In this document: piece after piece, positions 1 through 64,000 of the stretch
Layout of the letters: each line of letters starts with the position of its first letter
Position numbering within the stretch: position 1 is the stretch's first letter
Sequence record: NC_048668.1
Length of the DNA: 64,000 nucleotides
Strand: one strand, 5' to 3'
Position numbers and translations under genes: made by a program
The notes under the pieces: generated by a model
What the model was told of the DNA's origin: nothing
Seen by the model: only the letters and a program-made list of their open reading frames with translations
Database searches by the model: none

Positions 1-604
1 TTGACACCAGCCAGTTACCGAATAGGCAGCTTGGTAATATTTCTTTTCCAGATCGTCGGTGTAGATCTTGGTAGCGTCACGCTCTTCCCCTTGTTCAGGA
101 GTAGAAGTAAGTAACTCGGCGATTTTAGATTCGATAGCACCGATCTTGATTTGACCAGCCATGAAAGGAATCGTAGCACCGAAGCTGTGGCAGAGGATAG
201 TTTGGTTTACTACCACGTTACCGTACCAGGTAGTCAGTTCCCGATCTACGTTTACCAGGTCGCCTTTGTTCAGTGTGATTTCATCTTTGAACCGGAAGAA
301 CGGATAGTTTAACCGGACTTCTTGGAGAGGTTCCCAGGCTTGCGTATCACGATCGAAGAAGACCACGCGGTCATCGTCTTTGAAGAGTTGATACGGATAG
401 CCGTTCGAACGCATAGCGATCAGGTTCGTTGTCGTAGACAATCTTTCCGTAAGGATCCTGAATCATTAGCTCTTTAGCCGTGATGAGGTTTTCTACCTCA
501 GGACGATTAGGGAGCGCAACCATGGCGAAACATTCTACCATCCATTCCTTGTATTGGTAGGCACCCGCACGGAGCGCCTTAAGGAAGTAATCTCGCTTAA
601 GCAT
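1..604 (-). CDS. Virion RNA polymerase beta'-like subunit (phiKZ gp80-like), N-terminal part; runs off left edge; one +1 frameshift between about 375 and 465
   Basis: ATG at 604 gives MLKRDYFLKALRAG...; a second frame continues ...PFFRFKDEITLNKGDLVNV...TTWYGNVVVNQ...FGATIPF...YYQAAYSVTGWCQ and is open to position 1. Resembles recalled gp80-family N-termini; context near the DNA polymerase gene fits. Confidence 0.65.
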
Positions 605-1439
605 AGACAAACTCCGGGAGAGGCAGGGAAGCAATTTTACGGGTGACGGCTAACAGCTCAGCACCGTTGTAGTAGAACTCCATCTTAGAAGCCACGTTGG
701 TTCTGACTTCATCTGGAGGAGTATCTGAAGCAATTGCTGAGAACAGAGCGTACTTAGCAATCAGTTCGCTATCGGTCGGTTTGAGATAACCCAGGAAATA
801 ATCCAGGTAGTTATCCATAGGCTCGCCAATAATACCGCCTTCAGTAAAGTAGGTACGGGCAGATTCGATTTGGAGTTCCTGAAGAGCCAAACGAACACGC
901 TCAACCAGCAGAGCATCGGCACTAGGGATTTGTTCATCGAATTGATAAGCGAGGTCAGCAAAGGCATCTTTCCATTGACGAACCAAGGTAGTCGATACGT
1001 CTTCGATGAAATCGAGCAAGCGCTCTTGCTGAATCTCAGGACTCACCGTACCGAGGATACTGACTACCGTTTCTTTGGCTGTCAGACCTTCATCAAGGAG
1101 ATTACTGAGCGTAGCCATGTCTTCGTATTGGTCAACGCGGTAAAGTGCTTTAAGCGTATCGCCAAGCAGGAATAACGCATCGCGATAATCCATGTCATCA
1201 GCCAGGTAAACGCCAAAGTCTTCGATACCTTCGGTAACAACCTGAATAAGGAAGTTATCCAACTGTTCACGGTTGTTGGTGGTGTCGTAACTGTCCATGA
1301 ACCCGACGAACTGACTGAGGTTCATTTCCATCAATGAGGGGTCTAATTGCATCAAGAAAGGGAGCAACCCTTTATATGCCGATACCCTTTCAGGCGAGTT
1401 AGTCTTTTCGACGTAACTCATTAAGTCTTCTAAGATCAC
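597..1439 (-). CDS. Hypothetical protein (280 aa), translationally coupled to the vRNAP subunit gene
   Basis: Clean acidic helical ORF; stop overlaps the downstream ATG (ATGCTTAA). Confidence 0.8.
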   Translation of the reverse strand: MILEDLMSYVEKTNSPERVSAYKGLLPFLMQLDPSLMEMNLSQFVGFMDSYDTTNNREQLDNFLIQVVTEGIEDFGVYLADDMDYRDALFLLGDTLKALYRVDQYEDMATLSNLLDEGLTAKETVVSILGTVSPEIQQERLLDFIEDVSTTLVRQWKDAFADLAYQFDEQIPSADALLVERVRLALQELQIESARTYFTEGGIIGEPMDNYLDYFLGYLKPTDSELIAKYALFSAIASDTPPDEVRTNVASKMEFYYNGAELLAVTRKIASLPLPEFVYA

Positions 1440-1531
1440 GTGATGACCCTCAACGTTATTGAATAAATATTTACATAGGTACCGTATGAGATGTAGTCTT
1501 TTATATCAAAATTCTGATAAAGGAAAATAAG

Positions 1532-1945
1532 ATGCCAGTAAGCCGAAAACCTCGTAAGAAAACGAAGGCGGTGAAAGCTACATCTCGCCCCGAAGTAACC
1601 AGGGAAAAAGTCCTGGAACAAATCGAAGTAATCCGCCAGAAGCTGATTGAAATTTATCAACTTCTCGCTTATTACACCAAGCTGAAAGAAGCCGGGACCG
1701 TACCGGAAGACCAGCTGGAGTTATTCTCCGAAAAGATTCATACGATTGGCCAAGAGTTCAACACTTATGCGACCAGTCTGGCTAAGTTTAAGAAAGAAGT
1801 GGAAGCTTTGGAAATAGGCTCAGACTGCGACCACTTGCGCGAAGTACTTAGTGAGTACCTTGTCAGGATGTCAGCTTTCCTGGTGCCAATGGCAGAGTGT
1901 ACTGATATTATCCTTAAAGTAGAAGGAAAGAAAGATGTCAACTGA
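1532..1945 (+). CDS. Hypothetical protein (137 aa), basic N-terminus and helical/coiled-coil body
   Basis: AAGGA RBS; MPVSRKPRKKTKAVK; overlaps the next ATG. Confidence 0.8.
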   Translation: MPVSRKPRKKTKAVKATSRPEVTREKVLEQIEVIRQKLIEIYQLLAYYTKLKEAGTVPEDQLELFSEKIHTIGQEFNTYATSLAKFKKEVEALEIGSDCDHLREVLSEYLVRMSAFLVPMAECTDIILKVEGKKDVN

Positions 1946-3680
1946 TTTAACTCCAGGCATGGATGTAACCCCGCCTATCGACAACGAACAACCGGCAGCA
2001 GAACAAGTTATTGCTCCGGGAGTGGAAGTAGAAAAGAAGAACATCTTCGACGACTACGAAGTCGAAACTGATGAACTTCCACCAACTATGCAGGTTGAAC
2101 AACCAGCGCCGGTTGAGAAAGAAACTCCGGTAGAAATCCCGGAAGCAGATGTACCGGTAAAAGAACCGGAGCCTATTGAGGATCCTATCTATCCGGTAGA
2201 AGACGGTACCCTGAAGATTCAAGGTGACGTCTATAAACTGATCGACTCCAAAACCGGCGTGCAGTCCGGCATGGTATTGTTGAACACCACGCGTGAAGAC
2301 TTCAACAACAAAACCGAACGCATGAGCGAAGAAGAAAGTAACAACATGGAAATTCTTCCGTTCCTGCTGACTGGTACCAGTGCCCAAGACACCGCTTACC
2401 CAGGCGAAGGTCTGATCAAAGCTACAACTCGTATCGGTAGCCGCTGGCGTCAATACCTGACCCAGGCTAACGACTCAACGCAACTGGGCCCTCGTCGCCA
2501 TCGCTTTGCGCTGACTAAAGAACAAGGCGCAGTAGTAAGTGGCCACGGTGCAGTAGACCTCTTCATGGCAGGTACTAACCTGGGTCGCTCCGTACAGATC
2601 CCTCTGTGGCATTCTGGCTTCTGGGTAACTCTGCGCGCACCAACGGGTGCTTACCTGGCAGAGATCGACCGTGCTCTGGCTTTCTCCCGTGAAGAGATCG
2701 GCCTGGATACTAACGGTGCTGTTGGTTCTAACGATGCGTTGGTATTCGACGAAGTTCTGCTGGACTCCGCATTGAAGTTGGTAACCAGCTCTACTCTGCC
2801 ATTCTCCAAGAACCCATTGGAGCTGAAAGAGTTCATCGCTAAGAATGATATCCCGGTACTCATCTGGGGTATGGCGATGGCTGCATTCCCTGACGGTACT
2901 CCGATTGCAATTCCATGCGCCGAGTGCCACGATGTACAAACTGTTCATGCAAACCCGCTGCGCATGTTCTGGGTTGATGAGTCTCGCTTCACTGCGAAGC
3001 AACTGGCTCACATGGGCCGCACCAATAAAGTCCAAACGAAAGTTGAAGACTTGGTTAAGTACCATGAAGAGTTCGAAATCCTGAACACTGCTAACTGGGA
3101 ATACAACGGTCGTGTGTTCTACTTCAACGATCCGTCTGCAGATGAGTACCTGGTACGTGGCCGCGAGTGGATCAGTTCGATTAACCGCGCACTGTCAGAA
3201 TCTCTGCGTTCTCAATACGATGATGCTGAGCACCGTGCCGCAGCAGTTCAGTCGGCGCTGTCTACCGAAGACCTGTGCCGCTTTGCACATTACATCAAAG
3301 AGATCAAGGTTCCGTCCCAGGATCACGAAGGTGGTTACTACCTGATTCAGGACATGCCTACTATCATTGATGTCCTCCGTCAACTGGCCGCAGACGCGAA
3401 AGGTTCCATGGAACTGATGGTCGCTATCAACGACTTCGTCAATGACTCCATTGGCGCGTTGGTTGGGTTCCCTAACGTCGCTTGTCCAAGCTGTGGTAAA
3501 TACCACTTGAACAAGAAAGGAGAAAGCACGGTTATCGTTCCGTTTAACCCTGCCACTGGTTTTTTTACCCTTGCACAACACAGGATCCGCGTCTCGGGTG
3601 GAATACCACTGACAAACCTACAGACATTAGGAGTGAGCGCTTTGGTAACCAGGGTCTCGGAGAGCGGGCTGCCGGTATAA
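1935..3680 (+). CDS. Conserved jumbo-phage protein (581 aa) with two CxxC pairs; candidate tail assembly chaperone (G-like)
   Basis: CAEC and CPSC motifs; acidic Pro-rich N-terminus; GGT-TTT-TTT slippery site at 3558-3566. The function call is inference. Confidence 0.75.
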   Translation: MSTDLTPGMDVTPPIDNEQPAAEQVIAPGVEVEKKNIFDDYEVETDELPPTMQVEQPAPVEKETPVEIPEADVPVKEPEPIEDPIYPVEDGTLKIQGDVYKLIDSKTGVQSGMVLLNTTREDFNNKTERMSEEESNNMEILPFLLTGTSAQDTAYPGEGLIKATTRIGSRWRQYLTQANDSTQLGPRRHRFALTKEQGAVVSGHGAVDLFMAGTNLGRSVQIPLWHSGFWVTLRAPTGAYLAEIDRALAFSREEIGLDTNGAVGSNDALVFDEVLLDSALKLVTSSTLPFSKNPLELKEFIAKNDIPVLIWGMAMAAFPDGTPIAIPCAECHDVQTVHANPLRMFWVDESRFTAKQLAHMGRTNKVQTKVEDLVKYHEEFEILNTANWEYNGRVFYFNDPSADEYLVRGREWISSINRALSESLRSQYDDAEHRAAAVQSALSTEDLCRFAHYIKEIKVPSQDHEGGYYLIQDMPTIIDVLRQLAADAKGSMELMVAINDFVNDSIGALVGFPNVACPSCGKYHLNKKGESTVIVPFNPATGFFTLAQHRIRVSGGIPLTNLQTLGVSALVTRVSESGLPV

Positions 3681-3721
3681 TCGAAACCTACCACGGCCTA
3701 GGTAGTCTTCAGAGTAAGATA

Positions 3722-4051
3722 ATGTTACGGCGTGCGTACGATCTGGATAACGGGATTTATTCAGAAGCCTACGACAAAGCGACACCTTACTCTATTATTG
3801 AGATGAACCAAGTGGAGGCAGCAGCTAACAAAGGTAAGTTCGTAGAGCTACTGGAGTTCTTCCGTCTTCATGAAGTGGGTAAGGAGCTAAATATGTCCTT
3901 TACTGAATTCATCAATCTCGATAACGACATAATCGAAACCATTAAGTTATGTTGCACGCGTTGGCGTTCAGAGGATGATAGTGCCACCCGTGAAGCATTG
4001 CAGAAAAGTGGGATCGACCCTAGGACGGGTAACCCTATTAAACCCGCGTAG
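3722..4051 (+). CDS. Small conserved protein, probably the C-terminal (T-like) part of a -1 frameshift product; frame is open from 3548
   Basis: No stop in this frame from 3548 to 4049; weak RBS before ATG 3722; ELNMSFTEFINL...I helix is reminiscent of chaperone T/gp51-like segments. Confidence 0.65.
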   Translation: MLRRAYDLDNGIYSEAYDKATPYSIIEMNQVEAAANKGKFVELLEFFRLHEVGKELNMSFTEFINLDNDIIETIKLCCTRWRSEDDSATREALQKSGIDPRTGNPIKPA

Positions 4052-4084
4052 CGATAATGCCGCTTGGAAACAGGCGGCTAATCC

Positions 4085-4088
4085 TATG
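4085..4088 (+). promoter_or_regulatory. Candidate late promoter core (TATG)
   Basis: CCTATGTAATAAA about 30 nt upstream of ATG 4116; TATG is the known phiKZ late-promoter core. Confidence 0.35.
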
Positions 4089-4115
4089 TAATAAACATAC
4101 CTCAAGGAATTTGCC

Positions 4116-4778
4116 ATGAGCAAAAACAGACAAGACCGTATGCGTAGCCGTATGGCTGAAGCAAACGAACTTTCGGATCAAGCCTCCAAAGTAGAGCAAG
4201 ACCGAGTCAATACCCGCGAAGTACCGGAAGGCACCGACAGCGCTGCCAGCGTTGCTCAGGACTCTCCGATTGGTGTATCTGTACAAACAGCTGCCCCTGA
4301 GCAAACAGCTCAGGTTAAGACTGTTGCTGACGTTTACGCCGGTAAGAGCGACACTGTTCGTTCTATCATTATCCATCTGGAAACCTACACGCAGGAAATG
4401 GCGCCGGGTCGTTACATGACTCCTGACCAAATCCTGAGCAATCAGAAAATGCTGTTCCGCAATCTGCAGCAACTGGTTAACCTGCCAGACGCCGGCGAGT
4501 TCGCTATCTGCTTCAGCCGCCTGCTGAAACTGGTAAACGAAAACCGCAACAAAGCATTCGCTATCAACATGGTGATGCGTAACATGTCTGCGATGCCTCA
4601 GGGCGATAACCAGCTGAACAACTACCGTTTCTTCCTGGACACGGTAATCGCGTTCTCTGATCCGGCACATCGCCGTCTGAACATCAAAAAATGGAACCTG
4701 CAACAAGCGTCTCTGTTTGCCCTGCCGGCATTCCGTGATCGCCTGGCCGGATTCATTCGTGAGATCTGCGGCGAGTAA
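4116..4778 (+). CDS. Conserved hypothetical protein, probably virion-associated (220 aa)
   Basis: AAGGA RBS; strongly biased codons; disordered N-terminus and helical C-domain (YTQEMAPGRYMTPDQ). Confidence 0.75.
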   Translation: MSKNRQDRMRSRMAEANELSDQASKVEQDRVNTREVPEGTDSAASVAQDSPIGVSVQTAAPEQTAQVKTVADVYAGKSDTVRSIIIHLETYTQEMAPGRYMTPDQILSNQKMLFRNLQQLVNLPDAGEFAICFSRLLKLVNENRNKAFAINMVMRNMSAMPQGDNQLNNYRFFLDTVIAFSDPAHRRLNIKKWNLQQASLFALPAFRDRLAGFIREICGE

Positions 4779-4784
4779 TAACGT

Positions 4785-4829
4785 CATATCCCCTCCTACA
4801 GACTTCGCGGTCTGTAGGAGGGATTTATG
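4785..4829. terminator. Bidirectional intrinsic terminator hairpin
   Basis: CATA-TCCCCTCCTACAGAC-loop-GTCTGTAGGAGGGA-TT-TATG between convergent genes. Confidence 0.8.
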
Positions 4830-5340
4830 CGTTCGCTTTAACGAAGGTAGACTTTGCTGCGTAGAACCCTAACTTAGTCAGGAATCCCATTAGTGAGACT
4901 GAGGATAGGTACCCAGAGATTTCAACCATAGACCAATCTTCGGCGTGGATGAATCCATCGACCAGATAGCGTCCAGCTCCTTTGTTTCGATGCTCAGGTA
5001 GAACAAATACCCGATCAATAATAATTTTCTTAATACCTTCATCCGTTGTTTCCTTTCTTGCATTAATGAAGCCAATTGGTAGCTCATTGTCATAAACAAA
5101 GTAATTGCGTCTAGTGACATCGTCACCCCAGTAATGAAGAATGTGTTCTCGATTGCCACCTAGGCTAAACGGTCGATAACCAACCGATTCCTCTATAGCG
5201 ACTTGGTATTCCTTGTAGGCTTCCTTTGCCAGTCGTGCGTATTGCAACTCTCGACGAGAGCCAAGTATCTTTCCAGACACTTCGCGAAAAACAAGTAGGG
5301 TGGAACCCACCCTACGTTGTGTTCTTAACAAAGTTCGCAT
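4825..5340 (-). CDS. GNAT-family acetyltransferase
   Basis: IDRVFVLPEHRNKGAGRYLV matches GNAT motif A (V.P..R..G.G); C-terminal FLTKLGF matches motif B. Confidence 0.75.
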   Translation of the reverse strand: MRTLLRTQRRVGSTLLVFREVSGKILGSRRELQYARLAKEAYKEYQVAIEESVGYRPFSLGGNREHILHYWGDDVTRRNYFVYDNELPIGFINARKETTDEGIKKIIIDRVFVLPEHRNKGAGRYLVDGFIHAEDWSMVEISGYLSSVSLMGFLTKLGFYAAKSTFVKANA

Positions 5341-7085
5341 TAAGCGATACCTTTAGCTGCTTTGAATCGTTGCAGTAATTGCATAGCCGTCGGAGCGTTA
5401 CAAACATTGACCATGATATCAACCGAGTTAACTTTACCAGAGACTAAGTTAAGACCAGCACGACGTTGTTCTTCCATACTGACACCACGGATACGACACA
5501 TTGCCCACTTGGTAGTTTCCTGAGACAAGTTCATCCAAACACCAGTAGATGGATAAGAAGACTTAACGTCGATATCCAGAACCCAACGAATGATCTTAGT
5601 GACCGAGTTAGGCATGTCTTCCAGTAGTTTGTTACCCATGTCAGGGTGAACCATGTGAGCTGATAGCGTAGAGATCCAACCGTCCAACGGAACGAGATGT
5701 TTATCCATCTCTTTTTCCATCTTATCGGAAACACCGCTCAAGATATAACCACGATCCAGTAAGTCGAAGTAGAAGTCATCTGCTAACTTACGGCCTTGAG
5801 AACCATAAGAGTGCAAATCACTGTAACCACATTGAGCCGGGAAGGTGGAACGTAAGTCGAGTGTTACTTCGTCCAACAATTGTGCACCGATGTTATCGAA
5901 CATGTTGTACACGCAATAAAAGATCTTGTTGTGACGCTGCATGTGTTTGTGCCAGTCCAGGCCTGTCGCGCGTAGATCGCCATCGCCTTTTAACTTACCA
6001 AACCCAAAGGTCTTCTCCAAGATTTTACCCAAGGCATAAGAGGACTCTTTGTTAAGGTGTTTACGTACAGCACGACGAACAGACATCTGGTCGACCCAGA
6101 AGAAGTTACTAGGGCAGTGAACTTTGTGCCAACGGTCACACGGGTCTTTTGACTCAGCAACACCGTTTGCATCAAATACCTTAGCCGCACCTTCAATCAA
6201 TTTGAAGTAACGGAAGTCCTTAGGAACTTTAGGATCGCAGAAGATCTCTTCTGGAGTAAAACCACGACGCTCAATTGCCTGAATCATTTTACCGGTATCG
6301 TACGGTAAGTTCCAGATGGATAGCATGTCAGGCTTAAGAACGTTGTGCAATTTATCGAAGATCGCTTGAACTGCTTCGAACTCATCGTCGACAATCTCGA
6401 CGTGGATATTAAAGTCGTGAACAATGCCACGTTTAGAGAAGAAGTCAAATCCTTCTTTACGATTATCGATTTCATGCAGAATAGGTTTTACTTCACGCTC
6501 GTAACACGCCTTAACCTCTTCGACGAAGTTAGGGTTTGTTCCGGCGTAGTGTTTGGTAACGAATTGATAAACTTCATTACCGCATGACACAGAGATCATG
6601 TTGATCTTGTTAGTACCGTAAGTCACATCGAATTCGATATCGAGGTGAGCAACACGATACTCTGACTTTAAGTCAGGATACTTGTTCATGTAAGCGTGCT
6701 TAAGAAGAACCGTAGAGGTTACATCCGTACCATAAAGGTAAGGGTTACGGTTTAACATCTTAAGGCCGCCACGCATTTTCAATTTACGTTGAATGTCACC
6801 GACCATTTCAGCCTGAGTACATTCATAACGACGAACGTTATCCAGTTTCTCCCAGACACGTTTGTCTTTGTGACGACGTTGAGATTCCAGCGTAATGAAA
6901 TAAGGACGCTGGTAGTTACGGATGAAGCGAAGGTTAGGTAACTTACGTCCATCCTTCAAGTGAACTACTTCTTTAATGACTACTAAGTCATCGGAATAAC
7001 TATCTTGCTTTGGTGCGTAAGACGCGTGCTTGAACTCAAAACCAAGGATATCATCTTTGGTGAAAGCGGGTTTTACTTGAGACAT
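5340..7085 (-). CDS. Family-B DNA polymerase, 3'-5' exonuclease plus motif-A subunit (phiKZ gp82-like, split polymerase)
   Basis: ExoI LDIEFD, ExoII WNLPYD, ExoIII YNMFD, Pol motif A LDIDVKSSYPS; no motif B/C (KxxxNSxYG, YxDTDS) in this ORF. Confidence 0.85.
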   Translation of the reverse strand: MSQVKPAFTKDDILGFEFKHASYAPKQDSYSDDLVVIKEVVHLKDGRKLPNLRFIRNYQRPYFITLESQRRHKDKRVWEKLDNVRRYECTQAEMVGDIQRKLKMRGGLKMLNRNPYLYGTDVTSTVLLKHAYMNKYPDLKSEYRVAHLDIEFDVTYGTNKINMISVSCGNEVYQFVTKHYAGTNPNFVEEVKACYEREVKPILHEIDNRKEGFDFFSKRGIVHDFNIHVEIVDDEFEAVQAIFDKLHNVLKPDMLSIWNLPYDTGKMIQAIERRGFTPEEIFCDPKVPKDFRYFKLIEGAAKVFDANGVAESKDPCDRWHKVHCPSNFFWVDQMSVRRAVRKHLNKESSYALGKILEKTFGFGKLKGDGDLRATGLDWHKHMQRHNKIFYCVYNMFDNIGAQLLDEVTLDLRSTFPAQCGYSDLHSYGSQGRKLADDFYFDLLDRGYILSGVSDKMEKEMDKHLVPLDGWISTLSAHMVHPDMGNKLLEDMPNSVTKIIRWVLDIDVKSSYPSTGVWMNLSQETTKWAMCRIRGVSMEEQRRAGLNLVSGKVNSVDIMVNVCNAPTAMQLLQRFKAAKGIA

Positions 7086-7222
7086 GTAAACCTCATCGAA
7101 TAAAATAAAAATCTTCTACACCAATAGACCAAGACATTTTTTCCTACACCACCCCGCAAGACGGCCCTTTCTTGTGTAGCCCTATTTCCTTTATTGTACC
7201 TCAAAGAGGCGAGGAATTTGTA

Positions 7223-8545
7223 ATGAATAACCAGTGGTTTAAACCGGCTTCAGTCGTCTCTGTAGAGGCAATTGATTTCCAAACAGCTGATGTCTTGTGC
7301 CGTGAACTTGAAGTTCTCGTAGAGGAATATCGTTTCTCTAAAAGCAAAGACGTTCCAGCTGCCGAACGTAATAAAGTTTTCTCTGACCTGGCCGCGAAAG
7401 TAATCGGCAAACGTATTAAGGCTAAGAAAGTTACCGTCGATGTTGTCAACGCTGACTCGACTTATAACGCCTACGCCATGCCGCCAGATCTGGCTAAAAG
7501 CTCTGTTCTGATCAAAAGTTATTTCGGTCTGATGGAACAAGCATCTGCAGGTAAGAACGCAATCAAACGCGACGCTAACGCAATCGGTTGGGTTGATCTG
7601 CGCAAAGTAGAACTGGGCGGTATCTTCCAAGAGATCCCAATCCGTCTCGGCGTGTACAGCGCAGTCATCGGTAACGAGTACATGACTCCAGCCGAAGCTG
7701 TCGGCGTAATCATGCACGAAGTAGGTCACATCTTTACCTACTACGAAATGCTTTCTACTGCAATCTCCACCGCGCTGGTATTGCAGGATTCTGTTAGTCG
7801 CCTGATGAAAACCAACAGCGACGAGCAGCGTGTTAAACTTGTCCACAAACTGGAAACTGATTACGACATCCGTTTCGAAAATGCGAACGAGTTGGTAACG
7901 GCTGAGTCCACCGAAGTCATGACGGTTAACATCATGTCTGAGCTCAACGAGAAGATTCGTTCTGAGTTTGGTTCTACCATCTACGATAAACGTAGCTGGG
8001 AATCTATCTCTGACCAATTCGCCTCTCGCATGGGCTGCACGGTAGCTCTGGCTACTGGCCTGGAGAAGATCCTCCGTATGGGTGAAGCCTCCTCGTTCAT
8101 GTCCGGATTCTCGTTCTATTCCCTGGAAGTAATTAAGACCATTCTGTTCCTGGGATCAATGGGTCTGGGTATTGCAGTTGGCCCTGCCGGCATCGCACTG
8201 AACGTCTTTATCCTTTCCTTGATGGCCATCGTCAACCCGCATGAGCGTCTTTACGACCGTCCGCGCGAACGTATCATCCGTATGCGTAACGAAGTTGTCC
8301 TGAAGATGAAGAACAAAGATATCCCGGTTGAAATCCGTAAATCTCTGGCCGAAGACCTTCAGGTTATCGACCACGTTCTGGAAGGTCTGACCGACCGTGA
8401 AACTTTCGTCGAGAAAGTATGGCTGCTGGTTTCGCCATCTACTCGCCGTCAGAAAAAGATTACCAAGGAACTTCAGGAACTGGAGTCTCTGGTTAACAAC
8501 AGCCTCTTTGCTCGTGCAAATTCATTAAAACTCCTGGAAGGGTAA
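7223..8545 (+). CDS. Virion head protein with HExxH zincin-like motif
   Basis: GAGGA RBS before ATG 7223; VSVE-A putative prohead-protease site near the N-terminus; VIMHEVGHIF; hydrophobic segment about aa 305-340. Confidence 0.7.
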   Translation: MNNQWFKPASVVSVEAIDFQTADVLCRELEVLVEEYRFSKSKDVPAAERNKVFSDLAAKVIGKRIKAKKVTVDVVNADSTYNAYAMPPDLAKSSVLIKSYFGLMEQASAGKNAIKRDANAIGWVDLRKVELGGIFQEIPIRLGVYSAVIGNEYMTPAEAVGVIMHEVGHIFTYYEMLSTAISTALVLQDSVSRLMKTNSDEQRVKLVHKLETDYDIRFENANELVTAESTEVMTVNIMSELNEKIRSEFGSTIYDKRSWESISDQFASRMGCTVALATGLEKILRMGEASSFMSGFSFYSLEVIKTILFLGSMGLGIAVGPAGIALNVFILSLMAIVNPHERLYDRPRERIIRMRNEVVLKMKNKDIPVEIRKSLAEDLQVIDHVLEGLTDRETFVEKVWLLVSPSTRRQKKITKELQELESLVNNSLFARANSLKLLEG

Positions 8546-8551
8546 TTAACG

Positions 8552-8992
8552 ATGAACCGCCAATTCGTTCAAGAAGTAACTGCTACACTGACTAAGCAGG
8601 TCGGTGTAAAACGCTCCGCAGTGAGCCAGGCTCTGCTGCTTACTCTGACCTACGGCCTGCTGATCCCGCCACAGATCTCGGAAGACCCAGCTGCTTATTA
8701 CCAAGAACATTACGAAGACAAAGTACGTCGCTTCGTAAACGAGTTCAATGAGCGCTACCTGATCGACGTGGGTATGGTTATCGAAGGTACTCGCCAAGTC
8801 TGGCTTGATCGTTACCGCGCCAACTATATCCACGACGAAGGTCAGATCACCGACTTCCTGGCAGGGAATAACCCAGGTCGTAAATATCTGATGAGCATGG
8901 ATCAGACTCTGGAAGAATCTGCATCTATCGCTAAAGCGGCCGCTGTTCTTTACCCACAGATCTCCGCGTATCTGATGGGTATCGATAAATAA
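8552..8992 (+). CDS. Hypothetical virion-region protein (146 aa)
   Basis: Clean ORF with biased codons in the head-gene operon. Confidence 0.8.
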   Translation: MNRQFVQEVTATLTKQVGVKRSAVSQALLLTLTYGLLIPPQISEDPAAYYQEHYEDKVRRFVNEFNERYLIDVGMVIEGTRQVWLDRYRANYIHDEGQITDFLAGNNPGRKYLMSMDQTLEESASIAKAAAVLYPQISAYLMGIDK

Positions 8993-9007
8993 TAGAAGGA
9001 TGAAATC

Positions 9008-10019
9008 ATGTCCTCAGCCTATCGTGCGTTGGATTCTAAAAGACCGCGCCTTTCTGGTCAGACTTTAGTTGACCTGAGTGACCTGGTAAAACGACGTCAA
9101 CACACGGCCGTAGGAGAGGGTGATTCCTTCGGTAATAACGTAGGGTCGGTGTTAACTTCACTGACCTATATCGTTGACGGCCTGATGATATTCAGGAAAG
9201 TCGCCCCAGTCCTCTCAAAGCAGCGAGTGTTACTTTCTGAACTAACTGAACTTTTACAGTTTGTCAGAACCACTCGCCGTTTAACTGGAATTGAGTCTAA
9301 CCCAGAACTACGGTCTTTAATCGATTCGCTGAATGTACATCGCACTTACTTCTTTGAAGGCATCTGCGATAACTCAGCGACAGTTAAACCCTACCTTGAT
9401 GCAGTTCTCTCAATGACCCGGTTAATCCCGGTTCTGAGCGATTGCAATAATTCGCTCTCAGCAGCCCTCATTTATCCTTTCATCGATGACTCAGATGAAG
9501 TTCTAGGTAATGCCTTAGAGACGCTTAAAAACGTTTCTGAGAACGCCTACAACGTTAATTACGAGTCGAGTGGCCCTAACCTATTCAAACTAGGTTAAGA
9601 CCCTTCCTGAGTTATGGGAAGAGGAACTGGTCAATACTCCATCGATCGAAATCTCGTGGGCTAACGAGAAACCCAACTTAGGGATCGTTGATCAACTCTT
9701 TAACCAGATCGGATCAGCTCCGCTGGAATCTGCGATCAGATCACTAAGTCAAGTCAGATCCCTCTACACGGTTCGCCCTGTGAACGAGGAGATTAAAAAC
9801 GTGCTCTCTAAAGAGTACGGTAAACTGGCTTTGTCATGGGAAGCGATTGCAGATCGCGTACAGATTCTCTTGTACGTGGTATTGGGGATGTCTAACATCC
9901 TGGAGAAATCGGTAGAAGTGTCTGGCGTTTATTTGTTCCAGCAGTTTGAAGAAGACGAGCCCATGTTAAACCTGGTTACTGCAAGGTGCGAACACCTTTT
10001 AGGAAACAAGAATGGATGA
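9008..10019 (+). CDS. Hypothetical protein (about 336 aa) split by a probable extra G at 9593-9594
   Basis: ORF 9008-9598 ends FKLG*; the +1 frame is open 9594-10019 with no proper start; removing one G gives FKLVKTLPELWEE... Confidence 0.6.
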
Positions 10020-11229
10020 GATAGTAAAGTCCGTTCCGGGTATCTTTAGCTTCATCGGTAGCGACGGCCGTGATTTGCGCGATCTCGCTATGGAACTCAA
10101 TGACTCCTGGTCGATGTACATCGTTAAACGTAACGGTGACAACGCTCGGTTGTCTGAGTTAGAAAAGACCCTGGAAAAAATTAAACGTGAAGGTGCCGAC
10201 CGCCAGAGCATGACCGCCCTTGAGTCCATGTCTGACTTTGGCCCACTGAACCCGCGTTACCCGCTCTCTAGTTACACGCTGAAACCGTCTATGACTAACT
10301 CCAACGTTGCAGTTGAAGAAGTCAGTAGCCGTATCGTGGATGTTGTTAAGTCCATGATTAAGAACTTAGTGGAGTTTATCCGCAAAGCGCTTAAGATGAT
10401 TAAAGAGCACCTGCCTAAGTTCATGAACCGTCGTAAGCAGCAAGCTGAGAAAGTGACTGAACGCATGGCGGAAGAAAAGCCAACTGACTTCGTGGCTAAA
10501 AACGAAGGCGAAGAAAACGATCAGCTCAAAGAGTTGGCTGGTAAGGTAGAAGGTGAGTTTAATCAGTTACTGAGTCACTTAACTGATTCTGCGGATCGGA
10601 TGGTTGTTGAGTATAAACGTACTACCGATTCGTTCCACGGCTACCTGGTTGATGCAATTGATGAACTGAGTGACATTACCCAGATCATCGAATCACTGCA
10701 AGCCAACCGCAATGTTACTGAAAAGCAAATTGCCGACGTCCCTGAAAAGAGCGCATACCAGATCAATGAGATCAACCGCTTCTCTTCTTACCTCGGTACC
10801 AAAGTCGAAGATAACCGCGAAGCGATGCGCGCTATCCGCGACTGGATCAGTACAGCAGAAGAAAAGAGTGAACGTCTTGACGCTTACGACTTCGATCGTA
10901 TCAAGCGAATGATGCATCACTTGGAAGAACTGCTGACTAACGATAAAGGCGCACTGTTCTACAGCGACCGTACCGTTAGTGCGTTGAAAGAACTTGGCGA
11001 TCGTCTCGAAGATTCCGCTAGCAAGATGAACGATGCAGCTGACCGGATGCATCCTGATGCCAACAGCGATTGGCCGGATGTCCGTAAGCTGATCAACAGC
11101 GTTGCCGGGATTAACGAACTGCACACTCGTGTTATTCGTTTCTTCGAGTTCGGCGATACCTTCTACAACCAAGGCTATCGTTTCTACGTTACCTTGGATG
11201 GCTGGTTGGCAAAAGCTGAGAAGAAATAA
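10012..11229 (+). CDS. Inner-head protein with protease-cleaved propeptide
   Basis: ALE-S and AVE-E sites followed by the amphipathic helix (VVKSMIKNLVEFIRKALKMIKE) typical of phiKZ/SPN3US head ejection proteins. Confidence 0.7.
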   Translation: MDEIVKSVPGIFSFIGSDGRDLRDLAMELNDSWSMYIVKRNGDNARLSELEKTLEKIKREGADRQSMTALESMSDFGPLNPRYPLSSYTLKPSMTNSNVAVEEVSSRIVDVVKSMIKNLVEFIRKALKMIKEHLPKFMNRRKQQAEKVTERMAEEKPTDFVAKNEGEENDQLKELAGKVEGEFNQLLSHLTDSADRMVVEYKRTTDSFHGYLVDAIDELSDITQIIESLQANRNVTEKQIADVPEKSAYQINEINRFSSYLGTKVEDNREAMRAIRDWISTAEEKSERLDAYDFDRIKRMMHHLEELLTNDKGALFYSDRTVSALKELGDRLEDSASKMNDAADRMHPDANSDWPDVRKLINSVAGINELHTRVIRFFEFGDTFYNQGYRFYVTLDGWLAKAEKK

Positions 11230-11230
11230 A

Positions 11231-11265
11231 CATAGGCCAGAGGACCAAACGGTCCTCTGGCTATG
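11231..11265. terminator. Bidirectional terminator hairpin
   Basis: CATAGGCCAGAGGACC-AAAC-GGTCCTCTGGCTATG between convergent genes. Confidence 0.8.
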
Positions 11266-11269
11266 CTGT

Positions 11270-14167
11270 TTAGTTGTAACGACGACCAGTGTGGTCACGC
11301 CAGTCAATCGCGATATCTTCACGAACCTGATAAGTACCGTCACCTGCGTATTCCAGCAAACGACGAACTGTAGGCTGTACCGATTGGTCTACTGCAGTGA
11401 AGGTGTTAACCTCACGACCATTGCTCATGATGGACATCTCAAAGCCACGAACGTTCTCATCACGTTGATCCTTAAACGCAGAGATGATATTCATGGTAGA
11501 GACAGTCTCTTTACGAAGCTCGGTGTTGATGATACGACTGATCGACTTACGTAACTCTTCACGATACTTGGTGTCACGCCAAGCAATATCGGTAAGGAGT
11601 ACCTTGGTTTTGAACGACAGAGAACCAGAGATGAATTGGCTCTGGCCATCATCCACGATAACTTCCACTGAACCCAAACTCTGTTTAGGGAAGAACGAGA
11701 TGTTGGTTTGTTCCAGACGACCACGAGCAACTTCATTCAACCGAGGTAGGATGTCGTTAACTACGCTATTAGGTAAGAATGCAGCATCTGATTTCTCAGA
11801 GGCACCGTCAGCGTAGTAGTAGTTACCGTCCATGACAAAGATATCGATAAGACGAATAGTCGGACGAGCAGAAACCGGAACCGGCTGACCATTAGCATCC
11901 AGGACTGGATCCCCTGCTTTGAACTTGATGACTTGTTGGCCATCTTTATCCAATACAGGATCACCGGCTTTGTGCTGCAGGATCAGTTTGAATTCACCGT
12001 TAACGATTTCGTACTTAGCCGTACCGTCAGGATTCATTTCAGGAACGTCTTCATCGTAGAACTGATAAACGTTAGTGGCGTAGGTTTGATAAACGTAGCT
12101 ACCTGCCAGAACACGGGAACCAGCCCAGAGGTTATCCAGGGATTTACCCAGCTCCAGAGTAACACGTTCTTCCATTAACCCAACCGGATCCTTACCTACC
12201 AGGAACTTACCTACAATCAGATCAATAGCGGTCTGCTGTAAACCAGGAGGAGAGTAATCCGTCACCACGTTAATCAGAGTGAACTCCTGTTCCAGCGGAA
12301 GCGGGAACTCACGTGGCGTTGCTTCGTACATCGCAAAGTTAGTAACAATGAGACGATCTTCACGGTCAATGTCGAAGTCAGTTTTGATCTCGAATGTCCA
12401 GATGACGTCTTTGTTAATAACTCCAGCGTAAGTACCGTTCAGATAAGCGTAGTCGGACTCACCTGGTGGAACGAATGCCAACTGCAGATAACGGTTAGCC
12501 GGATCGATAGCCAAGTATTTATCATCGACTGTAGTTTTAACAGTCAGACGATAACCGCCATCGAAACGAGTGATAGCGAACTCTTTCGTCGTGAGACTAA
12601 TACCGGCACTAGCATTATCGCGAATAAAGCTACGGCGAATGATAGACGGGTTAGCCAAATAATACGGACGCAGAGCGAAGTTGTTGTTCGTTGCATCCAG
12701 AACGTAGTGGAACGGAGAGTAAACGTAACTACCGCCATTCACTGCGTTGATCAACGACTCTGGAGTTTTGTTAATAACTTCAGGCCGCGCATTATCAGCT
12801 ACAGTTTTCAGCACGCCATTCTCGAAGGAATAAAGAACCCTCGGAGACAACGTTATGCGATCACCGTTATCGTAGACACCCTGCAAACCAGCCAGCTCAG
12901 TCATTGAGGTCTGAAGCGTACTGATCGCAGTTGCAATACCGGAAGAGAACGGAGAGTTATCTGGAACAGCCATGGAGGACGTTGCCAGGTACAGACGTTC
13001 GGTGATGTCATCGCGAGACTTCAGAATATCGAAGCCCGCCCGGTTCAGTTTCGCTTCAATCTGCGCAGGGGTGATTGGGATACTGATCTTCGTTGCGTTA
13101 TTGATAACACGCTCACGTTGCTCTTCAAACGTCAATCCGTTCATACCGCCACGGATGGTATCATCAGAGACAAAGACGTAAGAGAGGTTAGGTACCGCCG
13201 CAGAATAACCGTTGAGGGACGGGACATCCATATCGTCCCCCCAAACCACACCGAATGTCTCAGAAGCAAAGTTACTGAGATCCTGAACGATGTCGCCTTT
13301 GGTACTGTAAACGTCAACGCGCAACGTACCGGTGATTGAACGGTTAGTCAGATAGATCGGAGGGATAGTCAAGTTAATGAAACCTTCCGCTACCTGGAGA
13401 ATTGCCGTCGGGTTGTTTTCATCGTAGACTTGCAGGGAGTGGGTAGTAGACATTTCTGTCCAGTTACCTTCCTGGCCGAAGAAACAACGCGTGTAGAAGT
13501 ATTGGTCGTTGAACGGAATAGCAAAGCGAGTCCGAACATCCATTACTTGTTCCAGCGTCACCGAACGCTCCAGCTGATAAACCGGAATGTAGATCAACAT
13601 GTACTTCGTACCCTGAGGGTCGTTGATCATTTCCCACTTCAGCATGTTATCGGTCAGCGTCTGAATCGGGGAAGTTGCATCGGTGTTGTAGGATACCTGA
13701 ATACCACCGTGCGGCAACTGACGAATCTCCAACGGGTAGAGTAAAGTCAGCGGAGTTCCGCTTGGGGTGATCTGAGTATAACGAGGAATGATCACTCGCT
13801 TAACCTCAGTATTCGGAATAACCTTCATCGCACGAATAACTTCGTCGTATGCAACGTAGTACATCAGAGTTACTTTACCAGGACTACCGAAACGTTCCAG
13901 GTAATCTGCATCTGACATATGGCCGTACAAGTCAGAAAAGTTGTTGGCGAGTAAAGGATAGTGCCGGCGGTCGTTAGCCAAAGAAACGTTGATGTGCTCA
14001 ACTGCTTGCGTGGCACTGACTTCAAGTAAGTGGACAACCGGAGAGTTAACGTCAGTCAAGACGTCCCCGTCCAACTTACTGGCTAAGAACTCCAAGCCAA
14101 CTCGTTGAAAGGAAGCTGGGTTCCAGGGCGCTGCCCGGAGCTTAGCTTCTAAATCGTAATCAGCCAT
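11270..14167 (-). CDS. Baseplate wedge protein (phiKZ gp87-like), 965 aa
   Basis: Size, synteny and recalled family features (PLLANNFSDLYGHMSD; GGMNGLTFEEQRERVI..PITPAQ, similar to baseplate J/gp6-type segments). Confidence 0.65.
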   Translation of the reverse strand: MADYDLEAKLRAAPWNPASFQRVGLEFLASKLDGDVLTDVNSPVVHLLEVSATQAVEHINVSLANDRRHYPLLANNFSDLYGHMSDADYLERFGSPGKVTLMYYVAYDEVIRAMKVIPNTEVKRVIIPRYTQITPSGTPLTLLYPLEIRQLPHGGIQVSYNTDATSPIQTLTDNMLKWEMINDPQGTKYMLIYIPVYQLERSVTLEQVMDVRTRFAIPFNDQYFYTRCFFGQEGNWTEMSTTHSLQVYDENNPTAILQVAEGFINLTIPPIYLTNRSITGTLRVDVYSTKGDIVQDLSNFASETFGVVWGDDMDVPSLNGYSAAVPNLSYVFVSDDTIRGGMNGLTFEEQRERVINNATKISIPITPAQIEAKLNRAGFDILKSRDDITERLYLATSSMAVPDNSPFSSGIATAISTLQTSMTELAGLQGVYDNGDRITLSPRVLYSFENGVLKTVADNARPEVINKTPESLINAVNGGSYVYSPFHYVLDATNNNFALRPYYLANPSIIRRSFIRDNASAGISLTTKEFAITRFDGGYRLTVKTTVDDKYLAIDPANRYLQLAFVPPGESDYAYLNGTYAGVINKDVIWTFEIKTDFDIDREDRLIVTNFAMYEATPREFPLPLEQEFTLINVVTDYSPPGLQQTAIDLIVGKFLVGKDPVGLMEERVTLELGKSLDNLWAGSRVLAGSYVYQTYATNVYQFYDEDVPEMNPDGTAKYEIVNGEFKLILQHKAGDPVLDKDGQQVIKFKAGDPVLDANGQPVPVSARPTIRLIDIFVMDGNYYYADGASEKSDAAFLPNSVVNDILPRLNEVARGRLEQTNISFFPKQSLGSVEVIVDDGQSQFISGSLSFKTKVLLTDIAWRDTKYREELRKSISRIINTELRKETVSTMNIISAFKDQRDENVRGFEMSIMSNGREVNTFTAVDQSVQPTVRRLLEYAGDGTYQVREDIAIDWRDHTGRRYN

Positions 14168-15320
14168 TATTTTTTCCTAAGTCGATAATAGATTGATCGT
14201 AACCAAAACCTGCCAGTGGATCAGGTGGCATTTCTTCGTAGTGGTACAGAGGAACTGCAGACCCTACTCCACGTAGACGCTCGTAAACATCCTTCTCAAT
14301 GAACCAGCATAATTCGTAAGTACAAGGGTGAATCAGCGGATACGAGTAGAAGTTACAGAGGTCACGTTGTTCTGGAGTAACACGATAATAGTTGTTACTC
14401 TTAACCCGAATCTCTTCACGCGTTAACCGTGTTTTGTTAACGATTTCCAAGTCCGGATTAAATAGAGCAGTCGTTGTGTTGAATGCTTCAATCAACAACG
14501 GGTCATTATAGATAGCCCCGACGCTGTTAAATTGTACGGTCACTGTATCATTGCTGCGATCGTAGTTATCGTCGTTATCGAAGTTGAATGTACCGCCCTG
14601 AGGGTTAGTACTAGGGAACGAATAACCAGTCCCGGCTATCTGCTGAACAAAGCGACGAGTTGGGTCGAGAATTAAGCGATAAACTCGGCAGGTATAATCG
14701 ATACAGTTACGATAACGATTTCGTGGCCATGGAACCATTTTCTTAGTACGGATGTTTTCCATGTAAGATTCCCAAACATCGAATAAACGAATGAATGGGT
14801 TACCGTCCATGTTAGTAAACGATGCCGTTAACTGAAAAGCTCCGCGAATACGATACGGGCCATCTGCCATAGTCCACTGCTCACCCAAAATACCTTCAGG
14901 TGACGTATAAGTACCAACGGCGTTATCAGGGAAACCAGACAGTGATTTCAGGCCGTTAGTCAGGATACTAATAAATGCAGCCTTAGGATTGACGAGAGGA
15001 GTCGAATAACCAAAAGCCGGGTCGACACTACCATTAGGGTCTAAATACGCTCTAATGGCCGATGGGATCGTAATTGGGTCACTACTGATCAACGGAGTCA
15101 GGTGTCTATCTTGTGTAACATTATCGCGATGTAGGTTAAGGTCAGGCTTTGTAAAGAATGTCAGACCAACCTGGTCTTTATTCGCCGCAACTACCGCACC
15201 GCGAGCACGATAATTATAACCAAAAAAGTTTTCGTAGACCTGACCGTACTTGGAACCAAGCCCGCCAGCCCTGAAAACCATATCTAGATTTTTACGAAGC
15301 GTATCGTCGTAAGACGCCAT
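14160..15320 (-). CDS. Virion structural protein (phiKZ gp88-like; probable baseplate/tube initiator)
   Basis: GLTFFTKPDLNL and IDYTCRVYRLILD motifs; coupled to the wedge gene. Confidence 0.6.
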   Translation of the reverse strand: MASYDDTLRKNLDMVFRAGGLGSKYGQVYENFFGYNYRARGAVVAANKDQVGLTFFTKPDLNLHRDNVTQDRHLTPLISSDPITIPSAIRAYLDPNGSVDPAFGYSTPLVNPKAAFISILTNGLKSLSGFPDNAVGTYTSPEGILGEQWTMADGPYRIRGAFQLTASFTNMDGNPFIRLFDVWESYMENIRTKKMVPWPRNRYRNCIDYTCRVYRLILDPTRRFVQQIAGTGYSFPSTNPQGGTFNFDNDDNYDRSNDTVTVQFNSVGAIYNDPLLIEAFNTTTALFNPDLEIVNKTRLTREEIRVKSNNYYRVTPEQRDLCNFYSYPLIHPCTYELCWFIEKDVYERLRGVGSAVPLYHYEEMPPDPLAGFGYDQSIIDLGKNNG

Positions 15321-15348
15321 TTTAAAAAACTCCTATAGAGGAAGCGAA

Positions 15349-16566
15349 ATGAAATTATCACTGAACTTGCCGTTGACGCCTATGGATGTTGTAGGCGGGT
15401 TGAAGACAGGCGTAATCCCAGAAGCGATAGCATTGTCTACTGCTGCCAAAGTTGGCGCAAAGGTCGGCGGTGCAATCGTAGATAACTTTAAGGGTTCTGC
15501 TAGCGATATCTCGCAAGCTCGCGCACTGATGGCGGACTCCCTGATCGATTACGCTCAACCTACCCGTGTCGAACCACTGACCTTGGTAGATGCTGCTCTC
15601 TACCAGCAACCGTACATGGAAGATATTCTGCAATCTCTGCTGAACGTCTTCGCAGGCTACTACACTCAAGCTATTGCGCTGAGCGCAGAAGTCGCTGGCG
15701 TTACTGTACTGAAACGCCTGGAACAATTTAACCCGCGCCGTGATCCGCGCAACTCTCTGGCTGAATATGCGTTCGGTGCAATCACCAGCGTATCAACTGA
15801 ATCGGCTCCGGCTGTTTCCAACGAAGCTTTCCGTTTCGGCCTGCCTGCACTGGAAAGTGAAGGTGGTCCAGGTAAGAAACCTTCTACCGTTGAACTGGCC
15901 AACCGTGAGACGCTGAACTCCCTGCGGGAAAACAGCAACCTGGCTGTTGGTAAGATGATCGAAGTTTCGGTCATTGTTGACGATAAGACCTTTAAGGTAC
16001 CTGTCAACGTTCGGTTACATACCATCCCGGTTCCTTCGGTCGCCATGACCAACATTCTGACTGCCGGCGCACAAAACCGCAGCACCAAAGAACGTTACTA
16101 CGAGATGAAAGCAGGTAACTTGCGTTTCCTGAAAGATTTCATCGGCGTGGGCGATCTGTTGGATGCACACCGTAAGAAGATCCTGAAAGATCCTACCGGT
16201 CTGTACCTGAAGTCTTTGAACGACAAGCGCAACAACACCATTTCCGGTTTCCTGTCTGGTCGTCCGTCTGTAGCCCAGGCGTCCCAGATTAACGTGATCA
16301 CTGAAGAGACGGCAATCGCCATCGAACGTGAATTGGGTATTAAACTGAATACCTCTCGCGGCCGCAGTATCATGGAAGACAACAGCTCTCAGATGCTCCT
16401 GGTCGTAGTTGATCGTGACTACAATCAAGTAACCATCTACCACCGCGGCGTTCCTGGCGCTACTGTTATGTCAGTGGATTCCATGAAAAACGCCGGTAAA
16501 GGTAATGGCCCTGACGTCATGAAGCTGTTTGAAATGTACAAGCAGACTAAAGCCCCTACTTTCTAA
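15349..16566 (+). CDS. Inner-head/inner-body protein (phiKZ gp89-like)
   Basis: Divergent from baseplate genes; STE-S, SNE-A and ALE-S sites; LAVGKMIEV motif. Confidence 0.65.
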   Translation: MKLSLNLPLTPMDVVGGLKTGVIPEAIALSTAAKVGAKVGGAIVDNFKGSASDISQARALMADSLIDYAQPTRVEPLTLVDAALYQQPYMEDILQSLLNVFAGYYTQAIALSAEVAGVTVLKRLEQFNPRRDPRNSLAEYAFGAITSVSTESAPAVSNEAFRFGLPALESEGGPGKKPSTVELANRETLNSLRENSNLAVGKMIEVSVIVDDKTFKVPVNVRLHTIPVPSVAMTNILTAGAQNRSTKERYYEMKAGNLRFLKDFIGVGDLLDAHRKKILKDPTGLYLKSLNDKRNNTISGFLSGRPSVAQASQINVITEETAIAIERELGIKLNTSRGRSIMEDNSSQMLLVVVDRDYNQVTIYHRGVPGATVMSVDSMKNAGKGNGPDVMKLFEMYKQTKAPTF

Positions 16567-16577
16567 AGGAACCGAAA

Positions 16578-17492
16578 ATGAAATTAAGTGGATTCTTCAA
16601 ATCGTTGGTTCCTAACTTCGAGCGCTCTCGTGTACTCGATGAACTGGAACTGGCTCGTCGTCAACTGATAGAGGAAACTCTGCCGGTATTCAAAGACACT
16701 GCTGAACAGAAAGTCTTCCCAGGCCCGAACCCATTCAAGTCTGCCCAGGTTAAGCGCATCAACTCCGTATTCATGCGCGAAGCAAACACGCGCATCAACA
16801 TGGTCGAAGCGTTGACTCGCATCCTGAGCTCAATGGCTGAAGGGATGCCTGAACTGGAAACTTACGTTGAGAACTCTTTCAAGAGCAACAGCGTAGTTAA
16901 AGCCGGCCTGACTTACAACAAGATCACCCTGATCCGTTTGATTGGTCTGACTGAGTTCTTCTGCCAATATAGCCGCCGTGTACTCCTGTACATCTACGGT
17001 AAAGAAATCCCTGCCGCTTCTCGCGATCAAGCAGGTATGCCAGAACCCTTCACCAAAGGTGAAGTGAAATGGCTGGAAGATAACCTGGTTAACTTCTCTC
17101 GTTGTGCGAAAGTATTCGCTCAGCCAATGCGCCAGATCCTGAACACCCTGGATGCCGTTCCGGATATCGTTTACGACCCGGATAAAGAAGCTGATGTTGA
17201 AGCTACTATCGGCCAAGCCAAAGTCGACCCGCTTCGTCTGCAGACTGGTTGGGTTCCGGTTGTTTCCGATCTGATCTGGTGGATTGGTTCTGGTATCGTA
17301 GAATACCAGGCTAACCGTTACAATGCAGCCAAAGAAGAAAAGACTGCACTGGAACTCCGTCTGGCTCAGTTGCGCGGTGCACGTAACGGTAACAACGACG
17401 CGGCACAAGACCGTACTATCGAAGTTACCGAGAAACGTCTGCGCGACCTGAACTATAAACTGGTTAAGTGGGAAAAGGAATACGGCATCTGA
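16578..17492 (+). CDS. Inner-head/inner-body protein (phiKZ gp90-like)
   Basis: 304 aa, high codon bias, C-terminal coiled coil (AKEEKTALELRL); synteny. Confidence 0.65.
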   Translation: MKLSGFFKSLVPNFERSRVLDELELARRQLIEETLPVFKDTAEQKVFPGPNPFKSAQVKRINSVFMREANTRINMVEALTRILSSMAEGMPELETYVENSFKSNSVVKAGLTYNKITLIRLIGLTEFFCQYSRRVLLYIYGKEIPAASRDQAGMPEPFTKGEVKWLEDNLVNFSRCAKVFAQPMRQILNTLDAVPDIVYDPDKEADVEATIGQAKVDPLRLQTGWVPVVSDLIWWIGSGIVEYQANRYNAAKEEKTALELRLAQLRGARNGNNDAAQDRTIEVTEKRLRDLNYKLVKWEKEYGI

Positions 17493-17493
17493 T

Positions 17494-18034
17494 ATGAAGC
17501 TGCAATCTTTCCAATATACGCCGATGGGCTTTCGTAGCCCATTATACGGCGAGCAAAAAACTGAGCCTGTTCCAGACCAACTGATCATGGAGTCTTGGCA
17601 ACAGATGCTCACGGATCGGGGTGGAAGCTACGAACGTTTGGGCTTTTCGCCGTAAAGTCATTAACCGCGCATTAGACCGTCTGCGTTATTTCCCGGACTG
17701 GTTGGCTGCTCAGGATAACAACACCAAGTTGTCCAAGCAGATGCGTGCGTTTCTCGAAGATACCGTAACTTACATCAACACGGGCAAACGCCCGATGTCT
17801 CTTACGGTTCGGATAGCCTGCTTGGCTACTGAGCGATCGATGGATAACATACCCACGTTTATCCCGTCGCGCCACACGCCGTCACTGCGTAAAATGCTGA
17901 CCGTAAAGGCAGAGGATTACATGTGGCACTGGTTGAAGCACGATGGTGGCTTTAACGATATGGTATGTACGCTTAACGTACTCTTCGGCGATATCGACGC
18001 CGAGGCTTATAGTACACGAAATCTTAGTATCTGA
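17494..18034 (+). CDS. Conserved head-region protein (phiKZ gp91-like) split by a probable extra T at 17644-17647
   Basis: ATG 17494 MKLQSFQY...YERLG; removing one T joins it to FRRKVINRAL...FLEDTVTYINTGKR. Confidence 0.6.
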
Positions 18035-18045
18035 GGAGTTAATCG

Positions 18046-20319
18046 ATGAAGTTTACAAAAAGTATTCTGGCTAAGCGCGCTTCCGCCCCGGCCGTAGAGT
18101 CTGAAGTAATTGATCAGGCTAAAATCGATCAGTTGGCTGAAAAGAACGCTGACATCGATGAAGTCGCTACCGGCGGCGAAGGTATCCAAACTGCAGAGCA
18201 GAAACCAGATACTACCAAAGACATCACTATGTCTGAAGTAGACCAGGTCGTCGCTGGCGAATCGGATCCTAAAAACGTAGTTGGCGAACAGTCCGACGAG
18301 AAAGCTCCAGTTGTCAAAGACGCTGGCGCAGATCTGCCGGGTGCTGTAGGTAAAGGTGACGAAGTTGCTGATAATAAAGGCAACACCGAAGTTCCGGATA
18401 CCGAGAACGAAGACGAAACCGGCACCGCCCCAACTGAAACCAAACCAGACCCAGAAGCAGACAGCAACGAAGCTGTTGCCACTGGCGAAGAAACTGCTCC
18501 GTCTAAAGAAGACGCGGCCGCTGCTGTTGCAGCTGACCTGGAAGCAGATCCGGTAGATTCCCCGGTAACTGAAGAAGAAGGCACCGAAGCCTCTGCTGAC
18601 GATACTGCCGAAGCCGCCGAAGAAGAAGCTAACCTGGACAACGCCGAAGCCGGTGCAGATACTGAAAGCGATCCGGCCAACAGCGCTGAAGGCGAAGCTA
18701 CCGAAGCCGAAGACCAACCAGGCGAAGAAGGCGCAGCTGAAGCTGCCGCTGAAGTTGCAGACGCTCCTGTAGAAGTGGCCGCTGTAGAAGTTGACCCAAC
18801 CGAAGCAGGTGATACCACCGCAGCTGACGAAGTCGACGCTATCGCAGTTGGCGACGACGTAGTTGTTCCGGTTGAAGTTAACGAACCAGGTGAACCTGTT
18901 GTTGCCGAAGTCCAGTTCGAAGAGCCTGTTGGCGAAACCGAAATCGTTGTTGCTACTGGCGCCGCGACTGATGGTACTGCTGATACCACGGCTGCTATCG
19001 TAGCTGAACCTGAAGCCGCACCGGTTGCTGTAGTAGAAGGCCCGGAAGCTACCCCTGACTTCGTTGCTGTTGCTGACGCCACCGATGGCGTTGTTCCAGC
19101 GGCTACCGAAGTAGACGAAGCGTTCGAATCTGCCGACGTTATCGAAACCGATATCGTTGAGCAAGAGCCTACCTACGAAATCCTGAGCGAAGCCGTACAG
19201 ACCTACCCAGAAGTTGTAGCTGTACTGGACAACGCACTGGCTAACGGCGGGATCTCTGTAGAAGCTGCTGCCCTGCTGAACATCTTCACTCAACGTGACG
19301 GTATCCCGGCTGGCATGAACGTCGCTACTGAGTCCTACGGCGGTTACGCTCGTTCTCAGACCCGCATCGCGCTGGAGAGCATCAAAGAGTCTCTGCGTCA
19401 ATGGTGGGCTGACCTGGTTAAGTGGGCTAAAGAGCAACGCGATCGTCTGGCTGCGTGGCTGAAGTCTCTGTTTGATGCAAGCGCTGCTATGCGTAAAGAA
19501 GCAGAAGCAATCATCAAAGATGCAGAAGGCCTGACCACCGACGCTACTGGCGACATCGAAGTTAAAGATCCTTCCGCTCTGGTTAAGGACGGCGCGATCT
19601 CTACCGATATCGCTCGTGACGTAACTGAGCTGGCTCAACTGATCGGACGCGTATACGTTCCACTGGGCAACGCCTGCATGGAAGGTTGTGGCAAAGCTGC
19701 TACCGTAATCGCTGATCTGAAAGGCGACGAAGAGAAAGGCGCCGTTGCAACTGAAATCGCTCGTGCATTCGAATCGGCTGACGCTGCGTTCCGTTCTAAA
19801 CTGAACGAACCAGGTGCGACTGACGGCTTCCGTCAATCCAAAGTTCAGATCGGTGAACGTGTACTGCGCGGTAAAGTTGCTGACCATAACTCCGACGTAA
19901 CTCTGTCTGACTTCGCCACCGGCGACGAGTGCCTGGCATTCGTACCAGTAACCGAAGAAACTCCGGCTGACCTGACTGTCAAAGCTCTGAAACTGGGCGA
20001 TGCGGTTGATACTGCGAAAGCGGTACTGGCTCTGCTGGACGCTATCGAAGAAACCAAGAAGATGGAAGCACCGTGCAAAACTGCAGCTGATAAAGTTGAC
20101 GCTGCCGGCGAACATCTGGTTAAACTGGCCGAAGAAGACAGCACCAACAGCGAGCTGGTAAGCGAACTGCGTTCTGTCGTGATGTCTCTGCAAAAAGAGA
20201 TGTCTACTCCGTTCTCTCGCTCCATGAAGTACTTCGCGGCTGTTGCTCGCGCTGCACTGAGTGCCGCTCGTCAGTCTCTGCCTAAAGCAGGTGCTGCTGA
20301 ACAAAGCGAAGAAGCGTAA
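18046..20319 (+). CDS. Abundant inner-head protein (phiKZ gp93 / SPN3US gp53 family) with about 430-aa acidic propeptide
   Basis: Very strong codon bias; Ala/Glu/Asp-rich N-terminal region; ATE-S and ALE-S at aa about 427-445 followed by LRQWWADLVKWAKE helix. Confidence 0.75.
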   Translation: MKFTKSILAKRASAPAVESEVIDQAKIDQLAEKNADIDEVATGGEGIQTAEQKPDTTKDITMSEVDQVVAGESDPKNVVGEQSDEKAPVVKDAGADLPGAVGKGDEVADNKGNTEVPDTENEDETGTAPTETKPDPEADSNEAVATGEETAPSKEDAAAAVAADLEADPVDSPVTEEEGTEASADDTAEAAEEEANLDNAEAGADTESDPANSAEGEATEAEDQPGEEGAAEAAAEVADAPVEVAAVEVDPTEAGDTTAADEVDAIAVGDDVVVPVEVNEPGEPVVAEVQFEEPVGETEIVVATGAATDGTADTTAAIVAEPEAAPVAVVEGPEATPDFVAVADATDGVVPAATEVDEAFESADVIETDIVEQEPTYEILSEAVQTYPEVVAVLDNALANGGISVEAAALLNIFTQRDGIPAGMNVATESYGGYARSQTRIALESIKESLRQWWADLVKWAKEQRDRLAAWLKSLFDASAAMRKEAEAIIKDAEGLTTDATGDIEVKDPSALVKDGAISTDIARDVTELAQLIGRVYVPLGNACMEGCGKAATVIADLKGDEEKGAVATEIARAFESADAAFRSKLNEPGATDGFRQSKVQIGERVLRGKVADHNSDVTLSDFATGDECLAFVPVTEETPADLTVKALKLGDAVDTAKAVLALLDAIEETKKMEAPCKTAADKVDAAGEHLVKLAEEDSTNSELVSELRSVVMSLQKEMSTPFSRSMKYFAAVARAALSAARQSLPKAGAAEQSEEA

Positions 20320-20346
20320 TAGTACCTCGACCATCACGTAGTAAAG

Positions 20347-20384
20347 ATCAGGGAGGGAGGTTTCTCCCTCCCTGGTTTTCTATG
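20347..20384 (+). terminator. Intrinsic terminator
   Basis: CAGGGAGGGAG-GTTT-CTCCCTCCCTG then TTTT, followed by TATG. Confidence 0.75.
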
Positions 20385-20414
20385 TTCATCCTCCTCCTCT
20401 AGGGCAGAGAAATC

Positions 20415-21869
20415 ATGAAGATTAATCGCTATCGTCAGACATTGGCAAGTCGTCCAAGTGTGTCTGTCGAATCAGATTCACAAGACGTCCACATCATCGA
20501 TCATCAAGGCGAGCTAGTTCCAAAAGACACTGGCCCGGTTAAAATCCCAGATGGTACATTCGCACCACAGCACATTGCTAATCTGGACATTCCGAAAGAT
20601 ATGGACTTCTCCTCTATCGTTGAAGAAACCGATTTCAACGACAAGATCAAAACCTACGAAGGCGTCGTCAACACTATCGAGAAAAACATGCCGCGCGGTG
20701 TGTCACTCGAAGCCGCTACATTCCTTAATCTCTTCGCAGAGAAAGAAGGTATCCCGGTGCAGATGTATGTTTCTAACGAATCGTACGATGCTTTGGGTAG
20801 TAGCCAAAGTGCCGTTGCGCTGGAAGGCTTTAAAGAAGCTATCCGTGAGTGGTGGGCTCGTTTCCGCGAATGGCTGAAGAACATGGGTCAGCACCTGGAA
20901 CAATGGGCGCAGCGTGTACTTACTGGTGCAGACCGTCTGGTAAGTCGTGCCCAGATCATTCTGGATAATGCCGATGACCGTACTCCAGGGGACGATCGCA
21001 TTAAGTCCAACCGTATCGGTAAACTGGCAATTGACGGACAAGTCACCGACGTACCGCGTCATCTGCGTGACCTGGCTAATATCTGCCGTGCTTCCTTCAT
21101 CGATATTCAGAAAGCTGCTATCGACAACGGGAAAACTATCGCCAGCCTGGTTGCTTCTGTAGATCCAGCCAACGCTGACTCTGTAGGTAACACTGCAGAT
21201 AAGATCAACAAAACCATTGAGCCGCCAATTAACTCAATGTCTTCATTCATGAAGAAGTCGGAAGATCCTAGTATCGCCGAAATCTTACTGCGTGGTAACG
21301 AAGGTATCTTTGCTGAGACTTACATTTCAGACAAGCTGCTGGGTAACTGCACTATCGCTGCTGTACACGTTAAAGCGAATGAGTCGGCTCAGCCGGTAGA
21401 GTACATGCGCAACGTGGCTAACGCAGTCCGTAACTGGCGCATTGAGTTCCTGGACGATACGGAAGAGTCTAAGAAATGGAACATGGGTACTTCCGGTGTA
21501 AACGAAGAAGAAGAGAACGAATTTAATCGTCTCTCTGCTGCCGATTGTCGTGCAGTTGCCGAGTCTGTTAAGAACATCGGTGAAGTTCTCCGTGGCTTGG
21601 AAGGTTTGGTATCCGATCGTCAGAGTACGCTGAATGAATTGAACCGTGCTGGTTCTCATCTTCAGAACGTGAATGGTGACGACGAAGACCAGAACGTAGG
21701 TTCCGTTGTTTCGTCTCTTCGTACCATCACCAGCTCCGTTGCTTCCCGTCTGTCTGGCCCAAGTACCAAACTGGCTTCTTACTTCGGTAACATGGCACGT
21801 ATCTCTCTGGAGTATGCCGAGAAGTCCCTGAAAGCCAAGTCGACAGATCTGTCTGGCGTTGCTGAATAA
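20415..21869 (+). CDS. Inner-head protein, paralogue 2 of tandem array
   Basis: GVSLEAATFLNLF..EGIP..SNESY...VALEGFKEAIREWW aligns with GISVEAAALLNIF..DGIP..ATESY...IALESIKESLRQWW of the previous gene. Confidence 0.75.
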   Translation: MKINRYRQTLASRPSVSVESDSQDVHIIDHQGELVPKDTGPVKIPDGTFAPQHIANLDIPKDMDFSSIVEETDFNDKIKTYEGVVNTIEKNMPRGVSLEAATFLNLFAEKEGIPVQMYVSNESYDALGSSQSAVALEGFKEAIREWWARFREWLKNMGQHLEQWAQRVLTGADRLVSRAQIILDNADDRTPGDDRIKSNRIGKLAIDGQVTDVPRHLRDLANICRASFIDIQKAAIDNGKTIASLVASVDPANADSVGNTADKINKTIEPPINSMSSFMKKSEDPSIAEILLRGNEGIFAETYISDKLLGNCTIAAVHVKANESAQPVEYMRNVANAVRNWRIEFLDDTEESKKWNMGTSGVNEEEENEFNRLSAADCRAVAESVKNIGEVLRGLEGLVSDRQSTLNELNRAGSHLQNVNGDDEDQNVGSVVSSLRTITSSVASRLSGPSTKLASYFGNMARISLEYAEKSLKAKSTDLSGVAE

Positions 21870-21876
21870 AAACAAA

Positions 21877-21900
21877 TAGGGCGAGTTAATCCTCGCCCTA
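21877..21900 (+). terminator. Hairpin, probable terminator
   Basis: TAGGGCGAG-TTAATC-CTCGCCCTA; no strong U tail. Confidence 0.55.
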
Positions 21901-21927
21901 AGATCAACTTTAAGATGGTAAGAAGAA

Positions 21928-23130
21928 ATGATCGATAAAATTGCAAGTGATGCAGACAACCTGAACGAGATGCGAATCGCGTTGGAATCATTCGGTGAAA
22001 CTATTCCGGAAGATGCCAAAGAGATTGCCAACCTTTACTTGGGTAATCCAACAGGTACTGAGGTATCGGTTGAGTCTGTCAAGGACAAAGCTAAAGAGCT
22101 CATCAAACGTCTGATCAAATGGCTGCAGGAAATGTACGCCAAGGCAAAAGACTGGATGCGCCAATACAACCCTTCGATATTGAAACTGAAGCATCGTTTG
22201 GAGAAAGCGAAGACTGCCGTTTCAGAAGGAGAGTTCCGCCACGGTGAAGTGAAGTTCCGCTCAGCTAATCGTTTAGCAGTAGACGGTACTTTGGGTGATG
22301 GTATTGCATTCCGCCTGAACCAGGCCGTTGACATGATCAACAGTTTCTACATCGACTCTCGTAAAGACTCTGTGGCAACTGTTAAGAAGTTGATTGCCAT
22401 GGCCGAAGACTTCATTACTGAGCACCCTGGCCATAGCGAAGGGCTTCGTGACGATACTGTCGAGTTCCGTAAGGAAATGATAGAGACCCTCAAACCTCTT
22501 GCTAATCGCATCGAGAATACTTTCAAAGGATATCGTCAATCTAATGAAGTAGTTCGTCGTCTTGGTTTACCGAGTTCCTTTAACGTTAAGTTCGATGATG
22601 CTCACATGGTTTCATCCGAGCTTATGCCGGGTAACTACGCTATCTTTACGTTGATGGTTAACCATACTCCGATCATCCGGTTTAATGATGAAGGCGTCAC
22701 CGAAACTCAAGCCATTGGCCGTCTTAGCGACGCATTGAAATATCTATACCCACATCTCGCTCATGTAGCGGATCAGGGTAAAGATATTCGTGCAGCTGAA
22801 GCCTTGGATAAGAAAGGTGCGGAAGATGTATTGAAGGAAGTCGAGAAGATCATTCAGATTAAAGAGTCCTTCTCTAAATTCCCGGCAGCCGAACTTATTC
22901 GTGACGTGACCAGAATGGCGGAGAAAGCACTTAAGAGCGACTACTACGTCTACGAGGCGATTAATATCTCTCGCGGCCTGATTGCTCTGATTAACTTCGA
23001 CTCTGGTAAAGTCATGAGCTACCTGACGTCTTTAGCCAACGCCGCACTGGACTACGTAAACGCATCGCTGGGTCAGGTCACGGAAGAGGAAGTCGTACCA
23101 AACTACCCAGCACTAACTCATAAGGCTTAA
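21928..23130 (+). CDS. Inner-head protein, paralogue 3
   Basis: IALE-S, VSVE-S, KRLIKWLQEMY..KDW helix, NRLAVDG motif. Confidence 0.7.
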   Translation: MIDKIASDADNLNEMRIALESFGETIPEDAKEIANLYLGNPTGTEVSVESVKDKAKELIKRLIKWLQEMYAKAKDWMRQYNPSILKLKHRLEKAKTAVSEGEFRHGEVKFRSANRLAVDGTLGDGIAFRLNQAVDMINSFYIDSRKDSVATVKKLIAMAEDFITEHPGHSEGLRDDTVEFRKEMIETLKPLANRIENTFKGYRQSNEVVRRLGLPSSFNVKFDDAHMVSSELMPGNYAIFTLMVNHTPIIRFNDEGVTETQAIGRLSDALKYLYPHLAHVADQGKDIRAAEALDKKGAEDVLKEVEKIIQIKESFSKFPAAELIRDVTRMAEKALKSDYYVYEAINISRGLIALINFDSGKVMSYLTSLANAALDYVNASLGQVTEEEVVPNYPALTHKA

Positions 23131-23132
23131 CA

Positions 23133-24314
23133 ATGAGCATCCTGGAAGATAAAACGGGGATTGTCCCTCCGCATATGCAGAAGCGGTTAAATGAACTGCA
23201 CTCTCTGGAAGTGGCCTGTGAAGATTGCGATTGCGAATCGGGTATGTCTCCGGACGCGTATGAGATCTTAGCAGAGATGGCTCCAAGTTACGATATGGTT
23301 CTTCCACCTGCGCCAGAAGGCGACGGCCTGGGTATGAAACAAATCGCACTGGAATCCATCCGTTCCACCCTGAAACAATGGTGGGAACAACTCAAGGCTT
23401 GGGTTATCAAAATGCGCCGTACTATCATGTCCTGGGTACGTACTACCCTGCAAGGCATTGACGGTTTGGTTAAGCACGCTGATATCCTTCGTAAGTCGGT
23501 AGAAGCCAACAGTAACTTTGGCGGTAGCGATGTTGAAATCAAACACGCCAATCTATTGGCCATTGACGGTCAGCCGGTCAACGACTTGGCTCGTCAGTTG
23601 GAAGAGCTGCGTAAGATCAACGAAGTCGGGATGGAACGTTTCACTAAGCAAGGCCAGACCTCTGCGCGTGATTTGACTAACGACTTGACCAAGTTGGATT
23701 TCCGTCAGGCGAGTAAAGCGGTAGAAGGTTACGTAGATGCATTCCCAATCATCTGCAAGACCAAAGTAAACCCGAATGTATCAGAAGATCTTTTCGGCAT
23801 GGATCCCCGTGAAGTAGACGAGCTGCGTATGTCGGATACTTTCCTGGGTAACTACTGCTTCGTGTCGGTGAAAGCTAAACGCGATACTCACTACACGAAC
23901 TCCGAGATCGAGAACCTCCAAGCGGTAGTCGATTACGCTAAGCGTTCTAAAATCCGTTTCTATCAGGACGGTAATAAAGAAACTTACGAAGGCTCCCTGC
24001 CATCCGTAGATCAGCGCACAGCGGTTTCAATCATTGATGCAGCTGTGAACCTGGCTAAGTCTGTAAAAGCCTCTAACAGCCAACGCCAGGCCGAAGAACG
24101 ACTGGAAAACGAATTCCTCAAGAAGGCCGACGCAGCAGCTAAAGTCTATCTGGAAGAAGACGCTGACGCGGCTCAGGCTCGTGCAGTACGTTCCCTGTTC
24201 TCCGTTGTGCTGACCATGATCAACGGTTTAGGTTTCCACTTCAGCGATTACCTGATCTCTACGGCCAAGTCTTCTTTGGCTTACGTAAACGAACTGAACA
24301 ACTCAGAGGCTTAA
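23133..24314 (+). CDS. Inner-head protein, paralogue 4
   Basis: IALE-SIRSTLKQWWEQLKAW; NLLAIDG motif. Confidence 0.7.
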   Translation: MSILEDKTGIVPPHMQKRLNELHSLEVACEDCDCESGMSPDAYEILAEMAPSYDMVLPPAPEGDGLGMKQIALESIRSTLKQWWEQLKAWVIKMRRTIMSWVRTTLQGIDGLVKHADILRKSVEANSNFGGSDVEIKHANLLAIDGQPVNDLARQLEELRKINEVGMERFTKQGQTSARDLTNDLTKLDFRQASKAVEGYVDAFPIICKTKVNPNVSEDLFGMDPREVDELRMSDTFLGNYCFVSVKAKRDTHYTNSEIENLQAVVDYAKRSKIRFYQDGNKETYEGSLPSVDQRTAVSIIDAAVNLAKSVKASNSQRQAEERLENEFLKKADAAAKVYLEEDADAAQARAVRSLFSVVLTMINGLGFHFSDYLISTAKSSLAYVNELNNSEA

Positions 24315-24315
24315 G

Positions 24316-25552
24316 ATGGACGAGGGTTTTGAGATTAACGTCTCCCCTTACGATCTTCTGTTAGCTGAATCTGAATCTGAACGAATCAGTTTGGAGTCGG
24401 AAGCTATTGATGATGAAATCCAAGAGATCGGTCGTCGCACTGATCTTTACGATGAAGTCGAAGAAGGCGTAGATCACGAAGGGGACGTGACGCAACATGA
24501 GCTAGCACTCATCAGTCAAGCTACTGCTGCGTTGTTTGGCGATATCAACAACGGCGGAATGCCGTCGATGGAATCGGCAGATGGTACTATCTCCATGGAA
24601 GCGTTTGCTGACCTAGCGCGTAACATGAAAGTTTCTGCCCGCGACCTGTTGGTTCGTCTGTGGAGACTGATTACCGATTTCTGGGAAAACATGGGTACGC
24701 GTGTCTCTGGCGTTTCTGCTGGCGCTAATGCAACTCGTGAACGTGCTAAAGATATCATCGGTATTCAACCGAAGGTATCCAAGTTCGACTCAGGTATCAC
24801 CGCTGCACGTTACCTTTAACTTCCGCGGTAAGAAGACTGATAAGTTCTCTAGCATCTACGAGAGCTTAAAAGAACTCGAGCACACAGTGGAGTCATTGCT
24901 GAGCACTTGGGCAATCGACGTTGTTAAGTCCGGCGATGAAGTACTCCGTATCCTGAACAAAACTCTGAGTTCAACCAACCCAGAGAATGCACAGGAGATC
25001 GAGACTAGCCTGCTGAGCGCTAACGACATCACTAGCCAGCTAATGGCGAGTGTTCACCCTAACCTTCGTAAGGAAGTCCAATTACCCGCTAACGGTACGT
25101 TGGTCTTCAATCTGATCGATTCTAAAGATGTACGCTCCCAAGTTAATAAAGCTCGCGCACTTCAACGCTCAGGCTTTACCTTTAACTCAGGTGTTGTTGA
25201 AACCGAAGGGGCAACTGAAGTAGATGTCTTTACGGTAGATCAGATTCGTGAACTCATGGATGTCAGCCTGCGCATTACTGAGATCATCCGTCGTTACCGC
25301 GAACGTAACAAATTGAACAAACTGGCAGAGGATACTCTGACGTTAGTGCGTTCAGCTAAAGTCATGTCCGGTAACCTGGAAAACGATATCTCAGACAACC
25401 GTCAGGGAGCAGCTAAGAATGCATTGTACAACTACGGTAATGCTTACGCTTCATGGAGCCGCCAGCCTACCTTACCGATTATCTCGTTGACAATCACTTA
25501 CCTGCGCATCGTACAGTCCATGTGCAACCGTTCGATTAACGCTTACTTGTAA
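24316..25552 (+). CDS. Inner-head protein, paralogue 5, split by a probable extra T at 24815-24817
   Basis: SLE-S, SME-S, SME-A sites; LLVRLWRLITDFW helix; removing one T gives ARYLNFRGKK. Confidence 0.65.
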
Positions 25553-25554
25553 AG

Positions 25555-25590
25555 CATAGAGGAGAGGGTTAATTCCCTCTCCTTTTTATT
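25555..25590 (+). terminator. Intrinsic terminator
   Basis: GGAGAGGG-TTAATT-CCCTCTCC then TTTTT. Confidence 0.8.
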
Positions 25591-25640
25591 TTACGTATCG
25601 GAGGCTTTCTTTGAAGTTAACTTCTTTTAAGGAATCTAGT

Positions 25641-26717
25641 ATGAACGTAGCTGTAGTGCTGTCCCTGAACAATGGACCGATGTCTATTAGTTTCATCGCA
25701 CCTAACAATGCACCGACCATTGAAGATATTTTCAAAGGTAAAGGTCAATTCGCCGAAGTAGGCTCAACAGACGTAGGCTTCAGTTATCTGACCCCTACCG
25801 ATAATTTCCTGACCATGATGGATCTCTACGGTAACCATTGTGGTACCAAACTGACGGAGCAAGAGATCGATCAGCATTTCGTTGCTACCGTAACCAAAAA
25901 ACTCACCAGCGCCGGTTATATCCTGTATCCCGAAACTCCAGATACCCTGGCAGCTCCGTCTACCGATCCGCGTATCCTGCGTGGCGTATTTAACGACTTC
26001 GTCATTGAGTCCAGTAAACTCGAAGACGATAAAATCGAATACCGCGTATCGGCCGGGGAAACAACGTTCTTCATCGTCGGTATCAATAGTCAAGAAGGTG
26101 CCCGTGGCGTTTCTGCAATGATCGATGACTACGTCGAATCTCTGCGTTTCCTGCAAACCAACCTGGACGAAACCGCGGACATGTTCCCTAGCGAAACCGC
26201 TGTTGCAGAAGTTGCAGCACCTAAAGTGGAAGAGCAAGTCCCCGTTCAACAGGAAGAAAACTACCTGACCAGCCTGGTCAGCGAGCTGGGTGCCGACGAA
26301 CCTAAAAGTAACACCAAATCTTTCGTTGACTCTCTGGTAGAAAAAGTTGCAGAGCCGGCTAAACCAGTAAAGCAGGAAAGTCCCGCCGAAGTAAACGAAA
26401 ACGTCGTTAACCGCGCCGTTCTTCTGGTGGCACGTCGGGGCGAACCATGTTCTCTGGAAGTTATCTTCACCGGGAACGATGCTGCCGCAATGAAGGACAT
26501 GAACTTCCTAGGCTACGTCACCGACGCCATCAAATGCCATGGTCAAGCCGTCTACGTCGCGTCAGATGATCGCCACATCCTGATCTTGGACGATAAGCTG
26601 GCTAAGAACTACCTGCTGCTGTTGACCAACGCCGTTAAAGACATGAAGCTGAATGTCCAAATCGACCGCCGTTCTCCAGAACAGGAACCGCTGCGTACCG
26701 ACACCGTTTACCTGTAA
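25641..26717 (+). CDS. Hypothetical protein (358 aa)
   Basis: AAGGA RBS before ATG 25641; acidic central linker. Confidence 0.75.
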   Translation: MNVAVVLSLNNGPMSISFIAPNNAPTIEDIFKGKGQFAEVGSTDVGFSYLTPTDNFLTMMDLYGNHCGTKLTEQEIDQHFVATVTKKLTSAGYILYPETPDTLAAPSTDPRILRGVFNDFVIESSKLEDDKIEYRVSAGETTFFIVGINSQEGARGVSAMIDDYVESLRFLQTNLDETADMFPSETAVAEVAAPKVEEQVPVQQEENYLTSLVSELGADEPKSNTKSFVDSLVEKVAEPAKPVKQESPAEVNENVVNRAVLLVARRGEPCSLEVIFTGNDAAAMKDMNFLGYVTDAIKCHGQAVYVASDDRHILILDDKLAKNYLLLLTNAVKDMKLNVQIDRRSPEQEPLRTDTVYL

Positions 26718-26805
26718 TATATTGAGAATGCGGGCCCTTAGGGGTTCGCATTCTTATGACATCCCGCCCAATACGGCGCGAGCCCGGCGAACAGGAAATG
26801 AATTT

Positions 26806-28357
26806 ATGCCCCAGTTAGCGCTTCCTATCCCTGACGTCTATGCGTCCGTAACAAGACGAGTTAACGTCAGTATCATTCGTGCTATCATGAATGTGACGGG
26901 TATCAAAGACGATACCTTTATTGAATTCGCAGGTGAGAATGAAGCAGTACCGACTTGGTTGACTACGTTGGATCAAAAGGTCTATAACGAGAACAACACC
27001 GCCAAGTTCCCATTCTACCAAAAAATAAAAGTCGATTACCAAGAAGAGGTGAACGACGATCCGATTCTCTCTACCGCCTATCACTACAACGATTTGATGC
27101 TGGCATGGAACGACCCTAAGAGAAAGATTAACGTCTCTCCGTTCCGTGAGCAAGTGAAGGCCACGCTTAACTTTACTTATCGTACTATCGATAAGAACGC
27201 TGCCCAAAACTGGCGTAGCATGATGCGTCGTAAGATCATGCGTCACTTCATTGACGAAACATTCAACGCTGCATTCTACTACGTTATGCCAGTACAGGTA
27301 GTTGCCATGTTAGCTATCTTCCATGAAATGAAAGAGAAGATTGCAGGTGACGGCGATACGTTTGAAGATTACCTGAAGAATAACGCTGTAGGTGATCTCG
27401 CCACAATGGTGGATAACGCAGGTCGAAATGCGACTTACGTTTTCCGTGAGCAGCAGCTGGATATTTTGGGTAACTTCGAATTCTCTGCGCCGCCTATCGA
27501 AGAGAAACTACCTGACGGCAACTGCTATGATATTACCTTTACGTATCGTTTCAGTTATGACCGGCCAATCGGCATGATCGTGAAGTATCCTTTGGTCATC
27601 CACAATCAGTTGATTCCACCCGGACTTCGTAAAGACCGTGGGTTGTATTCTCCTGCTTGACCAACGTGGTTTGAGCAGTGGTTCTACTCGTCGTTATTAC
27701 GAGCTGTTCAAGAACTTCACTTGGTCTGCAGCTGACCCAATCTTTAACATCATCCCGTTCTACGATGATTGGATGCCTACGCAAGTTGTGGCGGATACCT
27801 CGCCAATTGCGCAGTTCCTCATTCGTGTCGATCAGGATAACCCCAAAAAGGTTATTAACCTGAGAGAGCTCGGGAAGAACAAGTTTAACGAACAGTTCCT
27901 CGAATACATCCGTGATCAACGACTCATGGTTCCTCGAGCAACTGCGTGCGCAGCCCATATCTCGGTCTATGAAAATGACAGACCAATTGATCAACGGGAT
28001 ATCTTCATTGATGAAGACCTGAATATTTTCTGTCAGTACGACCTTGACGTTAAGTCGGTCTACCATGTCCGAGTGAACGTTTTCACTCAGCTACTCAACC
28101 TACAGCCATTTGCAGTTCGGTATCTCCAGGAACACCCAGATACCCTGAACATGATTGTGGATGCATTGGATCCATTCTTCCTTAAGAACGGCGGAGTGTA
28201 CCCTAAAGCCCTGAATGGTAAGTTTGTTACCATGGATGAATATTTCCGGGTAGCCAGAGAGTTGCGCGTAACCGCAGAACGGTTCTACTCATTAACGTAT
28301 AAGTCGATTATCCTGCCAACTGTGCTAGGGTATCACTTCCAGGTTGTCAAGGAGTAA
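26806..28357 (+). CDS. Virion structural protein (phiKZ gp98-like region), about 516 aa, split by a +1 frameshift near 27640-27653
   Basis: AGGA RBS before ATG 26806 (MPQLALPIPDVY); FTYRFSYDRP motif; overlapping +1 ORF continues LLDQRG...PFYDDW. Confidence 0.6.
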
Positions 28358-28362
28358 TTGAC

Positions 28363-29715
28363 ATGTCCTTGTTCGATGAAGATGAAAAAGCTTCCAGTAT
28401 CAATCCCCCGCAGGTGCTTCCTAACGAAACGCCCTTTAAGGGGATCTCGATCGATACGCAATACACTCCGGTATCTACGATGCTCACTGCTATCGAAGGC
28501 CGTAGTTGGATTGTCGATTACTTCTCTCAGGTACTTAATGGTGACGATGAGACTTCTAGTCACCAGATGACCCGCTTGGGGATTCACCAGCAATACAACC
28601 TGATTCAGAACCTGGAATTGATGGTAACCGATCCGTTACCGGCTAACCCAACTTACGATACGACCAATAACGAGTTTACTGGCCGTGGCGTAGCTAACAT
28701 GTACCCAGGCGTTCGCCCTAACGTAGGTGACATGTTTACTGCCTCTCTTCTGGATGGCAAGTTAGGGTTGTTCCAAGTCACTGAGAACATTCAGCAGAGA
28801 ACCATCTACCGGCAAACGACATTCACGATTGAATACGTATTGAAATCAATACTGTCTCGTCGTGAGTTCGAAGTGATGATGAGTAAGGTTCAACGTACTT
28901 ACCATTTCCACAAGTCGTTCCTGGATAGCGGGATTAACCCAATCCTAACCGATGAAGCCCATAACGCCGTAGAGGAGTTTGAGTCGATTCGTAAACGCTT
29001 ACCTCGCCAGTACATGACGCAGTACTTCAATAAGGAGTACGGTACTCTCCTGGTTCCCGATCAAGGTCAACGTCCGGTCTACGATCCGTTCTTGACTAAG
29101 TTCGTTACTAACCTCTGGTCACGTTTGGAAGTGGGTACGTTTAACGGGATGAACAACCTGAACGTAATGGACGGGATTATCCGTGAGTTCAGGACGATCT
29201 ACGATGCATTGCTCCACAACGATCCGTATTTGATCGATGTAGTAGAAGCGAAGATCCCTATCGTCGATACATCAACGTTCTTCCGTAACCCGTATTACGG
29301 CCCGGCCTGGTATGTAGGTATTCCTTTTGTCTTCTATCCGAAGAGCAATCCGGATGACTACATGTACAGCATGAGTGAAGCAGTACCGAAAGCCAAGGTA
29401 TTGCAGCCAGGTAAAATTCCTGAACGTAACGGCCCTCCGCGTGACCCTGATGCGAAGCCTTCTATTGAGAATGGCATCAAGTTAGTTAACGCTGACGAGT
29501 ACTACGTATTCAGTGCTGACTTCTACAGCAAGTCAGAAAGTCAATCGGCATTAGAAACGCTGGTATGGCAAACTCTGGATAACGGATCCATTGATGCCAA
29601 GACATTAATCGGTCTGTTCAAAGACTCCAGGGATTGGTCTAATCTGGAAAGGTTCTATTACCTCCCGATCATGTTTGCAATCATACCGGCCGCATTACGA
29701 GGTCTTCCATCATGA
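28363..29715 (+). CDS. Virion structural protein (phiKZ gp99-like), 450 aa
   Basis: EGRSWIVDYFSQ, YPGVRPNVGDMF and YDPFLTKF motifs; synteny. Confidence 0.65.
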   Translation: MSLFDEDEKASSINPPQVLPNETPFKGISIDTQYTPVSTMLTAIEGRSWIVDYFSQVLNGDDETSSHQMTRLGIHQQYNLIQNLELMVTDPLPANPTYDTTNNEFTGRGVANMYPGVRPNVGDMFTASLLDGKLGLFQVTENIQQRTIYRQTTFTIEYVLKSILSRREFEVMMSKVQRTYHFHKSFLDSGINPILTDEAHNAVEEFESIRKRLPRQYMTQYFNKEYGTLLVPDQGQRPVYDPFLTKFVTNLWSRLEVGTFNGMNNLNVMDGIIREFRTIYDALLHNDPYLIDVVEAKIPIVDTSTFFRNPYYGPAWYVGIPFVFYPKSNPDDYMYSMSEAVPKAKVLQPGKIPERNGPPRDPDAKPSIENGIKLVNADEYYVFSADFYSKSESQSALETLVWQTLDNGSIDAKTLIGLFKDSRDWSNLERFYYLPIMFAIIPAALRGLPS

Positions 29716-30281
29716 CGAAATCTGCAGGCGAACTTATCTTCAGCAAATACTTCAACGTAGAGATGTACGAATACGATGCAGTAGATGAAACGATGATAGG
29801 TCGGCGCGGTAGTTTCACGACAGGTTCCCCTTACCTGGATCAGATGGCATCTAAACGCCGTACTCGCGTATGGCGTACCATCAACCAGCTTCTGGATCTT
29901 TATCAGGCAGGTTCTGAGTTCACCATGGTCGATGGCATGAAAGCTATCACCCAGATGCACGAGATCATCCAGGAGCACATCCACGACGTTGAGATGTACA
30001 TGAAGTCCATGGCAAGTAGCATGTACTCAGAAGACCCCGAGGTTACTCAGGAGCGCCTGCGTGACCTCCAGTCATTGGACGAACTGGGTCGGCACATCTA
30101 CAACAAAGTTCGTACCTCTAAGATGCCTGAGGTTCATAGCGTCTTCCGCGGTTACATTGACTTTAGCCCAACGTTGATCAAGCCGGCCTCGTCGATTGAG
30201 ATTAAACGCGCAGCTGACTACATCCCTGTTACTGAGCGTATCAAGTACGCTCCTGTACGTAAAAGGAACTTCTATAAATGA
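29712..30281 (+). CDS. Conserved hypothetical protein (189 aa)
   Basis: ATGA overlap with the upstream gene; clean ORF. Confidence 0.75.
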   Translation: MTKSAGELIFSKYFNVEMYEYDAVDETMIGRRGSFTTGSPYLDQMASKRRTRVWRTINQLLDLYQAGSEFTMVDGMKAITQMHEIIQEHIHDVEMYMKSMASSMYSEDPEVTQERLRDLQSLDELGRHIYNKVRTSKMPEVHSVFRGYIDFSPTLIKPASSIEIKRAADYIPVTERIKYAPVRKRNFYK

Positions 30282-31613
30282 ACTCCGCCCTGTTGAGAAA
30301 ACAGGCAATGGAAATAACCGGGTCGGGGAGCTATCCCCGATTCCGATTCCGTCTTATTTTCACATTGCCTAGACGTAAGTTGGAAGTAACTCGGGTTATT
30401 GAAAAGTACACAGAAGCAGATTACGTATCTAGCTTTACCCACGATACGGAAATGCGTATTGCGGTTATCACATCGGATTACAATCTGTTGTACGCTAACC
30501 GTGACAACCTGAATGCAGTGCTCATTCAGGAACAAGTAGACCCGGTTTCCAGCACACCGATCACCTCTGGCCTTCGTTACAATACGCAGTTTAAAGTTAT
30601 CCTTAAAGATAACACTGTGGCTCAGATGTCTTCTGACTCATCGTTAACGACTGCACCGTATTCTGACGGTAAAGATGAACTGAGGATGGTAAGGATTCAA
30701 TTAGTGGATCCCATCGCCGTCTCAATGAATACAAAGTACGCCCAGGGCATTTTCCGTTATGCTAAACCATCGGACGTACTTAAAGGGATGATCCTCTCCC
30801 AAACTAAGATCGACTCAGATCAAGGATTACCGCCGTTATTATCGCTAGACATGGTTGATCCAGAGAACGACGGTCAAAGCGATATCGTTGGTGATGTTAT
30901 CATCGAGAACGGAACTCGTATGGTAGGGTTGGCTGCATTTATCCAGGATCAGATCACGGGTATCTACAACCACGGTATTGGGTCATTCATCCAGAACCAA
31001 CGTTGGTACATCTACCCGATCTTTAACACGAGACGGTACACGAAGACTACCCGACGTTTGACTATCATTCAGAGTACTTCTCTAATGATCCCTGCGTCAG
31101 ATCGTTCGTTTAAAATGGTAGGGAATGACATTACAGTAGTTTGTGCTGGTGCAGTTAAGATGCAGGACTTGTCCGTATCAAACAGCATAAACGGTGAAAC
31201 CGCCATGCACTTCACTCGTGCAAGCGGCTTCTTGGATAACCCTACTATTAACGACAACAACCAGTCCGTCTACAACCGTCAAGAGATCAGTGCCGACATT
31301 ACCGCTGAACCTCGTAAGGATAAACGGACAATGGCTAACGTTAAAGGCGTGACCGATAACTTGGCTAGAGTCCAATCTGAACTTGCCTCTAAACGAGGTA
31401 TGGTTATGGGTAACGACTTGGCAACGTTCCGATATCCGGTTACTTACCCCTGGGATGCCCGTAAGAGTTTATTACGACAACGGCGGTAATGTGACCACGT
31501 TAGAAGGTGTACTCATCCAAGCTAACGAACAATGGACTGGGGAACAACCTGGACTGCTGGCCAATACGATGAAAAGTGCCGCTGCACTATTCCTCTACCT
31601 CGAGAAGGTTTGA
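30278..31613 (+). CDS. Baseplate hub-like protein (phiKZ gp101-like), split by a probable extra G at 31408-31410
   Basis: GIYNHGIGSF..WYIYP motif; removing one G joins it to VTTWQRSDIRLLTPGMPVRVYY. Confidence 0.6.
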
Positions 31614-31617
31614 GATA

Positions 31618-31625
31618 TATATCAC
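31618..31625 (+). promoter_or_regulatory. Candidate early (vRNAP) promoter motif TATATCAC
   Basis: One mismatch to phiKZ early consensus TATATTAC; AT-rich spacer 40 nt before the GNAT gene. Confidence 0.35.
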
Positions 31626-31664
31626 TCCTTTGAATATTAACTTTAGCAAATCAGTTTAACGAAT

Positions 31665-32219
31665 ATGTATACTTTGCGTCTTTTCGATAGTTCCGTCAAC
31701 GAAGTGGAAATGTTAGAATTAATCACTTCTCACAAAACGTCACTCGATCGTTTGATTGGCACCCTGAACAAGTACCACGAAAAGTTGAACGGTATTGTAG
31801 TCGACTCAGAATCATTCTACGACCACATGTCCGAGCTTAGTTCTACCACAGGTTCTTACCTTTTAGCAGTAGTTTTGTACAAGGAAATCCCAGTTGCTTT
31901 CTGCACGGCCTTGTACGAGAACGGAGAGCTCCTTATAGAGCGTTTGTTCGTCGATGAGGATCGTCGCCTAGGTGAGATAGGAAAAACGCTCTACGAGGCT
32001 TTGGTGGCGCTTTCTGAACCAACGTACATTAAGGCCTTCTGCGTTAACGGGAATAATAAAGGTGCTGCCTTCTTTGAATCCATCGGTTTCGTTATGAGTC
32101 CGACAGAAAGCTCTCGTCGCTGCAAGGTATTCGAGAAGAAACCTCAACAAGAGGATTTTATCCTAAATGAAATTCCCCGAGAACAAAGTCAACGTCAAGA
32201 AAGTAACCGACTTAATTAG
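31665..32219 (+). CDS. GNAT-family acetyltransferase
   Basis: LIERLFVDEDRRLGEIGKTL (motif A); NNKGAAFFESIGF (motif B). Confidence 0.7.
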   Translation: MYTLRLFDSSVNEVEMLELITSHKTSLDRLIGTLNKYHEKLNGIVVDSESFYDHMSELSSTTGSYLLAVVLYKEIPVAFCTALYENGELLIERLFVDEDRRLGEIGKTLYEALVALSEPTYIKAFCVNGNNKGAAFFESIGFVMSPTESSRRCKVFEKKPQQEDFILNEIPREQSQRQESNRLN

Positions 32220-33006
32220 TGCTTCCCTTGCGCGTGCAAAGTCCCAACTCCAACCAGGTCGTGTTGAAGTCATCAGTGAAGTTACTCCCTTCGAACGCGA
32301 TCCCTGGAAGCTGATTAGTTCACGCTTCGTTGGATTCGAATTACCCGATGGCTATATCGTGCCACGGATGGTTCAAGGGACTAAGACTTATCAACCCGAT
32401 CCCGATCGTATCTCAATGGCTCGAGAGGGTCTTAAGGAAATGAAACTGGCCTTGTTAGGTTTAGGTATTCAGTTCCATGAGAACGATTCGGAAACCAACC
32501 ACGAAGTATTCTGGGAAAACGTTTATACTTGGACAAGTGAAATTGTCTGGGTAGATAAAGTCGTACCTGAAGACATCGTTTGTAAAGTCCTGTTCGACAA
32601 AGCTCCTCCTGTTATCGCTAACCGCATCTCAGGAACCGCCATCGGCGACGTAAGTAAATTATTACGCGGGATGGTATTTTATGACAAAGCTACATTAGTT
32701 GCAAAGTTCCCAGATTATCTCGAGTTGCCTACGAACATGTTTATGGTCGATGGGTTAAAGGTTTCAGTATTCCGTACGGGCAATGGTTACGCAAACGGCA
32801 CAACGCCTGTTGCGATTAATAACTTAGCTGCAGCGGAATCCGTGTCGCGTTCTGTAGTTGGATATTTAAACCTCCAGCTTACGGAAACAGAACGTGGCAC
32901 TTACCTACAACAGAGTTGGTTTGCGAGAATTTCCGCCTTGGCGCAATCGTCGGTGTTCGGGAATCTCTACTGGAGCTATGTACTACGTGGCCTTGGTAAA
33001 CAGTAA
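32167..33006 (+). CDS. Hypothetical protein (279 aa)
   Basis: GAGGA RBS; clean ORF ending at a hairpin. Confidence 0.75.
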   Translation: MKFPENKVNVKKVTDLISASLARAKSQLQPGRVEVISEVTPFERDPWKLISSRFVGFELPDGYIVPRMVQGTKTYQPDPDRISMAREGLKEMKLALLGLGIQFHENDSETNHEVFWENVYTWTSEIVWVDKVVPEDIVCKVLFDKAPPVIANRISGTAIGDVSKLLRGMVFYDKATLVAKFPDYLELPTNMFMVDGLKVSVFRTGNGYANGTTPVAINNLAAAESVSRSVVGYLNLQLTETERGTYLQQSWFARISALAQSSVFGNLYWSYVLRGLGKQ

Positions 33007-33017
33007 GACTTAAGATT

Positions 33018-33051
33018 TTGGAGGAGGGGTAAAACCTTCCTCCACCTTTTT
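33018..33051. terminator. Intrinsic terminator
   Basis: TGGAGGAGGGGT-AAA-ACCTTCCTCCA then TTTTTT. Confidence 0.7.
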
Positions 33052-33072
33052 TACTGAGCGAGTATGTAAAAA

Positions 33073-33255
33073 ATGAGCACTCAATCGAACGGCGTAATTC
33101 TTTCTTTCCATGTGGATGCTTCCGGTGAAACAGAACTGGCTCCGCGTGCGTACCAAGAATCTATCCTCCATTACCGTTTTAACATGGAATGGGATACGAT
33201 CAACAAAATGTCCGACCAAGAAGTCGAGGCAATGTTCCTGAAGTTAACCGACTAA
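33073..33255 (+). CDS. Small hypothetical protein (60 aa)
   Basis: ORF bounded by two terminator hairpins. Confidence 0.55.
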   Translation: MSTQSNGVILSFHVDASGETELAPRAYQESILHYRFNMEWDTINKMSDQEVEAMFLKLTD

Positions 33256-33256
33256 A

Positions 33257-33286
33257 GGCAGGGGTTAATTCCCCTGCTCTATTTTG
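33257..33286 (+). terminator. Intrinsic terminator
   Basis: GCAGGGG-TTAATT-CCCCTGC then CTATTTT. Confidence 0.7.
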
Positions 33287-33312
33287 CACTTTTATTAATA
33301 GAGGAAAGAACC

Positions 33313-33882
33313 ATGTCCAACGTATTCAACATCAGTGATTTATTGAAGATCCATCAGGAAGAGGTTATCGCAGATCCTAAAGTAGTAGAGATGGATCCAA
33401 TGAAATCAATAGAGGCTCTCCTCGGCAATCTGGAGCGCGTGTGTGATGATATCCATACGTCGGTAAGGAAGTTTGCAGAAGATAGCGTAGGGTCAGTTGT
33501 ACGGCTTTCCAAGCGTGCTGGTACAGAAGACTACATTCGCAAGCAGTTAGTTCATCTGCAGATCCTTTCAATGAACAAGGCTAAGAAGCTCTCTACGCGT
33601 CAACTGGCCGACTTCATTAAGAAGGCTTACTGGCGTATTGAACAAGCAGAACGTCGCATTGTACGTAACCTGGATAAGATTGGTCAGGAATACGGATATG
33701 ACGAACGCCAGGCTGCTGAAGAAAAAGCTTTGGCTGAAGTTGACCAAGGTAAAGTTGTCAATCTCCCCATCGCCCAAGATACTAAGTTCAACATGAATAC
33801 CTTATCTCCTTACGACCGTATCTATCGTAACAGCGTAGATAATCCTCAGAACGGCGAAGCTGGAACAGACTTCGGCGACTAA
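33313..33882 (+). CDS. Hypothetical helical protein (189 aa)
   Basis: GAGGA RBS; clean ORF. Confidence 0.75.
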   Translation: MSNVFNISDLLKIHQEEVIADPKVVEMDPMKSIEALLGNLERVCDDIHTSVRKFAEDSVGSVVRLSKRAGTEDYIRKQLVHLQILSMNKAKKLSTRQLADFIKKAYWRIEQAERRIVRNLDKIGQEYGYDERQAAEEKALAEVDQGKVVNLPIAQDTKFNMNTLSPYDRIYRNSVDNPQNGEAGTDFGD

Positions 33883-33886
33883 CCAA

Positions 33887-33929
33887 CATAGCTCCCTCCT
33901 CTACCTTCACGGGTAGAGGAGGGCTGTGA
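33887..33929. terminator. Bidirectional terminator hairpin
   Basis: CATAGCTCCCTCCTCTACC-loop-GGTAGAGGAGGGCTGTG between convergent genes. Confidence 0.8.
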
Positions 33930-33950
33930 CCGCAGTCACTCTTTTATTTT

Positions 33951-35512
33951 TTAGTGTGGTTGGAAGTCATTGATATCTTCGAATGATTGGTGCCAACCTG
34001 CGCCACCGCCCTCACTGGCAGTTTGTGCTCCAGGTTTCTTCATGGAGAGATCTTCCCCATCGATATCATCAGGAATACCGATTTCAGTAAAGCGATAAGT
34101 ACAACGTTGATGCTCTAACGGAGTGTTATCCACACCACGGTGTTTACCACGACCAATGTTGAGGTAAGCTACACCGTCAACGATTTTGTTTCTGAATGTT
34201 GATCTCCATGTCAACTTCTTGCGCGATCGTCTTACATTCGTTGTAGTACGCTCGGTTAAGAATTTCATTCAGGAACTGGTTAGGACGGTCACGTTCAATC
34301 GCAAGTGCTTCGGTAGACAACTGGTGAGGAGTAATGAACAGAACGTTGTGCAGTACCATGAAGTTACGAGTACGCTTGAACAACGCTTGTTTATCACGAC
34401 CGGTAATCCCGCCGTTATCGAAACCCTTAGTTGACATCATCGCCAGGTAGTCGAACGTACAGACAATAATCTCGTAGTTGTCTGCTTCCAAACCCAACAC
34501 CAAAGATTGCAGTGAATCGAAAGTGAACTCATCTGGGTTAATACGGAACATCAAGAAGTGCCAACCGTTCTCAGCAAACTTATCGTGCATATACTGAGCA
34601 GCTTCATTCGGATCAATATCCTTCAAAGCGATCGGACGACCAATGGTCGGTTCGATACATTGCTTGTACATGGTACGGATGTTGATCGGAAGGTCGTTCT
34701 CAGAAGAGATGAGTACGATAGCTGGTTTCTTATCCGGGTTCTGCAACTTAGGCTTGTTGTATAAAGCAGCCCCTTTGGTCATCATCATTGTCAGACCAGA
34801 TTTAAAGTGGTGTTGTAAACCACCTACAAGGATTGCCTCACCACGACGACCACCACCCTGTTCACCGAACATTCGGTTAAGGCCTTGTAGACCGAACTTG
34901 ATGATCTCTTCTTTAGATACCTGCTTCTTAGCTTTCTCAAACATGGCACGTACTGAGTCCACGTTTGTAAAGTCAACGAAGTCCATTACACCCGGAGCGT
35001 TCTGTGGAGAGTCATTCTTCTCCATGGCGTAATGTTCAAACTGGTTAACCATCGAACGAGCAATTTCGTTCAGTTCGAAGTCACCTTCTCCGTAGAGAAT
35101 CTTTTTGGTGTAATCTGCCAGCTTGAGTTTAAACTCTGACTTACGAGAAAACTCGTTCAAGTCCATGATCAATGTACGGCAATGACGTTTGATCGCCTCT
35201 TCATCCATCTTGGCGTTCAGACCTTGCTCTATCATGTCTATGATAGAAGGTTCTTCGCTAGCCAGGATACGGACGTTCTGAGAGATCAACTCTTTGCTCT
35301 GAGCCAAAGAAGGGTTAGCTGACATTTTTAGAATCAAGGTCTTCAGTGAGTTGAAGATCTCGATGGTTTGTTCTGTGTCAGATAAACCTTTCTCTACCTT
35401 AACATCTTTGAGGACACGCTTTACTAAACTCTTACTATCGCTACCCGCCTTAGCTTGGGTTTCCCAGTACAACAACATCAGAGCATTTACAATAAAGCAG
35501 TCGGTAGTTCAT
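33951..35512 (-). CDS. dnaB: DnaB-like replicative helicase (phiKZ gp118-like), with two probable single-base insertions (35494-35496, 34184-34187)
   Basis: AGAGGA RBS before ATG 35512 (MNYRLL/IVNALMLLYWE); Walker A variant GGLQHHFKSG; ISSEND; Walker B IVCTFDYLAMM; ITPHQLS; C-terminal YLNIGRGKHRG. Confidence 0.85.
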
Positions 35513-35566
35513 TCTGTCCTCTATAGTCTTACTATGTGCACGCATCCATTACCATCGGAGGAATTT

Positions 35567-36133
35567 ATGCGTATCGATTCTGTGAGTCGGCTGCGAGTAG
35601 GTATTGTACCTTCGTGGCTCGCGGAAATAGTTTCCATGACACCAGACCTGGAGTTTTCCGATCTGTTGGTGTTCCATGAATTAGCTGACACTAAAAGTTC
35701 TATATTATCAAAAGACGAAGTATTAATTTATGCGTTGACGCAACGCTATCTCAATACATTTGCCGAAGATGTTTTTTCTGACACCATTGCACTCAGTAAT
35801 ACTATGGAAAACAGTGCGTTCATTAATGATCACGCTGCCCGTATGTTGGCGTTGGAAAAAGAGACGCTGCTGAAAGATCAAATGGCGCAGGGTAAAGATC
35901 AACTGGGTATCTCCGGTAACCAAGATCTTATCCTGGGCAAAGAGTTCTACGTCCCGCTGATGCAGGGAACCGAGACTTTACTTCTTATAGGGAGTAAATC
36001 CGCCGTTTATGAAGATAAACGCGCTTTCCTGAATGCAGTAGTCGAAGCCATTGCCGGATCCGTCTCTTACCCAGACTTCCGTCATTACAACTTCTTCAGA
36101 GAGTACTTGAAGTACGCGATCACTAAATACTGA
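35567..36133 (+). CDS. Conserved protein immediately upstream of MCP (phiKZ gp119-like), 188 aa
   Basis: GGAGGA RBS before ATG 35567; synteny between helicase and MCP. Confidence 0.7.
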   Translation: MRIDSVSRLRVGIVPSWLAEIVSMTPDLEFSDLLVFHELADTKSSILSKDEVLIYALTQRYLNTFAEDVFSDTIALSNTMENSAFINDHAARMLALEKETLLKDQMAQGKDQLGISGNQDLILGKEFYVPLMQGTETLLLIGSKSAVYEDKRAFLNAVVEAIAGSVSYPDFRHYNFFREYLKYAITKY

Positions 36134-36153
36134 TCCGCCACATTCCCAAATAG

Positions 36154-36182
36154 TATGTAACTGCTATTACAGCATTGTTATG
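36154..36182 (+). promoter_or_regulatory. Two candidate late promoter cores (TATG at 36154 and 36179) upstream of MCP
   Basis: AGTATGTAA and GTTATGTAA in the AT-rich leader. Confidence 0.45.
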
Positions 36183-36253
36183 TAAAAAGTGCATATACTG
36201 TGCTGTTAATCAATTCAGTTCCTAAATAACGTTATTTAAAGGAAAGAACCACA

Positions 36254-38542
36254 ATGGCAAGACCATCGAAAAGCGCACTGCGCGGCAACCTGACCAAAAA
36301 TCTGGTTGAGAAAATCCACAATGCGGTAATGCGCAACGTAAACAGCCTGGGCGAAGGCTCTGCCGCTGGCGTGATGTCCGTATCTCTGGAAAGCTACAAC
36401 GACCTGGGTGTTAACGCTGCTGACGTTGACAGCACCCTGGATAACCTGACCCAGGATCTGGCCGAAGCGCAAAGCGATGCGGTTGGTGCAGTAAACGCAA
36501 TCGAGCAAGGTCAGTCTGACGGCGCCATCGTTCATGGCGGCGAGTTCATCGAAGAGAACGGTAACAAAGTAGCTGTTGAAGCTGCCGCTGTTCTGGCGAT
36601 GTCCTTCAAAAACCCAGGCGCTTACTACAAGGACGGTTATTCTAACCCGGCCTTCGAAAGCGGCGTTATCGTCCACAACATGGTTTCCTCCGGTGCCAAC
36701 GGCGCCATCGCGACTCTGCCGGAAAGCAGCCGTCCGTCGTTCGAATCCTTCGACGAAAAAGAAACCGAAAAATGGCGTGAACACAGCTACGCTATCAACA
36801 TGATGGCCGCTAAACAGCACCCATTCGCTGAACTGTTCTACCGCACTCAGATCATCACTCCTGACCAAGCTGGCTTCGTAATGTCGATCCGCCGTAACAT
36901 GGTCTGGGAAACCTACCAGGGTACTGGTCTGAAAGGCGACGCCGTTAAATTCCAAAAACGTAACATCCTGCAAGGTCTGCTGGACTACACCGTTCTGGAA
37001 AGCAACAGCACCGAACTGATCCCGTGCATCCACACCGGCGAGAACGATGACCAGTTCATCGACCCGACCCTGGTTGCACCGCGCAAAGTTGTTCAGTCCA
37101 ACGAAGAGTTCGAAACCAACTACCTGAAATTCGGTGTTGGCTTCAACCTGCCAATGCTGGCACAGACTCCTTCTCGTCTGCAGAAAGGTTCTCCAACCTT
37201 CTCCGACTCTCTGGACAGCCGTATCGCGCTGAAAGATCTGCTGGTAACCGTTTCCAAAGGCGGCACCAAAGAAAACGTGAACTTCTTCGTGAACCGCGAC
37301 CAGTACGCCGCGTACACCGCAACTCGCGAATACAACTTCCGTCAAATGCAGCTGAAATTCCTGTCGACCGTTTCTGTTAACGCAGAAACCAAAACCGTTG
37401 AAGGCGCGGAATCCGCTAACCTGAAAGGTCTGATCGACGCTGGCTACAGCATGGAACTGGCTGTTGGTATCGACGGCGAAGTAAACGTTGAAACCGGCTC
37501 CGGCGAAACCTACGCACGTCCTCTGAAAATCGCTAAGATCTTCGACAAAGACGGCGTTGAAATCGCACTGTCCGACGCGCGCGTTGCCGCTCTGATCGCT
37601 GGCCTGACTTTCGAAGCTGCGGGTTACACCCTGGAAGCTCGTCTGACCAACATCAACCAACTGGAACTGGGCCTGGCAATCGACTCCGACGTGATGAAAC
37701 ACGGCTTCATGATCCCAACTCTGCCGCCGCTGGTTATCATCAAGCCGGCTCTGCAAGACGAAGAGAAAGTGTATCCGCGCATCGAAGCGCTGACCACTGC
37801 TTACCGTGTGCAGATGCGTAACAACGCAGTAACCACCCTGCTGAACCGCCGCGATACTCTGAAAGCCTACCTGGGCGTTGGCGTACCGCACCCGATCGAA
37901 TCTAACCAAGGCCTGGAAGGTGTCGGCCAATACTACGTGCGCCCGTACTACATGGAAGCCGAAGTAGATATCCTGAAAGATCTGAACAACCTGACCTCGG
38001 CTGCTAAGCAGACTGACATTCAGGGTCTGTTGGTTAGCAAGATCAACGAAATGGTTTACACCGCTGACCAGCTGACTGGTTACACCGCTGCTCTGGAAGC
38101 TGCCTTCCCAGGCCGTACTCCTAAGCCGCACGTAGCTATCGGTACCGACATGCGTCTGCCGCAGTACCTGCAGATTCCTGGCGACGACCGTACCGTTGGT
38201 ATTGGTTACGACTACACCATCGCTCGTATCTCCGACCTGCGCATGAAAGATCAGATCATCATGACCTTCGTGCTGCCGAACGTTGACGAGCCGCACCCGC
38301 TGCAGCACGGCGTACTGGGCCTGATTCCGGAATACCTGGTTAACTTCCAGATGATCCGTAACCAGCGCATCGGTAACGAAATCCGTCTGACTCCGCGCTA
38401 CCGTTACTTCAACTTCCTGCCGATCATGATGAGCATTACCGTCAAGAACCTGGAAGAAGCAATCGCGGCGCGTACTGCTCAAGCGAACGACGTTAAAGTC
38501 ACCAACGCTGCCGATTTCAAAGGCGACGCGTCTGGCGGTTGA
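36254..38542 (+). CDS. Major capsid protein precursor (phiKZ gp120-like), 762 aa
   Basis: Strongest codon bias in the window; SLE-S, AFE-S and SFE-S propeptide sites; QHPFAELFY and LTPRYRYFNFLPI motifs; helicase-gp119-MCP synteny. Confidence 0.9.
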   Translation: MARPSKSALRGNLTKNLVEKIHNAVMRNVNSLGEGSAAGVMSVSLESYNDLGVNAADVDSTLDNLTQDLAEAQSDAVGAVNAIEQGQSDGAIVHGGEFIEENGNKVAVEAAAVLAMSFKNPGAYYKDGYSNPAFESGVIVHNMVSSGANGAIATLPESSRPSFESFDEKETEKWREHSYAINMMAAKQHPFAELFYRTQIITPDQAGFVMSIRRNMVWETYQGTGLKGDAVKFQKRNILQGLLDYTVLESNSTELIPCIHTGENDDQFIDPTLVAPRKVVQSNEEFETNYLKFGVGFNLPMLAQTPSRLQKGSPTFSDSLDSRIALKDLLVTVSKGGTKENVNFFVNRDQYAAYTATREYNFRQMQLKFLSTVSVNAETKTVEGAESANLKGLIDAGYSMELAVGIDGEVNVETGSGETYARPLKIAKIFDKDGVEIALSDARVAALIAGLTFEAAGYTLEARLTNINQLELGLAIDSDVMKHGFMIPTLPPLVIIKPALQDEEKVYPRIEALTTAYRVQMRNNAVTTLLNRRDTLKAYLGVGVPHPIESNQGLEGVGQYYVRPYYMEAEVDILKDLNNLTSAAKQTDIQGLLVSKINEMVYTADQLTGYTAALEAAFPGRTPKPHVAIGTDMRLPQYLQIPGDDRTVGIGYDYTIARISDLRMKDQIIMTFVLPNVDEPHPLQHGVLGLIPEYLVNFQMIRNQRIGNEIRLTPRYRYFNFLPIMMSITVKNLEEAIAARTAQANDVKVTNAADFKGDASGG

Positions 38543-38593
38543 ACGCTCGCAGAGGCCTTTGAAGAAACCTTACCGGGTTTCGATCCGGCCTAG
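38543..38593 (+). other. In-frame 16-codon extension after MCP UGA (TLAEAFEETLPGFDPA-TAG); candidate readthrough segment
   Basis: Direct translation; lies inside the transcript before the terminator; peptide matches motifs in other virion proteins. Confidence 0.6.
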
Positions 38594-38608
38594 GCCACAA
38601 GCCAATAC

Positions 38609-38639
38609 ACCAGGGACCTTCGGGTCCCTGGTTTATTTT
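38609..38639 (+). terminator. Strong intrinsic terminator after MCP
   Basis: ACCAGGGACC-TTCG-GGTCCCTGGT then TTATTTT. Confidence 0.9.
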
Positions 38640-38671
38640 GCCCTATTTCCATATCGACTTAAGTTCATGTA

Positions 38672-38679
38672 TATATTAC
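38672..38679 (+). promoter_or_regulatory. Candidate early (vRNAP) promoter TATATTAC
   Basis: Exact match to the phiKZ early consensus, upstream of the operon containing the nvRNAP subunit. Confidence 0.55.
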
Positions 38680-38763
38680 TACCTTGGAGTTGTGATGGAG
38701 TCGCGATCCATTACTAAGTTCTAACAGATCTGTTTCAACAAATTCTATTGGGGTACCATTACC

Positions 38764-39801
38764 GTGACACTTAAGAAGAGCACATGGAGAACAAACAGTA
38801 CCATCCTGAACCCTAAACGGTTGGATGTACTGAATAAAGAACTGGAGGCATCTCAAGTAACAATCGAAGTACGCGTTGTTAACTTGTTGAACCACCCGGT
38901 TATGGTTAAAGAGAACAGCGGCAATCGTCATGTAGTAAATCCGAAGAACGTACCTGCTGCTGGTCGCTGTATTGCGATCAGTGTTGTATTTTCTTACGCC
39001 AACAGCTTAGTTAAAATTAACGCTGACCACGATTACTCTGAGGAGTACATTCACGATGTGCTCGAACGGTATAAGGGATTTGCTAGCGTCCATGTCGATG
39101 ACACGGATGTTTTCAATCGCTTTAATCGTAACTATTCTCGTCTGGTAATGGCTTTCGACGAGCGTAATCTGAAGTCCTTAGGTAATCTGCTGGAGATTGC
39201 AGAATGGGGTATTAGTATCGACTGTAGCAGAGATGCGGCGACTAGAACCCTAGAGTCTGAATTTATCGAGGCTCATTTACCGAATGTGAAACCCGATAAT
39301 GATTGTCGTTATAGTGGCGTATGTGTCACTTTAAACGATCCTGATAATCGGCTACCAAGAGCATTCTATCGGATTGGCAGTGAGGTATTCGAGATAGATC
39401 TAGATCGAACGGCCGGTTGTGAACCGGGCGTCGAGCTGGCTGCTTGGAACATCATGATGCCGTCGATGGTGCCGATGGAAGAAACTCGAATGAAGTTCTC
39501 TATCGACGAAGCATTGTCAGGGGAAAATCCATTGGGGTTGAAAGTATTCACATCTTTGGAAGAGGCTTATGCTTCTCCAGAAAACGAACTCAAACGAGTT
39601 AAGGACGAAGTAGCGAAAGAGAAAGTCAAACAGCGAGATGATAAGCGTACCAGTGTTCGAGAAGAAAAGCTGAAATTCGGTCATGGTATCCTTAAGATCT
39701 TTAATGAGGCCGTGAAGACTACGTTACCGATATTAGTGAGTTGGGGTGCCAAGTTGTTTGGTATCTTTAAACGTTCTTCTTCAATAATGGCTTTAATCTA
39801 A
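38764..39801 (+). CDS. Hypothetical protein (about 340 aa); true start may be ATG 38784 with an extra C at 38811-38813
   Basis: Clean ORF between MCP and nvRNAP gene; C-terminal coiled coil and amphipathic helix. Confidence 0.7.
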   Translation: MTLKKSTWRTNSTILNPKRLDVLNKELEASQVTIEVRVVNLLNHPVMVKENSGNRHVVNPKNVPAAGRCIAISVVFSYANSLVKINADHDYSEEYIHDVLERYKGFASVHVDDTDVFNRFNRNYSRLVMAFDERNLKSLGNLLEIAEWGISIDCSRDAATRTLESEFIEAHLPNVKPDNDCRYSGVCVTLNDPDNRLPRAFYRIGSEVFEIDLDRTAGCEPGVELAAWNIMMPSMVPMEETRMKFSIDEALSGENPLGLKVFTSLEEAYASPENELKRVKDEVAKEKVKQRDDKRTSVREEKLKFGHGILKIFNEAVKTTLPILVSWGAKLFGIFKRSSSIMALI

Positions 39802-39818
39802 CTGTGGAGTAATCGATT

Positions 39819-41432
39819 GTGGATAATCGCTTGTATCAAGACATCATAGCAGACCTTCCTCAGTTTAACCCAGATATCGCAAAGGGTTATTCTGTAAAGG
39901 ACATGGAAGACGCGGAGGAGTATATCCATCGTATCTTCGAATGTGCTTCTGCTGACTTCCCGCCTATCTTCAAATTTGTGGGACTCCGTAGACTAACGCC
40001 TGAAGAGGAACAGCGTGAAATCGAACGGACTAGCGAGCGAATCCCGGAACGTGATGTCTCTCAGACAGACGTTTACATGTGTGAGGCTATCTTCGACTTC
40101 GACGGTCAGAAGGTAACTCGTAATATCAACCTGCCGTATATGCGTGAAGCTGGCACGATCTTCCTGCGCGGAAGTCGTAGCACAATTCACCCGATCCTAG
40201 CCGACCTGGTGTTCAGCGTCTCCGACCTCGGTTTGTTTACGATGTTGTTGAGAGCTAAGTTTACCCTTACCCGCACCAACTATGGTGTCCTGAAGGATGG
40301 TGAGTCTATTACTCACTTCGTGGTAGCTGGGAACATTTACCAGAGCAAAGAGAGTGTTGCGGATTCCCGCAAGGCCAACAAAGTCGAATCGACTATTGGC
40401 CATTACCTGTTTTGCAAGTATGGCGTTACCGAGACATTCAAACGGTATTATGACACTGATGTCATTATCGAAGAGAAGCGTCCGGGACTATCGGAGATCT
40501 ATCCGGTAGAGGACTATGTAATGTTTACGACTATGGGTTTGCCGCCTCTCGAAAAACGACGCCGCGAACAGTCGGATTGGACTCCGACTAATCTAGTACT
40601 CATTATCCCTCGGGACAAATGTGAGGAACATCCAGGGGTATCTCTTCTGGCCACTCACTTCTTCTACGTAATCGATCAGTTCCCAAGCCGTTTCACTTTG
40701 GAACACATCGATCAAGATGGCACCTGGCGCATCGCAATGGGGTATATTTTACACCGCGCCAAAGAGAACGAAGGTAAGCTGCTTAACGAAATCGATAAGC
40801 ACTTAAACTCGCTCGACCGTTACGTCGACTATGAAACAAAACGTCACCTGGAAATGGAAGGTATTCAGGTAGACAATCTGTACGATCTGTTCGTTCATGT
40901 ACTTGACACGATTACAAGTCGTATTGTTAACGATAACTCTGGCCGTATGTGGGGTAAGCATTTATTAGTTAAACGTTATGCACTGTCCGGTATTACTGAA
41001 GCGATCTTTAACTTCACCTGGCAGCTGGAAAAAGAACGTGATTCTCTGACGTTCCGTAGACTGCGTTGGACATTGTCCCGCATGATTACTCCAGATGCAT
41101 TCCTGGGTATCCAAAGTAAACACGGGGAATTGGGTTCCGTCCAATATCCTGGTGATTGCATGATCTTCAAACACACCTGCGTCTCTATTCGTCAGATGAA
41201 CGCGGTGACGGGCAAAGGCAAAACGAAGAGCTTCAAACCTAACGAGCTCGCCTATCAACTCGACGGCTCTATTGCCGAAGCGGGCTCTGCCTGTAACTTT
41301 GCGAAAGGTTCTCCTGATGGCCGTAGTCGTCTTAACATGTTCCTCCACATCGACAAAAATGGACGTATCGTCCGTAACCCAGATCTGGTGGAACTTATCG
41401 ACCAAGCCCAGAAAGAAATTTCGAAATACTAA
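39819..41432 (+). CDS. Non-virion RNA polymerase beta-like subunit (phiKZ gp123-like)
   Basis: LPQFNPDIAKGY, RNINLPYMREAGTIFLRGS and PDGRSRLNMF motifs; 537 aa; synteny after MCP. Confidence 0.8.
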   Translation: MDNRLYQDIIADLPQFNPDIAKGYSVKDMEDAEEYIHRIFECASADFPPIFKFVGLRRLTPEEEQREIERTSERIPERDVSQTDVYMCEAIFDFDGQKVTRNINLPYMREAGTIFLRGSRSTIHPILADLVFSVSDLGLFTMLLRAKFTLTRTNYGVLKDGESITHFVVAGNIYQSKESVADSRKANKVESTIGHYLFCKYGVTETFKRYYDTDVIIEEKRPGLSEIYPVEDYVMFTTMGLPPLEKRRREQSDWTPTNLVLIIPRDKCEEHPGVSLLATHFFYVIDQFPSRFTLEHIDQDGTWRIAMGYILHRAKENEGKLLNEIDKHLNSLDRYVDYETKRHLEMEGIQVDNLYDLFVHVLDTITSRIVNDNSGRMWGKHLLVKRYALSGITEAIFNFTWQLEKERDSLTFRRLRWTLSRMITPDAFLGIQSKHGELGSVQYPGDCMIFKHTCVSIRQMNAVTGKGKTKSFKPNELAYQLDGSIAEAGSACNFAKGSPDGRSRLNMFLHIDKNGRIVRNPDLVELIDQAQKEISKY

Positions 41433-41464
41433 TTTAAATCTTAAGTCTTGCTAGGAGTAGTAAA

Positions 41465-43648
41465 ATGAGTGACTATAAATTTTCCGATCGTGACGTTGCT
41501 AATTTCGTTAAAGAAATCCTCGACACTGAATCTCGCCGTAATGAACTGATCGGCTATCTGGACGATCTGACTCGTGATCGTCGTTCAGATGTTGGTGAGA
41601 AGCTGATGCGTTATGCAATCAGCGCTTATGCTCTGGAATATAACCGTACTAAGAAGTCTTCCGAAGACATCGTGTACGATCTGGTTCTGTGGTATGCAGC
41701 TGCCCGTGCAGCAGACGACCGTGGGTTCACTCGTAACCTGAGCAATGCTGAAATGGATGACCTGGCCGATATGGGTCGCATGGCTCTGGAGATCATCGAT
41801 GAGCTGGCAGAGATGAACGAATCTCGTGGCCGTGGTTATGGTCGTGATGATCGTCGTGGTGGTGGCCGTGAAAGTTCCTTCGGTCGCGCAGCACGCGAAC
41901 AAGATCGTCGCGGTTATTCTGCCGGTGGTTCTCGTGGTTATGGCGGCGGTCGTCAGGAAGGTTATCGTTCCGACTATAGCTCTGCTGCAGCCCGTGGTGT
42001 AGATCAACGTGCTCCGCAACGTCCAGTCTATGGCGAACGTACCCATGCTCGAGAAGAGGCTCAGCCACGCGTCAAAACTGCATTGGATGTTATGGCAGAG
42101 ATGCACCTGAAACGCCGTCAAGCTGAAGCGGGCATTCAGGAACCGGAACCTCAACCACGTCGTCAGGAACGTCGTGTAGAGGAACCAACTCGCCGTGAAC
42201 TTGCAACTCGTAATCCAGTAGACGCAGTTCGTCGTAACCATGCACCTGCTTACGAGCGTGTAACTCCTGAAACCATCACCAGCAAACCAGAGTGGACTGC
42301 TGACCCGAATGGCCCAGTAGCAGGTAACGCTGACTTCATCCCAGATGACATCGGTCAGTGGGGCACTACTGAAAGCGGTAAAGTTCTGCCAAGTCCTGAG
42401 CGTCCTATCACTCAGTACGAAATCCTGAACAACTGCTATGACCTGAACGATATCGAAGTTGTGGAAGCAATTCCAGAACGTCCACGTTTCAGTTGCAACG
42501 GTGCAGCCCCTTCCTGGGAAGCTGATGAAGTAGCGCCACAATGGAGCATCAACAAAGACGGTTATCGTGTACTGGCTTTCCGTAAACTGTCTGAAGAGGA
42601 AAAAGAGAAAGTGCGTAAAGAAATCCACACTATGCCGGAAATCATCGGCGTACGTAATGGCCCAGGTAAATCTCATCCACAACGCGAAGCTATTCTGCTG
42701 GCAGCTGGTAAAACCACCCGCTTCAATCTGGAAGAAGCACGTCGTCGTGAAGAAGAAGCTCGTAAAGAGTGGGAAGACGTTGTAGCTGTTCTGAAAGCAG
42801 AAAACGAAACTCTGCCAGAAGAAGAGCAAAAACCAATCCCGGATCTGGATCTGAGCGATTACAAACCGACTATCGACGAAACTGTGAAAGTAGGTAAAGT
42901 GATCAAGGCATTCGGCCACGATGCGCTGGAAGTTAAGATCATGGATCTGCGTACTGAGCTGGATACCGAATCCTCTCTGGATCTGCGTACTGAAAACTAT
43001 CGTCCTCTGCACGATGCCGGTTCCGCTGAAGCAGCGCGTGAAATGATCGAAGGTCTGCGTGGTCTGGTGATCACTGGTTCTCCGGTCTCTAACGTAACTC
43101 TGCCGCAGATGCTGCGTAGCTTCGAAAATCGCGTAGATGGTCTGCCAGGTCATCTGATCGTGTTCATCAAGCGCCACATCGTGAATGTCATCAACGATAT
43201 CCTGGGCATGGAAATGGGCAGTACTCTGACCATCGACGACGTTAACGATCTGCGTACTATCGAAGCAGATATGGTTAAAATCGCCGGTGAAGAGTTCGCT
43301 GCTAAGTTCTCCGAAACGGTTAACGAAAACATCCGTCGTTTCGAGTTCCTGACTACTGGTGAAGATATGGGTAAACCAACCTATATCGTTAGCAAGAAAT
43401 CTTCCGGCGTTCTGACCCTGCCGATGACTATTGCTGACATCAGCATGAAGAAACGTCCTGGTATCAAACTGATGTCTACCACGGTAAACCGTGATAGTGC
43501 ACCAAAACTGTATCAAGCCCTGAACATGATGAACATGGCTCACGGTGGTTTCAACAAAGAGCTGTATCTGGCCGACGGCACCTGGGTTACTGTAACCAAA
43601 GATGCTATGGCTAAAGGTCAGTTCGTACTGGCTTACAAAACCGCATAA
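41465..43648 (+). CDS. Conserved hypothetical protein (727 aa) with RGG/RGY-rich low-complexity region
   Basis: GGAG RBS; GRGYGRDDRRGGGR...SRGYGGGRQEGY; folded N- and C-terminal regions. Confidence 0.8.
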   Translation: MSDYKFSDRDVANFVKEILDTESRRNELIGYLDDLTRDRRSDVGEKLMRYAISAYALEYNRTKKSSEDIVYDLVLWYAAARAADDRGFTRNLSNAEMDDLADMGRMALEIIDELAEMNESRGRGYGRDDRRGGGRESSFGRAAREQDRRGYSAGGSRGYGGGRQEGYRSDYSSAAARGVDQRAPQRPVYGERTHAREEAQPRVKTALDVMAEMHLKRRQAEAGIQEPEPQPRRQERRVEEPTRRELATRNPVDAVRRNHAPAYERVTPETITSKPEWTADPNGPVAGNADFIPDDIGQWGTTESGKVLPSPERPITQYEILNNCYDLNDIEVVEAIPERPRFSCNGAAPSWEADEVAPQWSINKDGYRVLAFRKLSEEEKEKVRKEIHTMPEIIGVRNGPGKSHPQREAILLAAGKTTRFNLEEARRREEEARKEWEDVVAVLKAENETLPEEEQKPIPDLDLSDYKPTIDETVKVGKVIKAFGHDALEVKIMDLRTELDTESSLDLRTENYRPLHDAGSAEAAREMIEGLRGLVITGSPVSNVTLPQMLRSFENRVDGLPGHLIVFIKRHIVNVINDILGMEMGSTLTIDDVNDLRTIEADMVKIAGEEFAAKFSETVNENIRRFEFLTTGEDMGKPTYIVSKKSSGVLTLPMTIADISMKKRPGIKLMSTTVNRDSAPKLYQALNMMNMAHGGFNKELYLADGTWVTVTKDAMAKGQFVLAYKTA

Positions 43649-43730
43649 TCCACTTAATATGTAGCGTGTGCTCTCGTCGGTGATCCGGCGAGGGCTTCAC
43701 GTCAACTATGAGAGACCCAAGGAGGTCCAA

Positions 43731-44096
43731 ATGAACACCAATTATACTACCGCTAGTAACGTCCTTTCTTTCGTTCAAAACCTGTATGCGGACGAAGCAC
43801 GCCGCTACGGCATTAAGGTAGCGCGTCACTCTGACGTAGAACTGAACCAGTTCTTTAAAGTAATGGATCTTAACGGTCTGTTGAAAGATGCACTGGACAG
43901 CGTTGTGAAATACATCCAGACTTACGAGTCTGTTCACAATGCCGGTGAGAAGTACAAATCCATCCTTCTGCCTGATGCTGTAGGTTCCGCTTACCGCACC
44001 ATGCTGTTGATCACTCGTCTGACTAAAGAAGGTTACAACGTTAACTTTGCTGTAGAAGACGAAAACGGTTTCAGCTCCCTGCTGAAGACTAAATGA
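43731..44096 (+). CDS. Hypothetical protein (121 aa)
   Basis: AAGGAGG RBS before ATG 43731. Confidence 0.75.
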   Translation: MNTNYTTASNVLSFVQNLYADEARRYGIKVARHSDVELNQFFKVMDLNGLLKDALDSVVKYIQTYESVHNAGEKYKSILLPDAVGSAYRTMLLITRLTKEGYNVNFAVEDENGFSSLLKTK

Positions 44097-44099
44097 CAA

Positions 44100-44133
44100 A
44101 ATAGAGTAGAGGCCAAATGGCCTCTACTCTGTG
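44100..44133. terminator. Bidirectional terminator hairpin
   Basis: ATAGAGTAGAGGCC-AAAT-GGCCTCTACTCTGT between convergent genes. Confidence 0.8.
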
Positions 44134-44160
44134 TCAGCTATTCAGCTTTTCTTTTTTTGC

Positions 44161-46961
44161 TCAGGGTGGTGCCAGGTTGTCGCCTTCAGCATCTTGGAAC
44201 GGATCTTCGTTTGCACGGTCACCGCCAAATTCATCTTCACGACTACCGAAGTCATTACCGCCCAGGTCACCTTCTCCGAAGTCTTCGAACTCGTCTGAAC
44301 CCGTATCGAATTCTGAGTCACTGGAGCTATTGTCGCTACCCCAATCACTACCGCCTCCGAAACCGCCTTGGTTAGCGTTTTCAATTGCTTGACTCAAGTC
44401 AGGGTTAGTTTCCTTCGTAACTTCCAAGCGGTTCTCACGGAGCTGACGAATAACTGCAGCGGTGTCGCCCAGGTTATGTACCAGGTTAGCCATGTGCGCA
44501 TTCAGCTCTTTAGAGAAGTCAATCGCAGGGTTATCTTCGCTACCTACACGAGTCAGTTCACTCAGACCAAAGTCCATCCCCGTCTTAGCCAGGTACTCAC
44601 GTTTGAAGTAAGCGGCCACGTTAGCTTTGAGGTGATTGATCTTATCTTGGTCTTCGTCACCCAGAGATGGCCCGATGAGTTCTGGAGAGATGTAGTTCTC
44701 AACCATGTCATCAATCCATTGAGAGACTTTGTCGTATTCTTCTTTCTGGTTCTCGATCCGGTTAGATTCAGGACGAGGAAGTTCCAGATAAAGGACGCGG
44801 AAGAACTCTTCAATGGCATCGGTATATTGCAGTGAGTATGGGTTATCCATATCGTTGCAACGGTACTCTTCTGGGAGCTGGTCGTTGTGTTCACGGAAGA
44901 TCTCTTGGATGCGCCCAACCAACGTACCGTCAGACAAAGTATAAGACTTAACAAACTTCTTACCGTGTTTGCAAGTGTCATCCTGAATCATCATGATACG
45001 TTTTGCGTAAAGCTGGTTAGTTGTCCAGCGAGAGATAGCAAAGTCTGCCTGGGTAGTCATGTCCACCATTTCAGGTGGTTACGAACAGACCCATGTATTG
45101 CTGACGTTGCAATTCACGAGAGAACTCTGGATCGATTTGTTGACGTTGAGATTGGAACTCAGAAACATCGACTGTCGTGTTAGGCATACGCGGGTTACCT
45201 TGGACTTCAATAACCACACCCATGGAACGAATAACACGGAACATCTCAGCAGCAGACGTTACGTCTGTCGGAGTACCGCCAGCCTGTTGACGCATGAACT
45301 CATCGATCATGACGTGATACGCTTTGTCCGGATCAGGGTCACGAGGGTCAATGTTCATGGTAACTTTAGTACGGCCAACTGCGTTTTTAACCCCGGCCAT
45401 GAAGTTAGCAAAGGTTGTCATTGCACGCAGAGCGGATACTTGCTTGATGTCAATCCATCAGGGATTTACCCATGCCGTTCTTGTCGTAGTCGTATGCAAA
45501 GTACGCAACGTTCTCAACAGGTACGAATACCATGTGAGTACGCTGGTTAGCAAACTTACGGAACAGGAACAGACGCATGATATCTTCGTTCCAACCCAAC
45601 TTAACGTTACGGCCAAGCAAACCGTTTTTAATACGGTTAAGTACGTTCTCTTCCAGAACCTGGTCGAAGATACGTACACGCTCAGCGGCGTTAGTTTTAT
45701 CAGCATCGTAACAAAGACCGGAACCCAACATCTTAGTCTGTTGAATAAGTGAAGAGGTCTGGTTCATCTGACTATCGCCGTTAAGACCATTGTTACCGTT
45801 CTTAACAGCACGAGCGATCTCGTCGGTTACATCCAACGGGTGACCAAGTTCATCCAGGAGAATAATGTAGCCTAAGTGGTTGCGAGGCTCACCTTTAGGG
45901 AAGCACGGAATACAAGATTCACTTGGTACTTTAATAACCAGCGGGTGACCAATAGAAGAACGAGAAGCTTCAGCCGCCGTTGTCATTACCTTAACACGTT
46001 CCATCGCACTACCGTTGTCGCGATAGAGGCTGTTGGCAAGGGTGCGGATCTCCTTGATATGACCGTTACCGCCGCTAAAGGACTCGTTGGAAATACGAGT
46101 AGTCGAACGGAAAGAACGGTTCATTCGCTTCTGGTTGATCCGGTCACGAACCTTACCTAAACCGAGAACTGCAATGTTATCGGTAATGGTACACGCGTCG
46201 TTAATGCGCGTAGGTGTTTCACGGTCACCGGCTGGGTTCCAGAAGAAGTTTTCCATGCTAGGAGTGCTGACTTCGCGTCGCTTCTCTTTCTTGGCTTCTT
46301 CTTCAGTAAGACCTGGGTCGCCCAAGATACCTTTACCTGTATGTTTCAACGTACCGTCTTTAAACTGTGATGCAATGTGGGCCGCGTACATTTCGTCGGT
46401 CATTGCAGCAGATTCGTTAGAGACGCCGTTATAGGTACGGTCGTTGATGATATCGTCGATTACTGCTTCAGGAACGATAACGCCAATCCAAGCACCGTAG
46501 TCGAACAATGCTTCACCGATGATCTCCGGCAGTTTATCGCGGAGAGGGTAATAACCACCATCACCGAAATGTTCGCGGATAACTTCCGTGATTTCATTCA
46601 GTATAGTAGGACGAATTTCTGAATCTTCTGTTTTAAAGACCAGCTCGCCGTCGAACATGTCTACAGGAGAAAGGGTGGTGGAAATGATCATTTGTTTGAT
46701 CAGTTTCAAATCGCTACTCAGCTGCAGGATAGTTTCTGCATCCAAGTTCTTCTGAGCACGGTTTCCGACGATGTGGTCGAAAATAGTCTCATTATGTACC
46801 TTAACACCTTCACCCTGGCTATGATCACCGGTTAAATGGTCACGTACCATCTTCGTCATGATAGACGTGGCAGCAGGCGTATTTTCTAACCATTTCGTGG
46901 GTTTACTCCGAACACTCGTATCGGGACCACTACTGGTAAGAGTAGGTTTCTTCATTATCAT
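44161..46961 (-). CDS. Portal protein (phiKZ gp129-like), about 930 aa, split by probable insertions at 45452-45453 and 45079-45080
   Basis: Three consecutive ORFs join as KSLMD/DIKQVSALRAM and GLFV/PPEMVDM; HPLVIKVPSESCIP..GEPRNHLGYIILLDE.G motif; divergent from the baseplate gene. Confidence 0.75.
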
Positions 46962-47014
46962 GATTTACCAAATCCTTATTTCTCTCATGTGTTCGCATAA
47001 AGACAGGAGGCCGC

Positions 47015-49585
47015 ATGGCGGATACCACGCAACGATTGTACGTTGATGGCGCAATGAGTCTAGCGCAGACGATGACAATCAAGTTCAACGCCGGTGCGGT
47101 AGCGATCAACAATTATTTAACCGAAATAGGTTACACCGTTGACCCTAATGTTCCATCCACTTGGCGTTACTACATGAACCTTGCTGGCAAGTATCATGTC
47201 AGTAATCAGCAAATGAAAGTGACCTCCTTGGACACCTTGGAGGAGATTGACTTCACATATGATAACCTCTTAATCCACCGAGCTACTAAAGCAGCCTATA
47301 AGTACGGTTCCCGTTACTACAATGAACTTGTAGAACAATACCCAGAACAGGAATTGCTAATTAGGGGCGTTTTATGGCCAGTGGATATTGACAAGGCGAT
47401 TGATGCCAAGGACTTCACTATCCTTTATTACGATAGTGACGAGGTTGATCCCAATGAAACGTATTTGATCCAGGATCTCCAAGAATGGATTTACCGGTTT
47501 ACGTATCGTTGGTATCTAGTATTTGCTGCAGCTGTACAAAAATATTACCCGGCGACGTTTTTTGGGACTTTATTTATTCACCTGGTTGGCGAGATAATCA
47601 GTATTCGTGAGAACTATTGCCGTACTCAATACGTGCATAGCTATCACCTTTGGGCGTACCTTGGTTCACACGGTCGTCTGAATGCGTACAAGGATTACGT
47701 CAACATCACCCAGGCGTTGTGGTTGTACCGTAATATTCGCTACATCGATAACCACGCCGGTAAAACGACTACCTTCGATGATCTTATCCTTAATATCCTG
47801 ACAGCCCGTAACATCCCGCTGACAGCTTATTTCCTGCGCCATAACTCGAAGGATGTTCCTGAGTCTATTCTCCCTGAAGGGGAAGTAGCTAAGGATCCTA
47901 AGAACTACCTGGCAGAGTCCGTTCAAGGTATCGAACGAATCTCAATTGGGGAAGCTCTGGATAACGAAGTTAACTCGGCTAAGGATAACGATAAGTATCT
48001 GGCCAAGCAGAAAATCGATGTTCCTATTCGAGTCGCTAACGCCATTACCGGTGAGCTACCTACTAAGGTACTCGAGTCGGTCATGATTGACCGTTCAGAT
48101 TCTGTACCGCACAAGTTTGTTGATACGTTAATGGGTGAGTGGATCTATCTGGCGACTGAAGGTCGTTACGTAGCAAACATCACCATCCCTAACCCGGCTA
48201 CGCAAGAAGCCATGTCGATGACGGTAAGGGAAGCATTGATCCTTTGGGTCTACTGTGCGATGCGTCAGTTTGAAATGGTACTGGAAGACGTCCCTGATCT
48301 GACAGCCTGGTTTGTGCAACGTCTAGCGGCTCCTGAGTTCTCTGAACTGCGTGGTGTGTGCGAACCTAAGTATGTTAGTGAAGCGGCTATCTTGATGGCT
48401 CTGACTGAGCATACTCCGGTGTCTACTATTATCTCGACTGAAGCGTTCTACAACACTGTAGCTCAGATTCAAAGTAACATTAACGCCCATCGCGTCATGT
48501 ACACGCGTCAGCAAGACTTCCGTGCTCGTGGTCAGATGGAAGTGATGACCAATCGCTTTTACATCAACAAGAAATGTCAGTTGTCAGCCACACCGATTAA
48601 ATACGCAGACTGGTTCCACACCAAGAACTGGGATATGGAGTTGAGTTCCCCTGAAGCGTATTCCGATTTCTGTTTCCAGCTAATAGAAGTTGCAACGGGT
48701 GCTAACTTGCGCTCGACAATATCGGTGTCCGATGTACACAGCGCCATGATAGCGATCATGACTCAGCTGTCTAGTTACTCTGTACAGTACGTCCACAAAA
48801 CTAACGCATCTCCAAACATCATTGTTGATAACTTGGCGATTCGTTTCGGTGGCATTGAGTCTCGTCCTAGCGCTGACTTTAAAATTGACCAACGCGTTGA
48901 AATCATTAACCAGTACCAACGTGGTAAACTCTCTCCTGACAAGTCTGCATTTGAAGGGATTGAGATTGGCTCGAAGTATATTCATGCGCCACACTTCTAC
49001 CGTGTGTTCTCGTCCGTTGACTTCCTGCCAGATACCCATGTTGCTACTCGTCACCAGATTGAGATCGCTGAGGTTAGGTTCAAAGGTTCGCTTGCTAAAG
49101 ATATCGGTCTTGAGATCAGTAAACATGATCTTGACGGACTGTGGCTTTATCTGGCAACCGCTCGTCCAATTAACGAAGTCATCACTAACCCAAGGTTACC
49201 TGGGTTGTGGGTACGCGTACCTCGTGAAGATGAGTACTTACCTAACGAGATTACCAAAACCGATATTGAAGGACTGTGGACGAATGTTATCCCTGGCCCA
49301 GAGAAATTGGTCATTGGCAATAAACCACTCCCAGGTCTGTGGTTAGAGCCTATCGTTCCTTACGAGTTGGAAGACTTTAAAGAACGTCTCGAAGGTTTCG
49401 ATCCACCTGAACCATTTAAACCAACTACGTTGGCTGATGGTTTCGATGAGAATCTGGGTGGCTTCGTTGGGTACATTGAACCTGAGTTTGACCTCTTCAA
49501 TATAGAGGAAGAACTTCCTGGCTTCGATTCGCCTGATAGCGAACCAAAAGCACCTTACGATTTCTCTGCTTTGTTTGGCGAGTAA
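47015..49585 (+). CDS. Baseplate structural protein (phiKZ gp128/130-region-like), 856 aa, with C-terminal L-x-G-[LF] repeats
   Basis: WRYYMNLAGKYH, YPEQELLIRG, VHSYHLWAYLGSHG and QALWLYRNIRYI motifs; 7 terminal repeats. Confidence 0.7.
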   Translation: MADTTQRLYVDGAMSLAQTMTIKFNAGAVAINNYLTEIGYTVDPNVPSTWRYYMNLAGKYHVSNQQMKVTSLDTLEEIDFTYDNLLIHRATKAAYKYGSRYYNELVEQYPEQELLIRGVLWPVDIDKAIDAKDFTILYYDSDEVDPNETYLIQDLQEWIYRFTYRWYLVFAAAVQKYYPATFFGTLFIHLVGEIISIRENYCRTQYVHSYHLWAYLGSHGRLNAYKDYVNITQALWLYRNIRYIDNHAGKTTTFDDLILNILTARNIPLTAYFLRHNSKDVPESILPEGEVAKDPKNYLAESVQGIERISIGEALDNEVNSAKDNDKYLAKQKIDVPIRVANAITGELPTKVLESVMIDRSDSVPHKFVDTLMGEWIYLATEGRYVANITIPNPATQEAMSMTVREALILWVYCAMRQFEMVLEDVPDLTAWFVQRLAAPEFSELRGVCEPKYVSEAAILMALTEHTPVSTIISTEAFYNTVAQIQSNINAHRVMYTRQQDFRARGQMEVMTNRFYINKKCQLSATPIKYADWFHTKNWDMELSSPEAYSDFCFQLIEVATGANLRSTISVSDVHSAMIAIMTQLSSYSVQYVHKTNASPNIIVDNLAIRFGGIESRPSADFKIDQRVEIINQYQRGKLSPDKSAFEGIEIGSKYIHAPHFYRVFSSVDFLPDTHVATRHQIEIAEVRFKGSLAKDIGLEISKHDLDGLWLYLATARPINEVITNPRLPGLWVRVPREDEYLPNEITKTDIEGLWTNVIPGPEKLVIGNKPLPGLWLEPIVPYELEDFKERLEGFDPPEPFKPTTLADGFDENLGGFVGYIEPEFDLFNIEEELPGFDSPDSEPKAPYDFSALFGE
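49120..49540 (+). repeat. Seven protein-level repeats (D/P/E-L-x-G-[LF]-W/D)
   Basis: HDLDGLWLY, PRLPGLWVR, TDIEGLWTN, KPLPGLWLE, ERLEGFDPP, ENLGGFVGY, EELPGFDSP. Confidence 0.8.
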
Positions 49586-49651
49586 TCTTAACGACCAAGG
49601 ATGGTTGTTATGTTAATATTTCAGCTAATGTAACGCCTATCGGAGTCAACA

Positions 49652-50491
49652 ATGGCAAACGCGAATTACTACAATAAGCCCACTAACCGATTAGTCTTTG
49701 ACTTGATCAAAGAAGCTAACCCGGAAGCGGACTTCTCAGAAGATCAAGTAAGGTTAACGAACTTTACCCAGAACACCAATGGCGACCCGTTACGTAACAC
49801 CGCAGGTATTCTGAAAGCAATCCCTGGCATGGGCCGTGAAGGTCAAGAGAACCTGACCTGGAACCGTCCTGCACTGAACGAGATCTTTAAAGAGATCAGC
49901 GTTTACTGTTCTCCTAACGGTAAGTTCAAGAAATCTGACTTACTGAAAGAAATCAACAGTAACTATAACTTCCAGCTGGACGCCGGTGATATTTACGACG
50001 GTGTACTGAACCTGTCAACTCTACCGACCAAAACGGTTATCGTGGTACGTCCTACCTGTCCTGCTTTTACTGGTCAGTTAGAGATTACCATTGGTGATCC
50101 TAAGATCGCTCTGGAGACGGTTATTCGTAACCCTGACCTGGATGGCCTGGCTTACCCTACCAACCAGTCTGAGAAGATCCAAGGTCCCCTGTACATGTAT
50201 GCCAATGACTACACGTACGATGCCACTGGTCTTCAGCAGTTTGGTTACGGCGATCCTATCCAAGGCGAACTCCTGGAAAGCCTCAACCGTAAATCGCCAG
50301 ACACCTGGGTACTGAAACCTACCCCTGCTCCGTGGAACGCTAACGGTGCTGACGTATGGTACAATGGCCCGACTGCTCAGGCTCCGGTATACGTGAACAC
50401 TTCGTACCAGCGTTGCTTGGTTATCCACCTGGATAAAGAGTATTGCTCTAACGTTGCCGGTCACTTGATCCTGCATTACAACATGCCATAA
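49652..50491 (+). CDS. Virion structural protein (279 aa), beta-rich N-domain plus NPDLDGLAYP linker
   Basis: GGAG RBS; two domains separated by the shared motif; TATG at 49609 upstream. Confidence 0.7.
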   Translation: MANANYYNKPTNRLVFDLIKEANPEADFSEDQVRLTNFTQNTNGDPLRNTAGILKAIPGMGREGQENLTWNRPALNEIFKEISVYCSPNGKFKKSDLLKEINSNYNFQLDAGDIYDGVLNLSTLPTKTVIVVRPTCPAFTGQLEITIGDPKIALETVIRNPDLDGLAYPTNQSEKIQGPLYMYANDYTYDATGLQQFGYGDPIQGELLESLNRKSPDTWVLKPTPAPWNANGADVWYNGPTAQAPVYVNTSYQRCLVIHLDKEYCSNVAGHLILHYNMP

Positions 50492-50494
50492 TAG

Positions 50495-50530
50495 AAGCCT
50501 GCTGCAAAATGCAGCAGGCCTTATGCTTTA
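50495..50530 (+). terminator. Hairpin terminator
   Basis: GCCTGCTGCA-AAA-TGCAGCAGGC then CTTATGCTTT. Confidence 0.65.
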
Positions 50531-50626
50531 TTGTTCGCTTAGTATGGAAGGCATGTTCTTCTTTAGAACGTTTTGCCACCATCCATTTCCCTGGATGTTT
50601 TAAAAACCTGTTTAAGGATTTATCCG

Positions 50627-51160
50627 ATGGCACGTATCGCGTTTAACCCGGCAAACTCTGCCGATGATGAATTCACTCGTCTCCTGGTAAATGGTACTAC
50701 CATCCCAGAGCTGAAAGCAGTTAAGCTGACCACTGATTACACTGTAACCACCCCTGCCGCCGCTAACACCGGTGAGAAAGATGGTAACACCGTTATCGGC
50801 CTGACCCCTGCGGCTGGCAGTAAACTGCTGAAAGGCGACGCACGTGAGTTCTACTACGATCGTCTGAGCATCGCTTCTGAACTGACCCGTAAAGCAGTTA
50901 ACCTGAAGTCTGCTGACGCACTGACCCCGGCTAACCGTGACGCGTTCGCCCTGACCTGCGTAAAAGCAGTTTGGGACAAATTCGTTGCTGCTGACGTCGT
51001 GTTCAAAGAAGACAAAACTGAAGGCGAAGTTGTAGCGTACGTCTACACTATCAAAGCCGACAACAAAGTCTTCAACGGCGAATTCACTATCACTTCCGGC
51101 GACCAGACTCTCCAGTCCTTCAGCGAGAACCTGGGCGGCTTTGACGCACCGGCTGCGTAA
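50627..51160 (+). CDS. Highly expressed small virion protein (177 aa), candidate decoration/fibre subunit
   Basis: AAGGA RBS before ATG 50627; MCP-like codon bias; own terminator; ends TLQSFSENLGGFDAPAA. Confidence 0.7.
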   Translation: MARIAFNPANSADDEFTRLLVNGTTIPELKAVKLTTDYTVTTPAAANTGEKDGNTVIGLTPAAGSKLLKGDAREFYYDRLSIASELTRKAVNLKSADALTPANRDAFALTCVKAVWDKFVAADVVFKEDKTEGEVVAYVYTIKADNKVFNGEFTITSGDQTLQSFSENLGGFDAPAA

Positions 51161-51170
51161 TAGTTGACCG

Positions 51171-51207
51171 AAGAGTCGGAGGGATGACCTCCGACTCTTA
51201 TTTTATG
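51171..51207 (+). terminator. Intrinsic terminator
   Basis: AAGAGTCGGAGG-GATGA-CCTCCGACTCTT then ATTTT, followed by TATG. Confidence 0.8.
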
Positions 51208-51262
51208 TCACCTTCCCCTCATTTAGCTTTCCACTAGAGAGCTATCGCTTTAAGGATTTAAA

Positions 51263-52202
51263 ATGAGCGCAAGTACTAATACCAACTTGATTACGCGCAC
51301 TGTTCTTAGTGGGATGCTGCAAACGTGTTTGCTGGCAGGTATCCCGTTAACAGTTCTGGATTATACGACGCTCAATCAGCGTCTGGGTATTAACGAAGAT
51401 GCTAAGTTGGCATCTAACGAAATGCCTACCTTCGGTTACTGGTGCATCGGTGACAAAGGTCACTGGGTTGTCCCTACTTCCGATGGCGAAGTTATTATCG
51501 AACCAGCTGAACATACCGCCGGTGACTTCGCCCCGTTCAACATGATTCCGTTTGTCATGCGTGAAGAGTCTAACGACCTGTCTGTAGAAGAGCGTAAGAA
51601 GTACGGCCTTCGTAAATCAGAGAACCGCAACGGGATCAACTATTTCTCTTACTACGCCAAGGCCATCGACCTGACTGGTAAGAAGCCGCGTATGGAACGT
51701 ACTACCGTGAAAGACGGCGTTGCGACCACTACCGAATACACGCCGAACAACTCCAACCTGTATCCTGAGCGTAAAACTCTGACGACCAACGAAGCCGTCA
51801 CTACCAACTCCGATACTCTGACCGTTTCGTTGACTACTGATTGTACTGTTCGACGACAACGACGTTAAAGAGCTGAACAACGTATCTCGCATCCTGTACG
51901 GTAACGAGAAGCGTGCAATCATCTCTGAGATCGCATTGGTATCAGCATTCAAACGTGTTGTACAGGCTCCCGGTCCTGGCGGCGGTGCTATCTCTATCAC
52001 CGAAGCGATCTGTGCCCAGGTACTGACCTTCTTGTCTACTTATCGTCAGATGTCCTTCGACAACCGCGGTTTCGTTATTACTCTGGAAATGGGTGCTAAC
52101 GAACCGATGATGACATCCGACGCGGTAGGTACCAGCTCAGGTCGAGACGCCGTTCAAAACGCACGTCAGTTGTTCTCTGCGAATATCGCACCACGCGCTT
52201 AA
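51263..52202 (+). CDS. Conserved virion structural protein (phiKZ gp139-like), about 312 aa, split by a probable extra T at 51841-51842
   Basis: YTTLNQRLGI, FGYWCIGDKGH, PFVMRE.SNDL, YFSYYAKAID; removing one T gives LTTDVLFDDNDVKEL...RAIISEIALVS. Confidence 0.65.
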
Positions 52203-52218
52203 AACGAAGGAGCGGTAA

Positions 52219-53367
52219 ATGAGTACTATCTTTGGCCACGATACCATCAAGGCTGAAGTTATCGATTTAATCAATAAGAAGAATGCTCAGTTTGGTGCAG
52301 ACTTTACCGAGGACAACCTCGAAGTCACGTGGCTCAGCTACGATGCATTAGACCGTCGTCAAACGATGATGACGAAAGATCTTTCTGGTCGATACTTTGG
52401 TTTACGTGATATCCGCTTCTTCAAACGCGATTACGATCTCCTCTTTAAAGGGATCGACGTAAAGATCCAGGTAGGTTCAGGCTACAACAACCGCGCGGTG
52501 CTCAAAGAGCTTTCTCGTGCATACGGGTTACCTCCATTCGAAGATTACGACTTTGCTCCAGGTCTACTGGACATGTCTATCGAAGTAGGTGACCACGAGC
52601 AATTGATCGAATGGCCATTTGCTGACTCCAGCTGGGGTTGGACAGGGACTTGTCGATTCAAGCTCCGTAACATGAAGACCTCGCTGGAAACGCTTATTCC
52701 AGACGGTACATTGGATCGATTCCATCCAGAAGAGCTGAAAGGCGTCTTCTACGAATTGGTCAACGGTACGTTGAGTGGATTGGATTACCCAGAATACTTC
52801 GACCTTGGTAAGATCATTACGATCACCGATCTCGAAGGTTTGGAATACCCAGACGATATCGACTTGGGTGTTATTATCCATACCACAGATCTGGAAGGTC
52901 TGGAATATCCGCCGATGACTGACATCAGCAAGTTCCAAACTAGCGATCTCCAGGGCTTGGAATACCCTCCTGCTTACGACTTGACTAAACTCAATGTCTT
53001 TGCATTGGCCGGTCTGGATTATCCAAGTGGTACTGGCGCAGGTCAAACTTCTGCGTACAGCACGACCTACCCGCTGGACTTCTCTGATTACCAACGTGCA
53101 ATCCGTACTTATCGTTTAGGCGATACGATCACGGACGTTAACTTGGTGAACGTCATTGTTAGCATGATCCAGTCTAACTGGACTAAGCTGCAGGGTGAGA
53201 CTAACAAGTCTAACCTCTTTAACTCCTTCTTGAATGCGACCATCCAGAGCATTGAACAGAAACGTTCGATCCATGGTTGGACTATTTCGGTCGGCGTTAA
53301 GTTGAGTTCTCAACGCGTACTTCGCGGCAATGCCGTGCTGCGTTACGACATCCAATCTGAATATTAA
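52219..53367 (+). CDS. Virion structural protein (382 aa) with five L-x-G-L-[DE]-Y-P repeats
   Basis: AAGGAG RBS; repeats at about 19-20 aa spacing. Confidence 0.75.
   Translation: MSTIFGHDTIKAEVIDLINKKNAQFGADFTEDNLEVTWLSYDALDRRQTMMTKDLSGRYFGLRDIRFFKRDYDLLFKGIDVKIQVGSGYNNRAVLKELSRAYGLPPFEDYDFAPGLLDMSIEVGDHEQLIEWPFADSSWGWTGTCRFKLRNMKTSLETLIPDGTLDRFHPEELKGVFYELVNGTLSGLDYPEYFDLGKIITITDLEGLEYPDDIDLGVIIHTTDLEGLEYPPMTDISKFQTSDLQGLEYPPAYDLTKLNVFALAGLDYPSGTGAGQTSAYSTTYPLDFSDYQRAIRTYRLGDTITDVNLVNVIVSMIQSNWTKLQGETNKSNLFNSFLNATIQSIEQKRSIHGWTISVGVKLSSQRVLRGNAVLRYDIQSEY
52760..53030 (+). repeat. Five tandem about 19-20 aa repeats ending L-x-G-L-[DE]-Y-P
   Basis: TLSGLDYP, DLEGLEYP, DLEGLEYP, DLQGLEYP, ALAGLDYP. 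Confidence 0.85.
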
Positions 53368-53380
53368 TGACGATAATTAA

Positions 53381-53411
53381 AAGTAGGGGCTTCGGCCTCT
53401 ACTTTTTTATG
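53381..53411 (+). terminator. Intrinsic terminator
   Basis: AAGTAGGGGC-TTCG-GCCTCTACTT then TTTT, followed by TATG. Confidence 0.85.
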
Positions 53412-53449
53412 CTTACTTATTTTTTATATTAAATCTTCCAGAGGGTCAT

Positions 53450-54094
53450 ATGGGTGATACAAAATTCAGGGTTATCGGCATCGACCCAGGGAGCCGTTGT
53501 TTCGGTTTGTCAGTAATTGAATACGACTTAATCAACATGACCGAAACGCTGGTTTACGCAACTACTTTCAAACCAGACCCTATTCTTCATGAACGTCATC
53601 CGTACATGATCCTCGGGGAGCGCGGCGCACGTCACCGTCTTTGCGAAGACTTTGTCGTAGAGTCTCTCAATACGTTCAAACCGCATCTCGTCGTCTGCGA
53701 ATCTGCCTTCCTTAAATTCAAAGCGGTTAACGCTTACCGTTCACTGATCGAAGGTATTGTCACCATTCGCCGTGCTTTACAACGTTACGACGACACGATG
53801 CATTTACTTACCGTTGAACCAAGTGCTGCTAAGAAAGCAGTAGGTGCACGTAACTCGGATAGTCCGGATAAAAAGTTGATCGTTCGCCTGGCAATAGAGC
53901 GAATGAAAACCATGATCAAGAATGTTGCTATTTCTGATCTGGATGAGCACGCCGTCGATGCGGTTGCAATTGGTCACTGGGCTATGGATAAATGGCTTAG
54001 TGAAATGAAATGTATTATTGAAGGAGTGGATGCATGTTCTTCGTCTTCGAAGGAATGGATGGGGCAGGAAAAACGACTTGTCGGGATGGTGTAG
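53450..54094 (+). CDS. ruvC: RuvC-like Holliday junction resolvase
   Basis: VIGIDPG, VVCESAF, VEPSAAKKAVG and DEHAVDAVAIG catalytic motifs. Confidence 0.85.
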   Translation: MGDTKFRVIGIDPGSRCFGLSVIEYDLINMTETLVYATTFKPDPILHERHPYMILGERGARHRLCEDFVVESLNTFKPHLVVCESAFLKFKAVNAYRSLIEGIVTIRRALQRYDDTMHLLTVEPSAAKKAVGARNSDSPDKKLIVRLAIERMKTMIKNVAISDLDEHAVDAVAIGHWAMDKWLSEMKCIIEGVDACSSSSKEWMGQEKRLVGMV

Positions 54095-54684
54095 CTAAAC
54101 GTCTCAGGGAAATGGGTTACGATGTAGTAGTTTGTCGTGAACCGGGCGGTACCCTCATTGGTGAGCAGATTCGAGACTTACTGCTCTTTGATGAATCTAA
54201 ATACTATCAGAAACTCTCTGAATCGTCCCGTGTGCTGTTATTTAATGCTAGCCGTAGCGAACACCTGGAGCATGTGATTAAACCTTCTGTAGAGGCTGGT
54301 AAGATCGTTCTCGTCGATCGATGGGTTTATTCTACAATCGCTTACACGGAAAACGAATCAAATCGTTGGGCAGCAGCTAATATTCACAACGAAGTTATTG
54401 GCGATTACGAATGCGATCCAGATCATGTCTTCTTCTTGGATATCGATAAAGAGTCAGCTAAAGAACGTCTTATGGAATGTAATGACGGTAAGTTGGACGA
54501 TATCGAGAAACGTATCCTGGAAGACTTTGACACTCATCGTGAACGTTACGAATGGGCTTTCAAATGCCTTCCCGTTGACCACTCCGTATTAGATGGCACT
54601 GATACTATCGAGAATCTGCAGGATATTGTGTTAACCAAAATATTGCAGGTAATCGAAAATGAAGCTGGGCGAACTCCTCGATAG
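54034..54684 (+). CDS. tmk: Thymidylate kinase
   Basis: FEGMDGAGKTT P-loop, REPGGT, VDRWVYSTIAY; AAGGAG RBS. Confidence 0.9.
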   Translation: MFFVFEGMDGAGKTTCRDGVAKRLREMGYDVVVCREPGGTLIGEQIRDLLLFDESKYYQKLSESSRVLLFNASRSEHLEHVIKPSVEAGKIVLVDRWVYSTIAYTENESNRWAAANIHNEVIGDYECDPDHVFFLDIDKESAKERLMECNDGKLDDIEKRILEDFDTHRERYEWAFKCLPVDHSVLDGTDTIENLQDIVLTKILQVIENEAGRTPR

Positions 54685-55234
54685 TAGTTATGGCTCGATC
54701 GGTATTGGTTATTTGGTTACGACGGACGGCAAAGCTCTCGATAAACTCTTGGGTAAAGCATTGAACCTCACGGACTACCATGGTCCGATGACGGCAGATG
54801 CCCTCAAGAGAAAACTGGACACTGTCGACGAAACTATCCGCAACCAGATCCGTGACATTGAGATCAGTGACACGAAGATCAACAATGCGGGTGGCGTGAA
54901 GAAAGAGATACGTGACCTGACCGAACCAAGCCCTGGTGAAAGAATGGCACGTAACTGGATGGGTGTACTGATGTGTCTGGTTATGGCTGGTTGCAACATC
55001 GCAATCACAGCCGCAACGGTTATCGTCTCTATCGCTCGGAAAGAATTCCCCAGCACCATGTTGGTCGCTACGGTGATTATTCCTACCATGTGTATCGCTT
55101 GGTACTACATGGGCATCATCAACAAGGAACGACGAGATATCCTTTCTGCTGTATTCGGGGATAACCTGAAGAACGGTACGATTGGTGAAATAGTCAGCGT
55201 TGTACGTAACCGAAACAAAACTGATCAATCATAG
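54659..55234 (+). CDS. Membrane protein with two predicted TM helices; holin candidate
   Basis: WMGVLMCLVMAGCNIAITAATVIVSIA and MLVATVIIPTMCIAWYYMGII; next to the spanin genes. Confidence 0.5.
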   Translation: MKLGELLDSSYGSIGIGYLVTTDGKALDKLLGKALNLTDYHGPMTADALKRKLDTVDETIRNQIRDIEISDTKINNAGGVKKEIRDLTEPSPGERMARNWMGVLMCLVMAGCNIAITAATVIVSIARKEFPSTMLVATVIIPTMCIAWYYMGIINKERRDILSAVFGDNLKNGTIGEIVSVVRNRNKTDQS

Positions 55235-55266
55235 AGGAAAGGGGCGTTTGCCCCTTTCCTTATTTT
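55230..55266. terminator. Bidirectional terminator hairpin
   Basis: AGGAAAGGGGC-GTTT-GCCCCTTTCCT between convergent genes. Confidence 0.8.
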
Positions 55267-55868
55267 GCATCGTGGGTTTTCTTTGCCTGATCTAAAGCTT
55301 CGCGAACGTATTGCTGATACTTCTCAAACGCTCCTTTATACTGCACCAGAGCTTCTTGAGCTGCACCTAGATACACGGCGCATTGATCTGCTCGATAGGC
55401 TTCCCCTTTAAGAAATTGCACAGACGATTCTGGAAGTTTGGCGTAATAGGTTCCATTACTTCCGGCTGGACTTCTGGTAACTTGACTTCCTTTACCTTTA
55501 TCTCCAGCGTTTCCGTCGGCGCCTTTGGTGGCGTCAACGCGCAACCAGACATCGCCAATACTGTCAAGCTGAGTGCGCTGCTTATCAATATTCGTTTTAG
55601 CATCATTAAGGCCTTTATTGAGTTTATCGAAACCGTCATCCATTGACTTACTAAGACCATTCAGTTTATCGTCCAAACCGGCTTGAAGGCCTTTCTGCAA
55701 TTCAGAGAGCATTGAGTTACGTGCATCAGTGAGTCGCTTCTCTACTTGTGCGTTGATGTATTGATTAACCTTAACTACAATGTAGGTAGAGGCAATCGCA
55801 ATCAACGCAATGTAAATGTAGAGTTTATACTGGCCAAGGAATGCGGAGATCAACCCTTTAGGATTCAT
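55260..55868 (-). CDS. i-spanin (Rz-like)
   Basis: Single N-terminal TM (YIYIALIAIASTYIVV), long periplasmic coiled coil, C-terminal Cys (ADQCA). Confidence 0.7.
   Translation of the reverse strand: MNPKGLISAFLGQYKLYIYIALIAIASTYIVVKVNQYINAQVEKRLTDARNSMLSELQKGLQAGLDDKLNGLSKSMDDGFDKLNKGLNDAKTNIDKQRTQLDSIGDVWLRVDATKGADGNAGDKGKGSQVTRSPAGSNGTYYAKLPESSVQFLKGEAYRADQCAVYLGAAQEALVQYKGAFEKYQQYVREALDQAKKTHDAK
55367..55606 (-). CDS. o-spanin (Rz1-like lipoprotein) fully embedded in the i-spanin gene in another frame
   Basis: MMLKRILISSALSLTVLAMSG-C lipobox; Pro-rich mature region; two further Cys. Confidence 0.75.
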   Translation of the reverse strand: MMLKRILISSALSLTVLAMSGCALTPPKAPTETLEIKVKEVKLPEVQPEVMEPITPNFQNRLCNFLKGKPIEQINAPCI

Positions 55869-57115
55869 AGCACGCTCACTCGTTTAATAAGTAAGAAACC
55901 AGCCCGAGAACGCCACGCACGTTTATAGCCATAACGCTGGTCACGGATAACCGTAGCATCGGTGACAGAAGTACTGTGACGGATATAGTTGTAGTAGTCG
56001 TGACGAGGGACACCGATCGCCCAGAAGCCATCGCGTTCTTCTACGTTGTACTCAACCAAGAAACCGCTGCCCAATTGAAGCGGTAGGTCAGGTAACTCTT
56101 GACCAGGTGTCAAGTACATACCTGGCAATTCGGTTTCCTTAATCTTCAAGTTCTCAACCGTGATGTTATTGGTTTGGATAATGAAGAGGAATGACTGAGA
56201 CAATTTCAGGAATGCTTTAATTGAATCGTCAGAGGTGAATTGACTGGTGACGAATTGATCTGGTGAGTTTGCATCTTTAGACAGAGGAATCGAACTCAAA
56301 TCCAATGTACCATAAGTCGTATAGAAGATGTCAGGGAAATCCAACAACTGCGTGTTGAACTTAACGCGACGATCGCCTACGATTGACAGAGTGCCGTTCA
56401 ACAGATGCATTTGACCTGCTACAACGATACCTACCGTCTTACCGATGAGGTCTTCCGGAGTATCAATAAAGAAGCCACGGGACAGAGGTAAATCTTTACC
56501 GCCACCTCGGATCATTTCATCCGTGATGTTGTATGTCTTAATTTCGGCAATACTACTGAAGTCAAGGATACCCACTCGGTTGTCGTTGTACTTCGCTGCT
56601 GCCGCGCCTGCCCCTAATAAGGCAATGCCGCCAGTAGGTAAAGTATCTGCCCGGAAAATCAAACCGTTAGTTGTAAACAAGGCGTTACGGACGATTCTTT
56701 CATAGTCGTCAATACCATCTTTTTTAAGCATGATATCGACACGCTGGTCGGGAAGAAGGTTTTCGCTTTCAGCAAAGCTAAAGTTAATGCCAGTGGTTTT
56801 CATTTCAAAGGCATTAGCAAACATAGCTCTGACGTAGTGCTCACCTTTCATCCCCGTAGGATCATCTTCGTAGAGATTCAGCGGGGAAGTGATTTCCAAC
56901 CAACGTTCTATTTCAGCCGGTGAAGTTCTTAATTGAATGGGAAGCTGGTACAAGTCCAACCAACCTGTAATATTTTTATCGGTGTCGAACAACTGTACCA
57001 TGCAAAGGTGATACAGTTGGAAAATGTCATTCAAACGCATCCCTTTTAGGTTAACGTTCTGCCAGTCACCGTAATTCCCCTTAGGGATAGCTTGCGCGGT
57101 CACTATCTGGTACAT
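55865..57115 (-). CDS. Conserved virion structural protein (416 aa)
   Basis: AGGAG RBS; LFTTNGLIF and GKTVGIVVAGQMH motifs; divergent from the tail fibre genes. Confidence 0.7.
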   Translation of the reverse strand: MYQIVTAQAIPKGNYGDWQNVNLKGMRLNDIFQLYHLCMVQLFDTDKNITGWLDLYQLPIQLRTSPAEIERWLEITSPLNLYEDDPTGMKGEHYVRAMFANAFEMKTTGINFSFAESENLLPDQRVDIMLKKDGIDDYERIVRNALFTTNGLIFRADTLPTGGIALLGAGAAAAKYNDNRVGILDFSSIAEIKTYNITDEMIRGGGKDLPLSRGFFIDTPEDLIGKTVGIVVAGQMHLLNGTLSIVGDRRVKFNTQLLDFPDIFYTTYGTLDLSSIPLSKDANSPDQFVTSQFTSDDSIKAFLKLSQSFLFIIQTNNITVENLKIKETELPGMYLTPGQELPDLPLQLGSGFLVEYNVEERDGFWAIGVPRHDYYNYIRHSTSVTDATVIRDQRYGYKRAWRSRAGFLLIKRVSVL

Positions 57116-57181
57116 ACTTTCTCCTGTTTAGGCGACGCATTTGTATGTTACCCATCGGCCGATGGATGAACTGAGGCTAAT

Positions 57182-59411
57182 ATGAACAATACTAAGTATC
57201 AGTACGACTTTGATCCATACGGGACAAATCCCGAGAACAAGATCGTATCAGAACCACATACCATTACTGCCGTTAATGGTACAGATTTTAACTTTGTCGT
57301 CCCACGCTTTGCTCCTTTTTTCCGAAGAGACATCGTTGTTCGTAACTCCTCTACCGGTGCAAGATTGCGTCCTAACGTAGACTACTATTTCGGTTTCCGT
57401 TTCGACCAGATCCTGGTAAGTGGCAGTATGCAACCAGTCTATGGTGCGATCGTATTTAACGACCGTACTTTGTCGGGTAATATCGAGATCGATTACCAGA
57501 CTCTCGGTGGTGAATTCGTTCTGAGTGAGTCTCAAGTTCTTGAGATCCTCGCTAACAAACTGATCGACCCACGCACGGTCACTTGGGGGTCTATCGTAGA
57601 CTTGCCAACTGAGTTCCCGCCGATCCCTCACCGAGTTAACGCTGAAGACATGGTAGGGATGTCAGAGGTTGTTGCTTCTAACTACAACATTGCAGATGCT
57701 ATCCGTGAAGGTAACGTCAAAGCGATGGAAGCGTTGATGGAGCACATCCAGGACCACAACAACCCGCACCACATTACCCTGGCAGATCTGGGTATTGACC
57801 AGCTGGGTAACCTGGTACCTGCATCTAAAGAGCAAGCGGAAGGTGGTACAGATAATACCCTACTACATGACTGCTCTCCGTACGAAGCAGTTTACTAACG
57901 CGAACGTTATCCCGGTTATCGATGCCCACAAAGCAGATGACAGTAACCCGCATAACGTAACAGCGGCTCAGGTTGGCTTGGGTCTGGTTAACAACTGGCG
58001 CGCTGCCAACCAAAACGAAGCAGCTGCTGGCGTAGCCGATAACCTTTACATGGTACCGAGTACAACCACTACGTTGGTACAGACTCTGGTTCCAGTTCTG
58101 ATGCGTTCGCACACCGATCGCCAGGACAACCCGCACCAGGTAACTGCAACCCAGGTTGGTTTGGGTAACGTACCTAACTTCCCAATGGCTACAGAAGAGC
58201 AAGCAATTGGTGGCGTGAACCGTAATACGTTCATGTCTCCGTACTTGGTCAACCTGGCACTGAAGAACGGCTCTGAACAACCACTGATCGAGCACATCAA
58301 CAACCACAACAACCCTCACGAAGTTACAGCCGCTCAAGTAGGTCTGGACTTGGTGAACAACTACGCTATGGCTAACGCATCTGATGCAAACGCCATGACT
58401 CGTTCTGACCTGTATCTGTCTCCTCAGAACCTGGGTAGTTGGTGGAGTGCTGTTGCTCGTGTATATATCGACCAGCAGATTGCCAATGGTCTGAACATGA
58501 CCAAAGACGACGTGGGTCTGGGTCTGGTAGTTAACGCCGGTTTCGCAACCGACGCCGAAGCTATCGATCCGAGTAAAACTCAGGTCTACATGGATCCTAA
58601 GGGAACTAACCTGGCAATCCTTAATAAAGATCTGGTGAAAGCTTACAGTATCCAACCGGCTTACATGGATACGTTGGCAAAAGGTTTCCCTGCGACGATG
58701 TTTGTTGCGACGATGCCTAACCTGTCGAGTGGTTTGAACAACACTTGGACAAGTACGTTGCGCACCATCAAGTCACCGTTTAACCGTGACTCAGCTGTCA
58801 GTGTTATTTTGTCTCCTTCTCCGGCGACTTATTATCAGCGTGCTTTCGTTGATGCAAGTAGCACCGGGATTCAACCAGGTTTCATCTTCGGTTATCAAGG
58901 AACAGATACCGACCCAGTGAAATACGCTGCGATCTTCTTTAAGAACAAAGCATGTTACCTGGGTACGTACGAAAACCAAAACTGGACTTACGGCCCAGAC
59001 GTAGCCTTGGCTTCTCTGACCGGTACTTCGGTTCAAGTAACGTGTACAGTTTCAGGTAAGAATATTGCCGTGACCGTAGGTACAACCACCGTCAACGTCG
59101 ATATCTCTGCGCTGGTCTTCAATGCGACCAACTATACGTGGCGTGCAGGTTACGTGAACGTAGGTAGTGCACCGACGGAGTTTACTCCTGTCTCCATGCC
59201 TGCCTTTACTGGGAAAATCGTTGATGTTATCGATTACCTGGATTACACGTTCAGTAACAACACCTGGACAGTAGTGGCTACTAACGATTCGCAAACGATC
59301 AGTAATGATCTGACCGCCGGTCGTCGTTGCTACAACTACGCTACCGGGGAGTGCTTCGCGGTGACTGCACCAGAAGAGTACTTCGCCATCACGCAACCTG
59401 TCTCTGTTTAA
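57182..59411 (+). CDS. Tail fibre protein (phiKZ gp145/146-family N-terminus), about 742 aa, split by a probable extra C at 57858-57860
   Basis: YDFDPYGTNPENKI.SE.H N-terminus; four H-x5-NPH-x-VT-x2-QVGL repeats plus one degenerate; beta-rich C-terminus; removing one C gives GGTDNTYYMTALRT. Confidence 0.75.
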
Positions 59412-59422
59412 CGAGGTAAACA

Positions 59423-60776
59423 ATGTCTACGAACGTTGAAGTAGTTAAGTACCCGTATGACCCGACAGGTAATGCGATTACTAACCGTATCATCAATGAA
59501 CGCCGTACCGTTGGTCGTGAATACAACCGTGCATTAGCTCCATATGCCGGGCCGTACTATTCTGACTCAATGGTGGTGACTGATGCAATCACTGCCAAAG
59601 TTCTGGTTCGGGATTACGACTATAAGTTGCTTTATCCTGAGCAAGAGGCTGAGCTCCGTATCGGTAAGCCTGTATGTACCATGGTTCAGATCCTCAACCT
59701 GGATCACACCGACGTTAACCTGACGTATCAAGTTGTCGGTGGCCCGTACAGTACTTCCGTTAACGTGATTGGTAAACTCCTTAATGAGATTCAGCAGGAC
59801 AACCGCCCAGTTCGCTGGGATGACATCCTGGGGAAACCAACTGAGTTCAACCCATCAAAACACCTGACCTCTGCAACCGACCTTTACGGTTTGGAATACG
59901 TGGTCATGTCGTTGGAAGATATCGTCCAGGCTATCTACCAAGGTGACGTCAGCTCCCACGATGTACTTTACGATTACATTGAGCGAATCAAAAAGTATTT
60001 GGACGACAACCTGAATGACCTCCACAACATGGACAATGAGTTGGCTGCTCGTATTGAAGCCGTCAACGTCCGTGTCGATTCGACTAACCTCGATCTGAAG
60101 GCATTAGGTGATCGTACCGATAAACACATCGGGGATAAAGATAACCCGCACAATACCACCAAAGCACAAGTCGGTCTGGGGGCAGTGGAGAACTACCGTC
60201 CTGCGACTCAACCTGAAGCTGAGGCAGGTACTGCTAACGAAGTGGTCATGACAGCTCTGCGCACTTGGCAGGCGATCACTAAGTTTAACACCCTGAACAT
60301 CGATCCTAAAATCAGTAGTCACATCGCTAACCGAAACAACCCACACGGTGTAACTGCCGCACAAGTTGGTTTAGGTTGCAGTGGCTAACGTTCGTCAGGT
60401 TCAACAGGGCGGCGGTGTTAACATGCTGAATAACACGGTGCAGATCGGTTGGTCAGCTGGCGGTTTGATTGCTCAAGTTGATAGTACTCAATTGGGGCGC
60501 ATCTATACCTCAAATAACCCCGATCCAGCAGTCGCATCTCACGCTAACCGTCGCGATAACCCACATGGAGTTACGGCAGCCCAAGTTGGTTTAGGGAACG
60601 TTCCTAACTGGGGTGCAGCGAACGAAGGGACAGCAGCGGCCGGGTGGAGCAATAACACCTTTGCTTCCCCTCTATCCATTCGTCGTTTCCACGAAGCCCA
60701 ACGCACCATCAGTTGGAACGGTCCTGGTTCGACTAACGGATTTAGCGGCGACCATATCTGGTACCAGTTAGGTTAA
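59423..60776 (+). CDS. Second tail fibre protein, about 450 aa, split by a probable extra T at 60376-60377
   Basis: Paralogous N-terminus YPYDPTGNAITNRIINE; three NPH repeats; QQGGG..NTVQIGW..QVDST module; removing one T gives QVGLGAVANVRQ. Confidence 0.75.
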
Positions 60777-60787
60777 GCGAGGTAATC

Positions 60788-61315
60788 GTGCTTTACGTTA
60801 ACTCAGGGGGCGCTTGGCGTCCCTGTAATAGAGCATACGTTAACAGTGGTGGTGCTTGGCGAAACGTCAAACAGATCTACACTAACACCAACGGTAAGTG
60901 GTGGCCTGTCTGGGATAAAGCCAATGCTCAGATGCCTATCTACAACCAAACCGTAATGGCTTGGGGTCGTGGTGGCGGGATGCCAGGGACTGTTTGGGGG
61001 AGTACTGTTTGCTACGCGGATTGGTGGCTGGAGATTTACCGCCCCATTATTGGGATTGTATTCTCCTTCAACATTTCTAAGTGGCAAGGTTCTCTCCATG
61101 GTTCGGGTGGTAACTTTGGCATTGGGGAGAGCGATCCGGGAGTTCAATGGAAAGCGGATGACCGCACTGGTGAACAACAATCTCCGGTAATGGGTTGTAA
61201 CGTACAGCCAGGTCACGTGCTCCGTCTGTGGAACTACGGTAACTCTAACCAAGGTGACGGTAAGACGTATAGTTGGCTTCGGTTAGACCGAGTCATCTAC
61301 GGAGATCCGCCGTAA
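60788..61315 (+). CDS. Putative tail-fibre tip adhesin (175 aa, Gly/Trp-rich)
   Basis: YVNSGGAWR duplicated plus YTNTNGKWW N-terminal repeats; GRGGG and GSGG loops; directly after the fibre gene. Confidence 0.6.
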   Translation: MLYVNSGGAWRPCNRAYVNSGGAWRNVKQIYTNTNGKWWPVWDKANAQMPIYNQTVMAWGRGGGMPGTVWGSTVCYADWWLEIYRPIIGIVFSFNISKWQGSLHGSGGNFGIGESDPGVQWKADDRTGEQQSPVMGCNVQPGHVLRLWNYGNSNQGDGKTYSWLRLDRVIYGDPP

Positions 61316-61322
61316 AAAGAAA

Positions 61323-61354
61323 ATAGCGGAGAGGGCGTTTGCCCTCTCCCTATG
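61323..61354. terminator. Bidirectional terminator hairpin
   Basis: ATAGCGGAGAGGGC-GTTT-GCCCTCTCCCTAT between convergent genes. Confidence 0.8.
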
Positions 61355-61367
61355 TTTGCATTATCGC

Positions 61368-62351
61368 TTAGGTACAGAAGTAACCAGATTCGCCGGATCC
61401 GGTCTGGACGCCCTTATGTCCGTGGTACCGGAGTGTAATTCCGCCAGTGCTGGTTTCGAAGTCTTCGGCTTTCACTACCTTCTCAACTTCCAGTGGCCCT
61501 TTCATCTTAGCTGTGAAGTCTCCGCTACTTGACTTCTCTTGGATAATGGGTCCATTGAGCGCAATCAGTCCGTTGAGGGAAATCTTGGTTGCGGTAAAGT
61601 CAGCGTCATTAGCAACATTAAACTTAAGGCTATCAGCTGCCTCTAGATTAAAGTTGTTGCAAGAGATGTAGATATTACCGCCAGCAACAATACCGATATC
61701 TTCCTCAGCATTCATTAGGAGATCTTTCTCTTTAATCTCAACTAACGTACCATCGGAGTTTACCATCCGTACTCGTTTCTCACGAGTATTCAGGTAGAGT
61801 TCTTGTCCCTGGTCATCGCCGATACTGATGAGTCCGTTACCGCCACTAATGTTAACATGATACTTAGCCACCTCTCCGTTAGCCTGTGACGTTGAGATAG
61901 TAATGCCCTTACCGTGTCCACTGATTTCCAGCATGTAATGAGTGTCGGGGTTAGGTGCTTCTCCGTTAGCGCTCAGGTTACCCGACACCATCAGTCGTTT
62001 AGTTTCACCACGACGAAGATTAATCTGGTCACCACGTTCACGCCAGTAATATTTATTCTGGTCAGCATAACGGATTAATTCAACAACCTCACCACGTTGT
62101 ACATCGGGTGCAGTTGTCCAGCTACTATCGGTTCCTCGCCACTCTGCTTCAATGACAGTATCTGTAAATGTTTTTACGTGAACGGGATTACCCCTACTGT
62201 CTTTACCTTCTATCTCCAGAGTCTGTGGATTAGAACGAATAGCACCTTGCATCCAGGGTGCGATCTCTACAGGCCACACCATGATGTTATTCGTTGTCAA
62301 TGGTTTGTTCTCAGCAACGATACCGAAGAACTTAGATGCGATATCACTCAT
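61368..62351 (-). CDS. Baseplate central spike (gpV/gp5-like OB fold plus beta-helix)
   Basis: APDVQRGEVV..YW OB-fold segment; short beta repeats; C-terminal YHGHKGVQTG HxH apex. Confidence 0.7.
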   Translation of the reverse strand: MSDIASKFFGIVAENKPLTTNNIMVWPVEIAPWMQGAIRSNPQTLEIEGKDSRGNPVHVKTFTDTVIEAEWRGTDSSWTTAPDVQRGEVVELIRYADQNKYYWRERGDQINLRRGETKRLMVSGNLSANGEAPNPDTHYMLEISGHGKGITISTSQANGEVAKYHVNISGGNGLISIGDDQGQELYLNTREKRVRMVNSDGTLVEIKEKDLLMNAEEDIGIVAGGNIYISCNNFNLEAADSLKFNVANDADFTATKISLNGLIALNGPIIQEKSSSGDFTAKMKGPLEVEKVVKAEDFETSTGGITLRYHGHKGVQTGSGESGYFCT

Positions 62352-62412
62352 GGTTTATTTCTACGCTCGATTGAATTAGGTTGAAGACAATAGTTTAAAC
62401 TGAGGAACTCTC

Positions 62413-64000
62413 GTGCTTAAATTGTTAGAAGTATCGATTAGTCATAACAAACGCTTTAAGTCTGGCTTGATCGATCAAATCGTCTACACCCCCGAATCAT
62501 CTTACCAGGTGATCGTTGGGCCGAATGGGGCAGGTAAGTCAGCACTCCTGGAAGAATTGACATCATACCCTTCCCCTTCCGCTTCTTTCTACAAAAACGG
62601 GGAATCGCGTAGAAAATTACAACTTGACGGAGTCAACTACGAATGCGTTTCAGACTTCCGTTCAGGGAGTAAGCATGAGTTCTGGAAAGAAGGCGTAAAC
62701 CTTAATGAAGGCGGTACGCTAGTTGTTCAAAAGGATTTACTCGCCAAGCATTTGAACATCACTGAGCTGTCGCATCAGATAGCTACAGATAAGCTTGTCT
62801 TATCGTCCATGTCGCCAGCGAAGCGCCAAGAAGTCTTTAGTCAACTTATTAACCAAGACTTGACTCTAGCGTATAGCCTGTTTAATAAGGCACGTACCAA
62901 ACTCCGTGATGCCACCGGGGCAAAACGAATGTTGGAAGATTCACTGGTAAATAAGCAGACCATGAATCTCTCCGATGAAGAGTACGAAATGCTTCAGGTT
63001 CGTTTAGCTGAGTACCAAGGGAAGGTTACTGAGTTACTGACGGACTACAGCGAGCAGAATGGGACGTCGATGACAATTGACCAGATTATGGGTCAATGGA
63101 TGCGGTTTACTGAGGGCGATTTAAAGAACTGGGGGAAATACCTTCCAGATAGTCCCATAGACGCAGCAGATGAAGCTGTGTTCAATCAGAAGATGGAAAC
63201 GCTACGGTTATCGCTTAATCAGCTAAGAACGCAAGGAGCAGCGTTACAGGAAGAATATGACAACCTTGACGATACTGTTAAACGTTTAGGGGATAGCTCG
63301 GCGGAGAACGTTGAGAAACTCCAAGACGAAAGGGACTACCATCTCAAACGTATCGCTCGTTTAGAACACTCAGCCGACAACTACATGTTCCGTCCTGACA
63401 TCTATAGTCCTGAGATGAACTTTGGAGCAGCGAAGGAAGAACTCAAACGAGTCTTTACTCGTTGGTCTGATGCGCTCAGTTCCTTAACGCCCAACACGGA
63501 AGGTAAGTACACCAGAAACAATCTGGAAGAAATCCAACGTCGTATCCGTAACGGTAAAGAGTCGTATAACGCATTAGTCTTCCAGCGGCAACGTGCAGAA
63601 GAGCAGTTGGAACACTTCACTAAAGGCGAACAGATCCATTGCCCGCAGTGTAGTTACCAATGGACTCCTGGTACTAAGCCGGAAGATAAGCCTCGTTTAG
63701 TGGCTAAGATTAGTCAGTTGAACGAACAGATCGCTAAGGGTGACAAATACCTCTCAGAGCTCACTGCAACCGAGCAGGAGATCGTTGAGTGGAGTAACCT
63801 TTACCGTGAAGTTATCTCCTTGGAGAAAGGTTGTAGTGCAGCATCAGAGCTGTTTAATCAGATCCATCACGAGATTAACATTTCCGAGCAGCCCGTAATG
63901 GCTGTGGGCATGGCTCACAACCTGATTGAAGATTTGGAACGCTTTGTAGAAATCGAGAACTCCCGCAAGGTCATTCAGGAAACAGAAACTATCCTCCAGC
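62413..64000 (+). CDS. sbcC: SbcC/Rad50-like ATPase, N-terminal part (runs off right edge)
   Basis: GAGGA RBS and GTG at 62413; Walker A VGPNGAGKS; long coiled coil; CPQC zinc hook in frame at 63640-63651. Confidence 0.8.
   Translation, partial: MLKLLEVSISHNKRFKSGLIDQIVYTPESSYQVIVGPNGAGKSALLEELTSYPSPSASFYKNGESRRKLQLDGVNYECVSDFRSGSKHEFWKEGVNLNEGGTLVVQKDLLAKHLNITELSHQIATDKLVLSSMSPAKRQEVFSQLINQDLTLAYSLFNKARTKLRDATGAKRMLEDSLVNKQTMNLSDEEYEMLQVRLAEYQGKVTELLTDYSEQNGTSMTIDQIMGQWMRFTEGDLKNWGKYLPDSPIDAADEAVFNQKMETLRLSLNQLRTQGAALQEEYDNLDDTVKRLGDSSAENVEKLQDERDYHLKRIARLEHSADNYMFRPDIYSPEMNFGAAKEELKRVFTRWSDALSSLTPNTEGKYTRNNLEEIQRRIRNGKESYNALVFQRQRAEEQLEHFTKGEQIHCPQCSYQWTPGTKPEDKPRLVAKISQLNEQIAKGDKYLSELTATEQEIVEWSNLYREVISLEKGCSAASELFNQIHHEINISEQPVMAVGMAHNLIEDLERFVEIENSRKVIQETETILQ

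What the first reader, a model, noticed from the sequence alone, without database searches (positions are those of the whole stretch)
3548..4051. Candidate programmed -1 ribosomal frameshift giving a G/GT-type pair in a phiKZ-like phage
Seen: the 581-aa gene reads GGT TTT TTT ACC at 3558-3569, a T_TTT_TTT slippery heptamer, although Phe is usually TTC in this gene. The -1 frame is open without a stop from 3548 to 4049 and runs into the 109-aa ORF, whose own ATG has a poor RBS. The remaining 0-frame codons (about 37) switch to rare codons (AGG, GGA, ATA, CTA), as expected for dual coding. The predicted products are 581 aa and about 705 aa (...NPATGFF/YPCTTQDPR...GSLQSKIMLRRAY...). Established: a conserved -1 frameshift makes the G and GT tail assembly chaperones in lambda and many long-tailed phages. 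Inference: this CxxC-containing pair is the jumbo-phage chaperone G/GT equivalent, located away from the tape measure gene. I am not aware of this having been described for this phage group. The shift direction is opposite to all the +1 errors in this assembly.
Basis: partly seen in the sequence, partly recalled or inferred. Interest (0 to 1): 0.85.

Follow-up and report, generated by a model that had tools for sequence, protein, structure and literature searches.

The report
Conserved -1 frameshift in jumbo-phage chaperone gene
A core gene of phiKZ-like jumbo phages very probably makes two proteins, a 581-residue one and a longer one reached by a ribosome slipping back one base on a run of seven T, and the pair appears related to the T4 baseplate-hub assembly chaperones gp26 and gp51.

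Summary
The window is Serratia phage 2050HW (Moabitevirus). Gene 1935-3680 carries T_TTT_TTT at 3560-3566 in its own frame. The -1 frame is open from 3548 to 4051 and absorbs the annotated 109-aa ORF.

Comparative evidence for a programmed -1 frameshift is strong.
- In 88 distinct relatives (phiKZ gp077 family, all Chimalliviridae lineages sampled) the -1 frame is always open from a T-run to 114-177 codons past the 0-frame stop.
- 77 of the 88 have a perfect T_TTT_TTY heptamer.
- The first Phe codon is TTT in 83/83, although TTC predominates elsewhere in these genes.
- No conserved start codon exists for the downstream piece, and no fused one-ORF homologue was found.

Function is inferred from remote homology. 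The upstream protein resembles T4 gp26 and the -1 extension resembles the C-terminal domain of T4 gp51. T4-type phages encode the short and long forms as separate genes with a non-slippery Phe-Phe. Ten of eleven other T4-like loci show the same heptamer plus a -1 ORF.

No experiment supports it yet, and one possibly overlapping paper (Vladimirov et al. 2022) could not be read.

The parts
1935..3680 (+). Gene for the 0-frame product (581 aa; 2050HW_00005; phiKZ gp077 / PhiPA3 gp074 family). Residues 1-80 are predicted disordered. The folded body has two Cys-x-x-Cys pairs (C328/C331, C517/C520) and an invariant Phe543-Phe544. It is a remote T4 gp26-like protein.
   Evidence: ORF and translation. 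Family and phiKZ equivalents. Structure model with pLDDT 76 and pTM 0.75. Invariant columns. gp26 link.
3560..3566 (+). Slippery heptamer T_TTT_TTT, under the invariant Phe-Phe, in phase X_XXY_YYZ with the 0 frame.
   Evidence: Conserved as T_TTT_TTY in 77 of 88 distinct relatives. First Phe codon is TTT in 83/83 although TTC:TTT is 743:395 elsewhere in these genes. The preceding base is T in 77/83.
3566..4051 (+). Reading frame -1 from the last base of the heptamer to its stop (161 codons plus stop); this is the extension of the predicted long product. The first ~46 residues are a poorly conserved, predicted disordered linker. The rest is a conserved helical domain.
   Evidence: Open frame. 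tblastn matches from residue 1 in distant phages. Conservation profile. Structure model (pLDDT 59, residues 90-150 at 73-83). phrog_12109.
3567..3680 (+). Dual-coding zone. The 0 frame finishes a conserved helix (539-553) plus tail while the -1 frame encodes the linker.
   Evidence: 2050HW versus Totoro identity is 92% here against 82% upstream and 73% downstream. 0-frame residues after Phe-Phe are conserved across the family (Leu at +2 in 77/88, Arg/Lys at +6 in 74/88), whereas -1-frame residues are conserved only at +1/+2. Helix.
3722..4051 (+). Annotated 109-aa ORF (2050HW_00006). Read here as the C-terminal part of the -1 extension, with a gp51-C-terminal-like motif near its end, not as an independent gene.
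   Evidence: Its ATG is TTG in Totoro. Across relatives the first ATG in this frame ranges from -43 to +455 nt relative to the 0-frame stop, two loci have none, and an SD-like motif is absent in about half. hhalign to the small gp51-like ORFs gives P 0.004.

Best explanation
Gene 1935-3680 and the '109-aa ORF' form one recoded gene. Most ribosomes read the 0 frame and make the 581-aa protein. A fraction slip back one base when the two Phe-tRNAs sit on T_TTT_TTT (3560-3566). They then read 161 further codons in the -1 frame, giving a product of about 705 aa. That product has the same body, loses the last short helix, and gains a flexible linker and a small helical domain. The two isoforms are made at a ratio fixed by slip efficiency. 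By remote homology the body is a T4 gp26-type protein and the added domain is a T4 gp51 C-terminal-type domain. The pair is therefore most likely the jumbo-phage tail/baseplate-hub assembly chaperone: the short form coats or holds a hub or tape-measure-like partner, and the long form additionally recruits a second partner through its extra domain, as in lambda G/GT. Shown here: the signal, the frames and their conservation. Inferred: that slippage is ribosomal, the isoform ratio, the homology-based function and the partners.
For: Signal and frames in the window.

Conservation:
- The N-terminal part is found in 221 phage records of Chimalliviridae-type jumbo phages and in 1,734 protein clusters at 50% identity.
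- In 88 distinct loci the -1 frame is open across the junction in all, while the +1 control frames are short.
- The heptamer is T_TTT_TTT in 53, T_TTT_TTC in 24 and near-cognate in the rest.
- The T-run length varies from 5 to 9 while the frame relation stays constant.
- The first Phe codon is TTT in 83/83, against the TTC preference elsewhere.
- The base before the Phe-Phe is T in 93% of loci, while the base after the heptamer is T in only 12%. This asymmetry fits X_XXY_YYZ.

No independent start: and phiKZ-type KEN19 has no annotated downstream gene at all. -1-frame amino-acid similarity starts at the heptamer, and a residue conserved in at least 80% of sequences lies upstream of the annotated ATG.

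No fused one-ORF homologue: 31 hits of 352-614 aa; the best 150 of 1,734 clusters all end about 10-20 residues after the Phe-Phe.

Both products are meaningful, because the 0-frame tail is itself conserved.

Function:
- Foldseek hit to a model named 'Baseplate hub assembly protein, T4-like', E 1e-4, TM 0.56.
- Member P0025 hits phrog_150 (E 1.6e-4) and PF12322 (E 0.33) in the same region.
- hhalign of the family against the gp26 family gives P 1e-3 over 183 columns.
- Both families share a C-terminal CxxC followed by an invariant Phe-Phe.
- The extension against the small gp51-like ORFs gives P 0.004, and those ORFs match gp51 residues 200-245 at E 6e-6.

Natural control: T4-type phages have gp51 as a separate long gene whose N-terminus is gp26-like. 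They encode the gp26 Phe-Phe as TTC TTT with the -1 frame shut. Ten of eleven other T4-like loci have T_TTT_TTY and a -1 gp51-like ORF.
Against: - No direct evidence of the long protein exists: no mass-spectrometry, ribosome-profiling or gel data were available to me.
- No stimulatory RNA structure was found. The 124 nt after the site fold no better than shuffles (z +0.66). Across 88 loci the 70 nt downstream are no more structured than control windows (mean z -0.55 against -0.40, p 0.56).
- Eleven of 88 loci lack a perfect heptamer. Five of these have a single Phe codon, which would need P-site-only slippage.
- The homology to gp26 and gp51 rests on weak statistics. PF12322 is far below its curated cut-off (11 against 24.5 bits), and the extension against T4-type gp51 directly gives E 0.11.
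- The gene sits among transcription and replication genes, not tail genes.
- Its phiKZ-type homologue was listed among proteins detected early in infection (PMC11849849), which is not what is expected of a late tail chaperone.
- The model of the extension is of low confidence (pLDDT 59).
Confidence: 0.72

Rival explanations
1. Transcriptional slippage rather than ribosomal slippage. The phage or host RNA polymerase stutters on the T-run, so a fraction of mRNAs carry a changed number of U and encode the long protein in one frame. The products are the same but the step differs.
For: The site is a pure homopolymer of 7-9 T in 70 of 88 loci. No downstream RNA structure was detected. These phages use their own unusual RNA polymerases, whose slippage behaviour is unknown (my own knowledge).
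Against: Eighteen of 88 loci have only 5-6 T, and nine of the T4-like loci have 6 T; that is short for known polymerase slippage (established knowledge). The phase of the run relative to the 0 frame is conserved and asymmetric: T before the Phe-Phe in 93%, C allowed at the last heptamer position in 30%, T after it in only 12%. That pattern matters for tRNA re-pairing but not for a polymerase.
Confidence: 0.13
2. Two separate proteins as annotated. The downstream ORF is translated from its own start, or by termination-reinitiation, and the T-run is only the consequence of a conserved Phe-Phe.
For: Every database record annotates two genes. In several T4-like phages an ATG lies within a few bases of the gp26 stop. 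In 2050HW an ATG exists at 3722.
Against: The start is not conserved: TTG in Totoro, and the first ATG lies anywhere from -43 to +455 nt, or nowhere, in relatives. -1-frame conservation begins at the heptamer, up to 52 codons before the annotated ATG. A conserved Phe-Phe does not explain TTT in 83/83 nor the T before it. T4-type phages keep the Phe-Phe but spell it TTC TTT where no -1 ORF follows. The -1 frame is open across the overlap in 88/88 loci.
Confidence: 0.1
3. Artefact or decay: a homopolymer sequencing error or a pseudogene splitting what is really one ordinary ORF.
For: Homopolymers are error-prone in some sequencing chemistries.
Against: The arrangement is the same in eight independent Moabitevirus genomes, in 12 further cultured jumbo phages and in 80 metagenomic contigs. 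Run lengths differ but the frame offset is always the same. No fused homologue was seen in 31 + 150 listed proteins. The 0-frame tail after the site is conserved as protein.
Confidence: 0.02

Closest known systems
Lambda gpG / gpGT tail assembly chaperones (conserved -1 frameshift of long-tailed phages; Xu, Hendrix and Duda 2004, cited in PMC9024508)
   Same: There is a slippery heptamer near the 3' end of the first ORF. The short and long isoforms share the N-terminal body. The long form carries an extra C-terminal domain and has no start of its own. The proposed role is tail assembly.
   Different: No sequence or fold similarity was detected. The first product is 581 aa rather than about 140. 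The heptamer is T_TTT_TTT under an invariant Phe-Phe. The gene is not next to a tape-measure gene in this genome.
T4 gp26 and gp51 (hub assembly chaperones, PMC3004832 Table 2; apparently the tail assembly chaperones of T4-like phages in Vladimirov, Gautam and Davidson 2022, which I could not read)
   Same: The body of the window protein aligns with the gp26 family. It shares the C-terminal CxxC followed by Phe-Phe. The -1 extension carries the motif of the gp51 C-terminal domain. The short-plus-long logic is the same: T4-type gp51 is a gp26-like body plus the C-domain.
   Different: T4-type phages use two separate genes on opposite strands and a non-slippery Phe-Phe. The jumbo protein is 2.5 times larger, with about 270 extra N-terminal residues, and its extension has a linker of about 46 residues and a larger domain. 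Curated family thresholds are not reached.
gp26 plus small 'gp51' ORF of cyanophages, KVP40-like vibriophages, Aeromonas, Stenotrophomonas, Cronobacter and Pelagibacter T4-like phages
   Same: The architecture seen here is the same: gp26-type gene, T_TTT_TTY on the terminal Phe-Phe, and the gp51-like ORF in the -1 frame, open from before the heptamer. In three or four of them there is no Met near the start of the conserved peptide.
   Different: There the heptamer lies 1-2 codons before the 0-frame stop, the extension is only 50-62 codons, and an ATG often sits beside the stop, so reinitiation is a live alternative. These pairs lie next to hub or tape-measure-like genes.
T7 gene 10A/10B and E. 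coli dnaX tau/gamma (other bacterial-type -1 frameshifts)
   Same: Tandem slippage of two tRNAs on X_XXY_YYZ produces two isoforms with different C-termini (my own knowledge).
   Different: dnaX uses an upstream SD-like element and a downstream hairpin, and none was detected here. In dnaX the shifted form is the shorter one.

Membership tests
Programmed -1 ribosomal frameshift site (X_XXY_YYZ class) | Slippery heptamer in phase with the 0 frame | tested here: met
   T_TTT_TTT at 3560-3566. A perfect T_TTT_TTY heptamer is present in 77 of 88 relatives.
Programmed -1 ribosomal frameshift site (X_XXY_YYZ class) | The -1 frame is open from the site into a conserved coding extension that lacks its own conserved start | tested here: met
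   Open in 88/88 loci, against short +1 control frames. Start codons are not conserved. Amino-acid conservation begins at the site.
Programmed -1 ribosomal frameshift site (X_XXY_YYZ class) | Nucleotide conservation beyond what the protein requires | tested here: met
   First Phe codon is TTT in 83/83 against TTC:TTT of 743:395 elsewhere. Preceding base is T in 77/83 against 27% T at third codon positions elsewhere. T4-type control has TTC TTT.
Programmed -1 ribosomal frameshift site (X_XXY_YYZ class) | Stimulatory RNA structure a few bases downstream, or an upstream SD-like element | tested here: not met
   Fold z +0.66 in the window. Across 88 loci mean z is -0.55 against -0.40 in control windows, p 0.56. 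Pseudoknots and SD-like elements were not searched for systematically.
Programmed -1 ribosomal frameshift site (X_XXY_YYZ class) | Detection of the transframe protein | not testable with these tools
   No proteomic or ribosome-profiling data were at hand. No paper in the searched library describes it.
Lambda G/GT-type tail assembly chaperone family | Sequence or fold similarity to known tail assembly chaperones | tested here: not met
   No Pfam hit, no PDB hit. BFVD models named tail assembly chaperone appear only at E 0.6-1.2.
Lambda G/GT-type tail assembly chaperone family | Position immediately upstream of the tape-measure gene | tested here: not met
   The neighbours are RNA polymerase subunit, GNAT and RNase H-like/DNA polymerase genes. 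The nearest tail gene, a baseplate wedge gene, is about 7.5 kb away on the other strand.
Lambda G/GT-type tail assembly chaperone family | Short and long isoforms sharing an N-terminus through a -1 shift near the end of the first ORF | tested here: met
   The site lies at codons 543-544 of 581, and the extension is 161 codons.
T4 gp26 family (Pfam PF12322 T4_baseplate, phrog_150) | Score above the curated family threshold | tested here: not met
   The window protein has no hit. One of 30 members reaches 11 bits against a 24.5-bit cut-off, and phrog_150 at E 1.6e-4. A true member (DLP6) scores 187 bits.
T4 gp26 family (Pfam PF12322 T4_baseplate, phrog_150) | Profile-profile and fold similarity over most of the domain | tested here: inconclusive
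   hhalign gives P 1e-3 with probability 21% over 183 columns. Foldseek gives E 1e-4 and TM 0.56 to a gp26-type model. The two agree in region but are modest in strength.
T4 gp26 family (Pfam PF12322 T4_baseplate, phrog_150) | C-terminal Cys-x-x-Cys followed within about 13-25 residues by an invariant Phe-Phe at the end of the domain | tested here: met
   C517/C520 and F543/F544 are invariant or nearly so in the jumbo family. Phe-Phe is invariant and CPKCG is the consensus in the gp26 family.
T4 gp51 C-terminal domain (phrog_634) | Similarity of the -1 extension to the gp51 C-terminal domain | tested here: inconclusive
   hhalign to the small gp51-like ORFs gives P 0.004 over 38 columns. Directly to T4-type gp51 the same region aligns at E 0.11. 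The window piece does not hit phrog_634.

The most novel reading that the evidence does not exclude
The -1 frameshift joining a gp26-type body to a gp51-type C-terminal domain may be ancestral and nearly universal in Chimalliviridae and in most T4-like lineages other than the T-even group. T4's separate gp26 and gp51 genes would then be a derived, duplicated, frameshift-free solution. On this reading the frameshifted tail-assembly-chaperone principle of lambda extends to the largest contractile-tailed phages, through a gene family unrelated in sequence. Hundreds of jumbo-phage genomes would then carry an unannotated core protein of about 650-750 residues.
Probability: 0.5. Interest if true: 0.8.

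Novelty: new member of a known kind. Interest (0 to 1): 0.72.

Why it matters
If true, every nucleus-forming jumbo phage (phiKZ, PhiPA3, Goslar, SPN3US, PCH45 and others) encodes a core protein isoform that no genome record annotates. In some records, such as the phiKZ-type KEN19, the C-terminal domain is not annotated at all.

It would give these phages, whose tail and hub assembly factors are unknown, a candidate assembly chaperone pair with a built-in stoichiometry control.

It would link three solutions to the same problem: lambda G/GT, T4 gp26 and gp51 as separate genes, and the frameshifted gp26-51 type.

It would also give a clean natural comparison for studying U_UUU_UUY slippage without an obvious RNA stimulator.

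It further bears on genome annotation pipelines, which currently split the gene.

Tried and rejected
- Pfam, NCBIfam and PDB sequence searches with both pieces and with family profiles gave nothing usable.
- Foldseek of the 581-aa model against the PDB gave no hit with E below 1.
- The model of the -1 piece was of low confidence, and its fold search returned only unannotated jumbo-phage counterparts.
- A downstream stimulatory RNA structure was looked for in the window and in 88 relatives and not found.
- hhalign of the family profiles against single DLP6 sequences was uninformative; family alignments were needed.
- The large profile search listed only its best 150 hits, so it could not show the weak tail where gp26-type proteins might lie.
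- Ten literature searches found no description of this frameshift. 'gp77' in the Goslar, PCH45 and PhiPA3 papers refers to other genes.
- Considered and rejected: a group I intron or translational bypass to explain the hyperconserved 113 nt. The -1 frame is continuously open and conserved as protein from the heptamer on, so nothing needs to be skipped.
Full report
**Identity of the window.** Bases 1935-4051 are identical to Serratia phage vB_SmaM_2050HW (MF285618.1) at the same coordinates. They are 98.8-100% identical, over exactly 2117 bases in one piece, to seven other independently sequenced Moabitevirus genomes: BUCT660, ParM-25, Kodama, Yaphecito, Haymo and Moabite, plus the RefSeq copies. 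Totoro is 79% identical. All records annotate a 579-581-aa hypothetical protein followed by a 109-aa hypothetical protein.

**The observation.**
- Gene 1935-3680 (581 aa) reads GGT TTT TTT ACC at 3558-3569, so the seven T at 3560-3566 form T_TTT_TTT in phase with the gene.
- The -1 frame is open from 3548 to 4049 and contains the 109-aa ORF 3722-4051.
- Phe is TTC 17 times and TTT 5 times in the gene, with two of the TTT at the site.
- Upstream, the -1 frame has 36 stops in 538 codons and a longest open run of 47. The 167-codon run has a chance of about 1e-5 at that stop frequency.
- Runs of seven T or A are avoided in the window, 2 found against 16.2 expected. The other run is intergenic, beside a hairpin between convergent ORFs.

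**Conservation in close relatives.** Between 2050HW and Totoro, identity is 82% just upstream of the heptamer. It is 92% from the heptamer to the 0-frame stop and 73% beyond it. This is the pattern expected of a stretch read in two frames. The ATG of the 109-aa ORF is TTG in Totoro, which corresponds to a Met-to-Leu change inside the open -1 frame.

**Conservation in distant relatives.**
- A tblastn search with the -1 frame piece alone (3566-4048) matched phages with only 26-49% identity: KpLz-2_45, FBKp24, PCH45, SPLA10, PhiEaH1 and DT01. Except for DT01, whose match begins at query residue 14, the matches start at query residue 1, right at the heptamer, under two annotated genes.
- The N-terminal part is found in 221 phage records spanning phiKZ-like, PhiPA3, SPN3US-like, Goslar, Agricanvirus, Ralstonia, Vibrio, Xanthomonas and other jumbo phages.
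- According to the PhiPA3 record, the phiKZ equivalent is gp077, and PhiPA3 gp073 / 201phi2-1 gp135 is the downstream piece.
- I examined 12 phage-record loci and 80 IMG/VR contigs, 88 distinct sequences in all.
- In every one the -1 frame is open from a few codons before a T-run to 114-177 codons beyond the 0-frame stop, while +1 control frames are short.
- The run is T5 in 6 loci, T6 in 12, T7 in 44, T8 in 22 and T9 in 4, always with the same frame relation.
- The heptamer under the Phe-Phe is T_TTT_TTT in 53 loci, T_TTT_TTC in 24, G/C_TTT_TTY in 6, and a single-Phe variant in 5.
- The first Phe codon is TTT in 83 of 83, although Phe elsewhere in the same genes is TTC 743 to TTT 395. The base before it is T in 77 of 83, against 27% T at third positions elsewhere.
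- The Phe-Phe is one of only 18 invariant columns of the protein family.

**No independent start, no fused version.** In the -1 frame the first ATG lies anywhere from 43 nt before to 455 nt after the 0-frame stop. Two loci have none, and about half have no SD-like motif before any start. The phiKZ-type genome KEN19 annotates no downstream gene at all, yet has 165 open, conserved -1 codons. A residue conserved in at least 80% of the 88 sequences (position 26 of the window's -1 piece) lies before the annotated ATG. Among 31 homologues from the 5.8-billion-protein set, lengths are 352-614 aa. A profile search found 1,734 clusters, and the best 150 all end 10-20 residues after the Phe-Phe. None is a fused ORF of about 700 aa.

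**Both frames matter.**
- After the Phe-Phe the 0 frame is conserved as protein: Thr/Ile/Ser, then Leu in 77/88, and Arg/Lys at +6 in 74/88.
- In the model of the 581-aa product this stretch is part of a confident helix, 539-553 (pLDDT 76, pTM 0.75).
- The -1 frame is conserved at the first two codons (Tyr 56/88, Pro 63/88). It then becomes a variable Ser/Thr/Pro/Ala-rich stretch.
- That stretch is predicted disordered for about 46 residues, before a helical domain.
- The short product therefore ends with its own helix. The long one replaces that helix with a linker and an extra domain.

**Mechanism.** The signal is a canonical tandem-slippage heptamer for tRNA-Phe. I found no stimulatory structure. 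The 124 nt after the site fold no better than shuffles. In 88 loci the downstream 70 nt are no more structured than control windows. Transcriptional slippage is the main rival for the step itself. Two facts speak against it. Runs of only 5-6 T occur in 18 jumbo loci and in nine of the T4-like loci. The conservation is also phase-specific and asymmetric: T before the heptamer in 93% of loci, C tolerated at its last position in 30%, and T after it in 12%.

**What the protein is.**
- Sequence libraries and the PDB gave nothing.
- Foldseek against predicted viral structures returned jumbo-phage homologues. It also returned, at E 1e-4 and TM 0.56, a model named 'Baseplate hub assembly protein, bacteriophage T4-like'.
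- One family member hits phrog_150 'baseplate hub' (E 1.6e-4) and PF12322 T4_baseplate (E 0.33) in the same region.
- Using an accession given in PMC5349666, I fetched the T4-like phage DLP6. Its gp26-type protein is a clear PF12322 / phrog_150 member.
- An alignment of nine gp26-type proteins showed a C-terminal CPKCG motif followed by an invariant Phe-Phe at the very end. This is the same layout as C517/C520 and F543/F544 here.
- hhalign of the two family alignments gave P 1e-3 over 183 columns.

**The T4-like parallel.**
- In all nine T4-like phages the terminal Phe-Phe is spelled T_TTT_TTY 1-2 codons before the stop. The small ORF annotated gp51 or 'hub assembly catalyst' lies in the -1 frame, which is open from before the heptamer. 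The +1 frame is shut.
- Vibrio phage V07 is the same. Kuttervirus Se-J has Ile-Phe and a weaker site.
- These small ORFs match residues 200-245 of T4-type gp51 at E 6e-6.
- The jumbo -1 extension aligns to them at its C-terminal motif at P 0.004, and to the same part of gp51 at E 0.11.
- In T4-type phages (ime09, JK42) gp51 is a separate 249-aa gene on the other strand. Its first ~186 residues are gp26-like.
- There the gp26 Phe-Phe is spelled TTC TTT and the -1 frame is closed. This is a natural control.
- The T4 tail review lists gp26 and gp51 as hub assembly chaperones (PMC3004832).
- The PRFect paper summarises Vladimirov et al. 2022 as finding that some T4-like phages carry a short tail-assembly-chaperone gene and a longer fusion gene instead of frameshifting (PMC10885494). 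I could not read that paper.

**Context and counter-indications.**
- In this genome the gene lies between an RNA polymerase subunit operon and GNAT / RNase H-like genes, not beside a tape-measure gene.
- phiKZ gp77-79 and Goslar gp81/82 are not mentioned in the main text of the two virion-structure papers. That fits a non-structural assembly factor but proves nothing.
- The phiKZ-type homologue (Churi gp256) was listed among proteins detected early in infection (PMC11849849). This sits awkwardly with a late role, although that list also contains homologues of virion proteins.

**Verdict.** The candidate frameshift is real as a conserved genomic signal and is very probably used. The function as a tail or baseplate-hub assembly chaperone pair is a reasonable inference from remote homology. 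It is not a member of the lambda G/GT family, but it works by the same logic. No description was found in the searched literature. The unread 2022 paper may overlap for T4-like phages.

Noticed in passing
L097:10486-11369 (-), L098-L105, L109 (T4-like phages DLP6, HTVC008M, S-ShM2, S-PM2, Moby, Cronobacter S13, phi-ST2, phiAS5, Bakedbeans, V07): The gp26-type gene ends with an invariant Phe-Phe spelled T_TTT_TTY 1-2 codons before its stop. The small gp51-like ORF always lies in the -1 frame, which is open from before the heptamer. In S13, phiAS5 and Bakedbeans no Met lies near the start of the conserved peptide. This suggests the same recoding in many T4-like lineages.
   Followed up: partly
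L106:1268-1894 and 468-1217 (ime09), L107 (JK42): T4-type phages spell the gp26 Phe-Phe as TTC TTT, have the -1 frame shut, and carry gp51 as a separate 249-aa gene on the other strand. Its N-terminus is gp26-like and its last ~50 residues match the small -1 ORFs of other T4-like phages.
   Followed up: yes
window, whole; 44152-44158: Runs of seven T or A are strongly depleted: 2 in 64 kb on both strands against 16.2 +/- 4.8 in shuffles. The only other run sits in the spacer between convergent ORFs, next to an inverted repeat (about 44106-44127) that looks like a terminator.
   Followed up: partly
window 1532-1945 (+): A 137-aa ORF overlaps the start of the frameshift gene by 11 bases. A gene of similar size sits in the same place in every relative inspected (phiKZ gp078 / PhiPA3 gp075 position). 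It may belong to the same module; no family or function was found.
   Followed up: no
L014:2553-3101 (Simmy50 gp271); L010:2658-3152 (KEN19); L008:1-1495 (PhiEaH1): Annotation of the downstream piece is inconsistent between records. Simmy50 calls an ORF starting 135 nt inside the upstream gene. KEN19 calls nothing in the 165 open -1 codons and places small opposite-strand ORFs there. PhiEaH1 does not annotate the upstream gene at all.
   Followed up: no
L108:2080-2259 (Salmonella phage Se-J, Kuttervirus): The gp26-type gene ends Ile-Phe-Ile with only four T. A gp51-like peptide still follows in the -1 frame, open from three codons before the stop. This is either a weaker or different slip site, or independent initiation.
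   Followed up: no
L097:10050-10665 (-) (DLP6): The 60-aa gp51-like ORF is overlapped at its end by a 148-aa ORF in another frame that weakly matches membrane-protein families. The meaning is unknown.
   Followed up: no
literature: PMC11849849 Table 1: Churi gp256, the homologue of phiKZ gp077 / PhiPA3 gp074, is listed among proteins found by proteomics early in infection. That is unexpected for a tail assembly factor, unless it is carried in with the infecting virion or has an earlier role.
   Followed up: partly

Follow-up and report, generated by a model that had tools for sequence, protein, structure and literature searches.

In the RNA phage Qbeta, the coat gene ends in a leaky UGA, and occasional readthrough there gives protein A1. 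Among other phages, frameshifted minor capsid proteins have been described for gene 10B of T7 and T3, as well as for Lactobacillus phage A2 and the Listeria phages A118, A500 and PSA (PMC5009743). Recoded minor capsid proteins are known in a few small phages, and they are undescribed for the phiKZ-like jumbo phages, despite several solved capsids. We found no published description of an extended major capsid protein (MCP) in phiKZ-like phages, nor do the papers on the structures of Goslar and phiKZ make mention of such a form. The described capsid contains 1615 MCP copies, the C-terminal loops of which form the hexamer pore (PMC9700779). In the E. coli phage Goslar, filaments of the DUF7941 protein gp22 have been shown, and docking of the DUF7941 linker on the N-terminal domain is predicted; the same study counts about 2,700 DUF7941 subunits per virion and proposes only six anchoring sites (bioRxiv 10.64898/2026.04.21.720040), figures that would require filaments about 3 micrometres long. 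In that preprint the anchors lie on the peripheral baseplate only, the docking is an AlphaFold prediction, and there is no mention of an MCP extension or of a sequence motif.

The window analysed here is a stretch of 64,000 nucleotides from record NC_048668.1, the genome of 2050HW, a phiKZ-like Serratia jumbo phage of the genus Moabitevirus. Its MCP gene resembles the Qbeta coat gene in having a terminal UGA with an in-frame extension behind it. In Qbeta a few extended subunits per particle add a function that the plain coat lacks, and in 2050HW they would do likewise. The two systems differ in scale and fold: the small ssRNA phage Qbeta has a coat of unrelated fold, and its extension is a long, folded domain, whereas here the capsid is the T=27 HK97-fold shell of a dsDNA jumbo phage and the extension is a peptide motif within 16-55 residues. 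The 10B type shares with the present case a sub-stoichiometric C-terminal extension of the MCP by recoding in a tailed dsDNA phage, and three relatives (lineages L043, L048 and L049) take the same frameshift route. Unlike the 10B type, the 2050HW extension follows the UGA in frame 0 and needs no slippery site, and no -1 frameshift arrangement was found in this phage. Extensions of the 10B type are mostly Ig-like domains or are without a known partner, whereas that of 2050HW is a short motif common to baseplate and fibre proteins. A further likeness is to DUF7941 docking in the Chimalliviridae (Goslar gp22 and gp23, phiKZ gp126 and gp127), where the apparent counterpart of the MCP motif is the linker or tail that follows the N-terminal domain; the matching segment covers approximately positions 152-175 of the Pfam profile.

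Anatomy of the MCP gene end

The gene end comprises the following features:

36254-38542, plus strand: MCP gene, 762 aa, annotated 2050HW_00039 (PF25620, phrog_3231, PDB 8bfl)
38540-38542, plus strand: UGA stop of the MCP, proposed to be leaky (...GGC GGT TGA), next base A
38543-38590, plus strand: 16-codon in-frame extension, TLAEAFEETLPGFDPA, with a docking-type motif
38591-38593, plus strand: second stop, TAG, closing the extension (from the sequence, with relatives compared)
38609-38640, plus strand: intrinsic terminator, a 10-bp G+C-rich hairpin (38609-38632) and a T tract (a terminator is annotated in Moabite)

The encoded protein matches the PhiKZ_MCP profile PF25620 over its full length (E=4e-228, profile positions 2-634/635) and the solved MCP of phiKp24, 8bfl (E=4e-278); 8y6v is also a PDB match. 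The succession given in the original prediction, namely GGC GGT TGA, 16 sense codons, TAG and a terminator, is found exactly in the sequence. The extension follows the pattern hydrophobic-x-x-x-F-x-E-x-L-x-G-F-D and the short segment in front of it is variable, with much Gly, Pro and Thr. The original prediction also considered the likeness of this peptide to those of the 856-aa and 177-aa proteins unlikely for random 3' UTR. Sixteen open codons are in themselves not unusual, yet the conservation of stop and peptide in relatives is beyond chance. Genome-wide, the 282 long ORFs end with TAA (186), TGA (69, 24%) or TAG (27), and the commonest TGA context is TGA-T.

The stop and the peptide in related phages

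Relatives were collected mostly through exact-protein look-ups in Logan assemblies; MCP scans of the IMG/VR and JGI metagenomes returned few loci. Translation past the MCP stop, which had been proposed as a check, revealed that both the stop and the extension are conserved: 18 of the compared MCP genes have the peptide in frame, and every one of them has TGA at the corresponding position, followed by C in nine, A in seven, G in two and T in none. The carriers include PhiEaH1, PCH45, SPLA10, Goslar and at least eight metagenomic lineages, and their MCPs are down to 46-56% identical to that of 2050HW, or 28% over the C-terminal part in Goslar. Ten close relatives either lack the peptide or have it in the -1 frame, and the stop is TAA in nine of these, versus TGA in 18/18 of the in-frame carriers (Fisher p ~1e-6, calculated by hand and uncorrected for phylogeny). 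The extension is missing in the Klebsiella phiKp24 clade, where it was lost, and in RAY, SPN3US, RSL2 and others, and is thus dispensable in some lineages. The Pseudomonas phiKZ-like phages have another conserved extension with a different motif.

The codons of the extension vary as those of a protein would. Among Moabite, Totoro and the lineage L038, pairwise comparison gives 26 synonymous and 20 non-synonymous codon differences, with 5, 2 and 10 variable sites at codon positions 1, 2 and 3. In eight diverged extensions the corresponding values are 7, 7 and 12, each out of 16. Columns conserved as Leu, Val, Gly, Phe, Asp or Pro are each written with several synonymous codons, one Leu column with five. 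Since conserved residues use differing synonymous codons and the variation falls mainly at third positions, the stretch after the stop is, on this comparison of codons, selected as a protein.

Some lineages reach the same peptide by another route. In three that end in TAA, it lies in the -1 frame after a canonical slippery heptamer. L043 and L048, which come from independent runs, have C_CCA_AAG two codons upstream of the stop and differ at the slippery site by a single change, synonymous in both frames. L049 has A_AAA_AAG one codon ahead of the stop, with AAA and AAG as zero-frame codons. Both heptamers are rated highly shift-prone in E. coli (PMC5009743). The L049 site recalls the -1 frameshifting of E. 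coli dnaX, a likeness that concerns the relatives and not 2050HW; for L043, L048 and L049 it extends to the heptamers alone, with no stimulatory structure or Shine-Dalgarno-like element established. In L044 the peptide likewise lies in the -1 frame, yet no canonical heptamer goes with it. Such a swap between readthrough and frameshifting in one gene family would be a natural example of selection that keeps a low dose of product and not the mechanism by which it is made.

These comparisons bear on three alternatives to the translation of an extended MCP. The TGA might be an assembly artefact, a paired insertion and deletion, in which case every MCP would bear the peptide. Several 2050HW genes are indeed annotated in pieces and are single genes in relatives. 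Yet GenBank MF285618.1 is 100% identical over 36254-38700, three GenBank records are 100% identical across the stop, and the same TGA with its in-frame peptide is present in independent assemblies, namely a Logan contig, Moabite with its close relatives, and Totoro; L038, Moabite and Totoro share the 2050HW arrangement with sequence differences. The motif is, moreover, fused in the annotated product of none of the 46 database MCP homologues searched for it. Given its recurrence both across independent assemblies and in lineages whose flanks differ, as far as distant genera, the TGA is real, and the paired error, which the original prediction had kept as an alternative, is excluded for practical purposes. 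Somewhat more room, though very little, is left for a stretch that is untranslated and conserved as RNA or DNA, either belonging to the terminator or acting as a stability element or regulatory site. It directly precedes the terminator, and in 2050HW it forms a small hairpin. None of Moabite, Totoro, PCH45 and PhiEaH1 retains this hairpin as a significant fold; the folds downstream of the stop in five relatives have z-scores from -0.3 to -2.2 and no common structure, and an Rfam search, with E up to 1, gave no match, SECIS-like or other. Variation at the third positions of the MCP frame, many synonymous swaps, including those between the Leu codon families, and the TAA lineages that keep the peptide in another frame after slippery heptamers all speak against an RNA or DNA element.

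It is similarly improbable, and by a shade more so, that the peptide is a separate small product of re-initiation, or that the UGA is decoded by a phage suppressor or into selenocysteine. UGA does serve as the codon of this residue, and in many relatives CTG or CTA comes directly after the stop, which would favour these routes; the peptide, however, lacks both a ribosome-binding site and a start codon (ATG, GTG or TTG), it always starts immediately at the stop, and the frameshift lineages fuse it to the MCP frame. Selenocysteine recoding was rejected on the absence of a SECIS or Rfam match and of a common hairpin, and also because the frameshift lineages reach the peptide without a UGA. A suppressor tRNA or a reassigned UGA was rejected as well: ARAGORN finds in the whole 276-kb genome only a tRNA-Tyr (GTA) and no suppressor with a UCA anticodon, and TGA ends 69 of the 282 long ORFs. 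The comparative data thus favour UGA readthrough giving a minority of extended MCP, as originally predicted, over the paired error. Judged from these sequences, the MCP UGA appears to be leaky, and a small share of the subunits is probably extended.

The motif in baseplate and DUF7941 proteins

Four further genes of the window carry the motif or a related one:

47015-49585, plus strand: gp47, 856-aa baseplate wedge protein, homologous to phiKZ gp128 and Goslar gp35 (PDB, phmmer)
49652-50491, plus strand: gp48, full-length DUF7941 protein (PF25613, E=8e-81; weak PDB match to PHIKZ127)
50627-51160, plus strand: gp49, 177 aa, DUF7941 N-terminal domain and a motif-ended tail, counterpart of Goslar gp23 (weak DUF7941 match)
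52219-53367, plus strand: gp52, DUF7941 protein resembling Goslar gp22 (PF25613, E=6e-22)

The wedge protein matches PHIKZ128 in PDB 9xqs (E=3e-110, residues 7-599) and Goslar gp35 (phmmer, E=1e-119); phiKZ gp128 is a wedge protein (PMC13250141). By regular expression, the C-terminal tail of gp47 (about 49376-49528) holds three copies of the motif, with a fourth, looser L-x-G-F copy, and the tails of its homologues are made of L-x-G-[FLW] units. In gp49 the motif falls within the last 17 residues (51107-51157), a tail that its homologues keep. The peptides likened to the MCP extension in the original prediction are present: the 856-aa protein has several in its tail, and the 177-aa protein ends with one. 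A related motif lies in the inter-domain linker of gp48 (residues 154-166, about 50111-50149), and gp52 has three linker-type copies past its N-terminal domain (residues 177-228). By phmmer, gp49 matches Goslar gp23 (E=4e-4) and gp52 matches Goslar gp22 (E=3e-9). An AlphaFold2 model of gp49 (single chain, seven-sequence alignment) has a mean pLDDT of 61.5, with the tail below 50 and predicted to be disordered, a confidence too low to bear on whether the tail docks on its own domain; a HMMER search of gp49 against 1.84 billion representatives retrieved only three real relatives.

The motif is rare outside these places. In the six-frame translation of the window, the strict form occurs three times versus about 0.05 expected, as estimated from residue frequencies, and in the 276-kb genome the looser form lies within real genes at only three places, including the gp47 tail and the gp49 C-terminus. 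The MCP extensions resemble gp48, gp49, gp52, Goslar gp23 and the PhiEaH1 and PCH45 paralogues at the level of this short motif, and a Pfam scan of six extension peptides alone gave no match. In three of four phages the best match of the extension tends to come from its own genome (9/14 in Goslar, 7/14 in PhiEaH1 and 6/14 in 2050HW), a preference that is marginal in PCH45 (7 vs 6). The Goslar extension matches the gp23 tail nearly exactly; in 2050HW, a gp47 segment shares 6/14 identical residues with the MCP extension by hand count.

A possible anchor on the head

A likely reading of these observations is that programmed recoding makes a minor, extended MCP that anchors DUF7941 filaments on the head. 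Most ribosomes would end at the MCP UGA, and a small share would read through it and add 16 residues before the TAG. The likeliest agent is tRNA-Trp mis-reading the UGA in competition with release factor 2. The extended subunits could then co-assemble with normal MCP, giving perhaps some tens of extended copies in a capsid of about 1615 subunits. The C-terminal loops of the MCP meet at the hexamer centres, and there the extension would hang from the capsomer as a flexible peptide, since the short tail in front of it is variable and rich in Gly, Pro and Thr. Such a position would expose a motif common to the gp49 end, the DUF7941 inter-domain linkers and the gp47 tail repeats. For the DUF7941 proteins, the prediction is that this peptide docks on the following subunit, at its N-terminal domain, and that filaments are built in this way. 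From the shared motif, the extended MCP would be expected to serve as a head anchor for such filaments, parallel to gp47 on the baseplate. The idea of a fibre anchor, already raised in the original prediction, thereby gains the DUF7941 filament proteins as a concrete candidate partner.

The extension may instead be translated for another role, which we consider unlikely but far from negligible. It could engage a different partner in head assembly or trafficking, such as the scaffold, the protease or the portal, dock at the phage nucleus or within virion bouquets, or cap or compete with DUF7941 filaments. The shortness of the motif leaves room for this, and the C-terminus at the hexamer pore may point either outward or inward (PMC9700779). 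In addition, the extension motif of the Pseudomonas phiKZ-like phages is absent from the gp126-128 homologues of those phages, sought in SL2, so that MCP extensions need not all serve DUF7941. Against another role stand the tendency of the extension to resemble most the DUF7941 tail or wedge tail of its own genome, and the confinement of the 2050HW motif, genome-wide, to baseplate and fibre proteins.

A broader reading is offered tentatively, with somewhat less than even confidence: recoding at the MCP end may be a general, hitherto undescribed trait of the Chimalliviridae, the jumbo phages that form a nucleus, mostly by UGA readthrough and in some by -1 frameshifting, with at least two families of extension peptides, of which the enterobacterial or Goslar type would copy the DUF7941 docking motif and supply tens of capsid anchors. 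Were this so, the proposed cloud of fibres would envelop the head in addition to the baseplate. If the stop is leaky, one component would be absent from today's virion models and from the databases used in proteomics. Head anchors, together with several per wedge protein, would also change the picture of filament length in Goslar. In the latter phage, C-terminally GFP-tagged MCP forms puncta in infected cells, resembling other capsid-associated proteins (bioRxiv 10.64898/2026.04.21.720040).

The stop codon at the 3' end of the major capsid protein gene

By megablast, the sequence between 36254 and 38700 is 100% identical, with the same coordinates, to vB_SmaM_2050HW (MF285618.1), a phiKZ-like Serratia myovirus with a 276-kb genome that belongs to the genus Moabitevirus. 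The search also returned BUCT660 and Pectobacterium phage ParM-25 (both 100%), the Moabite group (98%), Totoro (86%) and the Klebsiella phiKp24 group (~77%). The sequence used as query codes for the major capsid protein (MCP), and its features are as follows.

Features of the MCP gene and its 3' flank
36254-38542: MCP gene (PF25620, E=4e-228; phrog_3231; solved relatives 8bfl from phiKp24 and 8y6v, phiKZ gp120)
38540-38590: MCP 3' end, GGC GGT TGA (stop at 38540-38542), then 16 in-frame sense codons TLAEAFEETLPGFDPA
38563-38582: small hairpin of 6-7 bp within the extension
38591-38593: second stop, TAG, closing the 16-codon extension
38609-38632: strong terminator hairpin downstream of the TAG
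38665-38690: A+T-rich block with TATATTAC, 3' of the terminator

The original prediction had described this stop, extension and TAG, and the anatomy agrees with it. It had also pointed to similar peptides in an 856-aa protein and at the C-terminus of a 177-aa protein; both are present, and in the whole 2050HW genome these are the only real genes, besides the MCP extension, in which the motif (hydrophobic-x-x-x-F-x-E-x-L-x-G-F-D) occurs. A stem similar to the small hairpin is possible in Moabite and Totoro, with one pair changed, and is absent from other clades; the folds in these two phages are not above those of shuffled sequences. The A+T-rich block keeps its position in Moabite, Totoro, phiKp24 and many metagenomic relatives, is annotated as a promoter in phiKp24, and probably serves the following gene as a promoter of phage type.

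As an alternative to readthrough, a paired insertion and deletion at the TGA had been considered. Such an assembly error is ruled out by the same arrangement of TGA plus extension in Moabite (16 codons, 11 of which differ from 2050HW, six of them synonymously), in Totoro (a third version of the extension) and in the Logan contig L038, which has 91% identity over the MCP region. The accompanying comment about the assembly's error profile fits the record, in which some genes are annotated in pieces, the MCP stop not being among such cases. The DnaB-like helicase (33951-35478) is in two pieces, with one break, versus a single CDS in Moabite, and the homologue of Goslar gp36 (44161-46961) is in three, with two breaks, versus one 926-aa gene in L038. 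Elsewhere in MF285618.1, runs of adjacent CDSs bearing the same name (SbcC, RNA polymerase beta, ligase, transglycosylase, RpoBC and helicase) suggest further gene breaks. At 51263-52202, two neighbouring ORFs of 201 and 88 aa each match Goslar gp32, the spoke protein homologous to phiKZ gp139; they may represent paralogues or a single gene split in two.

Conservation of the extension and routes of recoding

MCP 3' ends were gathered from GenBank phages, IMG/VR, JGI metagenomes and Logan assemblies. In 18 of these sequences the motif lies in frame directly behind the stop. The comparison with relatives, a check proposed originally and made here with the extension as a piece of its own, shows conservation of both stop and peptide. 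The set comprises the four types of Moabitevirus, PhiEaH1 with two of its relatives, PCH45 with L018, SPLA10, E. coli phage Goslar and seven further loci (L021, L047, L011, L026, L019, L046 and L045). Their extensions range from 16 to 55 codons. In metagenomic lineages the MCP is down to 46-56% identity with that of 2050HW, and in Goslar to 28% over the C-terminal 262 residues. The stop is TGA in all 18, and the next base is C nine times, A seven times and G twice, but never T. Among long ORFs of 2050HW, the stops are TAA in 186, TGA in 69 and TAG in 27, and the commonest TGA context is TGA-T (28 of the 69). In E. coli, the weakest termination signal is reportedly UGA-C and the strongest context a following U (Poole and Tate). 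Stop identity tracks the arrangement, as nine of the ten close relatives that lack the peptide or have it in the -1 frame end the MCP in TAA (Fisher p ~1e-6 by hand calculation, uncorrected for shared ancestry). The chimalliviruses RAY, SPN3US, RSL2, Xoo-sp14, pVa-21 and KpHz_2 have TAA without an extension.

The extension also changes in the manner of a protein. Over the first 16 codons of eight diverged PCH45-type sequences, variable sites number 7, 7 and 12 by codon position, the conserved Leu, Glu, Ile, Phe, Asp, Val, Gly and Pro columns change almost only synonymously, and a single Leu column contains five different Leu codons. Across the Moabitevirus set, 5, 2 and 10 sites vary at the three positions, and the codons differ between pairs 26 times synonymously and 20 times non-synonymously. 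At the level of codon substitution, these comparisons show that the extension is under coding selection. The sequence past the stop is better conserved than that preceding it, because the MCP tail immediately 5' of the stop, which is rich in Gly, Pro and Thr, is variable.

A different route to the same peptide is found in three lineages, in which the MCP ends in TAA and the motif occupies the -1 frame from the stop onward (L043 ~2860-2990, L048 ~2866-3000 and L049 ~2950-3030). L043 and L048, from separate sequencing runs, carry C_CCA_AAG (zero-frame codons CCA and AAG) two codons 5' of the TAA, with one difference at the slip site that is synonymous in both frames, and L049 carries A_AAA_AAG one codon 5' of it. 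Both heptamers have been named as highly shift-prone in E. coli (PMC5009743). L044 (~2900-2970) carries the peptide in the -1 frame as well, with a G run before the stop as the only candidate slip site. In a neighbour-joining tree of MCPs the frameshift lineages group together, those without any extension (the phiKp24 clade, L039 and L041) form one clade adjoining Moabitevirus, and the outgroup Goslar has the readthrough form. In the simplest history, readthrough is the old arrangement, frameshifting replaced it once or twice, and the extension was lost once.

Other routes of recoding are excluded by several types of evidence: the only tRNA gene of the 2050HW genome is Tyr-GTA, TGA is an ordinary stop in a quarter of its genes, Rfam gave no match in 38300-38800, the 57-61 bases past the stop share no common structure and, in four of the five relatives folded, do no better than shuffled controls, and the extension contains no start codon. 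Taken together with the comparisons among relatives, recoding of the MCP in 2050HW appears quite probable.

Some extensions hold more than the docking motif. A second block, T-[ED]-x-G-x-[PS]-I-x-[LMT]-E, lies ~30 residues past it, near the end of long extensions (L033, L018, L021, L047 and L034, and L043 and L048 in the -1 frame), and suggests a second binding site or small fold. In the Pseudomonas phiKZ-like phages SL2, PhiPA3 and 201phi2-1, the MCP TGA precedes a conserved in-frame extension of 27-30 codons (L053 1174-1260, L059 1198-1295, L060 1177-1265). This extension is of another family: it begins with GKG, contains two R-Y-x-E-x-G units and finishes with A-R-x-L. Its motif was not found in the SL2 homologues of gp126-128. 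The MCP of Ralstonia phage RP12 (L054 ~1195-1245) has TGA-A and a 15-codon extension with D-G-F, a weak and uncertain match to the docking motif.

The peptide in wedge and DUF7941 proteins and its possible function

Genes with the peptide or its host domain
47015-49585: gp47, 856 aa, homologue of phiKZ gp128 and Goslar gp35
gp48: full DUF7941 protein (PF25613, E=8e-81)
50627-51160: gp49, short DUF7941 paralogue resembling Goslar gp23, motif in its last 17 residues

In the phiKZ atlas, gp128 is a baseplate wedge protein (PMC13250141). The conserved part of gp47 extends to about residue 613 and is followed by a tail with three to four motif copies at its end; among 74 homologues, the tails consist of L-x-G-[F/L/W] repeat units, often with the full motif at the end, and motif-type tails are present in the phiKp24 clade though its MCP lacks the extension. 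The DUF7941 domain recurs in gp52 and in two proteins outside the window, and the motif lies directly past the N-terminal domain (~152-175 of the Pfam profile) in gp48, gp52, Goslar gp23 and the PhiEaH1 and PCH45 paralogues. Although the gp49 ORF is open from a TTG at 50573 (195 aa), the ATG at 50627 is the start used in the record and in every homologue, and this 177-aa form fits the alignment. An AlphaFold2 model of gp49 was poor, with a disordered tail, and the extension peptides, being too short, gave no profile match.

In four phages compared, the extensions tend to resemble the tails of their own genome most. That of Goslar shares 9 of 14 aligned residues with the Goslar gp23 tail, including a run ending DNVADGF, versus at most 4 of 14 with the tails of other phages; the figures are 7 of 14 versus 4 for PhiEaH1, 6 of 14 versus at most 4 for 2050HW, and 7 (own wedge tail) versus 6 for PCH45. 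Such matching would be expected if all the peptides fit the same groove of a co-evolving protein.

A cryo-EM preprint on Goslar (10.64898/2026.04.21.720040) reports ~580 gp22 and 2,140 gp23 copies per virion, none of them modelled, filaments formed by purified gp22, and AlphaFold 3 predictions in which each DUF7941 subunit uses its disordered linker to dock on the next one, at the N-terminal domain. Its authors propose that a fibre cloud has its anchors at six sites of the baseplate, and MCP with a C-terminal GFP formed puncta in infected cells, resembling other capsid-associated proteins; readthrough, the stop codon and a sequence motif are not mentioned in it. In phiKp24, whose capsid has 1615 MCP copies, the C-terminal loops twist together into a pore at the hexamer centre (PMC9700779).

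At the MCP UGA, a few percent of ribosomes might add a residue (probably Trp) and read on, whereby some tens of extended subunits would enter each capsid. Their peptides would hang from the capsomer centres by a flexible spacer and could recruit the DUF7941 N-terminal domain, starting a filament on the head. This anchor function is proposed tentatively, with somewhat less than even confidence.

Searches of full texts gave no description of such MCP recoding in jumbo phages. The nearest parallels are the readthrough protein of Qbeta and, for frameshifting, the minor capsid proteins of T7, T3, A2, A118 and PSA. Three points set 2050HW and its relatives apart from these: tailed dsDNA phages would be using UGA readthrough on an MCP with the HK97 fold; readthrough and frameshifting, as judged from sequence, interchange within one gene family; and the extension is a short motif with an identifiable candidate partner.

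Follow-up and report, generated by a model that had tools for sequence, protein, structure and literature searches.

The window, i.e., the initial 64 kb of the Chimalliviridae-type Serratia jumbo phage vB_SmaM_2050HW (record NC_048668), carries the major capsid protein gene and a cluster of baseplate genes, with every feature described here on the plus strand. The capsid gene (36254..38542, 762 aa) is annotated as major head protein in the record, matches PHROG 3231 (major head protein, E 2e-222) and ends in TGA (38540-38542). Directly behind this stop lies an in-frame extension (38543..38593) of 16 codons (38543-38590) followed by TAG, a candidate for programmed UGA readthrough, and downstream of it a terminator scan found an intrinsic-terminator-like hairpin with a T-run (38609..38640). 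The baseplate cluster includes an 856-aa wedge protein (47015..49585) and three smaller proteins of 279 aa (49652..50491), 177 aa (50627..51160) and 382 aa (52219..53367). The wedge protein is a homologue of phiKZ gp128 (PDB 9xqs_C, PHIKZ128, E 3e-110) and of the 803-aa PDB chain 11lx_Bh ('Virion structural protein', E 2e-117), so the initial annotation was right to call it a baseplate protein.

The three smaller proteins belong to or match DUF7941 (PF25613), the family of Goslar gp22 and gp23 and phiKZ gp126, gp127 and gp143, in which an N-domain is followed by a linker and an optional C-domain. The 279-aa protein is full-length, with all three parts, and related to phiKZ gp127 (DUF7941, E 8e-81; PDB 9xqd_0, PHIKZ127, E 0.004). 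The short 177-aa protein, an N-domain plus a tail, is the counterpart of Goslar gp23 and phiKZ gp143 (DUF7941, E 2e-4, which falls under the Pfam cut-off; PHROG 1037, E 1e-6), and the 382-aa protein carries the linker five times between its N- and C-domains (DUF7941, E 6e-22). These matches identify the similar N-domain that had been suspected in all three from the strings FYYDRLS, LTWNRPAL and RFFKRDY, which sit at residues 75, 68 and 66, respectively. A fold search with the N-domain gave the phiKZ gp127 N-domain (9xqd_0) as its sole match, to which the model of the 382-aa N-domain aligns with probability 1.00 and a TM-score of 0.64. The DUF7941 genes adjoin, in the same baseplate gene cluster, a DUF7208 gene that lacks the motif discussed below (51263..52202), a homologue of the baseplate 'spoke' proteins phiKZ gp139 and Goslar gp32. 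It has one frameshift here: Pfam DUF7208 matches both gene pieces as well as gp139 and gp32; Moabite and Totoro have an unbroken 312-aa gene, and the 2050HW region is longer by one base.

A short motif, L-x-G-[FL]-[DEWA]-x-P, links these proteins. Scanning 62 window ORFs with this strict pattern gave nine occurrences against 0.12 expected (maximum 2 in 500 residue shuffles), of which two are in the 856-aa protein, one each in the 279-aa and 177-aa proteins and five in the 382-aa protein; the remaining 58 non-overlapping ORFs have none, and one further copy, outside the ORF count, lies directly behind the capsid-gene stop. All occurrences listed in the initial annotation are borne out, except that the seven copies it gave for the 856-aa tail are reached only with the looser core [LI]-x-G-[LF] (7 vs 0.5 expected, maximum 3 in tail shuffles). 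Nor is there quite one motif, since three classes of copy can be told apart (GLxYP, GLW and acidic GFDxP), with only L-x-G-[LF] in common, and phiKZ has an unrelated sequence in the same role. A profile trained on the GLxYP class retrieves neither GLW nor GFD copies, so the classes may differ in partner, or the GLW repeats in role. With a common core of only four residues, and 61 occurrences of [LIVM]-x-G-[LF] in the window, one might suspect an effect of chance or composition in short Leu/Gly/Pro-rich segments, but the strict count, the absence of copies elsewhere, the within-tail shuffles (0.4-0.5 expected vs 5 and 7 observed) and the conservation of copies in homologues rule this out for practical purposes.

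In the 279-aa protein, the strict motif occupies linker residues 163-169 (nt 50138-50158), and the query and its 16 homologues (17 sequences, identity down to 47%) all have L163, G165, L166, Y168 and P169. Across 149 representatives (pairwise identity ≤50%), the corresponding linker positions hold L in 80%, G in 67%, L/F/I in 85%, Y in 72% and P in 76%, and 805 representatives match at E ≤ 1e-3. The DUF7941 linker thus has the motif as its conserved core. The 177-aa protein has its copy at the extreme C-terminus (residue 169, nt 51131-51151). In the 382-aa protein, five tandem linker units of 19–20 residues (52744..53031, residues 176-271) each contain L-x-G-L-[DE]-Y-P, with strict copies starting at residues 185, 205, 225, 244 and 263. 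The positions of all five are conserved among 19 sequences (the query and 18 homologues; identity down to 46%), with L, G, L, Y and P never varying in copies 2–4, and three of the five units are recovered by the linker portion of the 279-aa family profile.

The capsid extension contains an acidic copy, L-P-G-F-D-P, in the 16 in-frame codons after TGA, as had been claimed; of 60 ORFs, no other has a GF-type copy in its post-stop extension. TGA also serves as an ordinary stop in the window (14 of 60 ORFs). The extension has no in-frame ATG, GTG or TTG and, because the terminator-like hairpin lies downstream of it, should be on the capsid mRNA; in Moabite a terminator is annotated at the equivalent place. 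It is conserved in Moabite and Totoro, where the capsid protein's last pre-stop residues are unalignable, and its substitution pattern is of the coding type, with 4, 2 and 9 changes at the first, second and third codon positions and codon changes of which six are synonymous and four non-synonymous. Sampling more widely, an in-frame extension is conserved behind 12 of 12 capsid genes ending in TGA, ten of them with a G-[LF]-type copy (the exceptions being phiKZ, with a different peptide, and one degenerate metagenomic locus), vs no motif after the stop in any of nine TAA-ending genes. In three TAA lineages, an L-x-G-L copy lies within the capsid protein's own C-terminus. Some relatives, e.g., Klebsiella phage KpLz-2_45, have the short paralogue with neither an extension nor a capsid motif.

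The extension also resembles a particular part of another protein. Unbiased searches with the extension peptide through every local ORF put the short DUF7941 protein's C-terminal tail at the top in Goslar (score 55 vs 34 for the best background), phiKZ (63 vs 33), PhiEaH1 (40 vs 29) and RP12 (43 vs 31). Among all window ORFs of 2050HW, the wedge tail is first (42) and the 177-aa tail second (34; best background 30). For the PCH45 extension, the best match is a DUF7941-type linker, followed by the wedge C-terminus; the short paralogue's tail there has, by eye, the same L-x-G-F core. In 2050HW, Goslar and phiKZ, the top score was higher than in any of 300 shuffles. The shared sequence changes with lineage (G-F-D-x-P in 2050HW, D-G-F-[VI]-x-P in Goslar, R-Y-L-E-N-G in phiKZ), and each variant is found only in the extension and the short paralogue's tail (six-frame translations of 32–87 kb). 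Six diverged lineages, phiKZ and Goslar among them, thus have an extension that copies the lineage-specific C-terminal tail of their short DUF7941 protein.

A conserved, TGA-linked extension that copies a paralogue's tail argues for programmed readthrough, which would equip a minority of capsid subunits with an anchor peptide, and the capsid-gene TGA is probably leaky. We consider it improbable that the segment is instead untranslated, i.e., an RNA or transcription-termination element, or the decaying remnant of a once longer capsid protein. Its position between the stop and the terminator hairpin would suit such an element, several lineages manage without it, and the case for its translation is comparative: we know of no proteomic evidence for an extended capsid protein. 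The searched portions of the phiKZ and Goslar structure papers do not mention readthrough. However, an untranslated segment does not account for changes concentrated at third codon positions, with synonymous ones keeping the peptide, for a frame that is always kept and always follows TGA, never TAA, or for better conservation than that of the capsid protein's own last residues. Nor would it be expected to track the tail of another protein in amino acids with little nucleotide similarity, or to have a counterpart inside the capsid C-terminus of the three TAA lineages, and Rfam gives no family match in 38300-38900.

The wedge protein carries its seven looser-core copies in the C-terminal tail (49130..49534, residues 706-840), four of GLW type followed by three of acidic GF type, starting at residues 706, 728, 751, 772, 792, 814 and 834. 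Its first ~600 residues are homologous to those of phiKZ gp128, which has a role in the phiKZ wedge (PMC13250141), and of Goslar gp35 (E about 1e-110 to 1e-117), and the gene order is common to these phages and 2050HW; the tails differ, with seven copies in 2050HW, three (L-x-G-L) in gp35 and none in gp128. Chain 11lx_Bh agrees with the Goslar gp35 translation in C-terminal tail peptide and length, the two features compared. The tails of 120 wedge homologues hold the motif at 11 times the density of the heads (residues 1-620 of each, 74,400 residues in total). Fifteen of the 120 have the exact linker signature [LIVM]-x-G-[LF]-x-[YF]-P in their tails, 26 copies altogether, against none in heads, and the GLW type is seen 71 times in tails and never in heads. 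Copies are mostly 21–23 residues apart and number from 0 to 7. In these sequences, a tail array is a widespread trait of the wedge-protein family; the searched portions of structure papers covering gp128 and gp35 leave the tail unmentioned.

The regularity of the arrays raises the question of whether the wedge-tail and 382-aa copies are ordinary structural repeats (e.g., a thin beta-solenoid or a fibre shaft) that fold on themselves or on symmetry mates and bind no other protein. A period of 19–23 residues with conserved copy positions fits this, as do the hydrophobic positions conserved between copies in the 382-aa family and the failure of the linker profile to find the GLW class; strictly kept spacing (20–23 residues in the wedge tail, 19–20 in the 382-aa protein) is also expected of a folded repeat. 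AlphaFold2, however, gives both arrays almost no secondary structure: the wedge protein has pLDDT of about 90 over residues 1-610 and below 50 over most of residues 620-856, where poor alignment may be partly responsible, and the 382-aa array has pLDDT 30–50 between confident domains. A second PDB chain of the same wedge protein (36za_sR) has only 595 residues, so its tail is presumably unmodelled. Copy number in wedge tails varies from 0 to 7 among homologues, and every 382-aa unit copies a single-copy linker that is itself modelled as an intermolecular strand. On balance, we regard structural repeats as unlikely.

The linker model comes from work on Goslar, in which AlphaFold 3 adds the linker as a beta-strand to the next protomer's N-domain, docking on the next N-domain is predicted for the gp23 tail, gp22 filaments are observed by EM, and the phiKZ gp127 N-domain is located in the outer baseplate (Basu et al., Sci Adv 2026, PMC13742148). 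The donor-strand-like, head-to-tail chaining suggested in the initial annotation agrees with these models and filaments and is thus already published. Basu et al. defined no sequence motif and assumed six anchoring sites, giving filaments of about 3 micrometres, and the searched portions of their paper are silent on wedge-tail arrays, a five-fold linker paralogue and a capsid post-stop extension. In the literature, a virion has about 2140 gp23 and 1615 capsid protein copies, and the C-arm of the phiKZ capsid protein sits in the centre of hexons and, in pentons, touches the outer-surface protein gp244. No DUF7941 density is visible in published capsid maps, although averaging would erase decoration that is sparse and irregular.

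We favour, with moderate confidence, the reading that the motif is a docking peptide that chains DUF7941 fibre proteins, with copies on the wedge and capsid scaffolds anchoring them. The donor linker of one DUF7941 protein would add as a beta-strand to the N-domain of another, producing head-to-tail filaments that the 279-aa protein (one internal copy) and the 177-aa protein (one C-terminal copy) would extend and that the 382-aa protein (five copies) might branch. Two scaffolds outside DUF7941 would display such a peptide too, i.e., the wedge protein, with seven copies in a tail predicted to be disordered, and the major capsid protein. Six wedges with seven copies each would offer up to 42 sites per virion, and only a minority of capsid subunits would carry a copy because the extension would be made only upon UGA readthrough. 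Scaffold copies would thus be anchors, DUF7941 copies would extend or branch chains, and flexible filaments would together make a network that is fixed to the baseplate and, at sparse points, to the head. We infer three steps of this scheme, namely the binding of wedge-tail and capsid-extension peptides to DUF7941 N-domains, readthrough of the capsid UGA, and an outward-facing capsid peptide. The idea in the initial annotation that multi-copy arrays act as racks fits, in that both arrays are predicted (as AlphaFold2 monomers) to be disordered and not folded back, and the capsid extension changes between lineages in step with the tail of the short paralogue.

The alternative that survives best, although we still hold it to be rather unlikely, is that the peptides are real interaction motifs whose partner is something other than a DUF7941 N-domain, such as a host surface component, another baseplate protein or the lysis machinery. 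The short paralogue phiKZ gp143 is reported as a non-essential holin regulator and not a fibre subunit; it alters the timing of the holin, whose N-terminal domain it binds in an AlphaFold 3 prediction. For the short paralogue and the capsid extension, accumulating capsid would then titrate a holin regulator. The differences between the three motif classes would also fit other partners. Docking on N-domains is favoured over such partners by the predicted docking of the Goslar gp23 tail on the next N-domain, by the alignment of that tail with the same profile positions as the 279-aa linker, and by the exact linker signature in wedge tails of other lineages.

The docking model has parallels outside the family. 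In phage Qbeta, a leaky UGA ending the coat gene yields A1, a minor, C-terminally extended capsid protein. As here, a UGA ends the major capsid gene with a conserved in-frame extension behind it, which in 2050HW would likewise give a minority of extended subunits an added function; Qbeta, however, is a small ssRNA phage with a folded extension of ~200 residues, unlike the 276-kb dsDNA phage 2050HW, with a peptide of 16–55 residues that mimics another protein's tail and a putative readthrough. T7, a dsDNA phage, makes gp10B as a minor extended form of its major capsid protein gp10A, a sub-stoichiometric, C-terminal extension by recoding at the gene end like the candidate here, but through a -1 frameshift instead of stop readthrough; we know of no docking function for the T7 extension. 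Chaperone-usher pili polymerise head to tail by donor-strand complementation and exchange, in which one subunit's peptide completes or extends the next one's beta-sheet. They resemble DUF7941 chains in working principle only and have no homology with DUF7941, for which the fold search gave the phiKZ gp127 N-domain alone.

Wedge-tail arrays, the five-fold linker and a capsid extension that copies the short paralogue's tail were not found in the literature searched. The presence of the motif on the wedge and capsid proteins suggests how fibres attach to the virus particle, and it points to many more anchoring sites than the six of Basu et al., located on wedge tails and capsid.

The window matches Serratia phage vB_SmaM_2050HW (NC_048668), a phiKZ-like jumbo phage of the genus Moabitevirus with a 276-kb genome, at 100% identity and equal coordinates. 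The initial annotation had described one short linear motif, L-x-G-[FL]-[DEWA]-x-P, in a set of named virion proteins, and the observation itself is confirmed: across 62 non-overlapping ORFs (20,696 residues), the strict pattern occurs nine times, always in four of the named proteins, against 0.12 expected and a maximum of two in shuffles. The interpretation given to it, that each copy is a donor peptide bound by a domain common to the smaller proteins, is partly supported, and its core docking idea is already known from a 2026 publication on DUF7941 proteins.

DUF7941 proteins have been described as an N-domain followed by a disordered linker and, optionally, a C-domain (Basu et al., Sci Adv November 2026, PMC13742148; bioRxiv April 2026). 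Goslar gp22 forms filaments in negative stain, and AlphaFold 3 models together with negative-stain filaments have been published for Goslar gp22/gp23 and phiKZ gp126-gp127 (PMC13742148). Each Goslar virion holds ~580 copies of gp22 and ~2140 of gp23 (PMC13742148), ~2,700 in all, and DUF7941 proteins are among the most abundant virion proteins of the Chimalliviridae. The authors assumed six anchoring sites at the baseplate, which leads to a calculated filament length of nearly 3 micrometres (PMC13742148). Head-to-tail docking of linkers on a shared N-domain, as the initial annotation proposed, has thus been published independently, and PMC13742148 makes no mention of a sequence motif, the wedge tail or readthrough. 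A wedge-tail rack, a five-site paralogue and a readthrough-displayed capsid anchor were not found in the literature searched. For these three, the comparative evidence is strong, and the mechanism, including anchoring at the wedge and capsid, is one that we infer from sequence comparison.

Three plus-strand genes of 2050HW are relevant to the N-domain. The 279-aa protein (49652-50491) matches the DUF7941 profile end to end (Pfam PF25613, E 8e-81) and the 382-aa protein (52219-53367) matches it at E 6e-22, both exceeding the family cut-off of 27 bits. The 177-aa protein (50627-51160) falls below this cut-off at 21.3 bits (E 2e-4) and was not detected by the 279-aa and 382-aa family profiles. 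It probably belongs to DUF7941, which its PHROG 1037 match (E 1e-6) and position in the gene order back, and it stops after the linker, as Goslar gp23 does. No further DUF7941 paralogues were found in the 2050HW genome with tblastn. In the AlphaFold2 model of the 382-aa protein, two confident domains flank a low-confidence linker stretch (residues 154-274, pLDDT 30-50), and a Foldseek search of this model against the PDB gave one significant match, 9xqd_0 (probability 1.00, TM-score 0.64, 150 residues), which is the N-domain of phiKZ gp127 in the outer baseplate. The DUF7941 and PHROG 1037 matches and this gp127-like fold therefore bear out the earlier suggestion that the 279-, 177- and 382-aa proteins share an N-domain. 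That fold search returned no Ig-like acceptor or pilin, and any likeness between DUF7941 docking and chaperone-usher donor-strand complementation would be functional only.

By sequence comparison, the motif corresponds to the core of the published DUF7941 linker. Within the 279-aa family, L163, G165, L166, Y168 and P169 are invariant down to 47% identity. Among 149 representatives that are mutually <=50% identical (805 sequences match at E <= 1e-3), the corresponding columns contain L in 80%, G in 67%, L/F/I in 85%, Y in 72% and P in 76%, and the linker also keeps an upstream L (76%) and a hydrophobic pair. The tail of Goslar gp23 and the linker motif occupy the same DUF7941 profile positions. 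In the 382-aa protein the linker is present five times, with the repeats re-matched by the linker positions of the family profile, and the five copies stay at fixed positions with variable spacers in 19 sequences (the query and 18 homologues, down to 46% identity). A prohead-protease site (G-x-E) is a poor explanation of the motif, since the acidic position varies across the family (N 26%, D 9%, K 9%) and the motif occurs in tail proteins.

The copies fall into three classes, and L-x-G-[LF] is the sole element common to all of them. The GLxYP class comprises the copies of the 279-aa and 382-aa proteins, the GLW class comprises wedge copies 1-4, and the acidic GFDxP class comprises the last three wedge copies, the C-terminus of the 177-aa protein and the segment behind the stop codon of the MCP (major capsid protein) gene. 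Copies are spaced by 20-23 residues in the wedge tail and 19-20 in the 382-aa protein. The idea of a single motif finds no support at the profile level: a 'unit' profile built from 98 GLxYP linker units of the 382-aa and 279-aa families, scanned over all six-frame segments of the window, recovered its own families only and retrieved neither the capsid extension nor the tails of the wedge and 177-aa proteins. What links the classes is the shared core, the exact linker signature ([LIVM]-x-G-[LF]-x-[YF]-P) in wedge tails of other lineages, and direct peptide similarity within the GF class. A short DUF7941 representative from a metagenome library (P0301, 189 aa) has a GLW-type copy (L-N-G-L-W) in its tail that resembles the wedge-tail repeats, and no other sequence seen here connects the GLW class directly to the tail of a DUF7941 protein.

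The 856-aa baseplate wedge protein (47015-49585, plus strand; PHROG 3222, E 4e-244) matches 9xqs_C (PHIKZ128) with an E-value of 3e-110 over residues 7-599 and 11lx_Bh with 2e-117 within its first ~600 residues; 11lx_Bh and the Goslar gp35 translation are equal in length and have a common tail peptide. Both chains come from baseplate structures, and the homology to them spans the helical N- and C-domains. The phiKZ wedge is built from one gp128 and two gp87, and gp128 touches the first gp139 dimer of the 'spoke' (PMC13250141). Judging from homology and the phiKZ and Goslar structures, the 2050HW protein would sit in the inner baseplate.

AlphaFold2 (100 sequences in the alignment) models wedge residues 1-610 at a pLDDT of ~90 and residues 620-856 mostly below 50, with secondary structure almost absent. 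Seven copies had been counted in this tail, a number that holds for the looser core [LI]-x-G-[LF] (0.5 expected from tail shuffles) and does not hold for the strict pattern. Across 120 wedge homologues, the density of the core motif is 11-fold higher in tails than in residues 1-620, and all 71 GLW-type copies lie in tails, with none in heads. Fifteen of the 120 homologues have the exact linker signature in their tails, 26 copies in total, and it is absent from 74,400 head residues. Most copies in the homologues are spaced 21-23 residues apart, and their number varies between 0 and 7, with three copies in the Goslar gp35 translation and none in phiKZ gp128. A folded repeat would suit the regular spacing too, but the predicted disorder, tail enrichment and variable copy number make the tail look like a disordered arm with linker-like peptides in an array that varies by lineage, and unlike a folded domain. 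A role for this predicted array as an anchoring rack fits these features.

Several features of the surrounding region deserve mention. Between the 177-aa and 382-aa genes lies a DUF7208 gene (51263-52202, plus strand), a homologue of the baseplate spoke proteins phiKZ gp139 and Goslar gp32. It is annotated as two CDS in NC_048668, where one frameshift breaks it; in Moabite and Totoro the gene is unbroken (312 aa), and the 2050HW region is 1 base longer. The frameshift may be an error of sequencing or may be genuine, in which case it damages a baseplate gene of probable importance. Pectobacterium phage vB_ParM-25 (ON375847.1, host Pectobacterium aroidearum) is 99.9-100% identical to 2050HW at the baseplate cluster (47015-53367) and the 3' end of the capsid gene, which means an unusually wide host range or a wrongly assigned host. 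Between an RNA-polymerase subunit gene and the baseplate cluster, in the position of phiKZ gp124, a 727-aa protein (41465-43648, plus strand) contains a long, RGG-like low-complexity stretch rich in Arg, Gly and Glu (approximately residues 120-260), and it has no match in Pfam or PHROG. The window contains no tRNA genes.

The MCP gene (36254-38542, plus strand; PHROG 3231, E 2e-222) ends in TGA, which is followed by 16 in-frame codons with an acidic L-P-G-F-D-P copy, a TAG and a terminator hairpin. This extension has no in-frame start codon, and its region has no Rfam match. In Moabite and Totoro the final MCP residues are unalignable, yet the TGA and extension are conserved, and the extensions of these two phages and 2050HW differ 4, 2 and 9 times at codon positions 1, 2 and 3, including six synonymous codon changes. 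A recoded genetic code is ruled out because TGA is the ordinary stop of 14 of the 60 window ORFs.

We extended this comparison to 21 MCP genes; scans of IMG/VR and of metagenome contigs yielded just eight and four loci with capsid relatives, so the census rests mainly on individual GenBank phages. All 12 TGA-ending genes (2050HW, Moabite, Totoro, PhiEaH1, PCH45, SPLA10, RP12, Goslar, phiKZ and three metagenomic loci), from at least six lineages, have a conserved in-frame extension, and all nine genes without an extension end in TAA. Ten of the 12 extensions contain a G-[LF]-type copy, the exceptions being phiKZ, which has a different peptide, and one metagenomic locus, which is degenerate. Three of the TAA genes, from Xanthomonas phage RTH11, Salmonella phage SA002 and Erwinia phage RAY, have an L-x-G-L copy within the C-terminal tail of the MCP itself, which in RTH11 is the full linker signature L-x-G-L-x-Y-P. 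In these phages, display would be constitutive, free of any limit set by readthrough.

We searched each extension peptide against all stop-to-stop ORFs in the surrounding 30-64 kb. In four phages, the short DUF7941 protein (177-200 aa) supplies the top match with its C-terminal tail: Goslar gp23 (score 55, best background 34), phiKZ gp143 (63, background 33), PhiEaH1 gp204 (40, background 29) and RP12 gp070 (43, background 31). For 2050HW, the wedge tail ranks first (42) and the 177-aa tail second (34), above a background of 30. The PCH45 peptide has a DUF7941-type linker as its best match, followed by the wedge C-terminus. In 2050HW, Goslar and phiKZ, the top score was never reached in 300 shuffles; for PCH45, where the peptide is long, the match is not significant (25 of 300 shuffles).

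The extension and short tail also change together between lineages: 2050HW has G-F-D-x-P, Goslar has D-G-F-[VI]-x-P, and phiKZ has R-Y-L-E-N-G, an unrelated sequence. Each lineage's variant is confined to these two places in six-frame translations of 32-87 kb. For example, the R-Y-L-E-N-G repeats in the tail of phiKZ gp143 (33694-34227 of the phiKZ piece L030; DUF7941 at E 0.0017, below the Pfam cut-off) recur only in the segment behind the phiKZ MCP stop codon (8513-8590 of L030). A recent DNA duplication of the 177-aa gene's 3' end behind the capsid gene can be rejected, as nucleotide similarity between the two places in 2050HW is minimal. Co-variation and the coding-type substitution pattern instead point to selection of the extension at the peptide level, as a mimic of the short DUF7941 protein's donor tail. 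One caution concerns that protein: publications on phiKZ gp143 present it as a member of DUF7941 but also as a holin-specific regulator of lysis, non-essential by TnSeq, so the short paralogue may have a different role, or a second one.

The simplest reading of these sequence patterns is UGA readthrough, through which a minority of capsid subunits would gain an anchor for DUF7941 N-domains. Two features of readthrough of the Qbeta A1 type are also seen here: a conserved UGA at the capsid-gene end (12 genes) and an in-frame extension that appears to be under protein-level selection (third-position bias and co-variation). Pro or Gly directly precedes the capsid TGA in eight of the 12 genes, and the base that follows the TGA is C, A or G, never T. 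Pro or Gly before a stop slows peptide release, and both this residue and the base after TGA may matter for leakiness. The phiKZ and Goslar structure and DUF7941 literature searched makes no mention of readthrough or an extended MCP. In phiKZ, the MCP C-terminal arm is modelled to its last residue and, at the hexon centre, contributes to a bundle of six helices with a pore, and in pentons it touches gp244, an outer-surface protein; Goslar MCP arms form a barrel at the hexon centre. It is plausible that the extension faces outward.

Many nucleus-forming jumbo phages, including phiKZ and Goslar, may use programmed UGA readthrough of the MCP gene, such that a small share of their capsid subunits (~1,600 in all) would end in a peptide mimicking the donor tail of the short DUF7941 protein, which is abundant. 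DUF7941 filaments would then be seeded from the head as well as from six baseplate sites; in RTH11, SA002 and RAY, an L-x-G-L copy would be a fixed part of all capsid subunits; the disordered wedge tail would provide another rack with several sites; and the three classes of peptide would be directed at different paralogues. Against capsid anchoring, published capsid maps lack DUF7941 density, though sparse decoration would be averaged out, and Klebsiella phages have the short paralogue while the capsid motif is absent. We consider the combination of a phiKZ/Goslar-type readthrough peptide, a wedge-tail rack and paralogue-specific classes possible and hold it tentatively.

A defined docking peptide would provide a wiring diagram for these filaments, in which the wedge bears multi-copy racks, a paralogue with five sites allows branching, and readthrough displays an anchor on the capsid. 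If true, readthrough of the major capsid gene would be unusual for a large dsDNA phage, and it would mean that model phages already studied by cryo-EM and proteomics have an unannotated capsid isoform.
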